This document shows positions 1-64,000 of a stretch of 64,000 bases of DNA, in pieces; the stretch's first letter is position 1; each line of letters begins with the position of its first letter. The notes beneath the pieces were generated by a model. The model was not told where the DNA came from and ran no database searches. It saw nothing but the letters and a program-made list of their open reading frames with translations. This DNA is from Piromyces finnis finn (taxonomy: Eukaryota; Fungi; Neocallimastigomycota). The stretch covers positions 620,001 to 684,000 of the forward strand of contig MCFH01000005.1 of NCBI GenBank assembly GCA_002104945.1, read 5' to 3'. The position numbers and the translations under genes are program-made.

Positions 1-590
1 TTAATAAAAAAAACCATTATATACCCTATATACCCTTATAAAAAATAAAAAAAAAAAAGTCTGAACTAAAATCTTTAAATTGATAAAGTAATTATCATTA
101 TTACTATTATTATTTTTCTACAATCGATTCCTCATTTAATAAATTAACAATATTAGTACTTTTTTTTTTTTTTATTTTATTTTATTATTATTATAGTCAT
201 TTATTATTTATTATTATTTATTATTGTTGTTATAATTGTATTAATATATAATAATATGATTATAAATATATTATTTGAAATATAAAGATAGAAGAAAAAA
301 AAAAAAAAAAAAAAATGAAATAAAAATAAAATAATAAATAATTGTATGTCTTTGTATGTTTCTATTATAAATTAAATATATTGGCTATTGGTATATATAA
401 AAATAAAGATGAAATAATAAAAATTTTCATACATTTAAATAAGTTCTAATTATTTTTTTGATTATATAATATAAATAATAATTATATTTATAATAAAAAA
501 AGAAAATAAAGAAATATATTAATTATAAATAATTTTTAATTGTTTATATTTACAATTAAAGTACTATATAAAAAACAAAAGAAAAGAAAA

Positions 591-3500
591 TTAATGATTT
601 TGAGTAATAGTTAATTCAGATAAAGAACCATCACTAATAATTTCTAAATCTTTTTCGTTAGCTAAATGAAGTAAACAAATAAAACAAAATGCAACCGATA
701 TATCTTTAATATTCTTTTCTTGATACATATCTTTCAATCCTCCTACAACCTCTGAAAATCTGAAATCACGTTGTATTGTATTATTTTCTTCAGGATCCTT
801 TAATATTATTTAGAAAAAAAAAGGGGTGATTAATAAATTATATCTTCTTTATTTTAATAACATTTAAAAAAAAAATTACCTCTTCTTGCATAGGATCTTC
901 TGATACATAATTAATATCTTTAGTTGGTTCTGTTGTATCTTCTTTACTTCCAGAAAGCTCTTTCCAAATATTATCTTTAAGTTTTTTAACATCAACTCTT
1001 TTTGCTGATCTTGCATAATTTATTGCTAAGGATTTAATCTTTTTTGGTTTAGCAACTAATTGTTCACCATAATTACCTATATCTCCATCTACAATAGCAT
1101 CCTTTAATGCATTTTCTATTGTATTATTTTCTTCAATATTTTCAATACTATTATAACTGTCCTCTTCATCATCATCATCATCATCATTGAAGAAATAAGT
1201 TGTATTATCCATAATACCAACATTTTCACTATCACCCTTTCCTAATGCTTTTTAATATAGCAAATAATAACATATCAACATATATTCATTAATTCCTTAA
1301 TATTTAACATAAATTTATATTAATATTCATTTTATCTTTTATATATATAATATTTACTCGTTGTATGAGTTTCTTCGAATATTGGGGCATCATCTCTATG
1401 ATCAGCCCAAAAAGCTTGGTTAACATCATCTAATTATAAATAATAATAAAAGAATTTTTACAAAAGTTATTATATTTATATATATATATATATATTACAT
1501 TTATATATAGCACTAAATTTATATTTATATATATAAATGAAATTAGAATAAGAACCATCAATATTTTCTTGTATAATCTCTTCATCATCATGACTTTTTT
1601 TAAATTTAACCTAGGATATTAAATCAAATTATATATTATCATTATTAAATGTAAATATAAATTAAAAAATAGATCTAAACAAACCTTTATCTATATAATG
1701 AGATTAGTATTAAATACATACAATAACATTTGGCTTTAAGAAAAGCTTTAAGAAATCTCGTGAAGAAAAATGGGAATCTTCAGGTAATAAGAAATTATTC
1801 TTTTTATAGGTGGTATTATTTAATGTTGGTATACGGTCTGTTGATTTGAATATTTCTTCTTCGGAAACATCTTCACCATTAACAAAATCAATTGTAAAAG
1901 CTCTATTGCTTTTCTTTGCAACAGTATTACTACTTGTATTTGATGTAATATTAGATATTTCATTTGATGCTCCTTTTTCATCAACTGGATGTGATATATT
2001 TTCTATTTATACAATAATATATATTAATGGTATCAAATTTAAAATCAAATAGTTAATAAATATAAATATAAAATATATAAAATAACATATATATTTACGT
2101 TTTATTGGTCTTAATTTCCAATGACTTGGACCAGCCCAATTTTTAACCATTGTTGAATCAAAATAGGAAAAGATATTTTCTTTATCTTCTTCTGTTGAAT
2201 CATAATTATTTTTATATAGTTCATAATTATTTTCTTCAAAATTCTTAACATCTTCAGGATTTTCCATAGATTCTTTTTCCATATTTTTTGTAGAGCTATC
2301 CAAGATATAGTTTATATTTTCTGAAATTTCATTAGCATTACCATTCATATCATCATTCATATCAATTATATCAAGTTCATCATTAAATGGATTCATATCA
2401 GCTGGGAAGATTTCTTCAATATCATCATCGTCTTCTTCATAATCAAGATTTTTAATCTCGTCTTCAGCTGCTTTCAAATTTTCTTCATTAATACGTTGCA
2501 ATGCAAGCATTGTTGAAGAAATAGATTCAGCTGAGAATTCGAAATCCTTTAATGATGGACAAACATTAAATTCCATAATATTTTCAATGTTAGGTAAATA
2601 TTTATCTAATTATTAATTTAAAAGTATTTGTATTAGTTGGATTTGGATTTTTTTTTTTTTTTTTTAATATTAAATAAATAACAAAATTTAAAAATGGTAT
2701 TACAATATCGTTTAAAATAAAATAATTTTATATAAATACCTTTTAATATTGATATATCATTTAAATTTTCGTTTTCTTCATCCTCGTTAATAACATCATC
2801 ATCTATCTCAAAATCTTCACAATCTTCATCTTCTATTGCATCACTAGCATCAAAAATAATCATTCCGTTTTCATTTATACCTAAGTGATTCAATAATAAA
2901 CCTTTTGCACCTCCTTCATCAAAATCAGCACAAGTCTTTTTAAATAAAGGATCAACGCTAAATTCAAGATCGAATTTTTTTACATTTAAATTATTAATAT
3001 CTTTTTCCAAGGTAGTATTTTTTCTTATACTCTATTGTTTTATTAAAAAATAATGATAATGAAAACATAATATTACAATTAGAAAATAAATATTTTTACT
3101 ACTAAAATTGTTTCACTTTTTTTTTTTTTTTAATAGAAAGAATATAAAATATAAAATTCTCGTACTCTTTTTTTATTTGAAACTTGAACATCTTCATCTC
3201 CTTCCTCATCACTGTTATCTAGATTTTTTGAACGATTACGAACTCCTAAAAAAAAAAAAAAAAAAAAAAACATTTATACAATTTTATATTAAGTTTAAAA
3301 ACTCACTCTTTATATATATACACTTATACTAATATAGGAATGTAACATTTAATAAATTCATTATTAATAATTACTGCTATTCTCCGTAAGACCACTTAAT
3401 AACTTTCCAGTTTCCGTTGCTACAGAATCAACTCTAGAAGAATAAATTTTAACACAACCATCCAAAGTACAAGATGCTTTCTGAAAATTAATGGAATCAC

Positions 3501-4149
3501 CATCCTTTAAAATCTTCATATCATGGAAATAATCAATTAAAGCCAAATCCCAACTATTAGATGCATTAATTTTCTTATTATATTAAAATTGAAATATTTT
3601 TTAAATTAATTGTTATTTTTAATTTTTAATAATATTTAAATATTAATAAATTGTAATATAAATATAGATATATTTAATTTATAATTTATATTAGTATTTC
3701 AATATAACAAATAAATTATAACTATTTTAATTTTGATGAAATGAATTGTTTTTTTAAAAAGAAATAAATAATTAAAAAAAAAAAAAAAAAAAATCCAATA
3801 TTCCAACATTCAATTAAATTAAATTAAAACTCATTGTTTCATAATTTAAAACATTTACATTATCGGCAGCAATCTTCATCCATTCTTCAAAATGCTTGTT
3901 CATAACTTCCATTGATGGTAATTTGGTTACTGGCACTGGTTCCTGTATAGTATTCATATTTGAAGAAATCATGCTTGGTTTAGGTGGGCTTAACAATGAA
4001 AGTCTTCTTCTTCTATCATCTTTAAGACTTTGACGTCTTCTTCTTTTTTCAATTTCATCATCATTATTTTTATGAGGTGATGAACCTCTTTTTAAAGAAG
4101 TATTTTGTCTACTTCTTGGTTGATGTTTTGGTGTTATATCATTGGCCAT
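591..4149 (-). CDS. BRN1: Condensin complex subunit 2 (kleisin, Barren/Cnd2/NCAPH), multi-exon
   Basis: ORF-track exons carry kleisin-H motifs: EEWMKIAADN, ALIDYFHDM, NFQKASCTLDGCVKIYSSRVDSVATETGKLLSGL, FDLEFSVDPLFKKTCADFDEGGAKGLLLNHL, NWAGPSHWKLR, LAINYARSAKRVDVKKLKDNIW. The last exon, read by hand, is ISVAFCFICLLHLANE...DGSLSELTITQNH* with the stop at 591-593. Internal exon boundaries were not all resolved. Confidence 0.93.
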
Positions 4150-5386
4150 TTTTTTTATTTATTATTTATGCTTTTAAATAATTACGTAATAAATTTAATG
4201 TGAATGAACCCGATTATAAAAATCAATTTAATACTCTCAATTTTTTATTGATTATTATTTTTCTTTTTGAAATATATATATATATATATTTTTATTTTAA
4301 TACTTGATATTATTAAACTATTCTCGTTACTGATAAAATTATATAAATTAATAAATGAAATTTTGTTTCTCCTTTAAATATATTTAGAATTTTTGATACT
4401 TGTCGCTATTTTAATGTAAGTGAATAAAAAAATTATAAAAGCATTTATTTCAATATATATGTATTAAATATTCATTGTTTAATCCTGTAATCACTTGATA
4501 CTTTCATTAAAAAATTTAATTTTCAAATGCTTAAAATTATATATAATGGTAAAGAAACAAATAATAATATTATTATACAATAAAATAATAATAATAATTA
4601 TTAATTATTATTATTATTATTATTATTATAAAAAATGTATTAAACTTTTTTGGTTATATGATTATTTAAAAAAAAAAAAAAAAAATTTAAATTATTAAAA
4701 AATATTATTAAATAAAATTACTTTTTTATAAAATTAATTTAGTTTTTTTCGGGCCTAATATTTTTTTTATTTATTTATTAATTAAATAATCAAATCATCT
4801 TTTCTTTTTTACCTTATTGTTACTGCGAATATAATTGTTTTTTCTTTTCTTCATACCATGATTAAGAAGAAAAAACATATTTCACAATGTTTTTTTTATA
4901 AAAAATCTGTTTTTTTTTTTTTATTTATTATTTATTTCTATATATATTATTAATTATAAATTCTATTTCATAAATAGTTCTTTCTGTGTTATTATTTAAT
5001 TTTTATAAAAAAAATATATATGAAAAAAGTATAAATATATATATATATATATTTTGGAAATTATACTAATACATTTTAATGAAAAATGAAACTTGTTTGA
5101 TTTTTTAATTTTTTATTTATTCATTTATTTATTTAATTTTATTATTACTACTATTATTACTATTATTATTAACTTTTTAAATATATTTTATTTTGTTTAT
5201 AAAATTATTATGTATTATAAAAATAGATGATAATTATTTTTAATAAAAATATTAAGTATTGTGTAAAAAAAATTAAAATTTTATATAAAAAAATGAGGAA
5301 TGAAATATAATAATAATAATAATTATAGAAATAAAAAAAAAAAAAAAAAATTGTAAAGGTATTTAAAATCTTAAAAAGATTTTACT

Positions 5387-8300
5387 CTATTTATTACAAA
5401 TGATTTGAAGATCATTCATATCATTAAGATTGTCGGAATCATAACGATTTGAAGAATTATTAGTTTTATTATAAATATTATTAATATCATCATTATTAAT
5501 ATTGCTATTATTCATTCTATTCATAACAACTGGTGGATGATAATGAATTGATCTCTCATCATTTTCACTGCCGTAATTTAATGGAGTTAAACTTGTAGGT
5601 GTTTTAACATCAAATGAAGACATAGCTGATATAGGTGTTACATTTAAAGAAGTACTGTTATAATTTTTATCGTTTCCCATGTAAATACCTTTATCAATTC
5701 TTGACATTTCAAAATTACTTAAACTTCTACATCTATTATGTGAAATGAGTTGGTTTATATAGGTTCCATTTGTTGGTGCAGTGGTAGCAGAATTAGGTTT
5801 TATAAAAGGATTTGTATTGATATGTGTTTGAATTTGTACTTTTGAATTAATTTTGGAATTTTGTTGTTGTTGATAAGCTAATGGTTCATTAACATTCAAT
5901 TTCGAATGAGGTGAAATCATCATTGTATTCTTGGAATATGGATTTCCTGAAGAAGATGCTGATGTTGGTGTATGAACAGGTGTAGCATAAACATTTTCTA
6001 ATGTAGATGGATTTGTATTAATTGTTAATGAGGTTAATGGTGCAACTTGTTGATAAAGATATCTATTTGGAAGTTTACTTGAATTTTGTTTTGAATGTAT
6101 TTCAGAATATGGAGAAGGAATTTGTTGATTAGTCATTCCAGGGTTTTGATTTTGATTTGCTGGATAATGTTTTGACGGTGTTTGAAGATATGATGGCTTA
6201 ATAGGCAATTGAGTATTATAATTTGAAGTTGTTGGCATATAGTTTGATGAACTTGAAACATTGGATTCTAATGCTTGATTTCTTGGTAGAGTATTTGATT
6301 TTGTAATGGTTGACGGTATATTTAGATCTAAGGGTGTAAGTGATGATAAATTAGTTGAATTATAATAAGATGTATTCTTATTCTGGTTACACTTTGTGGA
6401 ATTAGCAAGGGAGGATAGTGATGGAGTAGATCTGTTCCTATTTAATGAATAAAAGAGATTAGCCTTTTGAGAGTTATTTCTATCAATTCTATTAATGTTA
6501 CTATAATACTGAGTATGTGAATGATTAGATAGATCATCGGTTGAGGTATGATTCTGTAATCTGTTACTAATATCTTCTGGAGTATGGTGTATAATATTAT
6601 TTGAAACATATTGTGTAGTATTATTTGAAGATAATAATCTTGAATCTGGATTAGAATAATCATTTGTATTCATTATATCAATACCATAAGAAACACTTTC
6701 ACCAATTGAACATTCTTTTGATCCTTCTTGATATGAAATAGATTCTGGTTCATTATATTTCTTTTTACCGCTAATTGATGGTAAAAATGATTTTGGTTTA
6801 GATATAAATTGATAAAGGGATGGAATAACACTTTGAATAACATTTTGCATACTATTGCTTCTTGAAGGCTTATTTTTTTGGAATGAATCTTTCATTTCTT
6901 GATTTTGAATATCATAATTTTCTTCTTGAGAATTAAAACTTGCCATTGAGTTATTATTCTCTTCAGTAACTGTTGTATATTTTACAGTTTGAATATTTCC
7001 ATTATTATATAATAATGGTTTTGGTGGAAGACTAATAGTTCTGCTTTTTTGTATTTTACCAGAAATAAAGGATCCATTATTATCATTATTTTTTGATTTT
7101 TCAAGTGGCGCATTAAATAAATCGATAAGTTCTTTTCTTTCTCTTTCAAATTGACTCTGACTTTTACTTAATTTTATATTTTTATTAGAAGCATGATCAT
7201 CATTATAATCAATGAATTCAGTACCTGGTATTTTTTTAATTTCATTCTTCAAATTACTTTTGGGTGAATATAAATCAGTAAAAGTGAGTTGGTTCTTTAA
7301 TCCTGAAACTCTGGAAGTAGATGAAGATCTTTTTAACGAACTTTTTAATGGCATTGTATTTAGATCATGATGAACATTTGAATACTTCATTTGCTCTTCA
7401 TTATCATGATGATGAATGCGATCATGTTTTTCTATCTTTTGTTTAGTAACTTGGAACAAGTCACTCGGAGAATCGATGGATGTTAATTTTATAGGTCTCT
7501 TTTTCTCTTCCATTATTGTTGATTCTTCATTACCTTTTAATAATTCATTATTGATGTTATTTTTGTTATTATTATTATCATTATTAATGTTATTTTTGTT
7601 ATTATTGTTATCCTTATTATTGTTGTTTTTGTTGTTGTTGGTAGTATCTAATATCATTCTACCGTTATTAGCATCATTTTGAGAATGAATATGAGATGAT
7701 AAGGAATCATTTTTATTTAATGGTTTATTTAAAACTTCTGGTTTTTTAAAATCTGGTAATACATCATGATTAATGCTTTTTGTTTTTGGAACAACAAATG
7801 GTTTGGTTTTTGGTGATTTATTTATTTTTTGCTTTCTTTGTTGTTCTTTTTCCTTTGCTTCATGATTTTTAGCCTGATTTTTAGTTTCCTGTCTTTTTTC
7901 CAAAAGTTCATTTACTTTTTGACTCAAATCAATTTTTGAAGAAAGAATTGGACTAATGAAATTAATTCTATCAGTAATGTATTTTTCCAACTCATCTAAT
8001 TCTTGCTTGTCAATAGTATGATTATATTTCATTTCACCTCCAGAAATACTTCTACTCTTATTACTAAATTTACTATATTTCTTATCAAGTTTAGTAACAA
8101 GAGATGAATCAAACTCAAGATTATCGAAAAAGTTATTCATGGGAGCAAAATACATACTATAAGTCTTAATATTAGGGGATTGATTTTCATCTACTTCATC
8201 TTCTTTAATAGTACTAATCTTTTTAAATGCGGTTTCTAAAGCATTTTCAAGCTTAAATGATTGCTTTGGTTCATTTTTATTACTCGCTTTTTGTTCTGAA

Positions 8301-11300
8301 CGATCCTTAATTTTTAATGGATCATGATCTTCGTCACTAATATCATTGAAAAGAGAATGTGCATTCTTATCATTATCCTTATGAATGAGATTACCTTCAG
8401 AATCAAATAAAAGATCATCGTCAACAACATTAGAATCGGATTGCAACTCATTACTTTTAACTTTAGAAAATAATAATGAAAGAGGCTTAAATGAGTTTGG
8501 TAATATTGGATCCAATGGTTTAGGCTTTGGCTTATGTAAATTAATAGCAAATGGTGATTCAAATTTATTAGAATCCAATAAAGATTTATTATCTTTATCA
8601 TTAGAAGATTCCTTTTTATTTTCAGTATGGTTTACTTTTGCCTTGATTTCAAGTGGTTTAGATTCTTTGATATCGGTAGGCTTTGCATCTTGGCGAATTT
8701 TATTCAATGCTTGTACTTCATTATTTAACTTTGTATTTTTTATATTATCTTTATTTTCATCAGAGTAATCTTCCTTGGAGGCGTTTCTTGCTGCGGATAC
8801 TAAATAATGTAAATTTCTTGTGGAATATTTCTTTTGAATTACATTAATTTCCTTCATTAACTCTTCGGAATATTTTGGTGATTCCATTAGTAATGACTCA
8901 GACATTCCATTAAGTGTGGAATCACTCATTAATGAATGATTATCTTTTTCTGTAATTTTTTCAGTATCTTTACTCATAATTCCACTACTTTCAATTTGAT
9001 CTTTTAAACTTGAAACTTGTCTTTCTACCTTTTTAACATTCTTTGAAATATCTTCTTTTTCAAACTTAAGTGAAGTTGTACTACCACTACTAACATCACT
9101 ATCCTTATTCCTATTATAATATTTATCCATATAAAGCTTAACATTCTCATTTGTAGTATTTGTTCTTCTATGTTCTAAATTACTTCTAAAACTAGTAGAT
9201 AATTTGATACTATTAATACAACTATTTCTAATGGATTTTTTACTAATTTGACTAAGATTATCTAAGGAATTTTTGTATTCTTCACCTTCCATTGAAGGTT
9301 GATTATGATGATGATAGTAAAATTTATTATTATGAATATATGTTCCTTTTTTAATATCAATAGCTTTTGATTCTTCTGAGGCACTAGTTTTTGTAGTAAA
9401 TGATGCTTTATTCTGTGATTCTTTTGATACTTCAGATTTTGCCTCCATAGCTGAATTATTTTTATTATTATCTTTATTTGAATTATCTACAGAAGTTGAT
9501 AAATCTTCATTAGAATAATTGCTTAAATTATATATTGTATTATTTTGACTAAAATGAGTGTGATCATTACTTTTATTTATATTAGATCCAATTGCCTCTA
9601 TAGGTTTTACCGAAGCTTCATGATTAGAAATCATTTGAGCTTTTGTTTGTGGAGGAATAATACTACTTCCATTAATTTCAGTTGGTAATGATACTAATGG
9701 TTGAGCAGTTTGACTAGACAAAGACATTTCATTCCATGTCTTTATTAAATTATTATTTACAAAGTTATCTATTGCTTTATTAGATGAATAAATATAATCT
9801 TTACCAATTGGTACAATAGGTACTTTTTCATTAACTGCTGTTGTTAAAGTAGTCATCATTGTTGTTGTTGTTATAATAGTCGAAACAACATTTGTTGATT
9901 TACTAATTGAAGATGTTGTTGTAGAAGTTAGAGAAGATACATTTGAATAATAATTAGGAATTGGTACTGATATTCTATTATTATCCAGATTATCCTGTTG
10001 TAATTGTTGTTGTAACTGCTTTTGGAAATGTTTTTGTAATTGTTGCTGTAATTTTTGTTGCAACTGTTGTTGTTGTTGTCGTAATTGTTGTTGTTGTAAT
10101 TGTTGTTGTTGTAATTGTTGCTGTTGTAATTGTTGTTGTTGTAATTGTTGTTGTTGTAATTGTTGTTGTTGTAATTGTTGTTGTTGTAATTGTTGTTGTT
10201 GTAATTGTTGTTGTTGTAATTGTTGTTGTTGTTGTAATTGTTGTTGTTGTTGTAATTGTTGTTGTTGTTGTAATTGTTGTTGTTGTTGTAATTGTTGTTG
10301 TAATTGCTGTTGTTGTTGCAATAATTTCCGTAACTCTTGAATTTGAATATGACTTGGAAGTTCTGGGTTAATTTTATATTGTTGTAATTGTTGATATAAC
10401 AAATTATTTTGAGTATCATTTACATTATTATCTGTATCATTATTTCTGTTTTGTAAAGAATTAATACTTAATTGGTTGATAAGATGAAGTATATTATTGA
10501 AATTTTCTATTCTATTGTTATCCAACGTATTTTGAGATGGTATATTAGTATTATAATAATCATTATGATTATCAATCACAGATGCTGAATTAATAGAATG
10601 GTCATTATTAGTAGTTGTATTAGTAGTTGTCGTCGAAGTAGATGCATGATAATTATTTAATTGTTGATGTAATTGTTGTTGTAAATGTTGTCTTTGTTGT
10701 TGTAACAATTGTTGTTGTTGTTGAAGTGTATTATTCTGATAATTGGTATAATCTTGCATAACTTTAGATGCCGGAATGACAACCTTCTCATATTGTTTTG
10801 AAATTATAGAATTTGTACCGTTAATATTATTCATAGCAATATTGTTTTGATTACTTTGATCAGAAATTTCATCTTTTTCTTGTATATCTGGTACCGATGG
10901 TTTAACTGAATGATAAGTTGGATAAATTGATGTTGAAGATATGCTTTCAAAATGTAACCAATCCATATACCATTCTAATTGACGTACCCAAAAGTTAAAA
11001 TTTTCTGCAGAAATCCAAACGTTATAATTTAAAGCTTTCAAGACAACTGTTTCTAAATAATTAATTTCATCAATTGGAAGTTCAGTTAAATCTTTTGCCC
11101 AAGTAATATTACGATAAGAATTATCTAAATAAACCTTATTACAAATTAATAAACAAACAAGCCAGACTTTGTATATGGATGAAAGTTTATTAAAGTATTG
11201 AGGTAATTTTGATCTCAAAATATAAAAAAAGTACAATGACATCACTGTCACCGACGTAGGTATACCAGTATGATATAAGGTATAATGAATGAATTTTCTA

Positions 11301-11740
11301 AATTCTACATATTTTTTCAAAATTGCTTTTGCATAAACAGTAATATTAACATCCTTTGGCATATCCATATTGTTATTCAAATGTATAAATAAACATACAA
11401 AATTGGACATCGTCGATACACTAAAATTCATCAGACATCTTGACGAATTAATTTTTGATTGATGATAATGAAGATGATATGATGCAGCACATTCTATATT
11501 TTCAACCACATTTGTTTCTACTATATTCATTTCTTTGTTAACTCTATTTTCAGTGAATAATTTTATAATTTCTTGAGTTGATGCTTTAATTTTATTTTTA
11601 ATATCATCATAATTTGAATGTTTATTTACAGCATCAATTTTACCGACTTCAACACTTTTATTTATTTCGTAATCTTTATTTTTCAATGCTTCATTAAGCA
11701 ATATATTGATCTGATTTTCAGTATTATTCTCTACAATCAT
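5387..11740 (-). CDS. Pho80/Pcl-family cyclin-box protein, 2117 aa, single exon, with polyQ and a long low-complexity C-terminus
   Basis: An N-terminal cyclin fold (GIPTSVTVMSLYF...YKVWLVCLLICNKVYLDNSYRNITWA...EINYLETVVLKALNYNVWIS) matches the Pcl/Pho80 pattern. The remainder is N/Q/S/K-rich. Confidence 0.75.
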   Translation of the reverse strand: MIVENNTENQINILLNEALKNKDYEINKSVEVGKIDAVNKHSNYDDIKNKIKASTQEIIKLFTENRVNKEMNIVETNVVENIECAASYHLHYHQSKINSSRCLMNFSVSTMSNFVCLFIHLNNNMDMPKDVNITVYAKAILKKYVEFRKFIHYTLYHTGIPTSVTVMSLYFFYILRSKLPQYFNKLSSIYKVWLVCLLICNKVYLDNSYRNITWAKDLTELPIDEINYLETVVLKALNYNVWISAENFNFWVRQLEWYMDWLHFESISSTSIYPTYHSVKPSVPDIQEKDEISDQSNQNNIAMNNINGTNSIISKQYEKVVIPASKVMQDYTNYQNNTLQQQQQLLQQQRQHLQQQLHQQLNNYHASTSTTTTNTTTNNDHSINSASVIDNHNDYYNTNIPSQNTLDNNRIENFNNILHLINQLSINSLQNRNNDTDNNVNDTQNNLLYQQLQQYKINPELPSHIQIQELRKLLQQQQQLQQQLQQQQQLQQQQQLQQQQQLQQQQQLQQQQLQQQQLQQQQLQQQQLQQQQLQQQQLQQQQLQQQQLQQQQLRQQQQQLQQKLQQQLQKHFQKQLQQQLQQDNLDNNRISVPIPNYYSNVSSLTSTTTSSISKSTNVVSTIITTTTMMTTLTTAVNEKVPIVPIGKDYIYSSNKAIDNFVNNNLIKTWNEMSLSSQTAQPLVSLPTEINGSSIIPPQTKAQMISNHEASVKPIEAIGSNINKSNDHTHFSQNNTIYNLSNYSNEDLSTSVDNSNKDNNKNNSAMEAKSEVSKESQNKASFTTKTSASEESKAIDIKKGTYIHNNKFYYHHHNQPSMEGEEYKNSLDNLSQISKKSIRNSCINSIKLSTSFRSNLEHRRTNTTNENVKLYMDKYYNRNKDSDVSSGSTTSLKFEKEDISKNVKKVERQVSSLKDQIESSGIMSKDTEKITEKDNHSLMSDSTLNGMSESLLMESPKYSEELMKEINVIQKKYSTRNLHYLVSAARNASKEDYSDENKDNIKNTKLNNEVQALNKIRQDAKPTDIKESKPLEIKAKVNHTENKKESSNDKDNKSLLDSNKFESPFAINLHKPKPKPLDPILPNSFKPLSLLFSKVKSNELQSDSNVVDDDLLFDSEGNLIHKDNDKNAHSLFNDISDEDHDPLKIKDRSEQKASNKNEPKQSFKLENALETAFKKISTIKEDEVDENQSPNIKTYSMYFAPMNNFFDNLEFDSSLVTKLDKKYSKFSNKSRSISGGEMKYNHTIDKQELDELEKYITDRINFISPILSSKIDLSQKVNELLEKRQETKNQAKNHEAKEKEQQRKQKINKSPKTKPFVVPKTKSINHDVLPDFKKPEVLNKPLNKNDSLSSHIHSQNDANNGRMILDTTNNNKNNNNKDNNNNKNNINNDNNNNKNNINNELLKGNEESTIMEEKKRPIKLTSIDSPSDLFQVTKQKIEKHDRIHHHDNEEQMKYSNVHHDLNTMPLKSSLKRSSSTSRVSGLKNQLTFTDLYSPKSNLKNEIKKIPGTEFIDYNDDHASNKNIKLSKSQSQFERERKELIDLFNAPLEKSKNNDNNGSFISGKIQKSRTISLPPKPLLYNNGNIQTVKYTTVTEENNNSMASFNSQEENYDIQNQEMKDSFQKNKPSRSNSMQNVIQSVIPSLYQFISKPKSFLPSISGKKKYNEPESISYQEGSKECSIGESVSYGIDIMNTNDYSNPDSRLLSSNNTTQYVSNNIIHHTPEDISNRLQNHTSTDDLSNHSHTQYYSNINRIDRNNSQKANLFYSLNRNRSTPSLSSLANSTKCNQNKNTSYYNSTNLSSLTPLDLNIPSTITKSNTLPRNQALESNVSSSSNYMPTTSNYNTQLPIKPSYLQTPSKHYPANQNQNPGMTNQQIPSPYSEIHSKQNSSKLPNRYLYQQVAPLTSLTINTNPSTLENVYATPVHTPTSASSSGNPYSKNTMMISPHSKLNVNEPLAYQQQQNSKINSKVQIQTHINTNPFIKPNSATTAPTNGTYINQLISHNRCRSLSNFEMSRIDKGIYMGNDKNYNSTSLNVTPISAMSSFDVKTPTSLTPLNYGSENDERSIHYHPPVVMNRMNNSNINNDDINNIYNKTNNSSNRYDSDNLNDMNDLQIICNK
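10003..10320 (-). repeat. Coding polyglutamine minisatellite, (LQQQQ)n / (LQQQQQ)n
   Basis: The plus strand reads ttgttgttgttgtaa repeated (TTA CAA CAA CAA CAA on the minus strand), in 15- and 18-nt units. Confidence 0.95.
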
Positions 11741-14700
11741 GTTGGTTATTACAATAGACTATTATAATAAACCTTTTTTTATATACATATAATAAAAAAT
11801 TATATAATTAACATTAATACTTTAATTAGTACTAATTGAAATAACTATCACTTCATCAAATCTCTACTTACTTTTTATAAAGATAATATATAAAATATTT
11901 ATAATGTTTTTTTTAAAGATTTTAAAAAATCCAAGGTTTCTTTTTTAGAAAATTACTTCAGAAATTATAAATATCCTAAAATATGATGATAAATTAAAAA
12001 CAAAATAATACTATTTAGAATTACATAAATCTATCTTTAGACTATAAATTATATTTGAAAAAAAAAATGAAGACAAACCTTATTTAATAATAATATCAGA
12101 TAATAATGATATAAAAAAAAAGGAAATACAAATATAATCAAAATTATTTTATTCTTCCTTTTCAATGATAGTATATTTATACTTTAAAATCATAATTATT
12201 TTTTAATATGGAAAGATAAAAACATGCAAATAATCAAGCTTATATTAATACTGTATTTATATATGAATGGATATTTTTTATTTTTGTTTTTTTTTTTTTT
12301 TTTCTATTTTTTTTATTATTATTTTGTTTTGTTTTCTGTTTTTTAGTTTTTTTTTTTTTTAGGGTTATTTTTTTTTTTTTTTGCTTTTTAATTTTTAAAT
12401 AAAAGTAATAAACTACTTGAAATTTTTCTTTTGTACTATTTTAATTACTAAAACTATTGGAATATATATATATTTTTATTTCTATTCTTCTATTCTTTCT
12501 TTGTTTGGAGGGCCCTTAGTTCTTTAAATAATAAGAACTTAATATTTTCTTTTATCTATTGATTAATTTTTTTAAAAAAAAAAAAAATAAATAAATTGAA
12601 TGATAATAATTGAAAATTTTTATTATTATTGTTGTTGTTATTATTATTATTATTATTATTATTTTCTATATGGTACTTTCAAAAGTTCCTTATATATCTG
12701 CAAATATGTATTTATTGAATTGAATTTATATTTAATTTCTAATTTGATTTTAAATTATTTTTTATTGATTTTATATTTTTTTTTAGTTTGGAATTTGTTT
12801 TTTTATTTATTTATTTATTTTTATTATAGCTTTGTTTATATTCTGATAATTTACTCATTAATTCTTTTTTTCATTAATAAAGAAAAAATATTAGTATTAT
12901 ACTTTTAATTAAAAGAAAGCAAAAAATAAAATGTATTTATAAAAATACATTTTTAACAAAAAAATATTTAACTGAATAAAAAATAATTATATATTTAAGC
13001 AATAATCATATATTTAAACTAATATAAAACTATTATTACTCATTTATGATCATATATATTAAAAAAAAAATATATATATATAATAATAATAAAAAGGTAT
13101 TAAGATGGGAAGAAAATAGCAACAAAAAAAAAAGTCTTCTTTTTCCTAATACTTTTATTAACTAAAAAAAATTATTTTGAATTATTTTTTTTAGCAAAAT
13201 TTTATTATTAGTTAAAATTATATATAATATCAATATATAAATAAAGAATTATATCTACTGATATAAACTCTTTTTTCTATATAATTATATATATAATATG
13301 TAGGTAAAAAAGTAAGAAAAGAAAAATGAAAATAAAAAAAAATAAAAATAAAAATATTATTAAAAAATCACAATAAAAACAATAAGAATTATATTAAATA
13401 ATATATTTAAAATATATTAAAAATATACAATATCATTTAAATTTATATGTATAAGGATTTTTGTTATATTTTGAATATATTCCAATATATGAAACAGAAT
13501 ATAATAAATAAACATATTAAATGTAACTAACAAATGATTAAAAAGATTTTGTACAACATAAAAATTAAACTTTAAATAAGGAAATCAGTTTATTGTTAAA
13601 GTATATATTATTATATTATTATTATATATATAATATATATTAAAAAGTAAATATTTATAAGGTTTATATAATATTAAATTTACAATGTTTATTAAGGAAT
13701 AAAGTTGACAGAATAATATAAATTAATAAATATTGTTACTTTTTTGGTAAAAAAAACTGAAAAGTAGATAGAAATTTTACTAAAATAAAAATAATAAATG
13801 ATAGTTATTGTAGTAAGGAAAAGGTTTATAATAATAATAATAAATAAAGAAGTCAAAAAAAAAAGATTATTATTATTATGATATTTAAAATAATAAAAAT
13901 ACACGATCACAGTTTTATTATCCTTATTATATCAAAAAAAATTACTCCTCTACAATAAATAAATTAATAAATTTGTGATAACTAGTTTATAACATATTCT
14001 TGGTTGGATTGGTAATAAGTAGAAAAAAAAAAACTGAAACCATATTTATTCTTTTGTATATTCTATATTATTTTGGATATTTTTAGTACAAATAATAAAC
14101 AACAAAAACAACAACAAACAACACCAACAAAACAAAAATTGTTACAAATTTTAATTTGTCTTTAGTAAATTCATATATCCATAAAAAATCCTTTTTTTTA
14201 ATACTTGTGCAACATATTAACTTAGCTCCAATAAAAAGCCTTTAAAACTAAATTTATATTTAATTAAATTAGCCAATCATATCATCAATAAGCACATATT
14301 AAGAGAATTTTGTTATTTATATTAAAGATATTATAAATATTTATAAATTACATTATTACTATAATACATTGATTAATTGTATTATGAAATGTATTACAAG
14401 ATTTTAATTTACAACTTCCCCAATTTATCAATTTTTTAAGGATTAGATTGTTTGTTAAAGGTTAGAATTAAGGTTAGGATAGAAACATTAAAATAATTAA
14501 AAAAAAAAAAAGGGAAACCATAAATCAAAACAAAACATTTATAACTTTTAAGTATATACATATATGCATATATATATTGTTTTTATTTTATTTAGTATTT
14601 ATTGATTCATTTATTATATCTTGTTACAAAAGAATATATAATTAAAATATAATAATTAAAAAAAGTAAAAAAAAATAAATTACAAATATATTATAAAAAA

Positions 14701-15201
14701 ATATTATCATCTTTTAATAAAGTTGATTATTAAACTTTATATTTATTTCTTTACTTTGATAATTATTTATGTCAACTTTTTTTTTTTAATAAATTAAGAC
14801 GTTATTATTTATTATTTTTTCTGTTAACCTTATAAATCATATAATTATTATCAATTCCTTATTTATTGCACCCTTAATGAAAATATCTTAAAACACTTTT
14901 AATTTTATAAACTAAAATAAGAAATATAAATATATACTTAATATATACTTAATAAAAATAAATAAATATAATAAATATATTATATGTTTTTTTTTTATTA
15001 ATAAAAATTATTATTTTTTAAAATTTACTATATTATAATTGTAATTGTTTAAGAAACATAAATTTATTATTGTATATATTTTTCTTTTTTTTTTTTTTAT
15101 TTTTTTTTTCTTTTTCAATATTATTTATATAATTGTATTTTTATTATAATTTTTTTTATTAATTATAAATAAATAAATAATTGTTAAAAATATTCAATAT
15201 T

Positions 15202-16814
15202 CTATATACAACCAAGGTAATCTTCTTTAATAGTACCAATAGCAAACTATTAAATTAATGATTTTATATATATACATAAAGCAATGATAAAGATAATAAT
15301 AATTAGAATTATTTAAAAGTTTTGTATATAAAATAAATACAAATTTAATTAAGATAATTATTTAATTAATAGTAAAGTAATATTTTAAGCTTACAATTTC
15401 TGTTGCATCAACTCTAGTACCAACAATCTTTAATCTGACATTTACATTATTAGCAATTCTTTGTTGCTATATTTTTTTGTTATATTTTTGGATTTTATAA
15501 TATAATATGTATCAAATAAAATTATTATTAATAAAATGCATTCCTCATTATTGCAATTATTAAAAATTCTGAATTTTCTTTTTATCTTTTTTTTTTATTT
15601 TAATAGTTCTATAATATTATAATATACTTACATTTTCAGCACCAACTGATATATAAGATGGTGGGTTTGAATTTGGATCAAATTTCATATCTTCTGGAAT
15701 TAACTGAAGTTTAACGAAATAATAAAAGCATTTAATATATATATATATAAATTAATATTAAATATACATACAAATGTATAATACTAAATACTTAAATAGT
15801 GTAATTACTACTTACATGATTAGATACGAAAACTGTAACAGGTCCAACTTCAACAAAGAAACCCATCTAATAATAAAATAATAAATTTATATATTATTAT
15901 ATATTACGTATTTAAAGTTAATATATTTAATATACTATTATTAAAAGATATTTTAAAAAAATATTTGAATATGATAATTGAATATTTTTATTTATTTTAT
16001 ATATGCCATTTATTTTCTAGTTACTAATTATTTCTTTTTGTATGTAATTAAAGTATTCTATAAGCCTATAGAATATACTTATTATAAAAGTGTATTAAAA
16101 GAGACAGGTTTTATATACTAAATTTTTGTAATTTTATTATATTTTATCAATACTTTTCTGTAAACTATTTTAGTATTTAAAATTGTTATATATATATATA
16201 TATATTTTTTTTTTTCTGTTGAAATTTTCTTTAATTACATTTTGTTGAATATTTTATTATCATAATGATTTACTTCAATTTCGTCCACAATATATAAACA
16301 TCTTTATTATTGCTTATCCATTTCCATTTTAATTTCATAATTGTTAAATTTTAATCCAGAAATTTCTTTTACATTTAATATATAATCCATCTACATTTTA
16401 ACTTTATCTATTTTATATATTTTTTAATCATTAATTATAATGTAATAAAGGCTATAATATTAGAAATTAACCTTATTAACAGAAGTAACAATTCCATCAA
16501 CAACTTCGTTCTTGAATGGTTTAAATACAATTGCTTTATATTCGATTTTGAATTCTGCAAAACCGCTTGTTGGATGTAACATTCCTCTTGAAATAGATGT
16601 TATTTCAATTACTGAAATAATAAAACCAAATCTACCTGAGCAAGTACCTTCAACTTCGTCATGTAATCGTCTAATTAAACATGCTTGAATATTTGGACCA
16701 AAATATTGTGGATGAAGTAAAATTGTATGTGTTAAATTTTTCTATTTTTTTTTTTTTTATTTTAAATAATTAAAATGTATAAATATTTATAAATCAGATG
16801 AGAAAAAAATGCAT
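15202..16814 (-). CDS. RPB7: DNA-directed RNA polymerase II subunit RPB7, multi-exon; start codon uncertain (16814 or 16884)
   Basis: Exons translated by hand: KNLTHTILLHPQYFGPNIQACLIRRLHDEVEGTCSGRFGFII...FKPFKNEVVDGIVTSVNK (16741-16472) | MGFFVEVGPVTVFVSNH | LIPEDMKFDPNSNPPSY | VRLKIVGTRVDATEI | FAIGTIKEDYLG. Internal introns are GT-AG. Not in the ORF track. Confidence 0.93.
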
Positions 16815-17472
16815 TTTTTTTTTTTTTAAATAAATAATACAATTAAATTTATATTTAATGTTCATTTTTTAATTATTGAACCATGTTGAAGAAATTATTT
16901 ATTGCAAATTTATTTCATTTATGTAAAGATATTTCATTCAAAATTATTTGATATAAAAAGTAATTTTTTCAAGAATAAGTTTATTTTTATAATGTTATAG
17001 TTATTATTATAAATGAATTGATGTATTAAATAATATGTATTTAATGGATAATTAATTGAGATTAATTGATTGCATAGAATAATTAAAAAAAATCCAGAAT
17101 TTTGTTAATATTTATGTCATATTATTAGAATAATAAAATAATTACAAGGTTAGTAATACATTTAACAATTTTTAAAAAATGTATTTATATTATAATTAAA
17201 TAAATATATATTTTATAGTAATGAGGTACTTCAACAAAAACTTTTATAATTACTAATATTTACCAAGAAAAACATTTTTATTTATAATTTATAATTTAAA
17301 TATAATTAAACAATTTAAATAGGTACAATTTATAAACAATTTTATAATGAATTTTTTATAATAATAATGGTACTACTATTATTACTATGAATATTGGTAT
17401 TATTATTATAATGCCCTTTCTTAAATTATTAAATGTGTGTTTTTTTTTTATTATTATTTATTTAAATAAAAA

Positions 17473-17512
<40 letters not shown>

Positions 17513-19428
17513 TACATTAATTGTTTTATTTTTTATTATTATTTTTTTTTGATTAATTTATATTTAAATGGATAATAACTTTTTTAAACATTATTCCCAT
17601 GATGACCACATGCTATGACATTATTAAATGTACCATTTACATAAACTAATTCTTTTTATTATAATATCCCATATTTTTATAAAAATAAAAGTGTGATGTG
17701 ATGGCACATAAATGTTTATCTGTATTAAAATAGTAAAAATAAAAACTTTATATAAAAATCATGAATACATTTTTCATTGTTAAATAGTATTATAATAACT
17801 AATATGTTTTTATATAATATTTTATAAAATAGATAAAAAAAAAAAATACTAATTAATGTCAAAAGGATATTGATTAAACAAATTAATTAAAATAATTTTT
17901 CAATCGATTTTTTTTATCAAGTCTTTAAATAAAATGTTTCCTTTTTTAAAATTTTTTTATAATTAATCTTAAAATAGTAGTTTAACTAATTATTTTAATA
18001 AACTTATATATAATTAATAGTGTTTAACTTTTTTTTTTTCTTCATTCATTCATTTATTTTTTCAAGTTATAATAAACAATATAAATAATTAATAACATTT
18101 AATTTTATAATCACTTTAAATATTAATAATTCAACAATAATTTATTTTCCTTATTCATTTTATAATACTAAATAAATTTAGTATTATATTATTATTCTTT
18201 TATTTTATGTGTTAAAGCTATTTGAAATTAACTATATTAAAAGCATTCATCTTTTCTTTGTATTTCTTATTATTAACATCACCAAAATTCACCATAACCA
18301 TAATCAAAACTATAATCAAAACTTCTTTATATCATAAAAAAAAGGTCGATACTAACTTTTTTTTTAAAAGGAGTTTCATGTGCATTTAATTTAAATCAAA
18401 TTTATTTTTAATATTTCTATTAGTATTTTATATTAATTAAAGTTTGTGAATTTTAATATAATCAAGCAATAAAATAGTTGAACTAAATTAAAAAGTAAAT
18501 TATTTTTCTATTGTTGTAAATCTAATCCTTTGAAAAATTTAATTTAAAGATAAAAATAAGCAATTTATTATTTATTAGAAATCTACTATTTTTATAATAG
18601 TATCTATTTGCTAATGATTTATTTTAATTTTAATTATAAATAATATTATTAATTATTTTAATTCTTTTATATTAATTATAATTTATTTTATTAATCATTA
18701 TTTATTTTTGTTTATCATTATTTCCTATTATCATTTATTATTATTATTATATATTATTATTATTATCCTATTTCATATTCTTTTTTAATATAATTTATTC
18801 ATTTTTTATTAATCATCTAATATAATTTGCAATTTATACGATATTTATGGAAAAAAGTTTATTTCATTTTCTTTTTAAATTTGTGTAATCTTGCTTTATT
18901 ATTATTATTCATCAAGATTTACAAAATTATTAAAATGTTCCATGATTTATTTTCTACCATAATTAATATTTATATTTAAAATATGGTAAAAGGATTGGAA
19001 TTTAATGAATTTTATCCTCTTCTTCTTATTATTATTCCTTATATTATAGATTAAACTAAAAAAAAAAAAAAAAAAAAAAACAATTTTTAATTGTTGATCT
19101 TATATAACTTTTTAATATATTATATTAAATTATTTTAATTATTTATATTATAAAATGTGGAAATGACTTTTTATATACAATTTTAGAGAATAGGAATAAT
19201 AATAAATTAATAATATAAATAAATTAATATAAATATTAAATAATTAAATATATATTTATATGGGGATAAATAAAAAAATATATAAAAAGGAAAAAAAAAG
19301 TTCTTTTTATTTTTTAATTCATTATTAAAGTAAAATAAAAAAAGTAACAAAATAAAAATAAATAATAATAAAAATAAATAATAAATTAATAAAATAAAAA
19401 AAAATTAATAATCAAAACAGTAATAAAA

Positions 19429-19734
19429 ATGAAGTCTTCAATTCTTGCTATTTTATGTTTATCTTTTGTTGGTATGGTTTATTCTAATGATGTCTTTGAA
19501 CCAACTGAAATTTTTGAAATAATTGAACCAACTGGCACTAGCATGGAAGGTGCAGAACCAACTGAAAGTGCTCTTGATAATTATTTTTCTTGTGAAATTG
19601 ATGATTGGGAATGTAAGGCTGAAATGGCTAAAAAATGTTTCGATGATGCTAGTCAATGTGACTTTGATGCAGAAGTTATTCCACAAGAATGTATTAACAT
19701 TTTAACTGCTTGTGAAAGAATATGGAATTATTAA
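19429..19734 (+). CDS. Small secreted acidic protein (101 aa) with EPT repeats and a C-terminal 6-Cys module
   Basis: Signal-peptide-like N-terminus MKSSILAILCLSFVGMVYS, coding-like composition, and Cys spacing C-x6-C-x7-C-x6-C-x10-C-x6-C ending in IW. Confidence 0.8.
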   Translation: MKSSILAILCLSFVGMVYSNDVFEPTEIFEIIEPTGTSMEGAEPTESALDNYFSCEIDDWECKAEMAKKCFDDASQCDFDAEVIPQECINILTACERIWNY

Positions 19735-20732
19735 AAATAATCTTAACAAGTTATAGAATTAATAGATAACTAAAAAAGTTTTACTTAAATATATAAAAAT
19801 ATTTTTTTAAAACTTTTTTATTTTATCATAAAGACGTTGTCTAAAAAAATTAAAGAAAATATGAATTAATAGATTTTTATAGTTTATAAGATATTTCTTA
19901 AAACTAATATTTATTCATTACATAGATAGACAAAGTCAAAACTCTATAGAGATGATTGTATATAGATGTATTTATAATCGTTATATACAATTAAAAAAAA
20001 AATCAACAAAGTAGAATTTATATTATTCATAATATACATATATAAATTTTATTTTATTGAAATTTATTATTAAAAAATAATACTTATACGTATTGTAAAT
20101 AATTAAAATAATAATAAAAAAAAAAGAATGATGTAAGATGATTAATAAAATATTAAAAGTAAAATAAAAAATAAAAATTGTAATGTTATGCATTATTACT
20201 TGTTATAAAAATAAATTTCATTATGAAATTAAAAAATTTAATGAAAATAATTTTTAAATTTTTGTGTTCAGAATTTTATTTTATTTTATTTTTTTTTTTT
20301 TTTTTGTTTTTTTTTGTTTAAAATATATAATGAAAGATAGTATTTAAACTTAAAATTTTATTGTTTATAAAATAAATTTATAATTACGGTGAAAAAAAAA
20401 AAAGAGTTTTGTAGATTACTAAGAATAAACCTATTTTAATTATGTATTTACAAACGTTCTTTTACTCAATGCTTTTTTTTTTTTTTTTTTTTGCTATTTA
20501 TAATTTTTTTCATCAAAAAGGAATTTATATATATATATATATATAGAGAATAATAAAAGTGTTTTTTTTTTATATATAATATATAATGTCAATTTCATTA
20601 AAAAAAAAAAAATGGATTCAAAATATATTTTATTTTTGGAAAAAAATATGGTGATTAAGAAATTATTCTAAAAGGGTTAATAAATTAATAATAGTTGTAA
20701 TAGAATCCTAACTTTTAATACTACTAATAATA

Positions 20733-20763
<31 letters not shown>

Positions 20764-21344
20764 GGGTTAATACGTGGGTGAATAAATACTACAATTTGAA
20801 TTGTATGCATGGATGTGTGGGAAATTTATATCCAGACTTAAATAAAATAGTAAAGTAACAATATCAGATTGGCAAGTGGGATGTAAACTAAATTCTCTTA
20901 TAACCTAGGAATTATTAATAAATAAATATATATATATATATATTTTTTTGATAAAGACTATCATTTAAATTAAAGTATATGATTTTTTTTTTTTTTTTTT
21001 TTTTACTATAAAGCTCTCTTAAATTAGAAATTAAATTTGTTTAGGTCTTTTTTTTTTTTTGCTGGAAAATTATATCTATTTTCAATAAATAATAAAATTA
21101 AAAAATTTAAAAATTAAAAATTTAAAATAACTTAGGTCGTTCTTTTTAGGTGAAATAATTTGTACTCTTGTAAAATACTCATCCCTATAAATATAAATTC
21201 TTTTTATTTGTATTTTTTACAGATATTCAAATGTGTCTTTTTTTTTTTTAACAGCATCATATATTTTTAATTTAATTAAAATTATAATACCTGTAATAAT
21301 AAGAAATTAAAAATAAAAAAAATATATTTAAATAAGGTAAAAAT

Positions 21345-21452
21345 GCCACTATTATACTAAATTATAATAATTGTATTTGACTTCCAATGGGACACCAAGT
21401 AAAAAATCAAAGTTTTATCATAAGCTGTCTTACTGTTTCTTCATCATTGATG
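21345..21452 (-). mobile_element. Fragment of a LINE 3' end, related to the element at 49450-50630
   Basis: The reverse complement contains atcaatgatgaagaaacag, tatgataaaactttgat and ttggaagtcaaatacaattat...tttagtataatagtggc. These match about 50495-50625 with indels. Confidence 0.75.
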
Positions 21453-22014
21453 CAAATTATTTAATCTTTTTTTTTTTTAACGGAATCAAATAACTATTAA
21501 TTTTTTAAACCTGCCTTGTTACCTATTATACTTTAGATAAAAGAAAATATATTCTATTTATTTTCAAACAATCCTTTTCAAAACACTAAAAAATACTCAT
21601 TTTTTCTAACCAAATATAAAAAATAATACACTTTTCAATAAATATATAAAAAAACTTACTATATCTAATTAAAAATCTTTTATTTCCTCTTATATATTAA
21701 AATGACCTTTTGTCCCGTTTTTTTATATTTGAACAATAAAATTCATATATATTAAACTCCTCATCCGACTTCTTTATCTCTTGTAATTTTATATTATTTC
21801 CGCATTTATTTAAAATTAACTGATTAAAAATTTAAAAAAAATTGTTTCCTATCATACAAAAAATTGCTGTTTATTAACTTAGTAACTGATTCAATAGTTC
21901 TACACACAAAAAATTTTGAATAACTTTTTCGAATTTATTAATAGAAAAAAGATCTTTTTTATATATTTTTTATTAGAGATTTTTATGAAAACAATATTCA
22001 CAACTTTAAGACAT

Positions 22015-22884
22015 TTAATGACCGAAAATGGCAGCCTATTATTATATATAATAACATTTATGTTAATATTTATACTTCTACTACATATTCTTTAACGTTA
22101 ATTTTATTTACCTTCTTTTCAGCTTGTCTTTGGAGTCTTCTTTCTCTGGCGGCCTTGTTTCTTTGGCGGTGAGCTTCGGCTTGTTCGAAGAGAAGCTTGG
22201 CTCTGGCCTTTTCAGCCTTAGCGACGTGGATGTATTCCATTAAGACACGCTTGTTCTTGAAAACGTTACCCTTAGACTTGTTGTATAAGACATGGTATAA
22301 GTGCTTGTCAATCTTACCAGATTCACGGTATTTTCTTAATAAGTTTCTGAGGACACGTTGTCTTCTCATCCACATAACGTGTTCTGGCATACGAGCATCA
22401 GCAGTACCCTTACGCTTACCGTAACCAGTGTGTCTACCAAGACGCTTGGATTCGTGCTTTTGTCTAACTCTGAAACGAGAGTGGGAAGTAGCTGGCTTCT
22501 TAACAATGAAACCATCCTTGAATAACTTACGGATGTTTTGACCTTTTTTAAACAAATATATAATCTTTACTTAATTATTTGTCTTTCTATTTTAAAATTT
22601 ATTATATTAAAATTTACTTACGGGAGTTAGCGGTGGAAATTTCAGTAACTTCATTTGGATCTAACCAGACCTTTCTCTTACCGCACTTAAGGACGGCGGC
22701 TGCCAATCTCTTTTGAGTTCTGAGGTTGACCCTTTATAAATATGATATATATTTAAATACATTAATAATCATTTTATTATAAAAATTTTTACATCAACAT
22801 TAATTTAAATAAAAAAACTACTATTCATTCATCATTTTTAAAATAAAAAAATTCATAATTAAAAAATTTAAAAAACATTTACAT
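22015..22884 (-). CDS. RPL19: 60S ribosomal protein L19 (eL19), 4 exons
   Basis: The ATG is split by an intron (AT|gtaaatg...aag|G). Exon 2 reads [27 protein letters not shown], exon 3 reads [17 protein letters not shown]...[16 protein letters not shown], and the last exon is AAIFGH*. Locally high GC fits a highly expressed gene. Confidence 0.97.
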
Positions 22885-24390
22885 TGTTAACGAACTACAA
22901 ATGGAAAAAAAGAGAGAGTAAAATTGTATGCTTTGACGATTCTTTTGTTATAGAATTTAGATTAATTATTAATCAATTAAAATTTTTAACTCTAATAGCC
23001 AATCAAATACACATATACAAAAGCCACTTAAATGTATATATATTTTTATGTATACATATTATTTAAAATTTTTGATATTGTACAAATATAATACTTTTTG
23101 TATTTAATTAAATTAAACTGAATGTATAGGGTTATATGGATTATTTTAATCAAAATGATTTATATAGTAATATAATAATATAATATATATTTTTTATTTT
23201 CAATCTTAATTAGGTATTTAAGAAGCTTCAATACTCGTATAAATGTATTACTAAAATAAATTTATTAATTATTATTTTAGTAAAGCATTTTTCTACTTAT
23301 TCATTTAAAAAAAATCTACTTAAACTTTAAAAAGCTTAATTTTGATGTTAACTTTTTTCTTTTATAAAATTTATAAAGTTCTTACTTTTTATTTTTCCTT
23401 TTTTATTTATTATTAAGAATATTGAAATTTAAAAAAAAAAAAATAAAGAGACCTTTACTATTTATTATTTAATCATAACAAGATTTTAGAATAAAATAAA
23501 TATATATATATATAAAGTGTGTGATATGTATAAGTTACTTCTTAAAATTTGTGTGTTTTTTTTTTTTACAATTATATATGTATATAAACTTCCTAACCTA
23601 ATCTAATGTTTTAAAGCTTATTTTAAGGAAGACATTATCTTTTTTTCTGTAACTGATAAACTTTTCAATTATTCTTTACCTTTGTAAATAATAAACAACA
23701 TTCCTAATTTCTTTGTTAAAAAGCAGTTTATTATAATAATAATAATAATAATAATAAAAATTATGCATTTTTAATTTATTTTATTTTTTTAAAATATGCA
23801 AAAAATTAAAGTTTAATATTTTAGTGATGTTCTAATAATTATTTTTTTATAAATTAATAAAATTAAATTATAAAGTTTAAAAAATAAAAAAGGAAATACT
23901 TTTTTTTTTTAAATAATAGAAATTAATTTAGAAATAAAAGTAAAAAATAAAAAGAAAAAAGAAAAAAAGACATTTAATAATATAAATTATAATGAATATT
24001 ATAATAATATATTAATAATAATATATTACATTTTATATTTAAATACAAAATTTTAATAAAACAAACGAAACATTAATTATCCATCATTTAACATAAATTA
24101 TATTATAAATTAATAAAATACATTTTAAATAAGGAAATAAAAAACAATAAAAACAACATATACAACAAATATAAATAATATATCTAATTAAAAAAAAAAA
24201 AAAGATAAATGAAATAAAGAAAAAATAAAATTGTAAAATTTAAAAGGAATTATATATTAAAAATTTGAAATTTATTAATATTTAAACCAGGAATACAAAT
24301 CACACAATATACATATAAAATATTAATATTTTTAAATATATATTTTAAAACTGTATACAACAAATATACTAGATAATTTAGACTATCAAT

Positions 24391-26338
24391 ATGAAATTTT
24401 ATTCAATTCTTTTATTAAGTGTAATATTAAAAAAAGGAGTTTCAGCTTTTTCCGATACTTTTATATATGAAGATGCATTTTCGAAACCACCTTTCCAGCT
24501 ATATTTTTCAGATCAATTTCTTAATGAAAAAGAATTAGAAGTATTGGTACTATATCATTATTTAGCATATTAAAGTTTGAATATACAAAAACATATTAAA
24601 TAAAGAACTTTATATTAATAAACATATAAATAAATAGTAAATAGTAATGATATTAATATTATCTATTTTTTGGTAAATAGGAAAGAGAAACAGAAAATGA
24701 AATAGTAAAAATGGTTTCTAAAGAAAATAAAGAACATTATATTTGCGAAGTGCCAAAAGTTAAGAAGAAGAAAGAAAAAGTTGTTCGAAGAAGTAATATT
24801 ACTAATGTTAAAAATGCATTATCTTTATTAGAGCCAATGAAAAATAAATGCTTATATCATGTAAATTATTATTTAATGAAATTTCTATATACTACTATTA
24901 ATAATAACAATAATAATAAAGAAAAAAGAAAAAATAAAAATAAAATTTTATTAGTTAATTATCATAAGTTAAAATTGAAATAATTTATATATATATATAT
25001 TTATATTATTTATTTTATATATTCAAAAAATGTTTATTGAAATGACATAAAATTATATAAATAAAAGACAAGTGGTTGGTGGAATTATGAATTTTGTTAT
25101 GGAAAAAGTATTCGACAGTATCATGTAGCTGGAAAGAATGAGCCAGCTAGATATAATTCAAATTATATATTGGGAAAATACACAAAATATTTAGAGTTAT
25201 CATCAGGAAAAACAGAAGAAACAAAAGATTTAGTAAGAATAACACCAACTGGTAAAAATTATTTTACTCAAAAGTTTATTGATGGTACAAAATGTGATAA
25301 AACAAATATACCAAGAACAACTGAAGTTCAAGTAATTATTATTAAATCATTTCTATAATAATAATAATAGTATTTGTGGTGATAGAATGTCATTATTTTA
25401 TTATCATTATATTAATTTCCAATTTTTTTTATTGAAGTATTATTGTGGTATCGAAGAAAGTATAATATATATTAAAGAAACCACAACTTGTAATTATGAA
25501 GTTGCAATTAGCACTAATAGACTATGTAAAGATCCTGTATTTAACCCACAGATCAATAACCCATTAAATTCAATATTATGCTATTTATATAAAAGTACTG
25601 GTAAATATAATAGATATAATATATTAATCATTATATAAGTTAATTGATAAATGAAAATAATATAATAATATAAAATAATGAAATTGTTATATTATAAACG
25701 TGAAATTATATAAATATTTAAAAATATATTTTGAAACAGATAATTCTAATGATAATAGTTTAACATCGGATGATTATTCATTTGACGATGATGAAGATAA
25801 AACAGATAATGAAAAATTGTTTGAAATCCATAAAAAATATAATAAAGGAACTATGAAAAAAGCATCAGATATTTTTAAAAATAAATATATGAAATCTTTA
25901 AATTTTAAAAATAAAAAAGTTTTAGCTAATCCTTTTTTTAAATCAAACGATGATCAAAAAAATAATATAATTAAAAAAGAACAAATTTCTAAAGAAAAAA
26001 GTAAAACTATTCAAGAACTAAATAGAAGATTAATTAAATTGATAGGTGAAAAGGAGAACAATGATGATGGTCAAAATGAAGAAGATTCAGAAACTAAAAA
26101 AGAAAAAATTAAATTAATCATGGATAAAATTAATGAATTAAGCTTGAGTAATGGAGAAGAAAAAGAAAAGAAAAAAAAAGTTAATTATCATATTTCTGAA
26201 AGTACAGCTAAAAAAGTTATTTTAGAAAATGCTTTAAAGAGAGAGGATGTAAAAAAAATTGATGATCCAGCAACAAAACATCTTGTTTTAGAAAGAATTT
26301 TAAAAGAAGAAGAAAATAAAAAAAATAACGAAAAATAA
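24391..26338 (+). CDS. YOS9: ER lectin Yos9/OS-9 homologue (MRH/PRKCSH domain), multi-exon
   Basis: Signal peptide followed by exons giving YICEVP, NALSLLEPMKNKCLY, GWWNYEFCYGKSIRQYH, YFTQKFIDGTKCDKTNIPRTTEVQ, YYCG...IKETTTCNYEVAISTNRLC, then a charged tail. Confidence 0.85.
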
Positions 26339-26997
26339 TTAAAATTAAAAATCAATATTAAAAATACTGGTAAATAAAATAAAATAAGGAAAAATAAAAC
26401 AACAAATAAACATTAACAACAATAAAAATAAAAGTAAAAAACTTTATAAATTTAACATTCAGACTAAATAGTAATTGAATTTATAAAATTTTTAATAAAA
26501 TAATTTTTATTTACAATAATTTACAAAATAAATTTATAATAATAAATTTATCTTTTAATAATATATTTCTATTTAAATTAGATAGTAATAATAATGATAA
26601 AAGAATAAAAATAAATAAAACAAAATAATGTATTATTATAATTTTTTTTTTTTTTTTTCACTTACGTTTTTAATTGATATTGGTATTATAATTTTTTTTA
26701 GTTTTGAAAAGATAATATTTTAAAATCAGAAATAGCAATGAAAATAAAACTGAATTAAATTCATTATCATTCTTTGTATTGTTTTATTTCTATTATTTTA
26801 TGTCGACTTTTAATAAGTAAATATAAAGTAAACAAAATAAACAATACAAAGAATGACACTGAATTTGATTCAGTTTTATTCCTTACACTTGCTTTACTTG
26901 AAACTTTCCTCTATACAATTGAGATTTCCTTTGCTTATTGGTAATAAAACAATATGAAAAATTAAACAGAATCAGATTTAACATCAAATATTATTTC

Positions 26998-28580
26998 TTA
27001 AATAAACTTAGCACCTTTTTCTAACAGAAACATTGCAACTTTATTTTTATTTTCTTCTAATAAAATTCTTGTAATTGTTTTATTATCTTTTTTTATATTT
27101 ATATCTGCTTTATTTTCGACAAGAATTTCAACAATTTCCATATTTGGATCTTTATTCTCGCAAACAATCAATAAAGGCGTTTTCCCATCATTATCTGTTA
27201 TATTGACATCAGCTCCTTTTTCAATTAATGATATTACTTTATCTACATTATTATCCCTACATGCTTTTATTATAGGTGGTACATCCAATGCATTTAATAA
27301 TTGTATTATATTTGTATTTTTATTTTTATTTGCATAGAATAATGGGGTATAACCAAATTTATCCTTAAAATCATAATTTGCACCACATTCAATTAAATAT
27401 TTTACTATATTTTCATTGTCTTGTTTACATGCAAAATGTAATGGAGTATTGTTATTATTGTCATATACATTTATATTTATATCTTTAAAATGTTCAATTA
27501 AATATTTTACTATATTTTCATTACCCGTTTTACATTCATAATGTAATGCTGTAAGCCCATTTTTATCTCTTGTGTTGATATCAATATTTGGACGACCATT
27601 AATAATGAAATATTTAACTAAATTTTCATCATTCATCTTGCAAGCTTCGATTAAATTATTATTTATTGTTTTTTCGCTTATAAATGTTTCTTTTTTCCAA
27701 AAGTCACACAATATTTGTTTGTCTAATTTCATGGTAAGTCTTTTTAATACTGCAAATTTAAATAAATCTTCGCCTAGTTTTTCCTTCATATCCATAATCT
27801 TTTTTGCAATATTTCTTTTTGCATTACTACTCTCTATTTCAGCGAATTCATCGAATATAACTTCCTTCCCTGAAAAGTCTTTTACAATCATACACATTTT
27901 TCCATTTATTATCCTTTACATTAATAATTTAAATAATTTAAAAAATAATAAATAATTAATAATAAATAATCATTATTCATTATATATATATATATATGAT
28001 AATTAATATTTATATTTATACTTTTTTTTTTTTTTTCATTATATTAATTTAAATAAAAAACTTACTCAAATAATACTTTTTGGTTTCCAACAATTTCTAT
28101 ATTTCCTTGTTTATTCTTATTTTCCTTTAAAATATGCTGGATTAATTCAATACAATCATTAATAACTTTAAATTTATTCTTTCCTTCTTCAACAATTTTA
28201 TACAATTTGTCTTTTAATATTTCGAATAATTCAATATTCGTCTTACCGAAATGATATTTATTATCTATTAATATTGATCCAATTAATGCTTCAAAAATTT
28301 CTGATAAATATTTTGGATAATTTTCATTATTATTTGATTGTTTTACTTTTTTATATTCATGACTTATTCTCTTCTCAACCTTCATTTTTTCTATAATATC
28401 TAGACTAGCAAATAATTTAGCATAACTATTTTTTGATACAGCCATATGTTTATATTCAGTTAATTCTTTTGGCTTTGCAGTAACTCTAGTACTATAGTAA
28501 TAAATAACGGTAATTAAGTCGAGAACTGCTTCACCTACAAATTTTAAACGCTTACAACTAAAACAATAGTAATAGTAGTA

Positions 28581-28619
<39 letters not shown>

Positions 28620-31600
28620 GTAATATATAAATTATTTTTAAAAGAAAATTATTATTATTATTTTTTTTTAATCATAATTAATATTTATTATTATGTTATT
28701 ATACTTACTCACTGAGGGAGTATTTTGAATACATCTCTTTATTATAATTAATAATGGTAAACATTGATGAATTTTCTATAAATTTATGACCTAAAGTCTC
28801 TGAAACAAACTTCATGTTTTTTCTATTGACTTTAATTATACTTTTATTTATACTAGAAGGTTGCCATTTCCAATGATCAGAAAAAATATTTTTGGTACGA
28901 ATTAAAAACAATTTACTTAATTTTATTCCTTCTTCTAATGCCTTTGCTCTATCTTTTCTATATAGAGGAGGCATTTCTTTACATATATTTTCAATTGAAA
29001 ACATTATATTCCCATTCTTATATGATTTAATACCATCTTCAAAGCAAGCACCGACTAAAGCTTCATAAAAATCTGCTATAGATTTATCATCCTTATTCTT
29101 CAAAATGGGTTTTTTATCCAAATCACCAATGGTTTGTTTCATATCATAATTTGGAGGGCAAAAGTTTTTCACAGAGTATCTTTGTTTAATAGAGTATTTT
29201 TTCCAACCTAACTTATTAATTTGTTCAATTAAAAATTCATTTTTAATAAAATCATTTCTTCTATGAATGAGAAGATCTTCATTTCGATTGAAATAACAAT
29301 TAAGAATATTAAGAGAAGTTAAATATTTCAATATAGAATCACCAAGTAGTTCTAATCTTTCATGTTGTTCCCCGACTACTGGATCAGCTGATTTTGACAT
29401 ACTTGCTCTATAAATACTTTCAAGAGTTAAATGTTTCAATCCAATGTTACATCTAAATTCATCCATAAAAGTTAATATTTTGATTTTATAAGTAAATATT
29501 GGAATCAAAGTAAGAAGTTTAATCCATGCTTGGGGAACTGTAATAACACAATATAATTCTGGTATATATAAATTCTTTTTTTCTCCATTTTCATCATTTT
29601 CATCGCGTTGAAGACTATGAATAAGAGAATGGGCATCATAAGAAAATAACGGTGAGTTTTTATATTTATATTGAAAATGATCATTTACTAACTCTTTATA
29701 TTTATCTTCAAAGAAATCTTGATACGTTGTTTCTTTCTTTTCTTCTGTTTTTTTATTTAATATAAACACATCTTCTTTTCTTGCTTTTCTATCCAATCCT
29801 GTAAAAAAACAAATAGTTTTATCAAATTTGTTAATTAAGTATACTTTCTTTAATGATTTCTCAATAATATTTTGTGTTTCTTCATCCATTTTTTCTATTT
29901 CATTATTTATATCGATTATTTTTTCTATATCTTGTACATTAATGATTTTTTTGTGAAATTCTTTTAAATAATAACAATTTTCTTCAAAAGTATTATTCTC
30001 ATAATGAATGTCTTTGTTTGATTTTTTTAAAAAATAGTTAGCATAGTAAATCCAATCCCCTAATGTGATAATATTTTCATTTTGTAAATTATTCATTGTT
30101 GTATTAATATTTTTCATTATATTCCAATTAATTTCAACAGTATTATTCTTTTTTGACATTGGTATAATATAGTACATTTCATTTAATTTCTCATTTTGTG
30201 AATTATTTGATTCGCTTGGTTGAAGATTATTATTCCCAAATAGCATTTTCCATGAATGAGTTTGAAAAGTTTTTATTGTTTCTAATTCATCGTCACTGAA
30301 ATATACGGGAAGATAAGATTGACAATCACTATTGTCCAAGATAGTATCATTTGAATAAAATTTATCGCCATCATTATTATTATGGTTTTTATTAAAAATA
30401 TCGTTACAACTATTAAAATTATTAGCTTGATTATTATATTTATTCCATAGTTTTAAATGAAATTTATATTTATCATTTTTGTATTCTCTAATTTCAATAA
30501 TAGGAGTATTGGAAGGTATTGGTTTCTTGGTAATATAACCAAGACAGAGTTTAATTTTATTTGGTTGCTCGTCTGTTTTATTAATATCAATATAACAGAA
30601 TAATTCTTTTGCGTCATCAATTTCATCATTTTCTAAATATGATACAAAAAATAAATTATTCGGATTATAAAAATTATCAGGATAAAATTCTTCATTTAAA
30701 ACCCACGAATCCTTGGAAAATACATCTGGACAATAAAATGATGATTCAATTGAGGGTGGTATACCGTGACATCTTAATCCTCTTCCTTCTATTACTGGTA
30801 ATTTAATATCACCGGAATGGTACAATAATTTAAATAATAATAAATTAGCTTCACACTCGGCTTCTTCCTTCGAAATACATAAAGGTCCAACAAATTTTTG
30901 AAATTTATCAGATATGAAATATCTATTTTCAAATTTTATTTCCATGAAATAAAGTATTTGTTTTTGGTTAATATTTTTATGTTCTACGGGATGACATATT
31001 ACTGCATTAATAAACTTTATTAAATCTGATGACATATTTTTCTCTCTATATTCAATGTATTTATTTAAATTACATTCATTTATTGTGGAACTACATTTCA
31101 TTCTATTAATATACTTTTTTTTAATGAAATCGTAAGATAATTTTAAACCATAATTACTTTGTACATAATAATCCTTAATATTGAAATCTTTGGAAATGTA
31201 GTTTGATACAATGTAATCTTGAAATTCATAATAAAATTTAATAGCATCATCTTGAAAAGAAATACAAATTATTTGACCAATATTTATTTTTTCTGTTGTT
31301 TCTAATTCTATTAATTCTTTTTTAATGTCTTTGTATATATCTTCAGAGATAATTAAAATTACATCCTTGTATTCTAAATCATCATTCTTTCTTGGAATAT
31401 ACTTTGATATAAAATCATCTTTAATTAAATTAATTAACATATACTTACAATTATTGCTATAAAATACATTCATTTTATAATTGTTATCAATTTTATTTAT
31501 TTTTAAGTTATAATAAAGATCTCCGTAAAATAAATAATATTCATTAAATAATAGTAAAAATGTTACTTGGTTAGGTTCACACTTTAAATATGATATAATT

Positions 31601-34600
31601 ATATTCTTTATTTGATTGAATTTTGAATTTTTCCTTTTTTCATTTTCATCCTTCATATAACAATTATATAGGTTATAAATTTTTAAAGTATTCAGTTTCT
31701 CATTATCAAAAAGTTCAACAGGGTTCATTTTAAAACTTGAGTATATAATATTACAAAAATAATTTATAGCTTTATTAATTTTCGAATGTTTCTTAAAATT
31801 TTTAATAAAAATTTTTACTATATCATATATATGTATGTAATTGTTATCAATTTCTTGGAGGCCCATTTTATTACTGTTAATATAATTATTTTTATCTTCA
31901 AGGAATTTTATGATATCATTTTTAAAATCTCCTGTTATATTATTTCTTATGGAGCTATTTTCATAATTCTTATATAAATAAAATAAACTTGTATTATCAG
32001 TCATATTCCAGTCTGACATTTTGTTGTAATTTTCTGAATCTGATATTTTATTACAATTTTCTTGTGAATATAATATTTTCTTTCCTGATTCAATTTCTGA
32101 TGATGATGATAATGAACAAATTGAATTTGATGTATATGAACTATAATCGAAAATATTTTGATTAGAACCATTATAATCATTGCCATATACATCTTCATCT
32201 ATTTTATTTTCTTGATCGCTATTTTCAGTTTCAGAAGTTAAACTGTTTGAATCAGAACTAATTTCTGAACTATTATTACTATCATTACTTTTATTTTCTA
32301 TTTTATTAACTAATGTTGCTTTACTAAATGAGCTAAAATCACTTCTAGTATCAATGTTTTCATTCTTACCTAATGTTGTTACATGACTGCTACTAACACA
32401 TTTAGTATCATTGTTGATACTTTCATTATTATATAAATTATCATTATCACTTTCATTGTCATCTTCATCTGTTTTATTTTCTTGATCGCTATTTTCAGTT
32501 TCAGAAGTTAAACTGTTTGAATCAGAACTAATTTCTGAACTATTATTACTATCATTACTTTTATTTTCTATTTTATTAACTAATGTTGCTTTACTAAATG
32601 TGCTAAAATCACTTCTAGTATCAATGTTTTCATTCTTACCTAATGTTGTTACATGACTGCTACTAACACTTTTAGTATCATTGTTGATGATTTTATTATC
32701 ATTAAACATTATTAAATCATTTAAAATACTTTGTGTTTCACTAAACCTAATACCATTTTTTGAATTTTTATTTTCATCATTATTATCAGCATTAGTAAAT
32801 TTTACTTCGATATTATTTACTGTTATTATTTCATCTTCTATTTTTTGGATATTATTGATTTCTGCACTGTCAGTAGCATCAAAAATATTACTTTCTATAT
32901 TATATAAATTATCATTATCACTTTCATTGTCATCTTCATCTGTATTATTTTCTTGATCGCTACTTTCAGTTTCAGAAGTGAAACTGTCTAAATCAGAATC
33001 AATTTCTAAATTAACATTATTAACCTTACTTTTATTTTTTATTTTTTCATTATTACTCATTCCTTTTTCATATAACATTTTTAATACCTTTTTATCTTTT
33101 GTATATTCTAATAAGAGAAGCTCTCCATTATTATTTCTTTCATTCAAATCTGCGCCACTATCACATAAAAATTTTATCATTTCTAAATTACCGTTTATAG
33201 CTGCATAGATAATAGGTGTATATCCATTCTCATCTTTCCAGTTGATATCAACATTAACATTTTTTTCCATTATGAAGTATTCTATAATAGCCAATCTATT
33301 TTGTTTGATGGATTCTATGAATGCTAAATTAAAATTAATATTTTTAACTTTATATAAATATTTTTTAATTTTATCACTATTTGAATTAACAACTTTAACT
33401 ATTAATGAGTTATCGCTGATTTCATTTACATCAAAATGAAATTCTTTTTGGTTGATTAAATAATCAATGAGGATGTAATTTTTTTCATCTATAGCTTTAC
33501 TTAATACAATATTGAAATTAGCATTATTGAAATTTTCTTTTTTATTTTCGTCTTTAATACTTAAAGATTTATATACATAGGATTTGACTAAAATTTCTAA
33601 AATAGCAATATTATTATCTTTATCACAAATTGCTTTAGAAAGAATTATTTCTTTGTTTGGATATTCATCTAGCGATATTATATTTAATATTCTATTTGTT
33701 AAATTTCTTTCTTTCTTTTCGACAGCTACACTAAGCAGATCATACATTAAAATTCTATCTTTAATTAGTAAAGGTGACTCATTATCAAGCAAAATAATTA
33801 TTCCATCTATATTGTCATTATTCATAGCTGTTTTATACATTTTTTCATCTATTTTTATTATATTATACTTGATTATTAATTGCTCTATTTTTTTATTTGA
33901 TATTAATGTCTTTTCATGGTACAATTCCAATAAATTCAAAATACCTTTTACATTATAATTAAATTTTTGAAATATTTTTTTTAAAATAGTATTACAACCA
34001 TTTTTTATTAATTCATGAATAAGCGTAAAATCTTTTGCTAACAAGTCCATATTTGAATTTATTTTTACTTTTTCATTTTTTTCTAATTTTTTGATAGTCG
34101 AAATATCATTTATTTTACAAGCATAATATAAAATTGTATTTCCATTAGAGTCTTTCTGATTAACATCAAAATAATCTATATTCTTTAATAAAAAATCAAA
34201 TATTCTGTTAAAACCATGATTATATGAAAGAGTCAAAGGTGTATTGCCATCACAATCTTCAATATTCTTCATATTAATATTATTCCTTATTCCATATTGA
34301 ACCAATAAATATACTATATCATTAAGATCTTGATTGATTGCTTCGATTAATGGGCAATTACCACTAGCATCCTTTTCAGTTATATCAATCTTATAATTTT
34401 TCTTACTGCTAAGAAAACTGTTAATTAATTTTATAATCTCATATCTTTTTTCTCTAATAGCTAAAGATAATAATGAAATACCATCTTTATTTCTAATATT
34501 TAAATTAGCACCATTATTATACAATGTTTTAAATATATCATAATTATTACTTATATTAAAAGCAACCATTAAAGGATACTCACCATCATTACCTTTTGTA

Positions 34601-37600
34601 TTAATGATAGATGCACCTTTTTCTATTATTAAATTTTCAATGAAAGTAATTCCCTTATTTAATTTAATTCCTTTAATTAATTCATCTGAGTTTATTTTTT
34701 TCGTAAAAGAACAGTCTTTACATTGAAAATAATCTAACATTTCATGATTATTTGGTGATATATAATTTATAACAGAGCTACCCTTATTATTCTTAATTTG
34801 AATTCTTCCACCATAGTTCATTAATAAATTTACGATAGATACATTTCCATAATAAACGGCATACATTAATGCTGAATTGTCATTTTTATCAACTAAATTA
34901 ACATCCATTCCTCTTTCTAAAAGTTGTTTTACTAAAAATATCTTTTCTGTTTCTTTGAATTTTTCTGATTTTATGATAGTTATTATTGAAGTTTCACCCC
35001 TTGAATTTAATTTATTTAAAACAATTATGTTACCAGATTTTAATAACAGGTTACATATTTCTATATTTTCTTTGTAGATAGCATTGTCTAAAGGAGAATC
35101 ACCAAAAGTATTCACTGAATTAACAATATTACCATCATTCATTAGATGTTTTATAATTTCTATGTCTTCACAGTCAATTGCATCAAAAATATTATTTTTT
35201 TTAGTTTCATTTTTATTTTCATAATTATCAATAATGTTTATTTGTTCTTCTTGTATTCCTTTGCATAAATGAAAATTTTTACTTGGCTTTGCACCTTTCA
35301 TTTTTAAACTGTATTGGATATCTAACTTTCCTAATTGAATGGCATAGTCAATAGGTACAAAACTATTACTATCGCATGCATTAATGTCCGCACCATTATC
35401 AATTAAATTACTAATAACGGTTAAATAATTCATAGAAATTGCATAGATTAATGCTGAATAGCCATTACTATCAATTAAATTGATATACTCTGAGCTAGAG
35501 AACCGTTTACTAAATACTTCTTTATTTTTAAGAGAATAATACTTTGATTTAATCATAGATATAAGTGTTGTCTCTCCTCTTGAATTTCTTTTATTGATAT
35601 GAATGTTCTTACTTTCCAGTAAAATTTCCAATAATTCAAAACTTTTTTCATTAAATATTGCGTAATCTAATACTGTATCATTTGAAGTATTTCTTAAATT
35701 AACATCAGCTCCTGCTGCTATTATATATTTGACAAATTCTATATCTTCATTTTCTATAATATAAAATAAAATACTTTTTCCTGATTTATCCTTTTGATTT
35801 ATATCAAAAGTACCGCGATTTAAGAAAAATTTAAATTTTTCTATAGAAGTTTTATATAAGTAAATTAATGGGGTATCACCATTACGATCAATAATACTCA
35901 TATCGATATTATTTTTTATACCGTAGTTGATCAATTTATTTGAATAATCAATAATTACATTATTTCTGAGAACTTCAAATAATGGACAGTCTCCTCCATA
36001 ATCACGTTCTATAATATTTATTTTGATATCAGGTTTAGACAACATATTTTCTATATTTTCATAACGACCATTTTGAATAGCTATTGACAATAAAGACACA
36101 CCATGATCAGTTTTAATATTACAATTAGCTTTTATATTTAACAAATAATCAAAAATTGTTAATTTCTTTTCGTTAAATGCTGTAAAAAGGGGATAGTCTT
36201 CTCCTATATCTTTAGCATTTATAATATAATTAGCTAAATACTTATTATTATTTATAAATTCCTCGACAGAAAATTTATCTGATTCTCTTATAAGTCTGTT
36301 TAATTCTTTTATTTTTTCAGATAGATTTATATAGAAAAGACTTTCTATTATATGCCTTATTTTATTATTTTTTGCATAATCAATAGCAGTTTTACTATCA
36401 TTATTTTGATAATAGACGTTAGCACCATTTTTAATCAATTTCTCTGCAATATTTGTATACCCATATTGTAGAGCATATATTAGTGCCGAGTTACCTTTTG
36501 AATCTGTTAGATTTACATTTGCGCCTTTTGCAATTAATAATTCTACAATAGATATATTATTACTTTCAATTGCTATAAATAATGGATATTTTCCATTAAT
36601 ATCTTCAATATTAATGATAAAAGGATTCGATTTAATTATATATTTTACTAAATCTATTCTATTAAATTGTATTGCCGAGTTTAACTCCATTATATTTAAA
36701 AATATTCTATTCATATCCATAATCCAATAAGGGTACTTATTATTATCAAAGTTTTTATTAGCTTTGATAATTGACCATATAATATCATTATTATTTTTTT
36801 CTATTGCTAAACTAAGTGCTGATTTTCTATTATTATTAATATGATAAAAGTATTCAAGTTTATTGACTTGAGTAATGATATTAATAATATATTTTGCTAC
36901 ATCAAATTTATTATTTTCAATCGAAAATAACAATGCATTATTTCTAAACTTTGAATCTTCATAATTCAACATCGAAATTATATCCTGTACAACATTCATT
37001 AATTTTTCAAATATTAAATAGTCCGATAAAATAGCTAAAAATAATGGTGATTCACCTTCTTTGTTTTCTATTGTAAGATATTCTAAAGCATAATATTCAC
37101 CTACAATTGTAGTAACACTATATATATCTTTATTCTTACATGAATAATGTAGAGCTGTATTATAAGACATATCTCGGGTATATAATTTTGATCCATGGTC
37201 TATTAATACTTTAACAATATCCGAATGACTATATTTAGATGCTACAATTAATGGAGTTAAACCTTTATTATTCTTGGTTTCTAGATATGCATTATGTTTA
37301 ATTAAATAGTTAACAATAGAAATATTATTATTTTCACATGCATATATTAAAGGGGTATTTTCATTATTGTCTGAAATATTAACATTACAATTTTCTAAGC
37401 ATTTAACAAATTGAATATCATAATTATTTTTACATATTATAATCAATAATGTTTCTCCTTGTTCATTTTGATAATCAACATTAAAACTTTTATCATGAAT
37501 ATATGTAGTAATATCATTAACTTTTCCACCATTATTTAATATTTTTATTATAGATTCAAATATATTCTTTGTTTTATTTTTTTCATTTTCTTCATCATCT

Positions 37601-38241
37601 TCACATTTACTTATAGATTCAAATACATTCTTTGTTTCATTTCTTTTATTCTTTTCATCATCTTCACATTTACTTTTATCTTCTTTGAAAGAAGAGTTAT
37701 TTAAATTAAAATTTTGTATATTACTATCTTCAACTTTTTCTTTTAATTTGTATAACTCATTTTTCATATTAAAATCATTATTATCAAATTTTAAAAAAAA
37801 AGCTGTATTATCCTTTTCATTATTAAAAAGTTTTATTGATTCTTCTTTAATACTGAAACAAGTTAATAATTCTGTTTTTAATTTTAAAAAATTTGGTGTT
37901 AATTCTTTATTTTTAAATATTGGAGAATTTGATATTATAATATAACTCTTTTGTTGTTCCCTTAAAATAGGATTTTTAAAGTATTCTAAATATTGTAAGA
38001 AGTCATCAATATAAAGAAAAATAAGTAATTTTGCTGAAATTTGATAGTTGGGATGATATTTTTTATATTCATCAATACGATAAAATTCTATATTGTCAAA
38101 TTCTTTTAATTCATCCAAATATATATATTCTTTTTGGAAATAACTATATATTATATGAATTTTGTTAAATTTTTTATAAATCCCTTTTATAAAATCTTTA
38201 CAATTATTTTCTTTAGTTATTATTAGAAAATTATAGTCCAT
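26998..38241 (-). CDS. Ankyrin-repeat/Dicer-like fusion protein; 3 exons (38241-28709, 28557-28066, 27913-26998), predicted 3646 aa
   Basis: Both track ORF stops overlap GA|GTAAGT donors (28708, 28065). The phase-2 acceptors ttttag|T (28557) and aag|G (27913) restore frame, giving 10941 nt = 3647 codons. Domains seen: about 30 ANK repeats (about 37480-33050), a DUF283-like segment (GPLCISKEEAECEANLLLFKLLYHSGDI), a PAZ-like segment (TTYQDFFEDKY...LYIPELYCV), RNase IIIa (ERLELLGDS...IADFYEALVGA), RNase IIIb (KRLKFVGEAVLD...LSEIFEALIGSI), a dsRBD-like segment (SSNAKRNIAKKIM) and about 7 C-terminal ANK repeats. Confidence 0.88.
32190..32700 (-). repeat. In-frame tandem duplication, 270-nt (90-aa) period, within the Dicer-fusion ORF
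   Basis: The string atcagaactaatttctgaactattattactatcattac occurs at 32251 and 32521, and the peptide SSSHVTTLGKNENIDTRSDFS...SETENSDQENK occurs twice. A partial third copy lies near 32900-32990. Confidence 0.95.
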
Positions 38242-38638
38242 AATCTAATTATTATTCACTAATCCAAATTAATTATATTGTTATTAAATATTTTTATTCT
38301 ACTTTAGATAAAAAAAAAAAATTATTTATGTATTTATGAATATATATTAATTATTACAAACTTGTGAATTGAACATATTATATTAATAAACTTTTTTTAA
38401 TATAAAATTTATATAGTTTATATTATAATATTAATTATTTCTACAATGTATAAGAGTGTAATGTAATTATGAATTTTGTTAATTTTTTATAAATTCTTTT
38501 TATAAAAAGCTAATTATTATTTACTAATCCAAATTAATATATTGTTATTAAATATTTTTATTTTATTTAAGATAAAAAAAGTTTTATTTATGTATATATA
38601 TTATTTATTACAAATTCGTAAAATAAATTTGTGAACAT
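38155..38638. repeat. Degenerate direct duplication of the Dicer-fusion 5' end and upstream region (about 38155-38376 vs about 38467-38638)
   Basis: Shared blocks tatgaattttgtta..., ctaatccaaatta...tattgttattaaatattttta...agataaaaaaa...ttattacaaa. The second copy lacks the approx. 50 nt containing the start codon. Confidence 0.75.
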
Positions 38639-38926
38639 TTATGGACATATATTTTTATTTATATATCTTATAATTATATTGTGAAATAAATTTAATAAAT
38701 AATTTTATTAATAAGGTTAACAAAGAGAAAATGTTACATATAAGTATTACAGTTATATAAGAGGAGGTAGTAAAAATAATGAAAGGGTTATAGGACATAT
38801 TTAAATTATTTTATTAAAAAAAATGTTTTATTATCAAGATAAATTAAAATATTGTATTAAGGCAAGTTTTGTTTTCTTAGAGAATTAGTATTGTAACAAC
38901 CCGAAAGACTCAGACTAAAACAATAC

Positions 38927-39007
38927 TGTCGTTTTAGTTTTTATCCTGGTTGTTAAAGCGTTTCCTTAGCATGCATAAGGCTTCTGGTTCGACCCCGCAG
39001 ATGTCAG
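38927..39007 (+). other. Degenerate tRNA-like cloverleaf (pseudo-tRNA or SINE head)
   Basis: B-box GGTTCGACCCC at 38986-38996; a 5-bp stem with 7-nt loop CCTTA-GCATGCA-TAAGG at 38964-38980; a D-stem-like GTTT/AAGC around TGG; TGTCGTT (38927) pairs 6/7, with wobbles, to GATGTCA (39000). Loop sizes are non-canonical and there is an internal T5 run. Confidence 0.45.
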
Positions 39008-39340
39008 TGCCTGTGGATTTTCCACTGGGTTTGCCATGGGTTGGGTTATGATATTCAGGTAAGTACTAATTTGTACTAATGAACTTTCTAATTTACTACT
39101 ATAATAATAACACTCGTCTAGCCGGCCTGAGAGGGTCAAGTCTACATGGTACATTCCAAATTAGAATTTAATAAGTGGTGACTTAGGCTATACCAAAAAC
39201 ATACAATATTCCTTAATCAATGTAAGTGTAATCATTAGGGGGCGGTTGATATGTGATAAAGTTAACTATAAGAGGCTTAGAATTATAATTGGGAAATATC
39301 GTACAACGACATGCATCTAATGTACATGGATTATGAAAGC

Positions 39341-39492
39341 GAGCGTCGAAGCTGAAGATACAGTATGATAGACCAGGTGGGTCACAACCACCTAGCAATA
39401 GGAATGAGCCAACGTTTCTCTAAGAACCACCATTGGGGCTAACTATGATTGATGGGAGAAATGCACTCAGAAATTAAAAAAAAAAAAAAAAA
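39341..39492 (+). mobile_element. Poly(A)-tailed non-LTR retroelement 3' end, copy 1
   Basis: About 135 nt highly similar to 41043-41178, followed by a poly(A) run. It shares gctgaaga(t/a)acag...ccagg(t/a)ggg with the end of the LINE ORF at about 50500-50525. Confidence 0.8.
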
Positions 39493-40898
39493 CACAATTA
39501 ATTAACTAATTATATTGTATATTTTATTAATACTATATTATTTAATATTATTAATACAAATTAACCTAGTTCCAATTTGTATCATGTTGGTACAGGATTT
39601 TTATATATTATGTACCTTTTAATTTTTTTTGTAATGGGATAATACAACAATTAATAATAATAAATTTATATTCTAGATGAATAATTATTAAATAAGAATA
39701 TTTATAAATAATAAATATAAATAGTTGATGCGTTGACCGATATATTTTTGAATAATATAATGTTTTTAATAAATAATAAATTCTATATTATTATAATGAA
39801 ACAATAAATCTAAAATAAAATAAAATATGTTTTATAATTAACAAATAAATCACTCAAAATTCAAAAATAAACTCTTATTATGTTTTAAATTAAATCTTTA
39901 TTATATTTTATAATTTATTTATTATCTATTTGTTTTTTTTTTTTTTTATTCTCTATTTATTGTCCGATTTTTATGAAAAAGAATTTTATCTTCCTTTTAT
40001 ACATTTTCATTTATTACATGTATTATTATTAACTATTAAATATTATTATTATTATTACTATCGTTATTATTTATTAAAATTAAAAGAATAAATTAAAATT
40101 ATGTCTTTGTATTATAAAATATTATAGAATATTACTTATTTGATTTTCTTATTACTTCATAACGTTTAAACTTAGAAAAATTATTATAAATTATCATTGA
40201 CTATCATTAAATGTATAATACCTTGAATAAAATAATTAAAATTTAAAATTAAAATAATATTAAAATAAAATTAAAATAAAATAAAAATATAACAAAATTA
40301 AAATATTAAATGTATCAATTATTATAAACACTCATTTTATACAGAAACATAAAAAGAGTTCTGTATTTTATCTTTAGAATTGTTATTATTGTTCTATTTC
40401 CAGGTTTTAAGTTTATCATTTTTAGTAATAATTACTCAATTAGTTATTTATTAATTTATAAGTTTAAAAGAATTTCTAAAGAACACTTGGATAAAACACT
40501 AGAATTAATAATTTGATGTTTACCATTTATTTTTAGTTTATTTATTCATTTTTATTTATTTATTATTATTTTATTATTTTAATACATTATTGGATTAAGT
40601 CGTTTTATTTATTTAATAATTTATTTCATTATTATCACTATTAGGTCGTTTTTACTCAGAATTTATTATATAATAAAGAGAATATTATTTATTTAAGAAA
40701 GGGTTATATTTTCATAAAATTATTATTCATTCATTTTTAAGGGTTATTATCGTTTATTTTTATTATAAGTTACTATGGGTTAAGTCGTGTTTATTCAGTT
40801 AGTTTTTATTATGTTTTTATGTGAGTAGCGTATCATAGTTTTAAAATTCATGTAAATTTAGTCTTTAGAATTAGTATTAAGGTTAGGAAAATGATTTT

Positions 40899-40934
40899 GT
40901 CACTGGTTCGAATCCAACTGCCTCCTTTTTTTTA
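40899..40934 (+). other. Isolated tRNA 3'-half-like fragment (perfect B-box followed by a T-run)
   Basis: GTCACTGGTTCGAATCCAACTGCCTCC followed by a T-tract. No recognisable 5' half lies upstream. Confidence 0.45.
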
Positions 40935-41040
40935 AATTTAATAATAAAAAAATATTTTTATGTTTTTTATGTTTTTTATGTAATAACCAATCATGTAATC
41001 TAGAATAGAGATATTGAATATAAAAACCATTAACCATGTA

Positions 41041-41195
41041 GTGAGCGTCGAAGCTGAAGAAACAGTATGACAGACCAGGAGGGTCACAACCACCTAGCAA
41101 TAGGAATGAGCCAACGTTTCTCTAAGAACCACCATTGGAGCTAACTCTGATCGATGGGAGAAATGCACTCGGAAGTTAAAAAAAAAAAAAAAAAA
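41041..41195 (+). mobile_element. 5'-truncated non-LTR retroelement insertion with poly(A) tail and 12-bp TSD, copy 2
   Basis: The TSD ATTAACCATGTA lies at 41029-41040 and 41196-41207, flanking the element and its poly(A) tail. Confidence 0.9.
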
Positions 41196-41399
41196 ATTAA
41201 CCATGTACTATTTTTATTTTTTATTATTTGAGCTATTATTTACATCAAATAATTAATAAATAAAATATAATATTAAAACATAAATAATTATTCAATTATG
41301 TGTTTTATGTTTAGTATTTTCCAGTAATATTATATTTTTCTTTATTAAAATTCCTATAACAACCTAGTGGCTCTCACTAGCTCATGTTTCGGTTACATG

Positions 41400-41620
41400 A
41401 ATTATTAGTAAAAATGTAATCACTTCTTCTGGATAATAAATCAGGTTTTCCAGACTTTTTGCCAGCTTTATAAATTAACTTGAAATTGAAGCGAGAAATA
41501 AATTCGTACCATCTAATCTGTCGCTGAGAAAATATTTCTGGTTTTCTAGAGAAAGCCAAAATTTTATGGTCTGTATAAATAATAAATTGATTTCTAACAC
41601 CTTTCAAATCATTCTTCAAG
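41400..41620 (-). mobile_element. Ty3/Gypsy LTR-retrotransposon RNase H fragment
   Basis: FIIYTDHKIL...SQRQIRWYEFISRFNFKLIYKAGKKSGKPDLLSRR matches the Gypsy RNase H C-terminal signature. It is joined directly to an LTR-end-like TGTAACC. Confidence 0.85.
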
Positions 41621-43739
41621 AGTAACTTTGATAGCAAGGAGTAAATATAATAATTACATAAAATCATAAATTTATTTACTACAAAAATCTTAAGTTTCTT
41701 TGTGGAGCATGTATAAATTATGATTATCACGAGAGATTTTGCATAAATGAATGTTATTTTTTATTTTATTAATGTTTCTATATTTATTTTATATAGTGTT
41801 ATTATATTTATATTATTACTAGTTCTAAATTAAGTTTCATATTAATTATTCTTAAATTAAATATTAACTATATATTAAAAACACATCGTTATTGTAATAT
41901 TAGTAAAGTATTTAATCACAGAAAAACTTTAAAAATAAAAATGTATTGAATCTAGTATTATTAGATTATATGACAAGAAATATATATAGTTTAAATTAAT
42001 GTATGAAATAAAAAATAAATATAAATAAAACATAATCATAAAAACAAATAAGCATATTGAGACATTATTCATTATAATAAAGGGTAAATTTTTAAATATT
42101 ATTACAGCTTATTTTTTTTATTATATATTAAGCGAAATAATTATTTGATATATTAAAATATAATATAAATAAACTTTTTATAATTAAATTGATTCCTAAG
42201 AAACTGAATAATAATTATCATTTTATATTTGATATGAAATACTAAATAAAAACTTAAATTATTAATAAAATATTTTTATTAATAATTAGATAAAATAAAT
42301 TAAAATAGGCATGTAATAACGTGACTAAATCAATTGAGGCGTAAATAAACTCACAAGATAAAATAAATTTAAGTGATAACATAAATTTGTTAATTTAAAT
42401 AATAAAAATATAACATTATTTTATATTATATGAATAATTTCTTTTATTTATTATTTTTATTTAAAATATTTTATATTTATATTTATATTATATTTTTATT
42501 ATACTTTAATATTTTTATAGTAGTTTTATATAAAATACTAATTAAACGAACAAAATATAATTTATAATTATTAAAAGATATATAAATGTATTATTATTTC
42601 ATGTAATTTATTTCTTTGCTTTTTCTTATTATCAATAGCCAAATAATTATATTATTTTAAAACTTTAATACATAAAATTTCCCCCTAAAAAGGAATAAAT
42701 AGAACCGATTTATATCACATTCTATTAATTATAATTCATATTCATATATTCATAATAATATTTAAATTATTATTAAAATAATTATATAATATTTAATTTT
42801 ATGATATATAAAATTTAAATGATTGATTTTATTTGCTTATGAAATTTTCATAAAAAATTAAAAAATAAAATTTTAAAATTTTTTTTTTTTTAGTCTTTAA
42901 AAAAAAGTAACCTTTTTTTTTGTGAAATTAAAAAAATAAAAAAAAAAGTATAAAGTATGTAGTTTATATATAGTAATAATTGGGGAAAAATAAATGAATA
43001 AAACCAAAAAAGACTGAATAAAAACGAAAATAGAATATATTTTGAAAATTAAAAAAAAAGAAAAAATACAAAATCATATTATAAATATATTTAAAAAAAA
43101 AAAGTAAAACTAATATATTAATGAAATCTTGAAAAAACAATTTTTTTTTTGTCTTTATTAAAATAAACAATAAAAATCAATATATATATGAATAAAAATG
43201 AGTTAAAGAAATGTTATTTAAAATATATATTAATTTCAATAATCTTTTCCTTTCCTTTCTTCATAATTTTCATTTTTTTTTTATTAAAAAAATAATAGTG
43301 ATAGAATTATAGTGATAAATACAAAATCTTTTAGAAAGAAAAATATTCAAAAGTAATTAACAACAATTACATAGAAAAATAAATATTAAAAAGTAATTTT
43401 TAACAATTTAATATTTAATCACACTTTTAATTAAATAAATTCCTTACCATATATTTATTAAAACAATACATTATATAATTTTATAAATATACCAATCAAC
43501 CTTTTTGTAAATGTATTAAATTTTAAATATAAAAATATGAAAAAAGTCAAAGTAAAGAAAAAAATAGTACTTTTCTATTAAATAAAAATTATTTATATAA
43601 AGCTATCAAAAGAAAAATAGATAAAAGAATTTAAAATTAGAAATAAACATTATTTTTTTTTTTTTAAAAAAAAAAGTAAATAAAAATTAATAATTAATAT
43701 TAAATTTTTATTAAATTGAAATTGTAGTAAATAATAAAG

Positions 43740-44324
43740 ATGCCAGATTTCTCTAAGGTTTTTGGTATTTCAACTGCCGGTATTATTCACACTGGTCCAA
43801 ACAAGCCAATTGCTGTTCCACTTCGTGTTGAACCAAAGGTATACTTTGCTAATGAAAGAACATTTTTATCATGGACTTATACCTCTATTCTTATAGCAGG
43901 TTATTCCCTAACTATATTGGGTAAGATAAATGGGGCATCCTATTAAAATACATAATTTATACTGAAATACTAATATATCTATTTATTTTATTTTTTTGTT
44001 TTATATGAAATGTATTATATCTTGGCAAAATATTATTTAAATAATTTAATAAATAAAGCTTTTGGTGATACATTATCAAGAGTCGGTGGTGCTGTATTTA
44101 GTTCAGTAGGTGTCATTTTTATGACTTATGCTCTTGTTCAATACGAAAGAAGATTAAGAATGATTCGTAGAAAGGATGCTGGACCATATGATGATAAATA
44201 TGGACCATATGTATTAATTGGTTTTATTGTTCCAACTATTATTCTTAACCTTTATCTTACCTACAGATATCGTTATGAATTATATACTGACGCTATGGAC
44301 AAAATTAATCAACAAAAAGTTTAA
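43740..44324 (+). CDS. VTC1: Vacuolar transporter chaperone Vtc1 (DUF202), 2 exons (43740-43920, 44059-44324), 148 aa
   Basis: [22 protein letters not shown] and [22 protein letters not shown] motifs; the GTAAGA...AAG intron keeps frame. Confidence 0.92.
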
Positions 44325-45047
44325 AAAATATTAAATTATTCCATCAATATATCTTTTATTTATTATTATTTTTTTTTTATAAATATAAATAAATTTTAAA
44401 TGAATTATTAAAGTAAATATTTTAAAGAAACTATATTATAAAAAAACAAATCTTTTAAGAAAATTAAATAATCTTTAAAAAAAAACGAAAATAAAAAAAA
44501 TAAATTTTATATACGAAAAAACAAACAAATAAATTAAACTACCAACAATTAAAAAATTAATATTATTTTCATAATAAAATATATATTTTATATTTAAAAA
44601 AGAGGTTTTCTTTTTATTTTAAAATATAATAAATAAAATCTCATTTTTTTCTATATATATATAATTCATAAAATAAAGTTATTAATAAAAAAAATGATTA
44701 AGGTATCATCATGTATCTATATTATTCATTTTTCTCTCTCTCTTTCTTTGTATATTCTAATAGTCATAATAAATGTGTATATTTTTTATTGAGCTGTTAG
44801 GCTTAAGCTACAAATAGGCAAGGAAAAAATAAAATATAAAATAAAACAAAAGATCGATTTATTGCTAATAAAAAAGGGGAAGATAAATTCATGATGATTC
44901 AATAGTCATAAATTAAAAAAAAAAAAAATAATAAATAGTTAATATTACTTAATGGTTTTTTTCTTTTTTTTAATAATTATTTTTTTTTTTTAAAAAAAAA
45001 GTTGAAATAAAAACATAATGAGAATATTAATAATTTATTCCATAATC

Positions 45048-45184
<137 letters not shown>

Positions 45185-47832
45185 AAAGAGTTATCTCTTT
45201 TAAAAAAATGTTCTTTTGTTTATTATGAATAAATAAACAGTATGAATAATTTAATTAATATTTTTTAATTTATATAGATTAAAGTTTGTGCTCTTTAAAA
45301 TTTTTTAATATTTAAAAAAATAATAACTTTTAGAAATTTTGAAAAATGTTGTTACTATTGAAATAAAACAGAAATACACATTTTAATGGTATTCATATAC
45401 TCATTTTAAATAAAATATAATATAAGATGGAATAGATATTTATAAATTAAATCATATTTAAAAGTTTTACTTTTTTTTTTTTTTGAGTGCTATTAAAATT
45501 CATTATTTGGCATTATTGGTCTGAATTAGCTTTGGCAAAAAATCAAATAAATAATAAATATTTTTACTTTGCCTGAATTTACTCTTAATTTTTTAGTGGG
45601 AGATTTTTTAATTATTTTAATATAATTATTTTAATATAAGTATTATATATATTTAATATATTTACAAATAGGATAATGATAGGCTTTATTTCAAAATTTA
45701 ATTTATGATAATTAAAGGAAAAGTTAAAATGTTAATAATAAAAGGTTATGGTTATTATTAATTATTATGTTGTTTGGGGATTACTTTGTTTATTTATTAT
45801 TATTTCTTAAAAGTTCAATTTCTATGATTAAAATAGTTAATTATAGAACTATCTTATTTTACTTGACAATAAAAACTTTTACAAGCTTTTTTTTAAATAT
45901 TGACGGCTCAATCAAACCAAAAAAAAAAGGCTATTAATTTTTTTTACCTTTTTTAATTATATAGTAATAATGATTAAATATAAAATTTTTTAAAATTTGT
46001 ATAAATTCAAAATGAAAATATTAATATTTGTATTATCCAATCATATTTTGAATTATTGTATAATCATTATAATAATTAATATTTTGCCATATATTAATAA
46101 TGTATTCCAAGATTGAAAGTATATTCCTTTTTTTTACTCTAAGACGACGTCATGTTTAAAGTATAATATATCTATAAATCGATAATTAAATACAATCATA
46201 TATTATATAGTAGTATACAATAAACTTTTAACATATATTAATTTATTTTATAATGTATTTATAATATATTAAATCTATTTTTATCCAATTTCACTAAATT
46301 TTAAATATTAACAAGGATAACAATATGAAGTAAAAGGATAATTTGTTTTGAAGATGAACTACTCGCTGGCACTTTTCTCGTTCCTTTCATTTAACAATTG
46401 ATGAATAATAATATAATGATAAAAAAAATTTAAAAGGAATTGTATTTGAATAAGTATATAACCCTAAATTTCTGAATCATCTTAAAGTTTATATACATTT
46501 ATTAATGGTAATAGTATTAATAGTATGTCATATTTGACCTAGAAGTATATAATATTAAGAAAACCGTAATTTTTAATATTAAGTCTTAGCATTAATTCAA
46601 ATATATTTGTATTTATATTGATATATTAATAAAATATATTGAAATTTTAAATTCAATATATTACATGTATATTTTTAATATATAAGAAAAGTATTATAGT
46701 AATTTTATTTAATAATTAATCATAAATAATCATATTTAATATATTTTAATAATGAATTAAAAAAAAAAGTTATAAAAAAGATTATTATTTTTTTTTTATT
46801 AATTATGATATTAAAATTTTATTTACTTTTTATTTTTTAAATAGTATTAATTTTTTTTTTATTTTTTAAAAAGTTTAAAAAAAAAAAAAAAAAATTACAG
46901 TATTATATATTATTTATAATGTAATCATCGAAATAAAAACATTTTATTATTATATTATTAATAACTATAGAAAGTAGCAATAATAATAATGATAATAATA
47001 GAAAATCAACAAGTGTTTCAGTGAAAATTTCTTTTGGAATTTAATTTAAATAAATAATTTTTATCATCATATAAAAATCTTTCAATCTTAAATTTGATAA
47101 AGAATCAAAAAGTCAAATAGTAAATTTAACATTTTTATTAAAAAAAAAAAGTATATATCCAAAAATTTCAATAAAGTTGATATACCTTAATATGATGTTA
47201 TATTACAATATGCATTATTAATTATACAAACATAAAATTTTTATAGATATAGTATTTTCTTTATGAAGTATTAATTTTAATTGTTATGATACTCTATAAC
47301 CCAGGCAATATTGTTATTTTTAATACATAACTACTAGTAATAGATAAAATCAAAATGTAAAATAAATTTAAAAATATAAAGTAATTTATGAATTAATTAA
47401 TTAAATTGAATATAGAATTTCAGATTTCATAAAGTTTATTTCATTGTTTATATTCAAGAATTTATTTTAAATATAAATAAACAATTAAATCAAATTAAAT
47501 AATGCTAACTTTCAATAATGTTAAAGTTATCAATAATTGTTATTAACTTTTTAAATTATTAAATTTAATCACTAATAAATCAACATGTCATATTTTATTA
47601 GTAATTTGAAAAATTAAAAATTATATTTTATTATAATTGCTAACATAAACAAATTTATTGCTTCATATCAAATAAACATTTATTATTGTTTTAATTAAAT
47701 CATAAATACTAACTTTTTTTTTTTCTTTTCTTTTTATGTATCATTTTAAAAAGTAGATTGGATCTTTGTATAATTTTTTTTAGTTTAATATTATTTATTT
47801 TTCATTTAATTTATTTTCATATAATATAAAAA

Positions 47833-48743
47833 ATGGTTAAACTTGCAGCAAAGGTCGATCCAAAAGCTTTCTTCAGTAATGAAAGAAACAGTCTTCACTG
47901 GTAAAAATCAAATTAATATTTAGGCAATAGAAAAATTTATTGACATTAAATTGATGGAAAATATCAAATTAAAAACAGAATATGTTAAGACGAAAAAAAT
48001 TGTTGATGAAATATCAAATTAAAAAAATAGAATATGTTAAAGCAGCAACAACAACAACAAAAAAATTCATATTATAAAAATATTTATAAAGTTTAGTAAA
48101 CGACGACAATAATAATTAAAAAATAATTTATATCAATTTATATTTTTGTTTCTCATTTATCCAATAAACCAACTATTAAATATCAGATATATCATTTCTC
48201 TTTGATAATAAATAAAAAGCAAATAATTTTAAATAATTTTAAATTTTAATTAATTTACTCAAAAAAATGTATTAGTTTTAACTCGTCGTTTTATCCTAAT
48301 AATATAATATATCAATTTAAATTAAAGATTTAACTAATCAACTTTTTAATACGGAATTAATTCTAATTATATATATTTGAAATAATAATAGGATTACTCA
48401 AGCCGTATATTTAATTTCTTTCTCAACCCAACTTTACGGTTTTGTATCAAAAACTGGTCAAAGAAATATGAGTGAAGCTTTTGGTAATCAAGAAGATGCT
48501 GAAAATTTAGCTCAAATTGTTATTACTTGTGCTTGTTTAGTTGGTTTTGCATTAATGGGTTATGGTACTTTACTTTTCTATAGAAGAAGAAAGGCATTAG
48601 TTAATGAAGATGGTGCTGGTCCATTTGTTGATAACTTTGGCCCAATATTTTTCGTTATTGTTTCAATTGCCTTTATTATAATTAACTTAGTTGTATCATG
48701 GTTCCCACCTGAAGCTGCTAGTCTTTTAAACGGAGGCAAATAA
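47833..48743 (+). CDS. Divergent second Vtc1/DUF202-family protein, 2 exons (47833-47900, 48392-48743), 139 aa
   Basis: Exon 1 is MVKLAAKVDPKAFFSNERNSLHW, with the W codon split TG|G across a 491-nt GT-AG intron. Exon 2 ends LFYRRRKALVNEDGAGPFVDNFGPIFF. Motif order is the same as in Vtc1. Confidence 0.85.
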
Positions 48744-48961
48744 GCGCGCAATATATAACTATTCAACATTATCATTATATCAATAATAATATAAAAATTA
48801 AAAATAAAAAAAAAATAATATTTTTTTTCTTTATTTTTAATACAAAATAAAACAAAAAAAAAGATCATAAGAGAAAAATCATTTTATATGCAAAAAAGTA
48901 GCCAACAACTAAATGATAATTTTTTTCTCGAACTTAATATATATAAACAGGAGTATAATTC

Positions 48962-48996
<35 letters not shown>

Positions 48997-49449
48997 AACA
49001 TCAAAATGTATACATATAATATTAATGACTATTATTTATTATAGTTGATATTAAAAGTAATCATATTTATTCTTTACAATATTTAAATATTATATCTTTA
49101 ACTATAATTAATATCTTTTTATTTTAAATGTTAATATTAAAAAAAATATTAAAATAAAATATTAAAAAAATAAAATAAAATAATAAAAAATGAATAAACA
49201 AAAATAAAATAAAAAAAAACAAAAACAAAAACATAATACATATACATAAATTATTAATATGATCTTATAAAGGTATAAGACGATGCTAAAGAATATTAAA
49301 GAAATAAAGTAATTAATTCTAAAGTTATGTTAAAATTTTTTTAATTATAAATGAAACTGTTTTTAAAACCCAATAGAAAAACAAATTTTTAAAAGAAAAT
49401 AAAGATCTATAGGAGTTAAAGATTTCGACAATTCTCGAAATCTTTTGAT

Positions 49450-50630
49450 GTGAAGAAAGGAGTTCGTCAAGGTTGCCCACTTTCACTTATTCATTTTAAT
49501 TTCTTTATTAATGATATTTTTAAAGAGTGCGAAGATCTCGGAGTCATTCAATGCTGTGGTGGACTTTTTGCAGATGAAATAGTTATTTGTACTATTTGTA
49601 CTCAATCAAGAAGATACTTAAAAAAAATGCTAAAAAGAGTTAATAAATGGGCTTTGTATAATGAAATGAAATTTGGTATACAGAAATGTTCAATGAAGGT
49701 TATTCGTCCTGAATCAGTAGAAAATCAGAGCAAGAAAGATCTTAAAGGAAATTCAATCAAAGCGCAATATTATGATGATAATAAATTTATTGAAACTAAA
49801 GATTTTATCAAATTATGTTATGAGTACCCAGAGTTTGCCTATGGTTTCTACTGGCTGTTGAAAGCAAGAAGTGGATACAAGTTGGATGCTAGAATTGCAA
49901 AAGCTGCTAAATTTGTTGATCCGGTTTGTCCTAACTACTGTCCGTGTTGCAAGAGTAGTGATCAAAATATTAAGTATTGGTTATTAGATTGTCCAACTTT
50001 TAGAGATATCCGTATTAAACATTACAATTACATAGTCCAACTATTAAATTTTTTTAGTCAACGTAATTCCAACAATCCTATCAATTATAATGAAAATGTT
50101 AATATCAGTAGAGATAGCAATAATAATAATAGTAATAGTAACATTAATAATAATTTTAATAATAGTAGTAATAACAATAGTGAAGATAATAATTCTAATT
50201 TAGATAGTAATTTAGTTAATAATAGTAATAGTTCTAATAATCCGGTGAATATTAATGTGTATTCTAGTGTGGGTAATAAAATATTTAAATTCCTTCTTGG
50301 AGGAAGAAGTTTTAACAATATCAATTATAATTCAAGGGAATGGAAAGAACTTTGCATGTGTCAGATTCAATCTGGTACTTACGAAGGAACACCATTCTTG
50401 ACAGTAACAGCGGAACTTCTAACCAAAATCATGCTTTTTGCTATTGGCCAGCAATGGTCAATGTTCAAAAGGTTTGAAGCAACATCCAAGAATATCAATG
50501 CTGAAGAAACAGGCCAGGAGGGCCAGCGCAACCAATGGAGATCATAATTTTGTCCTATGATAAAATTTTGATCTTTGGCTTGGAAGTCAAATACAATTAT
50601 CATTATACTTTAGTATAATAGTGGCTTTCT
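49450..50630 (+). mobile_element. Non-LTR (LINE) retrotransposon remnant: RT core fragment, internal deletion, C-terminal Cys-rich knuckle, 3' UTR
   Basis: KGVRQGCPLS (RT motif) and LFADEIV (degenerate F/YADD), then an abrupt jump to CPNYCPCCKSSDQNIKYWLLDC, with an Asn-rich insert. Confidence 0.88.
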
Positions 50631-51168
50631 TTCTTTAATTAAAATTACTAGAATACATTATACCCAATTTTTATTCATTTGTGTTTATTTAAATATAATT
50701 CTTTTATTCTTGTTTTTATTTTTAATTTTATTTTTTATAACATGTATTATAATTTTAATTAAATTAATAATTAAGTTTAAAAATATTTGATGCCGTTAGA
50801 AAAAAAAAAAAAGAGTTAAAGAAAAATCTTCGAAAGGGATTCCAAAATAAGTATATCAAGAAAACTTCAAAACCAAATATGTATCAACTTTAATAGATTT
50901 AATTCAAAAAGTTAAATCTATTGAAATTGATACTTTAATAATAATTATTACACATTTATTTATATTTATTATTTATACTTATTATTTATATTTGTTATTA
51001 TTTTTATTTCATTTACTATTTAACCATTGATATATTTAATAACGCGCTTTCAACTTTATTGAAAATGGCAAATATATATTTTATATTTTTTAGCATTTGA
51101 TTTGGTTTAATTATTAATTTAAGAATATTTATATCTTTTTTTTTTTTTTTTGTTTTTTCTGTTAATTC

Positions 51169-52160
51169 TTAAAGGATATCATCATTTTTGAGAATGTCAT
51201 TTAAATTGCCTGTATCTTTCAAAATATTATAAGCACGTGAGAATTCATTAATAATATGACGTTTTTCATTCTCTCCAGAATTAGAATTAACTATTCTTTT
51301 GTTAATAAATGGACCTTTCACAGCAAATATATAATCCTTATGATTGCGATAGCAATTATTAGCTTCTTCAAAACCCCCACTAATTCGAATATTTCATATA
51401 AAATCTTCGGGATGATAATCACAACCATAAAATTTAAAGAGGCCCAATAAAAGTTCACTACGACTCGATTCATTTTTTGAAATGAAATATAGAGATATTT
51501 TTTGAATATCATTATAAAATTTAACTTTTTCGCTGTAATAACCTGATAGATCTTCATTAATTAATTTATTGAAAACATTAACATCAACTTCGAACATTTC
51601 AAGGTTGGATATTTTATTTTGAAGATTTGGAAGAACAAGTGGATCAATTTTTTGAAAATAAGCGATGCAAAGGAGTACATAAGTATAACTAGCAAATGTA
51701 CGATCCTTTGAACTATTAATACAACGTTCCTTTGCCCATTTCTTAACAATCATAACAATATCACGAACTCGTTCATCAAATTTCATGTAACAAAAGATAA
51801 GTTGAGAATTATAAATTGGAATACGATTATTGCAACTGAGATCACAATGGAGGCCAGTTTTTGGATCCTCAAATTTACAAACTGGTATACGTATATGAAT
51901 AATAGGTACTACATTATTCATACTATTATTTTTTAAAACATTAGCAATTTTGTGTATACTGATGTCAACATGTTTACCTTCAGAATTATCAGCAAAAATA
52001 CATAAGTTAATATCACTTTGATTACTCAAAAGTCCATTTTGAGATGAGCCAAATCGATGGACACTTAATTTATATTTTTCTTATTGTTTTTCGTTTTCTA
52101 TTATTTTTTTTATATTATTTGCAAATTTTCTAAAAGATTATAATCTTTCTCTTTTAGTAA
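51169..52160 (-). pseudogene. Cid1/TUT-family terminal nucleotidyltransferase pseudogene
   Basis: Motifs VHRFGSSQNGLLSNQSDINLCIF, CDLSCNNRIPIYNSQLI, VKKWAKERCIN, ELLLGLFKFY, AVKGPF, INEFSRAYNIL all lie in one frame. That frame is interrupted by stops at 52138-40, 52081-83 and 51394-96, and the DxD motif reads D-I-N. Confidence 0.85.
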
Positions 52161-52250
52161 TAAATTATTTACAATAGCAACCCTAGAAAAAGTTTTAATA
52201 TTTTCCAGAAAAAATAAAGATATGACCGAAAATTGTTCTGATTTCCCTTA

Positions 52251-52284
<34 letters not shown>

Positions 52285-52350
52285 TAAAGTTATTGGGATG
52301 TTTGATAAAAAAACCTTTGAAATAAAAAAAAACAACTTGTATAATTTTTT

Positions 52351-52382
<32 letters not shown>

Positions 52383-53003
52383 AAAAAAACTCTATACATT
52401 TTTTTGCTCTTCTTTTTTAAAATTTTTGAGTTATTTCTATATTTTTTGTTTTTATATTTTTTTTATTTTTAATCTTTTTTTTTTTTTTTAATACTAACAG
52501 ATTAAGAAAGGATGATATAAAATAAAACAATATCAATACCAAATAGTAAAATAAAATTATAATAGATTAATAAAAAAAATAATCCTTTTTATTATTATTT
52601 ATTTTTATTTTTAGATATAGGATATTGGAAATAATAGAAATAATGTGTATTATCCTATGATAATGTTGCTCATTTTTTTTTTTTATTTTATTTTATTTTA
52701 TTTTACTTTATTAATAACAATTAAATATATATATATTACTGTAAAAGTGTTGTAGTTAAAATGGATTGGGTAAACGCCTAATTCATATTAACATATTTAT
52801 TTTTACTTTAATTATCATTACTACCTCTGTGACTTTTCCCCTTGACACCATCTCTTTTAAAAAATAATATATATAAAACTAACCAATAAAATTTATTAAT
52901 TTTTTTTTTTTAAATTATAAATGGTAGATTTACCTCTTTTTTTTTGAGATTAAAGAAAAAAATTGGATTAAATAATACAAAAGCTTTTTTTTTTTTTTTT
53001 TGG

Positions 53004-53344
<341 letters not shown>

Positions 53345-54597
53345 TATATTTTTTTTTTAAAAAAAAAAAAAATAGAGAATACTACAAGAAAAAAAAAAAA
53401 AGGGAATAGTTTTTTATTATTAGTATTATTTATTTTATTTATTATATAAAGAATCTTTTTTTTTTTTTTGTTTTGTTTTTTGTTTTTGTTTTTTTTGTTT
53501 TTGCTTTGCTTTCTAATATAATAGACTTAAATATTTTTATATTATATATATATTTTTTTCTTTTCTATCTTAAAAAAAAAAAGTATATATAATATAATGT
53601 TATTTTATTTTTTATAATAATAATTATTATTATTGAAACTTTTGTTGTTTTTGCTTAAAGTTTTTTTTTTTAAAAAAAAAATTTATAGGATTGCATATGT
53701 TTTTTTTTTTTTTTGGGGGGGGGAATTAATGATTTTCTACTTTTTTTTTTTTTTTTTCTGGTATTTATAAGGCTTTAAAAATATATATTGTTTTTGTTTG
53801 TTTTGTTTTTTGTTTTTTTGCTTTTTTTATCTTTAACTTTTTAAATTTAAGGTAGTAAAAAAAAAAAAAAAATATAATTGTTATTTATTTTTTAATTTTT
53901 TATTTAAATGCAAGTTACCTTTATTATTTTTTCATTATAATAATACTTATACTTTATATATATATAAAAAAAAGGCAATGGTATTAATTTTTTTAATAAT
54001 CCCGCGTTACTATATACTTATCTTTTTAAAAAAATATAAAAAAATTATTTTATATTATCAACTATTTTCATTCATTTATTAATTTTTTTGTTGATTTGTT
54101 TTTCTTTTAAAATGTTATTAAATATATAAGCATAAATAAAGAAGAAAAGAAAAAAGTAATATAAAAGAATAATATTATTTTTTTTAACTTTGCATTCATT
54201 CATTCATTCATATTACAATTTAGAGTGATAGACCAATAAATTAAAAAAAAAGTCTATCCTCTTCTTATACTATACAATTTTAATTAATTAAAAGTGATTA
54301 ACATGACAAAAATAATTAATAAAGAAATACAAGTAATGATAAATTCATAATTGATAAATATATATTAGTGGAAGGGATATAAAAGGGTTATTGAAAAAAT
54401 TATATTTATTGCTGTATAAATATTATTTTATATATTAATATATAAAATTAGTGATTAGGGAAATTTGATTATATCAAAAGCGTTGATGAATCTAATTTAT
54501 TATATATATATATATGTTGTTGGAATTTTATGTGTTGTTTTTGTTGGAGTAATAATAATTTATTTAATAACTTTTGTTCTTTACAAGGGCCATATAG

Positions 54598-55341
54598 TCA
54601 ATTAACAACGCCTACTTCTTGAGAGCTTTTAGTAGTTTTAGATTTAAATAATTTATTGAATGAAAAAATCTTACCAGAGTGGTGAATTTCACCACTACCT
54701 TTAGATTTATTTGTTGCACTTTTCTTTAAGCTTTCATTAGAACGACGTTCCTTATCCCTTTTACTCTTAATTAAGCTAAACTTAGAGGTCTTCTTATTGT
54801 ACTGACCTCTCTTATATTTATCTAAGAAATCTAATTGATTTGTGTTGAATGCTCCTCTACGATAACGTCTGATATGTTCAACGGCTTGTAATGGCTTCAT
54901 ACCAGCTTCAATTAAAGCAATAGCCACAAGAACAGGAGCACGACCTAAACCAGCTACACAATGCACAGCAATAGTTGGATTTTCAGTGTTCATTTCTTCG
55001 TTAACATTTTGTTCCTTTCTAATTTGCTGTAATGAACCAAACTTCTTTTCAACTAAATTGAGCCAATTATTAACAACATTGGCTGGTGGAACAGCACCAT
55101 CACGGAATTGCCAATCATGAACATTAATATTATTATCGGATAATAATATAGTACTATAGGTTGGTTCACAAACTCTAACAATGTCTGAAACTCTGTTTCT
55201 TTTAAACTCTCTTAAATATTGTGGGAGTGTATTATCAGTTGGGCAATCCAAGATTAAAAAATTCATATTTTTATAGGAAATGAAAGATAAAATCTTGGAT
55301 AATGGAATACTTGACATCTTATAAGAAGCTTGAATTGACAT
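54598..55341 (-). CDS. PTP4A: PRL/PTP4A-type protein tyrosine phosphatase, 247 aa
   Basis: FLILDCPTDNTL, VRVCEPTY (regulatory Cys), DWQFRDGAVPP (WPD-type loop), HCVAGLGRAPVLVAIALIE (PRL P-loop), RRGAFN. Confidence 0.9.
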   Translation of the reverse strand: MSIQASYKMSSIPLSKILSFISYKNMNFLILDCPTDNTLPQYLREFKRNRVSDIVRVCEPTYSTILLSDNNINVHDWQFRDGAVPPANVVNNWLNLVEKKFGSLQQIRKEQNVNEEMNTENPTIAVHCVAGLGRAPVLVAIALIEAGMKPLQAVEHIRRYRRGAFNTNQLDFLDKYKRGQYNKKTSKFSLIKSKRDKERRSNESLKKSATNKSKGSGEIHHSGKIFSFNKLFKSKTTKSSQEVGVVN

Positions 55342-56115
55342 TTTGCTTAGTTTACTTTTATGTTTAATTTTAATTGATAAATAATTTGCTATTTGTTGTT
55401 TGTTTGTATATAAAAATAATTAATTTATATTATAGTTTCTTGAAGTTAAAATTTATGTTGAGTTATTATAATTTTTAAATATTGTGTAATTTAATTGTTA
55501 AAATTGTTATATATTAACTGGTAGGGTAATTTCAAATAAAATAAATACTAGGTAAAATATTATTATTTAAACAATTTTATAAATATATCTTACGTTTTTG
55601 TTTTTGTTTTTTTTAAAAAAAATTAAATATAAAATTAAATATTATTAAAATATATTCTTATTATTTGTGTTTTTAATTTATCTAAATTAAATGAATTATA
55701 AAAAGCTTTTGTTTTTTTTGTAAAAAAAAAAATCTATAACAATATTAAGTGTATGATGTATTAATAAATTATTTTAAAACTAAATGTTATTGATTGTATT
55801 TTTTTAATTTTTAACTAATACTAATTAATTTAATTTCTTTTAAAATAAATGATTAGGTATATTTATTATAAAAGAAATGAAAGAAAAATTTATTTTTAAT
55901 TTATTTTTTGGTTTAATTTAAAATAATAAGTTGTTAATTTAATATTTTTAAATCTATAGATACAAAATATATTTAATTTTTTTAAAAAATGTTAATTCAT
56001 AACCTTTAAGGTATAATTATAAAATATTAATTGAATGAAATTTTTTCTTTAACTTTTAACCACCATCATCTACTAACGATTCACAGAATTGAATTAAGCT
56101 TCTGTCTGTGACACT

Positions 56116-56220
56116 CTTAGAAATCTTTAATGAAAGCAAGGTGCTGTAGACGATTGGTAAATTTTGTAAAGAACAAAAATTTTCTATCATTTAGTATGTG
56201 TCGATGATATTACTATTACT
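56116..56220 (+). mobile_element. Degenerate Ty1/Copia reverse transcriptase fragment
   Basis: 56191-56220 translates as LVCVDDITIT (cf. LVYVDDIII). It is preceded by a decayed KSL...KQG...W segment. Confidence 0.5.
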
Positions 56221-58009
56221 CTTTGTCCCAGATTGGGATCGCTTTTTATTTAAATAAAGTATTTTGGAAAAATTTAAAATAAAAAAATTTTAATTTATGT
56301 GAAGTGAAAATTATTTCCTTTATTGTCCTTTTTTTTTTAAAAAAAAGATAATGAAATAAATATATATTTGTTGTTTTATTTAAATAGCCTATTTAAATGT
56401 TATAAAAGATAGATATGTAATTAGTATTTCTATTTATAAGAATATTTTCATATATTACAATAAAATTATAAAACAATTTTAAAAAAATATATCGTATTGT
56501 TTTGTTTTCATAAAATTGTAGTGATGAACATGAATGTTTGTAGTTTTGAAAGAATAATTTATCAATTTTCAATATATAGCTTTAATTGTTTATCAACTTT
56601 TTTGTTTATTTATATTCAAAAAAAATATTTTATTATTTATTTGTATATTGTTTTAAATGCAATTATTTTATTAAATTTGTAGTATTTATATTGTTTATCT
56701 ATTACATTATTATTGAATTATTTTGAATATTTTATTTGCTTTATTATTTTTTTTCTTTCCATCTTTGTAAATTAATAACATATAATTTAAAAATAAATAC
56801 AATAATATAATTACTTTTGGTTAAGTTTTAAATAATATATTATTTAGTTATTTTTTTTAATAGTTAACAATTTAATTGTTTATTAAAATTTTTAGATTAA
56901 ACAATTGTTAAATTTAAAAGTAAAAAAAAAAAATATTATTTCCTAATACTAATAATTTTAATGTAATAAAAAAAAATTAAATTATAACTAAGGAGTTTAG
57001 TTAATAATTTTTTTTTTTTTTTTTGATGTTTTTTTAATTATAAAAAAGATTATTACTAATATATAAAAGTATAATTTAATATACTACATTTATATATTAA
57101 AATATATTTATAATGATGGACTTTTAATATTATTAGATATAAATTTTTTTCAGAGGCTTATTTTCATCAATATAAAAATTTCGATTGTATAATTAATTTA
57201 TAATATATTGTTATATATATTTCATATAAACTATTCTATTACAATATATTTTTAATTTTTAGTTTTTTGATAATTTACAAATAAAGAAACATTTTATGAA
57301 AAGGTTAATTATTTTAATAAATTTGTAATTAACTTTAAATAATATATTCTTACTTAATTAATTTCATATATATTAATATATATTAAACTATAAAAACATT
57401 TATATTAAATAATAAATTTTAATAATAAGATTATACAAGATGATTTAAATAATATCATATAGATGATAAATATATATTAAAATTTTTATATATATTATTT
57501 ATATATAATATATGGAGTATTTAAAAAATGAATTGAATAATATATGACAATAGTTTATTTATTTAGCAGAATTTTTAAATTAAAATTAGTATAGATTTTT
57601 AATTTTAACATATGAATAAAAGAATAAAAATAGAAATTATTTTACACCCATTTACTACATTACTTTTTTACATTACATTATTTACGTACATATATGAAAT
57701 TGACAATCATTGGATATTCATAATATTTTAATTAGTATATATATTTTATTAATCTTTAAATTAATAATATAAATATCATATTAATAGTAAATGTACATTA
57801 CAAATTACATGTTACTTTTTTATTTACCATTTATAGGGCTAGAAGAAGATGGATCTTATTTTAACCCTAGGGTTTAGTTTAACCCTAGTTTATATGGGAT
57901 GATGATTAGTTTTATTATTTTTCATCTTTATCCTAATTACTTATTCATTAACCTAATAGATGAATATAACAAAACTTGAAATTCTTATTCCTATATACTA
58001 TAGCACTAA

Positions 58010-58125
58010 ATAAACCTTGGCATAGAATTAAAATTAATGAAGGATAAGAAATGGAAACGAAAAAAGAAAAATTATATTTCATACTGTACTTATGGTAAGA
58101 AGATCATTTATTAGTGATCCATTTA
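58010..58125 (+). mobile_element. Possible heavily decayed Ty3/Gypsy RT fragment
   Basis: Frameshifted pieces resemble HQIRI-EGDEWKT-TYG-YLVMPF (WHRIKINEG*, aatggaaacg, acttatggt, ttattagtgatccattt). Confidence 0.3.
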
Positions 58126-59445
58126 AAATTATTTATTAGAATACTATTTCATAATCAGAATTATTTCAAATCTCGATATTTAATAAATAGATTTTCTTTT
58201 AATTTAAAAGTAATTATAACTACTATTCCTTTTCATCCTTCCTTATAAACAAGAATTAAAAAAGATTCAAAGAAATAATTATAGGCTCTTTATTTTAGTT
58301 ATTTTAAATATCAAATGATATTGTCTTTTTTTTATTATTTAAATGTAAAATTATTATATATATAATCTATTAGGAAAACATGAAACAATAATAAATAAAA
58401 ATATTAAAATTATATATAATAAAGTTATTAATATAAAATTTTAGATCATCATTATTTGTTAATAATGAATGAATAATATATTAAATTTTAAATAGAAACG
58501 AATATATAAATTCAATATTAATCTATTTATTTATTTGATCATTACTTATTTATTCATTTACTTTTATATAATGAACCAAAATATAAAAAAGGTGTACAAT
58601 GATACTATCATTGATGCTAAAACTTTTTAGTTAAAAAAATATTTATATAAATTATGATCTATTTTAATTTCTATTATTTCTTTTTTCCTTTTATTGAAAT
58701 AGCTTTTTTTTTTTTTTTATTTTTAACTAACTTGCTTTGATTTTTAAAAAGATAGAAAAAATAATAAAATGAAAAGAGTTATACTGTTATTATTATACAT
58801 TAATAAAAAACAAATAAATATTTTAATTGTCTATAGAATAATAAAATTGAAGAAAAAAACTAACTTTTCTTTTATTTTAAAATATTTCCTATATTTCCTA
58901 TTATTATTTATGCTAAAATATTTATTATACTAGTAAAATGATAATTGAATTAGTAGTGATAAATGCTTGTATTTAATAATATCTAAAATATTTAAAATAG
59001 ATAAATTCTATTTACTATGGTAATTCATTATTAATAATAATTTTATTTCATAAGGTATATCAAAACTTTTTCTCAAAGTATTAAAGTAATTATTAATATA
59101 GAAGGGATTTATAATACTAGTAATAATTTATTAAAAATAATAGTTATTTTAATATTTAACTATTAACTTGTTTTTGCTTAATGAAAAACTTTTTATTCGT
59201 CGTCCTGTAACTACATTCTCATGAGGTTGCTTTACACTAATAGAAAATCTATATTTGAAATAATAAATACAGAATTATTTTTTTTCATTTCTGTACCATA
59301 AAAAAAAAAAGTAACACAAATTTATTATCTTGAATATTATTGGCTAATATATTAATTTAGATGTTTAAGAAAAAAACTCAAAAATTAAATTATAAATAAA
59401 GAAAAATTGAAAAAAAAATTTTAAATGATATTTGTCCAGTTGATA

Positions 59446-59500
<55 letters not shown>

Positions 59501-60241
59501 ATCAGAAGCTCAATATTAGTAATGAAAAAATCTTTAAAGTTCATAGTAAAAGAAAGTAGGATCGAAGAATAAAATAATGTATATATTAAAAAACAAAAAA
59601 GTAGTATTAAACTATATACGATTATTTTAGTTTTTTTTTTTTACTGATAAAATGCATAATCTTTTTATGAATATCTAACCTATATAAAATATTTTATATC
59701 AAGATAAAACTTTATTATTTAATAATATATTATATTATTTAATTTTATATTTTATTCATTATCTAAAATTTTTAATGAATCGTTATAAACATAAATGCTT
59801 GTTTATTATTATTGAACTTTTTTTTTTTTTAAACGAGTAATGCAAAATATATAGAATGAAATTGATAAATTAATAAATCATTTAGTATTCATTTCTATTA
59901 TAAAATTTTATTGTGTTAAAGTTGGTTATTTTAGTCTGGTCAGAACAGAATAATTAACAAATTGCTTTTCCATTAATTTTAATTATTTACTTTCTATATG
60001 CTATTAATATTATTAATTTGATACTTGTCATTAATAATTAAACTTATTTCAAGTAAATTGTATAAAGAAAAAGGGAATACAAAATAATAATATTGATAAT
60101 ATTTATACAAACACTCAAATAAATCATATAATAATATATAGAAAAACATATAGGATAATAAAAATACTATTCTAAACTTTGCTGCATAAGTTATATAAAT
60201 AAAATAAAAGCTGAACAAAATTTTTTTTTTTTTTTAAAAAT

Positions 60242-60550
60242 TATTTAATACCCTATTTAGACTTAATACAAAAAAGAATGTACAAATAAATATATTATCC
60301 TAGATTTTGGAAGGATTTAGCCAAAATTTCTGGGAAGGGAAAATTTGACCTCTGGTAAAATTTTAACCAGACAAAAACCAGAAAACCCAGAATTTTTAGG
60401 CTAAAAAAACTAGGGTATTATATAAATCTTAGTTTTTAAGCTTTTTACCCATTTTATAATACCACTTGAACAACTTTTAATTTTTTTTTTTTAAAACTAT
60501 TTAATACCCTATTTAGACTTAATACAAAAAAGAATGTACAAATAAATATA
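60242..60550. repeat. 53-bp perfect direct repeat (60242-60294, 60498-60550), 256-nt period
   Basis: tatttaataccctatttagacttaatacaaaaaagaatgtacaaataaatata occurs twice, each preceded by a poly(T)-AAAA run. Confidence 0.92.
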
Positions 60551-60891
60551 GAAACGAAAAGGTATATTTATATAATTATTTCCATTCAGTTTTAAAAATT
60601 AATATTGTTAATTTTAAAAATTTTAAAATTTTTTATTATTATTATTGTTTCTCTATTTTAATATAATATTTATTTGAATGAAATATTTCTAAATTAACAA
60701 TTATAATATTGAAATACTTTTTATTTTATTTATTACTTTAATAATTTTATATATTATTAACAATTTAGTTTCAATTTAATGTTTAGTGTAAAAATTATTT
60801 CTATTTTTGTATATTTTATATTGATATAATATTTTCATTTTAATTTAGAAGAATATTATTATTATTATTTTTTTAAAAAAAAAATATCTAT

Positions 60892-61458
60892 TTAATTATT
60901 TCCTGAATTGCTGCTCTATATTTCAGATTTAGATTACAGTATTGATTATAAATTGAAATTTTATATAATATATTTTTAAAAATAAAAATAAAAATAAAAT
61001 TAATTATTTAAAATTTATTTATACAATAAACTATTAAATAATATATATTAATAATATAAATGAACTTTACACTATCTGGAAGACCATTATTTAAATTATT
61101 TCTGTGAATATTAATACCATCTTCTTTATTTAAGAAAAATTTTAAATGTTCATCCTTTAAAGAGTTTTGTAAAGCACGAGTTGAAATACTTAAAACTTCT
61201 AAATAACTAAAAATTTTATATTTTTTTAACAGAAATTAAATATTATTTTTAAAAAATAAAAAAATACAAGATTTAAACATTTTAATAAGATTTTAATTTT
61301 AAAATTTCAATATATATATTTTCATATATATTATGTATTATTCTTTTTCAAAAATATTAAAAATATTATTTATTTTGTTTAATAAAAAACCTAACACCAG
61401 CAGCCTTCCAGAATGGAATAGTAGCTTTTTCTAATAAAATTTTAGTTGGTAATGGCAT
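60892..61458 (-). CDS. ATP15: Mitochondrial-type F1F0 ATP synthase subunit epsilon; exons 61458-61391, 61206-61071 and a tentative last exon 60915-60892
   Basis: The spliced product is MPLPTKILLEKATIPFWKAAGVSYLEVLSISTRALQNSLKDEHLKFFLNKEDG...NG. It matches the epsilon signature (A/F)W(R/K)xAG(L/V/I)SY...A(V/I/L)RxxLK. The phase-2 intron AG|gt...ag|T keeps frame. Not in the ORF track. Confidence 0.8.
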
Positions 61459-62055
61459 TTTTATTAATTTTTTTTTTTTTTTTAAATTATTCCCGAATAA
61501 CGAAAATGCTTTTTTTTTTTTTTTTTAATAAAATTATTGTAAATATTATAATATTCAAAAAATAAATTTTCTAATAAACTATTGGTAAATAATTGAATTC
61601 CTAATATACATATTAATATTTGTACAATACATGAAAAAATAATTTTTATAAAAAAAAAAGAAAAATGAAAATATGATGGTGGTTTATACCAAAATAAAGT
61701 AAATCACAAGAAATAAGGATGGAATACAATTTTTTAATACTCATTCATTTATTTATTTGTTTTTTTTCTTTATCATTATATTATTATTATTATTATATTA
61801 GTATGATATAGAGTATGGGTATATATAAGGATATAAATTATTATTTTAAACTATTACTATAATATATAAAAACAACAATAATGTTATCCTAATTATTAAA
61901 ATACATTATGATAAATATTATTACTACTATTATTAACATTATTAATTTTTTTTTTGATATTCTTATATGTTCAGTTTTTTTAATATTAATATATATATAT
62001 ATTATATATCATTATATCATCATTTCTTTAATATAGCTATTTTTATTTTGTAGGA

Positions 62056-63566
62056 TTATATATTCGATTTCTATATATATATATATATTTTGATATACTA
62101 AATCAATAATTATTATTATCCATTCATACTAAGTTATATTCATTATCATTTTTATTGATAATACTTGTATTTTTTTGACAAGAGAAAATTTTTTCTGATA
62201 CCTCTTTATTTATTTCTTTATTCTTTGAATAAGATTTCATAAATTCCGCAAATTCAGATTGAAGTTGTTCAATATTGTCAAATCCAAGGTTTGCAGTGAT
62301 GGATTTTCTGTGTTTTTCTGAAAAAATTACCAATTCATTAGCTTCAGAGGATTCTTTAATTGCAATACTATTATTACTTGAAAGATTTGCTAGTGTTGAT
62401 TTATTCGATTTTTTTGTTTTTAAGTATTTTGTGGAAGGTTGTTGATTTTGTATTTTTTCTGGAAATACAATATCATTGACATTATCATATTTCTCTTTAT
62501 TACTACTATATATCGAGTGAATGACTTCTAATTCATTAATTACATCGGAATTTTTTCTTTCATTGTCCTCATGATTGAGCGTTTCATTTAATGATGGAGA
62601 TTGATTATCATTTACAATATCATTAGTATTTTTAATTGTAATATATTCGGAGGAGGTTCGATTAGATTCTGTGTCATCTTTCTTATTAGAAAAGAGTTCC
62701 GTAGCATCGAGAAAGTCTATCCATGGTATATTACTTGTATCCTGTTTGAGTATATCATTATTATTTTTAAATGGTGGGATATTTTCTTCTTCTGCATTTT
62801 TATTATGAATACTTGAAATAAATATGCTTTGCTCTGATACTATCGGTAAAAACTTTCTTATGTCTTCGTCCTTATTCGATTGGCATCTTGATTCTTTATA
62901 ACTATGAAATGATTTCTTATCTTCCTTACTACTATTACTTTCCTTTAAATACTTATTTCTTTTAAGGTATCGATCATTATTAATACTTTCATGTAACGAT
63001 TTACTTTTTGATTTTGTTCCAAGTTCTTCAAATGATTTATCATTATTTATAAATTGAATTTCTTTAATTTCGGTTTTGTTTATATTTTCATTTATATCTT
63101 TTTCATCGGTTTTTTCAATACTTTTTATTGATGCTTCATCATTTTTTATATTTTCATGATAACTATTAACTCTTTCATTCGTATCACTGCTTTTTTCCTT
63201 ATTTTCAGGTTCTTTAAATGGTGTAAGAATTTCATGAGGTATTATTACTTCTTTTGTTTTTATTTTTGTATCGCTACTTAATTTTAATATGGATTGACTT
63301 AGATCGTTATCATCATTATTATTTTCATTGATTTTATTATTTATATCGTTACATGAACTATATTAAAACAAATCAATTGAATTAGTTTTAAATATATTAA
63401 TAATAATAATAATAAAAATAAAATACACTATTAATAATAATTTATTAATTTTATTATATATAAATATATTTTAAATCATCATACAAAGATTTTAAATGTA
63501 ATTTTAAATAGTTTATATTTTCTTTCTTTTCTGAGAGAGGATTATTGCATATGTTTCTAAAATAGA

Positions 63567-63644
<78 letters not shown>

Positions 63645-63985
63645 TTATTGTTAAAATTAAAGATAGTAATAATTCTTTTTTAAAATTTAATATTTTATAT
63701 TTTATATATTCTATTATAAATATAATATTTACAATGATGTTAAGTTTGTCATTTTCGTAAAATCAATATGAATTATAGTGATCTTATTATTTGATAATGT
63801 TCTAAATATTTTTATTTTTATTAAGAAAAATATTAATAAATGAATATACCTTTTTTATTAAATATTTGTATTGCTTTAATAATTATTAACATATAAAAAT
63901 ATATTTTTTCTATTACAATTCTTTTAGATATTTTAAATTTTCTATTGAAGATGGAATTTCCTTGATTTTATTATTATCCAAATTT
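62056..63985 (-). CDS. 3' part of a leucine-rich-repeat protein; 5' end lies beyond the window
   Basis: Phase-2 exons 63985-63917 (NLDNNKIKEIPSSIENLKYLKEL), 63801-63733 (TLSNNKITIIHIDFTKMTNLTSL) and 63556-63485 (NICNNPL), then a 1228-nt open exon 63357-62130 and a tentative last exon KSNI* (62070-62056). Confidence 0.8.
63570..63641 (+). repeat. (AAT)n microsatellite in an LRR-gene intron
   Basis: Pure AAT run. Confidence 0.95.
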
Positions 63986-64000
63986 CTATAGAGTTAATGG

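Follow-up and report, generated by a model that had tools for sequence, protein, structure and literature searches.

The minus strand of the window (the whole 64,000-nucleotide stretch of Piromyces finnis DNA that was analyzed) encodes a giant protein that we interpret, with a probability of about 0.7, as an expressed and highly derived Dicer, in which ankyrin repeat (ANK) scaffolds stand in the role of the helicase, RNase IIIa is competent, and RNase IIIb is dead or strongly impaired. The C-terminal third of the protein is a collinear Dicer core: a DUF283-like segment, platform, PAZ, connector helix, RNase IIIa, RNase IIIb, and a dsRBD-like tail. The place of the helicase is filled by a 140-aa domain, at least 20 ANK repeats, an acidic linker and a 280-aa segment, none of which is recognizably a helicase. 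An earlier note on this DNA had proposed a lineage-specific Dicer-family protein with ANK repeats on both sides of the core, and phylum-restricted matches, Pfam and hhalign bear this out. The features of the gene are as follows.

26998..38241, minus strand: coding region of the giant Dicer (ORFs, spliced frame, RNA contigs)
28709..38241, minus strand: exon 1, 9,533 nt, encoding aa 1-3177 and the first two bases of codon 3178 (unbroken ORF)
37822..38241, minus strand: conserved domain at the N-terminus, aa 1-140, alpha/beta by prediction (shared with P0001 and P0003)
33142..37467, minus strand: main ANK array, at least 20 recognizable repeats, aa 259-1700 (Pfam Ank_2, iterated repeat HMM)
32017..33096, minus strand: acidic, Ser/Asn-rich low-complexity linker, aa 1716-2075 (translation, repeats, poor conservation)
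31171..32016, minus strand: conserved segment ahead of DUF283, aa 2076-2357, helical then alpha/beta (48-64% identical to P0001)
30817..31170, minus strand: DUF283-like segment (Dicer dimerization, dsRBD fold), aa 2358-2475 (hhalign, homologue model)
29854..30660, minus strand: platform domain with insertion, aa 2528-2796 (hhalign, homologue fold)
29536..29841, minus strand: PAZ domain, aa 2801-2902 (hhalign, HMM profile, fold match)
29443..29532, minus strand: connector helix, aa 2904-2933 (phmmer/profile alignment to DCL3 and Dcr-1; hhalign 2.4e-15)
28786..29424, minus strand: RNase IIIa, aa 2940-3152 (Pfam, hhalign 9e-26, motif table)
28558..28708, minus strand: intron 1, phase 2, GT..AG (donor, RNA junction)
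28110..28767, minus strand: RNase IIIb, aa 3159-3327, split by intron 1 (Pfam, alignments)
28066..28557, minus strand: exon 2, 492 nt, bearing the larger part of RNase IIIb and the start of the dsRBD-like segment (Pfam Ribonuclease_3 1.5e-14)
27914..28065, minus strand: intron 2, phase 2, GT..AG (RNA junction)
27721..28169, minus strand: dsRBD-like tail, aa 3308-3406, split by intron 2 (homologue model topology)
26998..27913, minus strand: exon 3, remainder of the dsRBD-like segment, then the C-terminal ANK array and stop (donor, Pfam, RNA)
27091..27654, minus strand: C-terminal ANK array, 6 repeats, aa 3429-3616 (Pfam 1.2e-39, iterated repeat HMM)

The whole core was aligned by hhalign with a profile of 67 canonical Dicer sequences at E 1.8e-53, collinearly; each of its segments, when run singly, found its Dicer counterpart, in the proper order, and the reversed controls all gave E > 0.07. 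The best PDB sequence match of the protein is DCL3, with the Dicer-specific connector within the alignment. Pfam Ribonuclease_3 (PF00636) matches aa 2961-3069 at ~5e-14 (4.6e-14) and exon 2 at 1.5e-14, and these tandem domains, joined in RNA, match the profile at 9e-26 and 1.3e-19, with the corresponding domain as the best match in each case. Ank and two Ribonuclease_3 domains were thus recovered in Pfam as the earlier note had expected, whereas the Dicer_dimer, PAZ and dsrm that it also expected had no match there even at E<=10. Two of these latter three gain support from hhalign. The PAZ segment is aligned with canonical positions 874-975 (Pfam PAZ 869-975) at E 1.1e-4, and its HMM profile matches DCL3 929-1110 at E 7e-9. 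The DUF283-like segment is aligned with canonical positions 642-688 (Pfam Dicer_dimer 611-697) at E 1.9e-4, with a probability of only 47% and a reversed control at E 0.45, and the atlas gives a lead to Dicer_dimer clusters (0.76-0.79). Platform, PAZ and a connector helix with the motif IPELYxVxxVPQAWIKLLxLIP lie in this order upstream of RNase IIIa, as in Dicers.

The platform-PAZ-connector unit is additionally backed by the predicted fold of a homologue. The core of the N. lanati protein, which is 52% identical to that of the window, was modeled by AlphaFold with pLDDT 80 and pTM 0.80, from an alignment that included canonical Dicers and so pulled the model toward the Dicer fold; in Foldseek its top 29 matches are all Dicers, with E down to 4e-21. 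Drosha (PDB 5b16, 6v5b), which has both sites active and contains no ANK repeats, ranks below Dicers by sequence and fold. A model built from 5 sequences for the core of the giant Dicer itself was unsuccessful (pLDDT 38). In the homologue model the DUF283-like segment is confidently folded but lies outside the rigid-body structural alignments. The tail shows an alpha-beta-beta-beta-alpha topology (pLDDT 69-85), and the structural alignments to Dicers reach model residue ~1047, paired with mouse Dicer residue 1910; with neither a Pfam dsrm nor an hhalign signal for this segment, these two observations alone suggest its dsRBD-like identity.

An RNase III domain uses four acidic ligands, and all four are present in RNase IIIa (E2964, D2968, D3057, E3060), where they are invariant in the window and in P0001, P0002, P0003, P0004, P0005, P0006 and P0008. 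RNase IIIb does not have the full set: alignment to bacterial RNase III and human Dicer IIIb places K3183, E3187, E3264 and E3267 at the positions of human DICER1 E1705, D1709, D1810 and E1813, so that three of the four metal-binding positions are changed (K, E, E) in every member of the giant family. Because this site is altered, the giant protein is to be regarded as a member of the Dicer family whose second site is atypical. In human DICER1 the four equivalent residues are metal ligands, a change in any one of them lowers IIIb activity, and E1705K and D1709E are among the recorded hotspot variants (PMC3503615). At the first three of the human IIIb hotspots (E1705K, D1709E/N/G, D1810x, E1813x) the window's RNase IIIb naturally carries K, E and E; the human changes arise somatically, as disease variants, in a canonical Dicer, whereas the state of the giant protein is fixed across genera in a paralogue. 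Judged by these residues, RNase IIIb of the giant Dicer is very probably crippled, which changes the chemistry to be expected of an ANK-Dicer.

The giant family was found only in Neocallimastigomycota: in Neocallimastix, Anaeromyces, Piromyces and metagenomes, with only 7 of 1.84 billion representatives scoring below 1e-30. Both sequence comparison (E 2e-15 and weaker) and the tree place it closest to canonical fungal Dicers, such as those of chytrids (e.g. Powellomyces hirtus KAI8917804.1) and Dicer-like protein 1 of Entomophthora muscae, which run collinearly with it from DUF283 (a DUF283-like segment in the giant) to RNase IIIb. These canonical proteins are 1,300-2,100 aa long, contain Pfam DEAD and Helicase_C and have no ANK repeats, in contrast to the 3,646 aa, about 26 ANK repeats, altered IIIb metal site and undetectable helicase of the giant Dicer, whose branch is very long (2.29 changes per column). 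Its sister clade is formed by a short paralogue (Piromyces sp. E2 OUM64878.1, P0006). Over the divergent core, from the DUF283-like segment through platform and PAZ to RNase III, the two forms are 30-35% identical, but in RNase IIIb the short one has the canonical LEFLGD and ADLFEV motifs (E/D/D/E). It apparently lacks both the N-terminal part and the ANK repeats; some 1.1 kb upstream of it is an unrelated CBM10 gene, with an assembly gap in the intervening stretch. A maximum-likelihood tree from a quick search, in which these AT-biased rows fail the composition test, groups the two forms as sisters (support 100 and 98) and sets them on a long branch beside chytrid Dicers. These comparisons indicate that the giant Dicer descends from fungal, chytrid-like Dicers and that it arose with a duplication within the phylum that also left the short, apparently ANK-less paralogue.

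These data bear on the possibility, which we consider rather unlikely, that dicing is fully competent, with Glu in place of Asp in RNase IIIb still binding Mg2+, both strands cut, and the ANK repeats adding only localization or partner binding. RNase IIIb may keep some activity, since the D-to-E replacement is conservative and a Lys near the metal site is sometimes tolerated; three of the four positions remain acidic (E3187, E3264, E3267), and the conservation of the domain and its altered motif across genera points to purifying selection on it. However, the E1705 equivalent is Lys in every giant member, two of the replacements coincide with DICER1 hotspot variants at sites where any ligand change is costly (PMC3503615), and the E/D/D/E of the short paralogue argues that the IIIb change is derived and clade-specific, not neutral drift shared by all gut-fungal Dicers.

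In the favored reading, of a Dicer with one competent site, the platform and PAZ would hold the dsRNA end and fix the cutting distance, while RNase IIIa and IIIb would form the usual intramolecular pseudo-dimer with a competent metal site in IIIa only. RNase IIIb (K, E, E, E) would be kept as a structural partner, catalytically dead or strongly impaired, so that the enzyme alone would cut mainly the IIIa-assigned strand of the duplex and a partner or second molecule would be needed to complete cleavage. The ANK arrays would act as protein-docking scaffolds, taking over the partner-binding and regulatory role played by the helicase in other Dicers. RNase L, in which N-terminal ANK repeats control the nuclease, offers an analogy for the regulation of an RNase by ANK arrays, although it is a vertebrate enzyme with an unrelated KEN domain and a small-molecule activator, 2-5A. 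A further version of the scheme, to which we give low odds, is a “nickase” Dicer that would define a route of small-RNA biogenesis in RdRP-less anaerobic fungi: the giant ANK scaffold, replacing the helicase or inserted in its unrecognizable remnants, would select partner and substrate, the IIIa strand alone would be cut, and an ANK-docked partner or the short paralogue would complete or redirect processing. Dicer and Argonaute, and no RdRP, have been reported from gut-fungal genomes in a study that did not extend to Dicer domain structure (PMC5796279). Activation of the giant Dicer through protein partners, and a role as a pattern-recognition or antiviral/anti-transposon effector, are conjectures.

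An N-terminal DExD/H helicase is present in most Dicers and missing from some, for example from that of Giardia. None was found in the giant Dicer: Pfam DEAD, ResIII and Helicase_C gave no match at E<=10, and PDB profile searches for a helicase were null, a result with which a very degenerate RecA-like fold may be compatible. The Dicer of Giardia intestinalis (PDB 2ffl) differs from the giant in its small size (~750 aa) and in having no DUF283, dsRBD or ANK repeats, and both of its nuclease sites are active. The N-terminal 140 aa of the giant protein are 27-37% identical to P0001 and P0003, with invariant DDF and SPI motifs, and had no match in Pfam, PDB, the atlas, hhalign, NCBIfam or PADLOC.

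It is doubtful, though compatible with the best explanation elsewhere in the protein, that the ANK array was inserted inside a degenerate, split Dicer helicase, with aa 1-140 as the Hel1 remnant (LYIDDF for DECH, SNSP for TASP) and aa 2076-2357 as the remnant of Hel2i and Hel2. The two conserved domains do sit where this would require, one at the extreme N-terminus and one directly ahead of DUF283; the best local hhalign alignment of aa 1-140, which is non-significant, sets IIISNSPIF on the DEAD-domain end in two framings of the template; and strands and helices alternate over aa 2225-2350 in the failed model (pLDDT 38). Against this, besides the Pfam result, all three segments gave hhalign E of 0.28-0.95, column shuffles scored at least as high as the real segments in 9/40, 20/40 and 17/40 cases, an unrelated PAZ segment beat the candidate segment against Hel2, the atlas features were at noise level (best score 0.48), and the ~140-aa N-terminal domain is much smaller than a RecA1 lobe.

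The tandem 33-residue ANK repeats are well supported, with Pfam Ank_2 matching 16 stretches of exon 1 at E 7e-107. Both arrays described in the earlier note are present; about 30 and about 7 repeats, as counted there, are credible as upper values, the repeat HMM recognizing at least 20 and 6, respectively. The C-terminal array is found in the window and, in longer form, in L001, but not in Neocallimastix or the A. robustus gene model (the latter truncated by a contig edge), and it is an addition limited to the window's sub-lineage. ANK families are broadly expanded across Neocallimastigomycota (PMC8778642); the fusion may therefore reflect the commonness of these repeats no less than a special role. 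The acidic linker, which holds a 270-nt tandem duplication (32155-32694, copies 92% identical), is fast-evolving. The degenerate second nuclease site and the predominance of scaffold in the mass of the protein would fit a non-catalytic pseudo-Dicer tethering dsRNA or small RNAs to ANK-bound partners, which is nonetheless very improbable, given that all four RNase IIIa catalytic residues are invariant in all family members examined.

Dicers are usually viewed as proteins of the helicase-DUF283-PAZ-RNase IIIa/b-dsRBD type with a few minimal exceptions. The giant form is a whole-phylum exception in the opposite direction: it is more than twice the usual size, has an unrecognizable helicase and protein-docking repeats on either side of the nuclease, and the state that has become fixed at its second catalytic site resembles human DICER1 tumor hotspot variants. 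If the asymmetry is true, it would provide a natural system for studying the products of a one-sited Dicer and partner binding in the helicase's stead. The giant Dicer is also of relevance to the RNAi tools under development for anaerobic gut fungi. The novelty claimed for the architecture stands in part: literature searches found no description of an ANK-Dicer or of the giant family, but Neocallimastix and Anaeromyces sequences with this architecture are already in public records, named only “hypothetical protein”, and the family is thus undescribed rather than new.

The giant Dicer is a real expressed gene with an exact splice model. Minus-strand ORFs at 28705-38241 (3178 aa), 28062-28445 and 26998-27897 are joined as 28709-38241 + 28066-28557 + 26998-27913 into 10,941 nt encoding 3,646 aa, with a single, terminal stop. 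Both introns have the donor GA|GTAAGT, and both are in phase 2, as follows from lengths of 9,533 nt (3x3177+2) for exon 1 and 492 nt for exon 2. RNA contigs from four runs of three studies agree with this model, which the earlier note had derived from the ORFs. In all four runs the contigs break exactly at 28557, with an overhang TCACTGAGGGAG... equal to the plus-strand sequence from 28709, which backs the exon 1 donor at 28709/28708, and at 28065, with an overhang ...CCATTTATTAT equal to exon 3 read downward from 27912; the latter junction is ambiguous by one base because intron and exon 3 both start with G. A single 4,201-nt contig runs through exons 3 and 2 and continues for 2.7 kb within exon 1, and in run X1 86% (3' half) and 90% (5' half) of the gene's sampled words are present. 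As the earlier note had also stated, the main ANK array and the core as far as RNase IIIa lie in one exon; in ~20% GC DNA, where about 1/10 codons are stops, we calculate a chance of ~1e-139 for an open frame of 3,178 codons. An assembly or annotation artifact joining an ANK gene to a Dicer gene can be dismissed, since one 9.5-kb ORF runs from the ANK repeats through RNase IIIa, the same layout occurs in independent Neocallimastix assemblies (two species) and metagenome contigs, both halves of the gene are covered by RNA contigs, and the RNA matches the splice junctions exactly. Intron 1 carries a (TAA)n run at 28582-28619 and is missing from the Neocallimastix orthologue, where the ORF is continuous; the intron 2 donor is also kept in L001 and L002.

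The gene for the giant Dicer-like protein is read from the minus strand of the window, whose base composition is about 20% GC, and begins with an open reading frame of 3,178 codons (28705-38241), followed by two shorter frames on the same strand. Stop codons are expected at about one in ten random codons at this composition, with a chance of about 1e-139 (an arithmetic estimate) for an open frame of this length, which is therefore not attributable to chance. Both predicted introns have GA/GTAAGT as donor and end in AG. The gene is made up as follows.

28709-38241, minus strand: exon 1, with a Pfam ankyrin-repeat (ANK) match (E 7e-107) and one Ribonuclease_3 domain
28558-28708, minus strand: intron 1
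28066-28557, minus strand: exon 2, with one Ribonuclease_3 domain
27914-28065, minus strand: intron 2
26998-27913, minus strand: exon 3, with a further Pfam ANK match (E 1e-39)

Joining 28709-38241, 28066-28557 and 26998-27913 gives 10,941 nt and 3,646 aa with one terminal stop, as the earlier note had proposed for the three frames. The locus is present in four RNA runs from three studies. When RNA contigs were aligned to exon 2 plus about 25 nt of intron on either side, their alignments ended at 28557 and 28065 in all four runs; the unmatched overhang at 28557 is the plus-strand sequence from 28709 onward (TCACTGAGGGAG...), and that at 28065 is the sequence finishing at 27912 (...CCATTTATTAT). 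Therefore, both introns are excised exactly as predicted, and the splice model is exact. A single RNA contig of 4,201 nt joins exons 3 and 2 to 2.7 kb of exon 1, and for the 5' half of the gene (N-terminus, ANK array and linker) 90% of the sampled words are present in the best RNA run.

The domain content anticipated from the sequence was recovered by Pfam in part: ANK and two Ribonuclease_3 domains were found, whereas PAZ, Dicer_dimer, dsrm and helicase had no match at E<=10 in the window protein and three homologues (N-terminal domain, pre-DUF283 segment, PAZ region and tail). Both ANK arrays stood, with counts of at least 20 repeats at aa 259-1700 and six at aa 3429-3616 by an iterated repeat HMM, the initial estimates of about 30 and about 7 being plausible as upper limits; the same HMM detected none in the core.

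The Dicer identity of the core was approached through sequence and profile comparisons. Among solved structures, Arabidopsis DCL3 ranks first in a plain sequence search, with an alignment that continues beyond the RNase IIIa signature on its upstream side to take in the Dicer-specific connector (PEL..vP.a..k...lP). A profile of five family members improves this match (domain E 7e-9) and starts it at ITYxxFFxxKY...PL...aHsLi, which corresponds to the motif that closes Dicer PAZ domains on their C-terminal side. A search run exhaustively over 1.84 billion representatives then supplied canonical Dicers, and an alignment of 67 full-length sequences, with domain coordinates assigned by Pfam, was compared with the giant-family profile by hhalign. 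The whole core aligns collinearly with the canonical profile (E 1.8e-53). As greedy alignment is able to span stretches that are not homologous, each segment was also tested alone against the whole canonical profile, and every significant match fell on the expected Dicer domain in the correct order, which supports the core originally described (PAZ-like, RNase IIIa and IIIb, with a candidate DUF283-like segment); reversed-segment controls all gave E > 0.07.

Single core segments compared with the whole canonical Dicer profile (hhalign)
DUF283-like segment: Dicer_dimer, E 1.9e-4
Platform segment: platform, E 3.9e-6
PAZ segment: Pfam PAZ span, E 1.1e-4
Connector segment: connector, E 2.4e-15
RNase IIIa segment: RNase IIIa, E 9e-26
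RNase IIIb segment: RNase IIIb, E 1.3e-19

A language-model atlas queried without RNase IIIa returned Dicer_dimer, Dicer_platform and PAZ clusters with scores of 0.72-0.79, which we treat as a lead only.

For the window protein itself, an AlphaFold model of the core (aa 2076-3178), built on a 5-sequence alignment, reached pLDDT 38 and was kept out of the fold searches. A second model took the entire core of the Neocallimastix lanati orthologue as naturally spliced (residues 2170-3239), which shares 52% identity with the window protein across 1,028 positions; it reached pLDDT 80 and pTM 0.80, and its domain boundaries were carried over to the window protein. In Foldseek its top 29 matches are Dicers (E down to 4e-21), with Drosha and Giardia Dicer ranking below them; as 27 of the 36 sequences in its alignment are canonical Dicers, the model is biased towards the Dicer fold, and the independent evidence of homology is that of the hhalign comparisons. 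The tail after RNase IIIb is modelled as alpha-beta-beta-beta-alpha, and full-length Dicer alignments cross it, pairing model residue ~1047 with mouse Dicer residue 1910, a position in the C-terminal dsRBD of the mouse protein. The dsRBD-like segment of the initial description remains a prediction from the homologue model, despite the absence of Pfam dsrm; the tail alone, searched against PDB sequences, matched only serum albumin, which is noise. Backed by several independent lines, the giant protein is a member of the Dicer family.

One alternative reading of the architecture, that the ANK array is an insertion splitting a degenerate Dicer helicase, is unsupported and unlikely: although by eye LYIDDF and SNSP in the N-terminal domain (aa 1-140) could represent DECH and TASP, a conserved alpha/beta segment directly precedes DUF283, and the best local hhalign match of the N-terminal domain, non-significant and the sole hint, is to the end of a DEAD domain, none of the tests applied (Pfam, PDB, atlas, hhalign, permutation) gave support. 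A helicase match was absent in Pfam at E<=10, PDB sequence and profile searches with the N-terminal and pre-DUF283 segments gave nothing significant, and atlas feature searches with the N-terminal domain and aa 2076-2405 returned noise only. Against the canonical Dicer profile, hhalign gave E 0.28-0.95, and in column-shuffle permutations 9/40, 20/40 and 17/40 shuffles equalled or exceeded the real score. The N-terminal region had no match in a word-indexed search, and the segments without an assigned domain matched nothing in NCBIfam or PADLOC. Both aa 1-140, for which only three distinct sequences are available, and aa 2076-2357 are conserved within the giant family and, judged by these searches, match no recognised fold.

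In the Dicer-family protein, the two catalytic centres differ. RNase IIIa (HERLELLGD and ADFYEAL) keeps all four acidic ligands, E2964, D2968, D3057 and E3060. The RNase IIIb motifs are KRLKFVGE and SEIFEAL, and alignment with human Dicer IIIb (QRLEFLGD) and bacterial RNase III places K at E1705, E at D1709 and E at D1810, with E1813 retained. In E. coli RNase III, even the D45E substitution is inactivating. The four equivalent residues are metal ligands of DICER1 IIIb, whose activity drops when any of them is altered, and recorded DICER1 hotspot variants include E1705K and D1709E (PMC3503615). The altered pattern is common to every giant member examined (the window, metagenome contig L001, A. 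robustus and Neocallimastix), whereas the short Piromyces paralogue keeps canonical LEFLGD and ADLFEV, which marks the change as derived, specific to its clade and conserved. Since the altered positions are DICER1 metal ligands whose change lowers IIIb activity, and D45E offers a precedent, RNase IIIb of the giant protein is probably dead or strongly impaired.

Scores below 1e-30 were obtained for 7 of the 1.84 billion representatives, all giant-family members. An automatic name, "ankyrin repeat protein/dsRNA-specific ribonuclease", is attached to one JGI entry.

Giant-family proteins, all labelled hypothetical
Neocallimastix lanati KAG4088200.1: 3,239 aa
Neocallimastix sp. 'constans' KAL6628106.1: 3,244 aa
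Neocallimastix californiae: fragment
A. robustus BCR32DRAFT_250662: gene model shortened by a contig edge

Nearest to the window protein is L001 (65-68% identity), which has three exons arranged as in the window gene and a C-terminal ANK array that is longer still. The Neocallimastix orthologue stops directly after the dsRBD-like tail, with no C-terminal ANK; intron 1 is absent from it and intron 2 present, a difference that reflects intron gain or loss within the giant family. On a Neocallimastix-type contig (L002, 12974-14090), IIIa and IIIb lie within one ORF, and the intron 2 donor is also GA/GTAAGT. Chytrid Dicers are the nearest canonical Dicers, and in a maximum-likelihood tree, from a quick search only and with heterogeneous composition, the giant forms and the short forms of gut fungi group as sister clades that share a very long branch beside them. 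The short paralogue of Piromyces sp. E2 (KZ150849.1, 5026-8576) apparently lacks ANK, assembly gaps interrupting the locus, and its public model OUM64878.1 seems to be without the upstream DUF283-like exon (ORF 5026-5625).

ANK-bearing families are expanded across Neocallimastigomycota generally (PMC8778642), and gut-fungal RNAi has been described as having 1-4 Dicer copies and no RdRP, with Dicer domain structure unaddressed (PMC5796279). No description of an ANK-Dicer was found in the literature searches made; the novelty suggested by the earlier note stands in that respect, although the giant-family sequences are already public, unnamed. The observation itself is confirmed: the gene encodes a member of the Dicer family whose architecture is new and restricted to the phylum and whose second active site is atypical.

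In the mechanism that we propose, the platform and PAZ would grip the dsRNA end and fix the cutting distance, and IIIa and IIIb would pair as the usual intramolecular dimer; with IIIa as the only competent site, the giant enzyme alone would be expected to cut mainly one strand. Partner docking is in animal Dicers a role of the helicase and its Hel2i insertion, and the ANK arrays are obvious candidates for it here. Duplication leaving a short paralogue with canonical IIIb suggests that labour may be divided between the two forms. The antiviral or anti-transposon role considered in the earlier note is conjectural.

The acidic, Ser-rich Dicer linker contains a 270-nt tandem duplication (32155-32694, 92% identical) with a partial third copy at 32874-33045, and is growing through in-frame duplications of recent date. 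A much larger, unrelated acidic repeat block stands before the ANK array in the Neocallimastix orthologue instead. A GC-richer island (38850-39500, 29-38% versus 10-18% GC in the flanks) lies some 600 nt upstream of the Dicer start codon; it has no long ORF, Rfam family or tRNA, and could represent repeat sequence, a non-coding RNA or an element close to the promoter; Rfam and tRNA scans gave no match across the window. Other features of the window are listed below.

5387-11740, minus strand: second giant ORF, 2,117 aa; sole Pfam match Cyclin (PF08613, E 6.9e-5), near the N-terminus
49450-50547, plus strand: ORF containing part of a reverse-transcriptase domain (RVT_1, E 2e-9), probably left over from a retroelement
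54598-55341, minus strand: ORF with a protein-tyrosine/dual-specificity phosphatase catalytic domain (E 4e-6)
2007-2576, minus strand: ORF with a match to the central part of condensin subunit 2 (Cnd2, E 3e-18); presumably a single exon within a longer gene

Follow-up and report, generated by a model that had tools for sequence, protein, structure and literature searches.

The question raised by this locus is whether a Dicer-like gene, whose second RNase III centre departs from the canonical motif, is decaying or has been remodelled, and how many strands of an RNA substrate its product would cut. The locus was analysed within a stretch of 64,000 nucleotides of Piromyces finnis DNA (contig MCFH01000005.1, positions 620,001 to 684,000), referred to here as the window; all positions given below are those of the window. 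The gene is organized as follows:

26998-38241, minus strand: whole gene, three exons, product of 3646 aa (based on ORFs, Pfam matches and orthologues)
28709-38241, minus strand: exon 1, 3177 codons plus 2 bases, with the 3′ end AGT GA / GTAAGT (from the sequence)
28558-28708, minus strand: intron 1, 151 nt, GT-AG, phase 2, at the IIIa/IIIb boundary, carrying an (ATT)n run
28066-28557, minus strand: exon 2, complete RNase IIIb domain and a long helix (translation; Pfam PF00636)
27914-28065, minus strand: intron 2, 152 nt, GT-AG, phase 2, interrupting the dsRBD-like part
26998-27913, minus strand: exon 3, end of the dsRBD-like fold, C-terminal ankyrin (ANK) array and stop codon (translation)
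about 27022-27654, minus strand: C-terminal ANK array (Pfam Ank_2, E 1.2e-39)

The spliced CDS (10941 nt) is in frame and contains only one stop codon, the terminal one. From the N- to the C-terminus, the predicted protein comprises ANK arrays, an acidic/Ser-rich linker, the Dicer core, RNase IIIa, RNase IIIb, a dsRBD-like fold and a further ANK array, and it shares 47-66% identity with its orthologues (together referred to as clade A). The earlier note described a frame open through IIIb, the dsRBD and the C-terminal ANKs; at the DNA level this frame is broken by the two introns (28708-28558 and 28065-27914). The donor of exon 1 is also found in L001 and A. robustus L004, and the predicted intron 1 junction (...SLSD/CKRLKF) agrees with the unbroken ORF ...DKSDCKRLKF of P0003. 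The site and phase of intron 1 are identical in the paralogue B contig L006, the site of intron 2 is common to L001, L002 and L004, and both introns are absent from contig L007.

The conserved part of the protein could be divided into the following segments:

29362-31479, minus strand: Dicer core 5′ of IIIa (DUF283-type dsRBD-like segment, putative platform, PAZ-like part and putative connector helix)
30868-30891, minus strand: core motif VGPLCISK, in the dsRBD-like DUF283-type segment
30514-30540, minus strand: core motif GYITKKPIP, in the putative platform
29545-29565, minus strand: core motif IPELYCV, in the putative connector helix
29035-29361, minus strand: RNase IIIa domain (Pfam PF00636, residues 2961-3069, E 4.6e-14)
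28260-28550, minus strand: RNase IIIb domain (Pfam PF00636, exon 2 residues 3-99, E 1.5e-14)
27772-28085, minus strand: dsRBD-like beta-beta-beta-alpha unit, broken by intron 2 (AF2 model of the A. robustus orthologue)

Two Pfam PF00636 matches in one polypeptide show that the protein has tandem RNase III domains, as Dicers do. The core segment upstream of IIIa is common to clade A and to paralogue B. When a profile of the family was compared with the PDB, it matched the platform-PAZ-connector cassette of human Dicer (4ngb) with E 0.008, the match being made up of three pieces in collinear order, and also DCL3 and a Piwi PAZ domain; a single-sequence PDB search with the pre-IIIa region produced no match, and Pfam detected no PAZ domain in the window protein. 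The top 40 Foldseek matches of the PAZ-region model were all Dicers or Drosha, including 4ngb (TMt 0.44-0.46), and are only suggestive, since the model is of low confidence (pLDDT 55). No Pfam helicase family was found at E up to 0.1 across 3178 aa, and the faint Foldseek matches to the Dicer helicase (E about 0.09) come from a low-confidence model. Many Dicer-like proteins lack the N-terminal helicase.

The AF2 model of the orthologue P0002:1775-2310, which is not the window protein itself, had a pLDDT of 86.6 and a pTM of 0.83. Its best Foldseek match was mammalian Dicer in the dicing state (E 2.4e-12 over 512 columns), with DCL4, DCL3, Dcr-2 and Drosha among the further best matches. Pfam dsrm was undetected in the window protein, and the orthologue model contains a dsRBD-like unit (strands at 460-490 and a helix at 495-510, pLDDT 82-92). 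The model thus predicts that IIIa and IIIb fold together as a single intramolecular processing centre, with the dsRBD-like unit after it.

The motifs of IIIa, read on the minus strand, are ERLELLGDS (29361-29335), the N of FIKN, and K-S-I-A-D-F-Y-E with ADFYE at 29076-29062. This domain had been described as keeping all four acidic ligands, and we found E/D/D/E at these places, with residues and coordinates in agreement. The complete active site (E/D/N/K/D/E) is the same in 41/41 outgroup Dicers, and its six residues are canonical in every orthologue.

The corresponding motifs of IIIb are KRLKFVGEA (28553-28527) and SEIFE (28304-28290). In HMMER alignments with Campylobacter jejuni RNase III (3o2r), KRLKFVGEAVLDL and LSEIFEALIGSI pair residue by residue with its ERLEFLGDAVLDL and LSDALEAIIGAI, and the signature also pairs with QRLEFLGDA of human Dicer IIIb (2eb1). 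On the basis of this alignment, the changes could be assigned to E41/E1705, D45/D1709 and D114/D1810. The residues of the pocket are:

28542-28544, minus strand: K, replacing E (E. coli E41 / human E1705)
28530-28532, minus strand: E, replacing D (E. coli D45 / human D1709)
28431-28433, minus strand: K, replacing N (equivalent of human N1742)
28311-28313, minus strand: catalytic Lys, retained, four residues ahead of the second acidic pair
28299-28301, minus strand: E, replacing D (E. coli D114 / human D1810)
28290-28292, minus strand: E, retained (E. coli E117 / human E1813)

Four of the six residues of the second catalytic centre are therefore replaced (E→K, D→E, N→K and D→E), and by residue count the pocket charge shifts from three net negative to neutral. 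The alignments to 3o2r and 2eb1 uphold the previously noticed substitutions (E>K, D>E and D>E, with only the last E retained). Comparison with the other Dicer-like proteins adds a fifth active-site position, N→K at the equivalent of human N1742, that was absent from the earlier note. The same note called IIIb apparently dead. Three canonical ligands are indeed lost, but "dead" is too strong a term, as R3B2 of Mucor cuts RNA despite having Glu at both Asp positions.

IIIa carries the four acidic ligands of a Dicer RNase III domain and IIIb does not (K/E/E/E, plus N→K), and we have therefore filed the protein, by descent and fold, as a Dicer-like paralogue and not as a canonical two-centre Dicer. 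It is not of the R3B2 type, having two RNase III domains per chain and K, not N, at the first position; R3B2 chains were not found among the PDB sequence matches at E up to 0.01. Of the traits of non-catalytic RNase III-like partner domains (KREPB4, RNC1 and MRPL44 type), which have lost catalysis yet keep dimerisation or RNA binding, IIIb displays the loss of ligands.

Conservation of the altered centre was assessed in clade A (the window, L001, A. robustus P0002, P0003, P0004, P0005, P0172 and Orpsp1_1 P0173) against an outgroup of 41 other eukaryotic two-domain Dicer-like proteins. The state K/E/K/E/E is present in IIIb of 8/8 clade A sequences (the window included), and the same eight share the three acidic residues and the catalytic Lys without exception. 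In the outgroup, the first two ligand positions of IIIb hold E and D in 41/41 proteins; D is found at the third and E at the fourth in 40/41 each, with N at the fifth position in 36 of the 41 proteins. In the codon model, omega is 0.026 (IIIb) and 0.029 (IIIa). Pairwise NG86 dN/dS values range from 0.21 to 0.32 (IIIb) and from 0.10 to 0.26 (IIIa), with two values undefined and dS (0.6-1.9) near saturation, and for this reason more weight is given to the codon model and to amino-acid conservation. Within the motif blocks, unchanged residues are flanked by synonymous changes; the codons of the pocket residues are GAA or AAA in all taxa, as predicted by the AT bias, and carry no information. These estimates indicate that purifying selection acts just as strongly on IIIb as on IIIa. 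It had been proposed as a check that orthologues should share the IIIb substitutions with dN/dS below 1: all eight share them, and the values from both NG86 and the codon model are below 1.

An exhaustive search showed that all matches outside the family are two-domain eukaryotic proteins of about 30% identity. In the tree with the 41 two-domain eukaryotic Dicer-like proteins, clade A shares one branch with a sister clade B, comprised of A. robustus ORX76531.1 (with upstream exons in L006) and Piromyces sp. E2 OUM64878.1 (SH-aLRT support: A+B 100, A 100, B 98). The tip branches of clade A (0.01-0.18) are shorter than those of clade B (0.37-0.52). The Dicer core of clade B is collinear with that of clade A from the DUF283-like segment to the dsRBD, the phase-2 intron between IIIa and IIIb is also present, and the RNase III domains are 33-47% identical to those of the sister clade (SH-aLRT 100). 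Unlike clade A, clade B has a canonical IIIb centre, with E/D/N/D/E intact. Its proteins are shorter than those of clade A, and no ANK-coding ORF of >=70 aa was found within about 2.9 kb upstream in L006. Judged by this phylogeny, the gene is one of two predicted Dicer-like paralogues in the anaerobic gut fungi (Neocallimastigomycota). Composition screening and name look-up revealed no named anaerobic-fungus protein among the AT-rich matches that would represent a third, helicase-bearing Dicer. Since the sister paralogue has an intact IIIb, the production of siRNA duplexes need not depend on the clade A protein.

The state of IIIb shared by the orthologues, taken together with the intact IIIb of the sister paralogue, indicates that the change is a fixed, paralogue-specific remodelling and not decay or sequencing error, two explanations that the orthologue comparison rules out. 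In agreement with the earlier suggestion that the domain is not decaying, an intact IIIb was not found in any clade A orthologue, 8/8 being remodelled. The location of IIIb in a separate exon immediately after an intron could have been taken as a sign of a mis-spliced reading, which, like a sequencing error or a strain-specific pseudogene, would mimic a degenerate domain. However, the residues are identical in 8 independent sequences, which come from several species and sources, an intron-less orthologue runs through the predicted junction, contig L007 is without both introns, and omega is far below 1, so that the probability of such an artefact is negligible.

We consider it probable that in the clade A paralogue, with its ANK arrays and remodelled IIIb, IIIa alone cuts one strand, ordinary dicing being performed by the sister paralogue. 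In human Dicer IIIb, Mg A is bound by E1705, D1810 and E1813, and Mg B by D1709 and E1813 (PMC13334501). After the duplication, the clade A copy would have acquired large ankyrin arrays, and four of the six residues of its second centre would have been replaced, while the catalytic Lys and the last Glu remained. The remodelled pocket would presumably have lost the two Mg2+ ions required for canonical cleavage; IIIa alone would cleave the strand whose 3′ end sits in the PAZ-like module, and IIIb would stay on as the partner that the dimer requires and as a surface for binding RNA. What results would be a nicked duplex or hairpin, one strand of which might be loaded into Argonaute, and the sister paralogue would take over ordinary dicing. 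By analogy with the human DICER1 hotspot mutants (PMC3503615, PMC12700799) and with the D45E, E41A and D114A variants of E. coli RNase III (PMC8708148), strand-asymmetric cutting appears to be the best inference for the clade A enzyme.

It is possible, although we think it rather unlikely, that IIIb is remodelled yet catalytic, with a different use of metal, a different geometry or an ssRNA substrate, and that the enzyme is no nickase but cuts both strands or has a new specificity. R3B2 of Mucor, in which N52/E56/E113/D116 replaces E40/D44/D107/E110, cuts ssRNA (PMC8136814), and the D45E, E41A and D114A variants of E. coli RNase III keep weak activity when Mg is in excess (PMC8708148, Table 1). 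The three acidic residues and the catalytic Lys, invariant throughout clade A, and a constraint on IIIb as tight as that on IIIa point the same way, but the entire motif block is conserved, so that the invariance of the pocket residues is nothing special. Moreover, the lysines gained here at two positions (E41/E1705 and N1742) are not reported for R3B2, E1705K by itself is a loss-of-function hotspot in human Dicer, and the clade A protein groups with Dicers and not with R3B2 in the tree. An RNA-binding or scaffold protein with no nuclease activity at all, whose ankyrin arrays gather partners and whose IIIa is kept but unused for cutting, would accord with the huge ANK arrays on both sides of the core and with the existence of non-catalytic RNase III-like domains that have essential structural roles, e.g. 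KREPB4 (PMC11033214). Such a protein is very improbable here, given that the six active-site residues of IIIa are canonical in every orthologue, matching 41/41 outgroups, and that the IIIa omega is 0.029; a complete catalytic centre retained over this divergence is not expected of a pure scaffold.

One-strand cutting by IIIa remains the preferred reading. More speculatively, there is some chance that selection has turned the neutral K/E/K/E/E pocket into a new device, one that clamps the second strand or processes it differently, and that strand-specific guides are made by this ankyrin-tethered Dicer directly from duplexes or hairpins with a nick. If so, the whole lineage would possess a natural counterpart to the enzyme of DICER1 syndrome, which would run a small-RNA pathway of its own, parallel to canonical dicing, in fungi without RdRP.

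Half-dead Dicers have been met chiefly as mutants in human tumours, and a similar change appears to be fixed in a whole fungal lineage. Clade A may serve as a natural system for asking what a one-centre Dicer is used for, e.g. strand-selective small RNAs, nicked intermediates or ankyrin-based tethering of RNA. The finding is also relevant to the development of RNAi tools in the anaerobic gut fungi, which are of biotechnological importance. So far, knock-down in these organisms has relied on synthetic siRNA, which does not pass through Dicer. What has been counted as 'Dicer' in the genomes of anaerobic fungi (PMC5796279) would cover at least two functionally different genes.

Three known systems resemble the clade A protein in part. 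RNase III pairs of the trypanosome editosome cut just one strand. They consist of an active RNase III (KREN1-3) and a non-catalytic, still essential partner of the KREPB4 type (PMC11033214), and, as proposed for clade A, a cutting domain is joined by one that does not cut. However, the two halves of these pairs are different polypeptides, which have zinc fingers and belong to a mitochondrial editing complex, whereas in clade A both halves are in one Dicer-type chain.

R3B2 of Mucor lusitanicus is an atypical RNase III of a non-canonical RNAi pathway, with an N/E/E/D centre active on ssRNA. It resembles the clade A IIIb in its origin from an early-diverging fungus, in the presence of Glu at both Asp positions and in having a residue that is not acidic in place of the first Glu (PMC8136814). 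This residue is Asn in R3B2 and Lys in clade A; furthermore, R3B2 combines a single RNase III domain with two dsRBDs and works on ssRNA as a homodimer, whereas the clade A domain is the IIIb half of a Dicer.

Human DICER1 hotspot mutants (E1705K, D1709E/N/G, D1810x and E1813x) are changed at the same IIIb positions as clade A, and the E→K change at E1705 and the D→E change at D1709 are identical. [quoted passage not shown] In the mutants, as in clade A, IIIa is intact, and it still cuts the 3p arm. IIIb-mutant Dicer cuts only this arm, which results in nicked precursors and the loading of the 3p strand into AGO (PMC12700799). The human mutations are single-residue, somatic or mosaic disease changes, whereas the clade A changes involve four pocket residues, are fixed in the lineage and are under purifying selection, in a paralogue that, unlike the human mutants, has ankyrin arrays and exists alongside a canonical copy.

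The gene lies on the minus strand in very AT-rich DNA (GC content of about 20%), where two shorter ORFs come after one of 3178 codons (38241-28705). As read from the sequence, it comprises three exons, and the spliced CDS (10941 nt) is in frame, with a single terminal stop and a predicted product of 3646 aa.

Features of the Dicer-like gene in the window
38241-28709, minus strand: exon 1 (3′ end AGT GA, followed by GTAAGT)
32128-32667, minus strand: duplicated linker unit (exon 1 residues about 1859-2038), between the ankyrin (ANK) arrays and the Dicer core
Exon 1 residues 2961-3069, minus strand: Ribonuclease_3, first domain (IIIa; Pfam, E 4.6e-14)
28708-28558, minus strand: intron 1 (3′ end TAG)
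28557-28066, minus strand: exon 2 (3′ end TTT GA, followed by GTAAGT)
Exon 2 residues 3-99, minus strand: Ribonuclease_3, second domain (IIIb; Pfam, E 1.5e-14)
28065-27914, minus strand: intron 2
27913-26998, minus strand: exon 3

Ankyrin families cover the first 1700 residues and reappear in exon 3, while Pfam searches of the window protein at E up to 0.1 found no helicase, PAZ or dsrm family. The linker unit, acidic/Ser-rich and 90 residues long (VSSSHVTTLGKNENIDTRSDFS...), occurs in two tandem copies, near-identical over about 70 residues, and looks like a recent internal duplication. Downstream of the gene, the opposite strand carries an ORF for a Lys/Glu/Asn-rich protein of 212 aa (25700-26338, plus strand).

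Three proteins were matched in a word search that used the last 829 residues encoded by exon 1, and they identify the organism as an anaerobic gut fungus (Neocallimastigomycota).

Proteins matched in the word search
P0001: 66% identity, metagenome, DNA L001
P0002: 49% identity, Anaeromyces robustus BCR32DRAFT_250662, DNA L004
P0003: 47% identity, metagenome, DNA L002

Both introns are present at identical sites and in the same phase in L001 and A. robustus. The species encoding P0003 has no intron 1, and a single ORF reads ...DKSDCKRLKF..., which confirms the splice junction inferred from the window sequence. The absence of this IIIa/IIIb intron from L002 (7984-17508) points to a lineage-specific loss. 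A 1.5-kb metagenome contig (L007, 1-1510) encodes an orthologue with neither intron, and beyond about position 1268 it carries an unrelated ORF on the reverse strand; it is probably a spliced transcript, which may be cDNA, joined into a chimera during assembly.

Every full-length protein of this ANK-fused group (clade A) has N-terminal ANK arrays. The C-terminal array is confined to the window (26998-27654, about 210 aa) and L001 (11384-12643, where it is longer, at about 340 aa); P0003 and the A. robustus orthologue stop soon after a dsRBD-like fold (for P0003, L002 17857-18070). Ahead of its ANK array, P0003 contains some twenty copies of a ~35-residue Ser/Asp/Glu/Lys-rich unit (…NESY.TSSS.SDS..SEDEK..KPKK…; L002 about 8500-10800, residues about 170-950), a block absent from the window protein.

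The catalytic centre of IIIa is canonical, and the four acidic positions that the earlier note had assigned to it (E, D, D, E) are indeed provided by ERLELLGDS (29361-29335) and ADFYE (29076-29062), both on the minus strand. The corresponding motifs of IIIb are KRLKFVGEA (28553-28527) and SEIFE (28304-28290), on the same strand. In the HMMER alignment, both pair gap-free with ERLEFLGDA and SDALE of Campylobacter jejuni RNase III, the first pairing also with QRLEFLGDA of human Dicer IIIb. This alignment bears out the substitutions proposed previously, placing E to K at E. coli E41/human E1705, D to E at D45/D1709 and D to E at D114/D1810, with the Glu of E117/E1813 retained. Additionally, the Asn of human N1742, which is counted in the Dicer active site (PMC13334501), is replaced by Lys (28433-28431). 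By residue count, the net charge of the pocket would shift from -3 to 0. The catalytic Lys located four residues ahead of the second acidic pair (human K1806) is retained.

The canonical IIIa centre and the IIIb state K/E/K/E/E (at the equivalents of E1705, D1709, N1742, D1810 and E1813) are shared by all 8 orthologues counted: those of the window, L001 and A. robustus, P0003, P0004, P0005, P0172 and P0173 (model Orpsp1_1, an Orpinomyces/Pecoramyces genome). As an outgroup, 41 other two-domain Dicer-like proteins obtained in an exhaustive search were aligned. Their six IIIb positions are, in order, E and D in all 41 proteins, N in 36, and K, D and E in 40 each. Among the orthologues, identity in IIIb (64-79%) is level with that in IIIa (64-85%). 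NG86 dN/dS, for which a value below 1 had been expected, is 0.21-0.32 in IIIb and 0.10-0.26 in IIIa, with dS near saturation, and the GY codon model gave omega values of 0.026 and 0.029, respectively. Species also differ synonymously at Arg, Val, Leu and Ser codons within the motif blocks. Together, these data show that IIIb is not decaying, as the earlier note had maintained; judged from sequence comparison, its state is conserved and selected.

The exhaustive search (607 matches at E up to 1e-3) delimited a tight family at E up to 1e-27, the next matches appearing only from about 1e-16. Within this family, a second group (clade B) has an intact IIIb, with motifs QRLEFLGDA or QCLEFLGDA and ADLFE.

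Members of clade B
P0007: Piromyces sp. E2, OUM64878.1
P0010: A. robustus, ORX76531.1, annotated as 'ribonuclease III'
P0008 and P0033: metagenome pieces

The 257-aa protein ORX76531.1 corresponds to just the end of a longer Dicer-like gene (A. robustus MCFG01000293.1, L006, 6906-11282), whose unannotated upstream ORFs (6906-7487 and 7955-10021) encode a DUF283-like segment, a platform/PAZ-like part and an intact IIIa. No ANK-coding ORF of at least 70 aa occurs within 2.9 kb upstream in L006. The IIIa/IIIb intron (window 28558-28708) is common to both paralogues (window, L001, L004 and L006), with site and phase in L006 identical to those in the window. A maximum-likelihood tree united A and B (SH-aLRT 100) and resolved each as one branch (100 and 98, respectively), the tip branches of clade A (0.01-0.18) being shorter than those of clade B (0.37-0.52). 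Since A. robustus carries both copies, the duplication is older than the split of Anaeromyces from the lineage of the window.

The clade A module of A. robustus was modelled with AF2 (47-row alignment; pLDDT 86.6, pTM 0.83), and Foldseek aligned the model over about 510 columns with mammalian Dicer (dicing state), DCL4, DCL3, Dcr-2 and Drosha. The region preceding IIIa is collinear between the clades, and as a profile it gave weak matches to the platform-PAZ-connector cassette of human Dicer (4ngb, E 0.008) as well as to DCL3 and Piwi PAZ domains. The model of this region is of low quality (pLDDT 55), yet its top 40 Foldseek matches are all Dicers or Drosha.

Anaerobic gut fungi possess Argonaute and QIP and lack RdRP (PMC5796279). 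Knock-down in these fungi was done with synthetic siRNA (PMC5796279), and thus no published test of their Dicers was found; the literature search likewise found no paper joining Dicer, ankyrin repeats and anaerobic fungi.

RNase III domains each cut one strand, the IIIa of Dicer acting on the 3′ arm and IIIb on the 5′ arm (PMC7827160). Mg A is held by E1705, D1810 and E1813, and Mg B by D1709 and E1813 (PMC13334501). E1705K and D1709E recur as hotspot substitutions of DICER1 at metal-binding residues, and IIIb activity fell when any of the four such residues was mutated (PMC3503615). IIIb-mutant Dicer produces nicked precursors, and Argonaute then loads the 3p strand (PMC12700799). E. coli D45E, E41A and D114A show only weak activity, in excess Mg (PMC8708148). 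Given three ligand changes and an Asn-to-Lys change in one pocket, we infer by analogy that the window protein has wholly or largely lost canonical second-strand cleavage. IIIb would stay as a dimer partner and RNA surface, the protein would be a strand-asymmetric Dicer, and ordinary dicing would be available from clade B. The earlier note's interpretation is partly supported, in that the IIIb state is conserved and under selection; nicking would be a predicted activity. The main caveat is that the IIIb site may be remodelled yet active, a possibility raised by R3B2 of Mucor, which still cuts ssRNA with an N/E/E/D centre (PMC8136814) and which, like the IIIb of the window protein, has Glu at both Asp positions.
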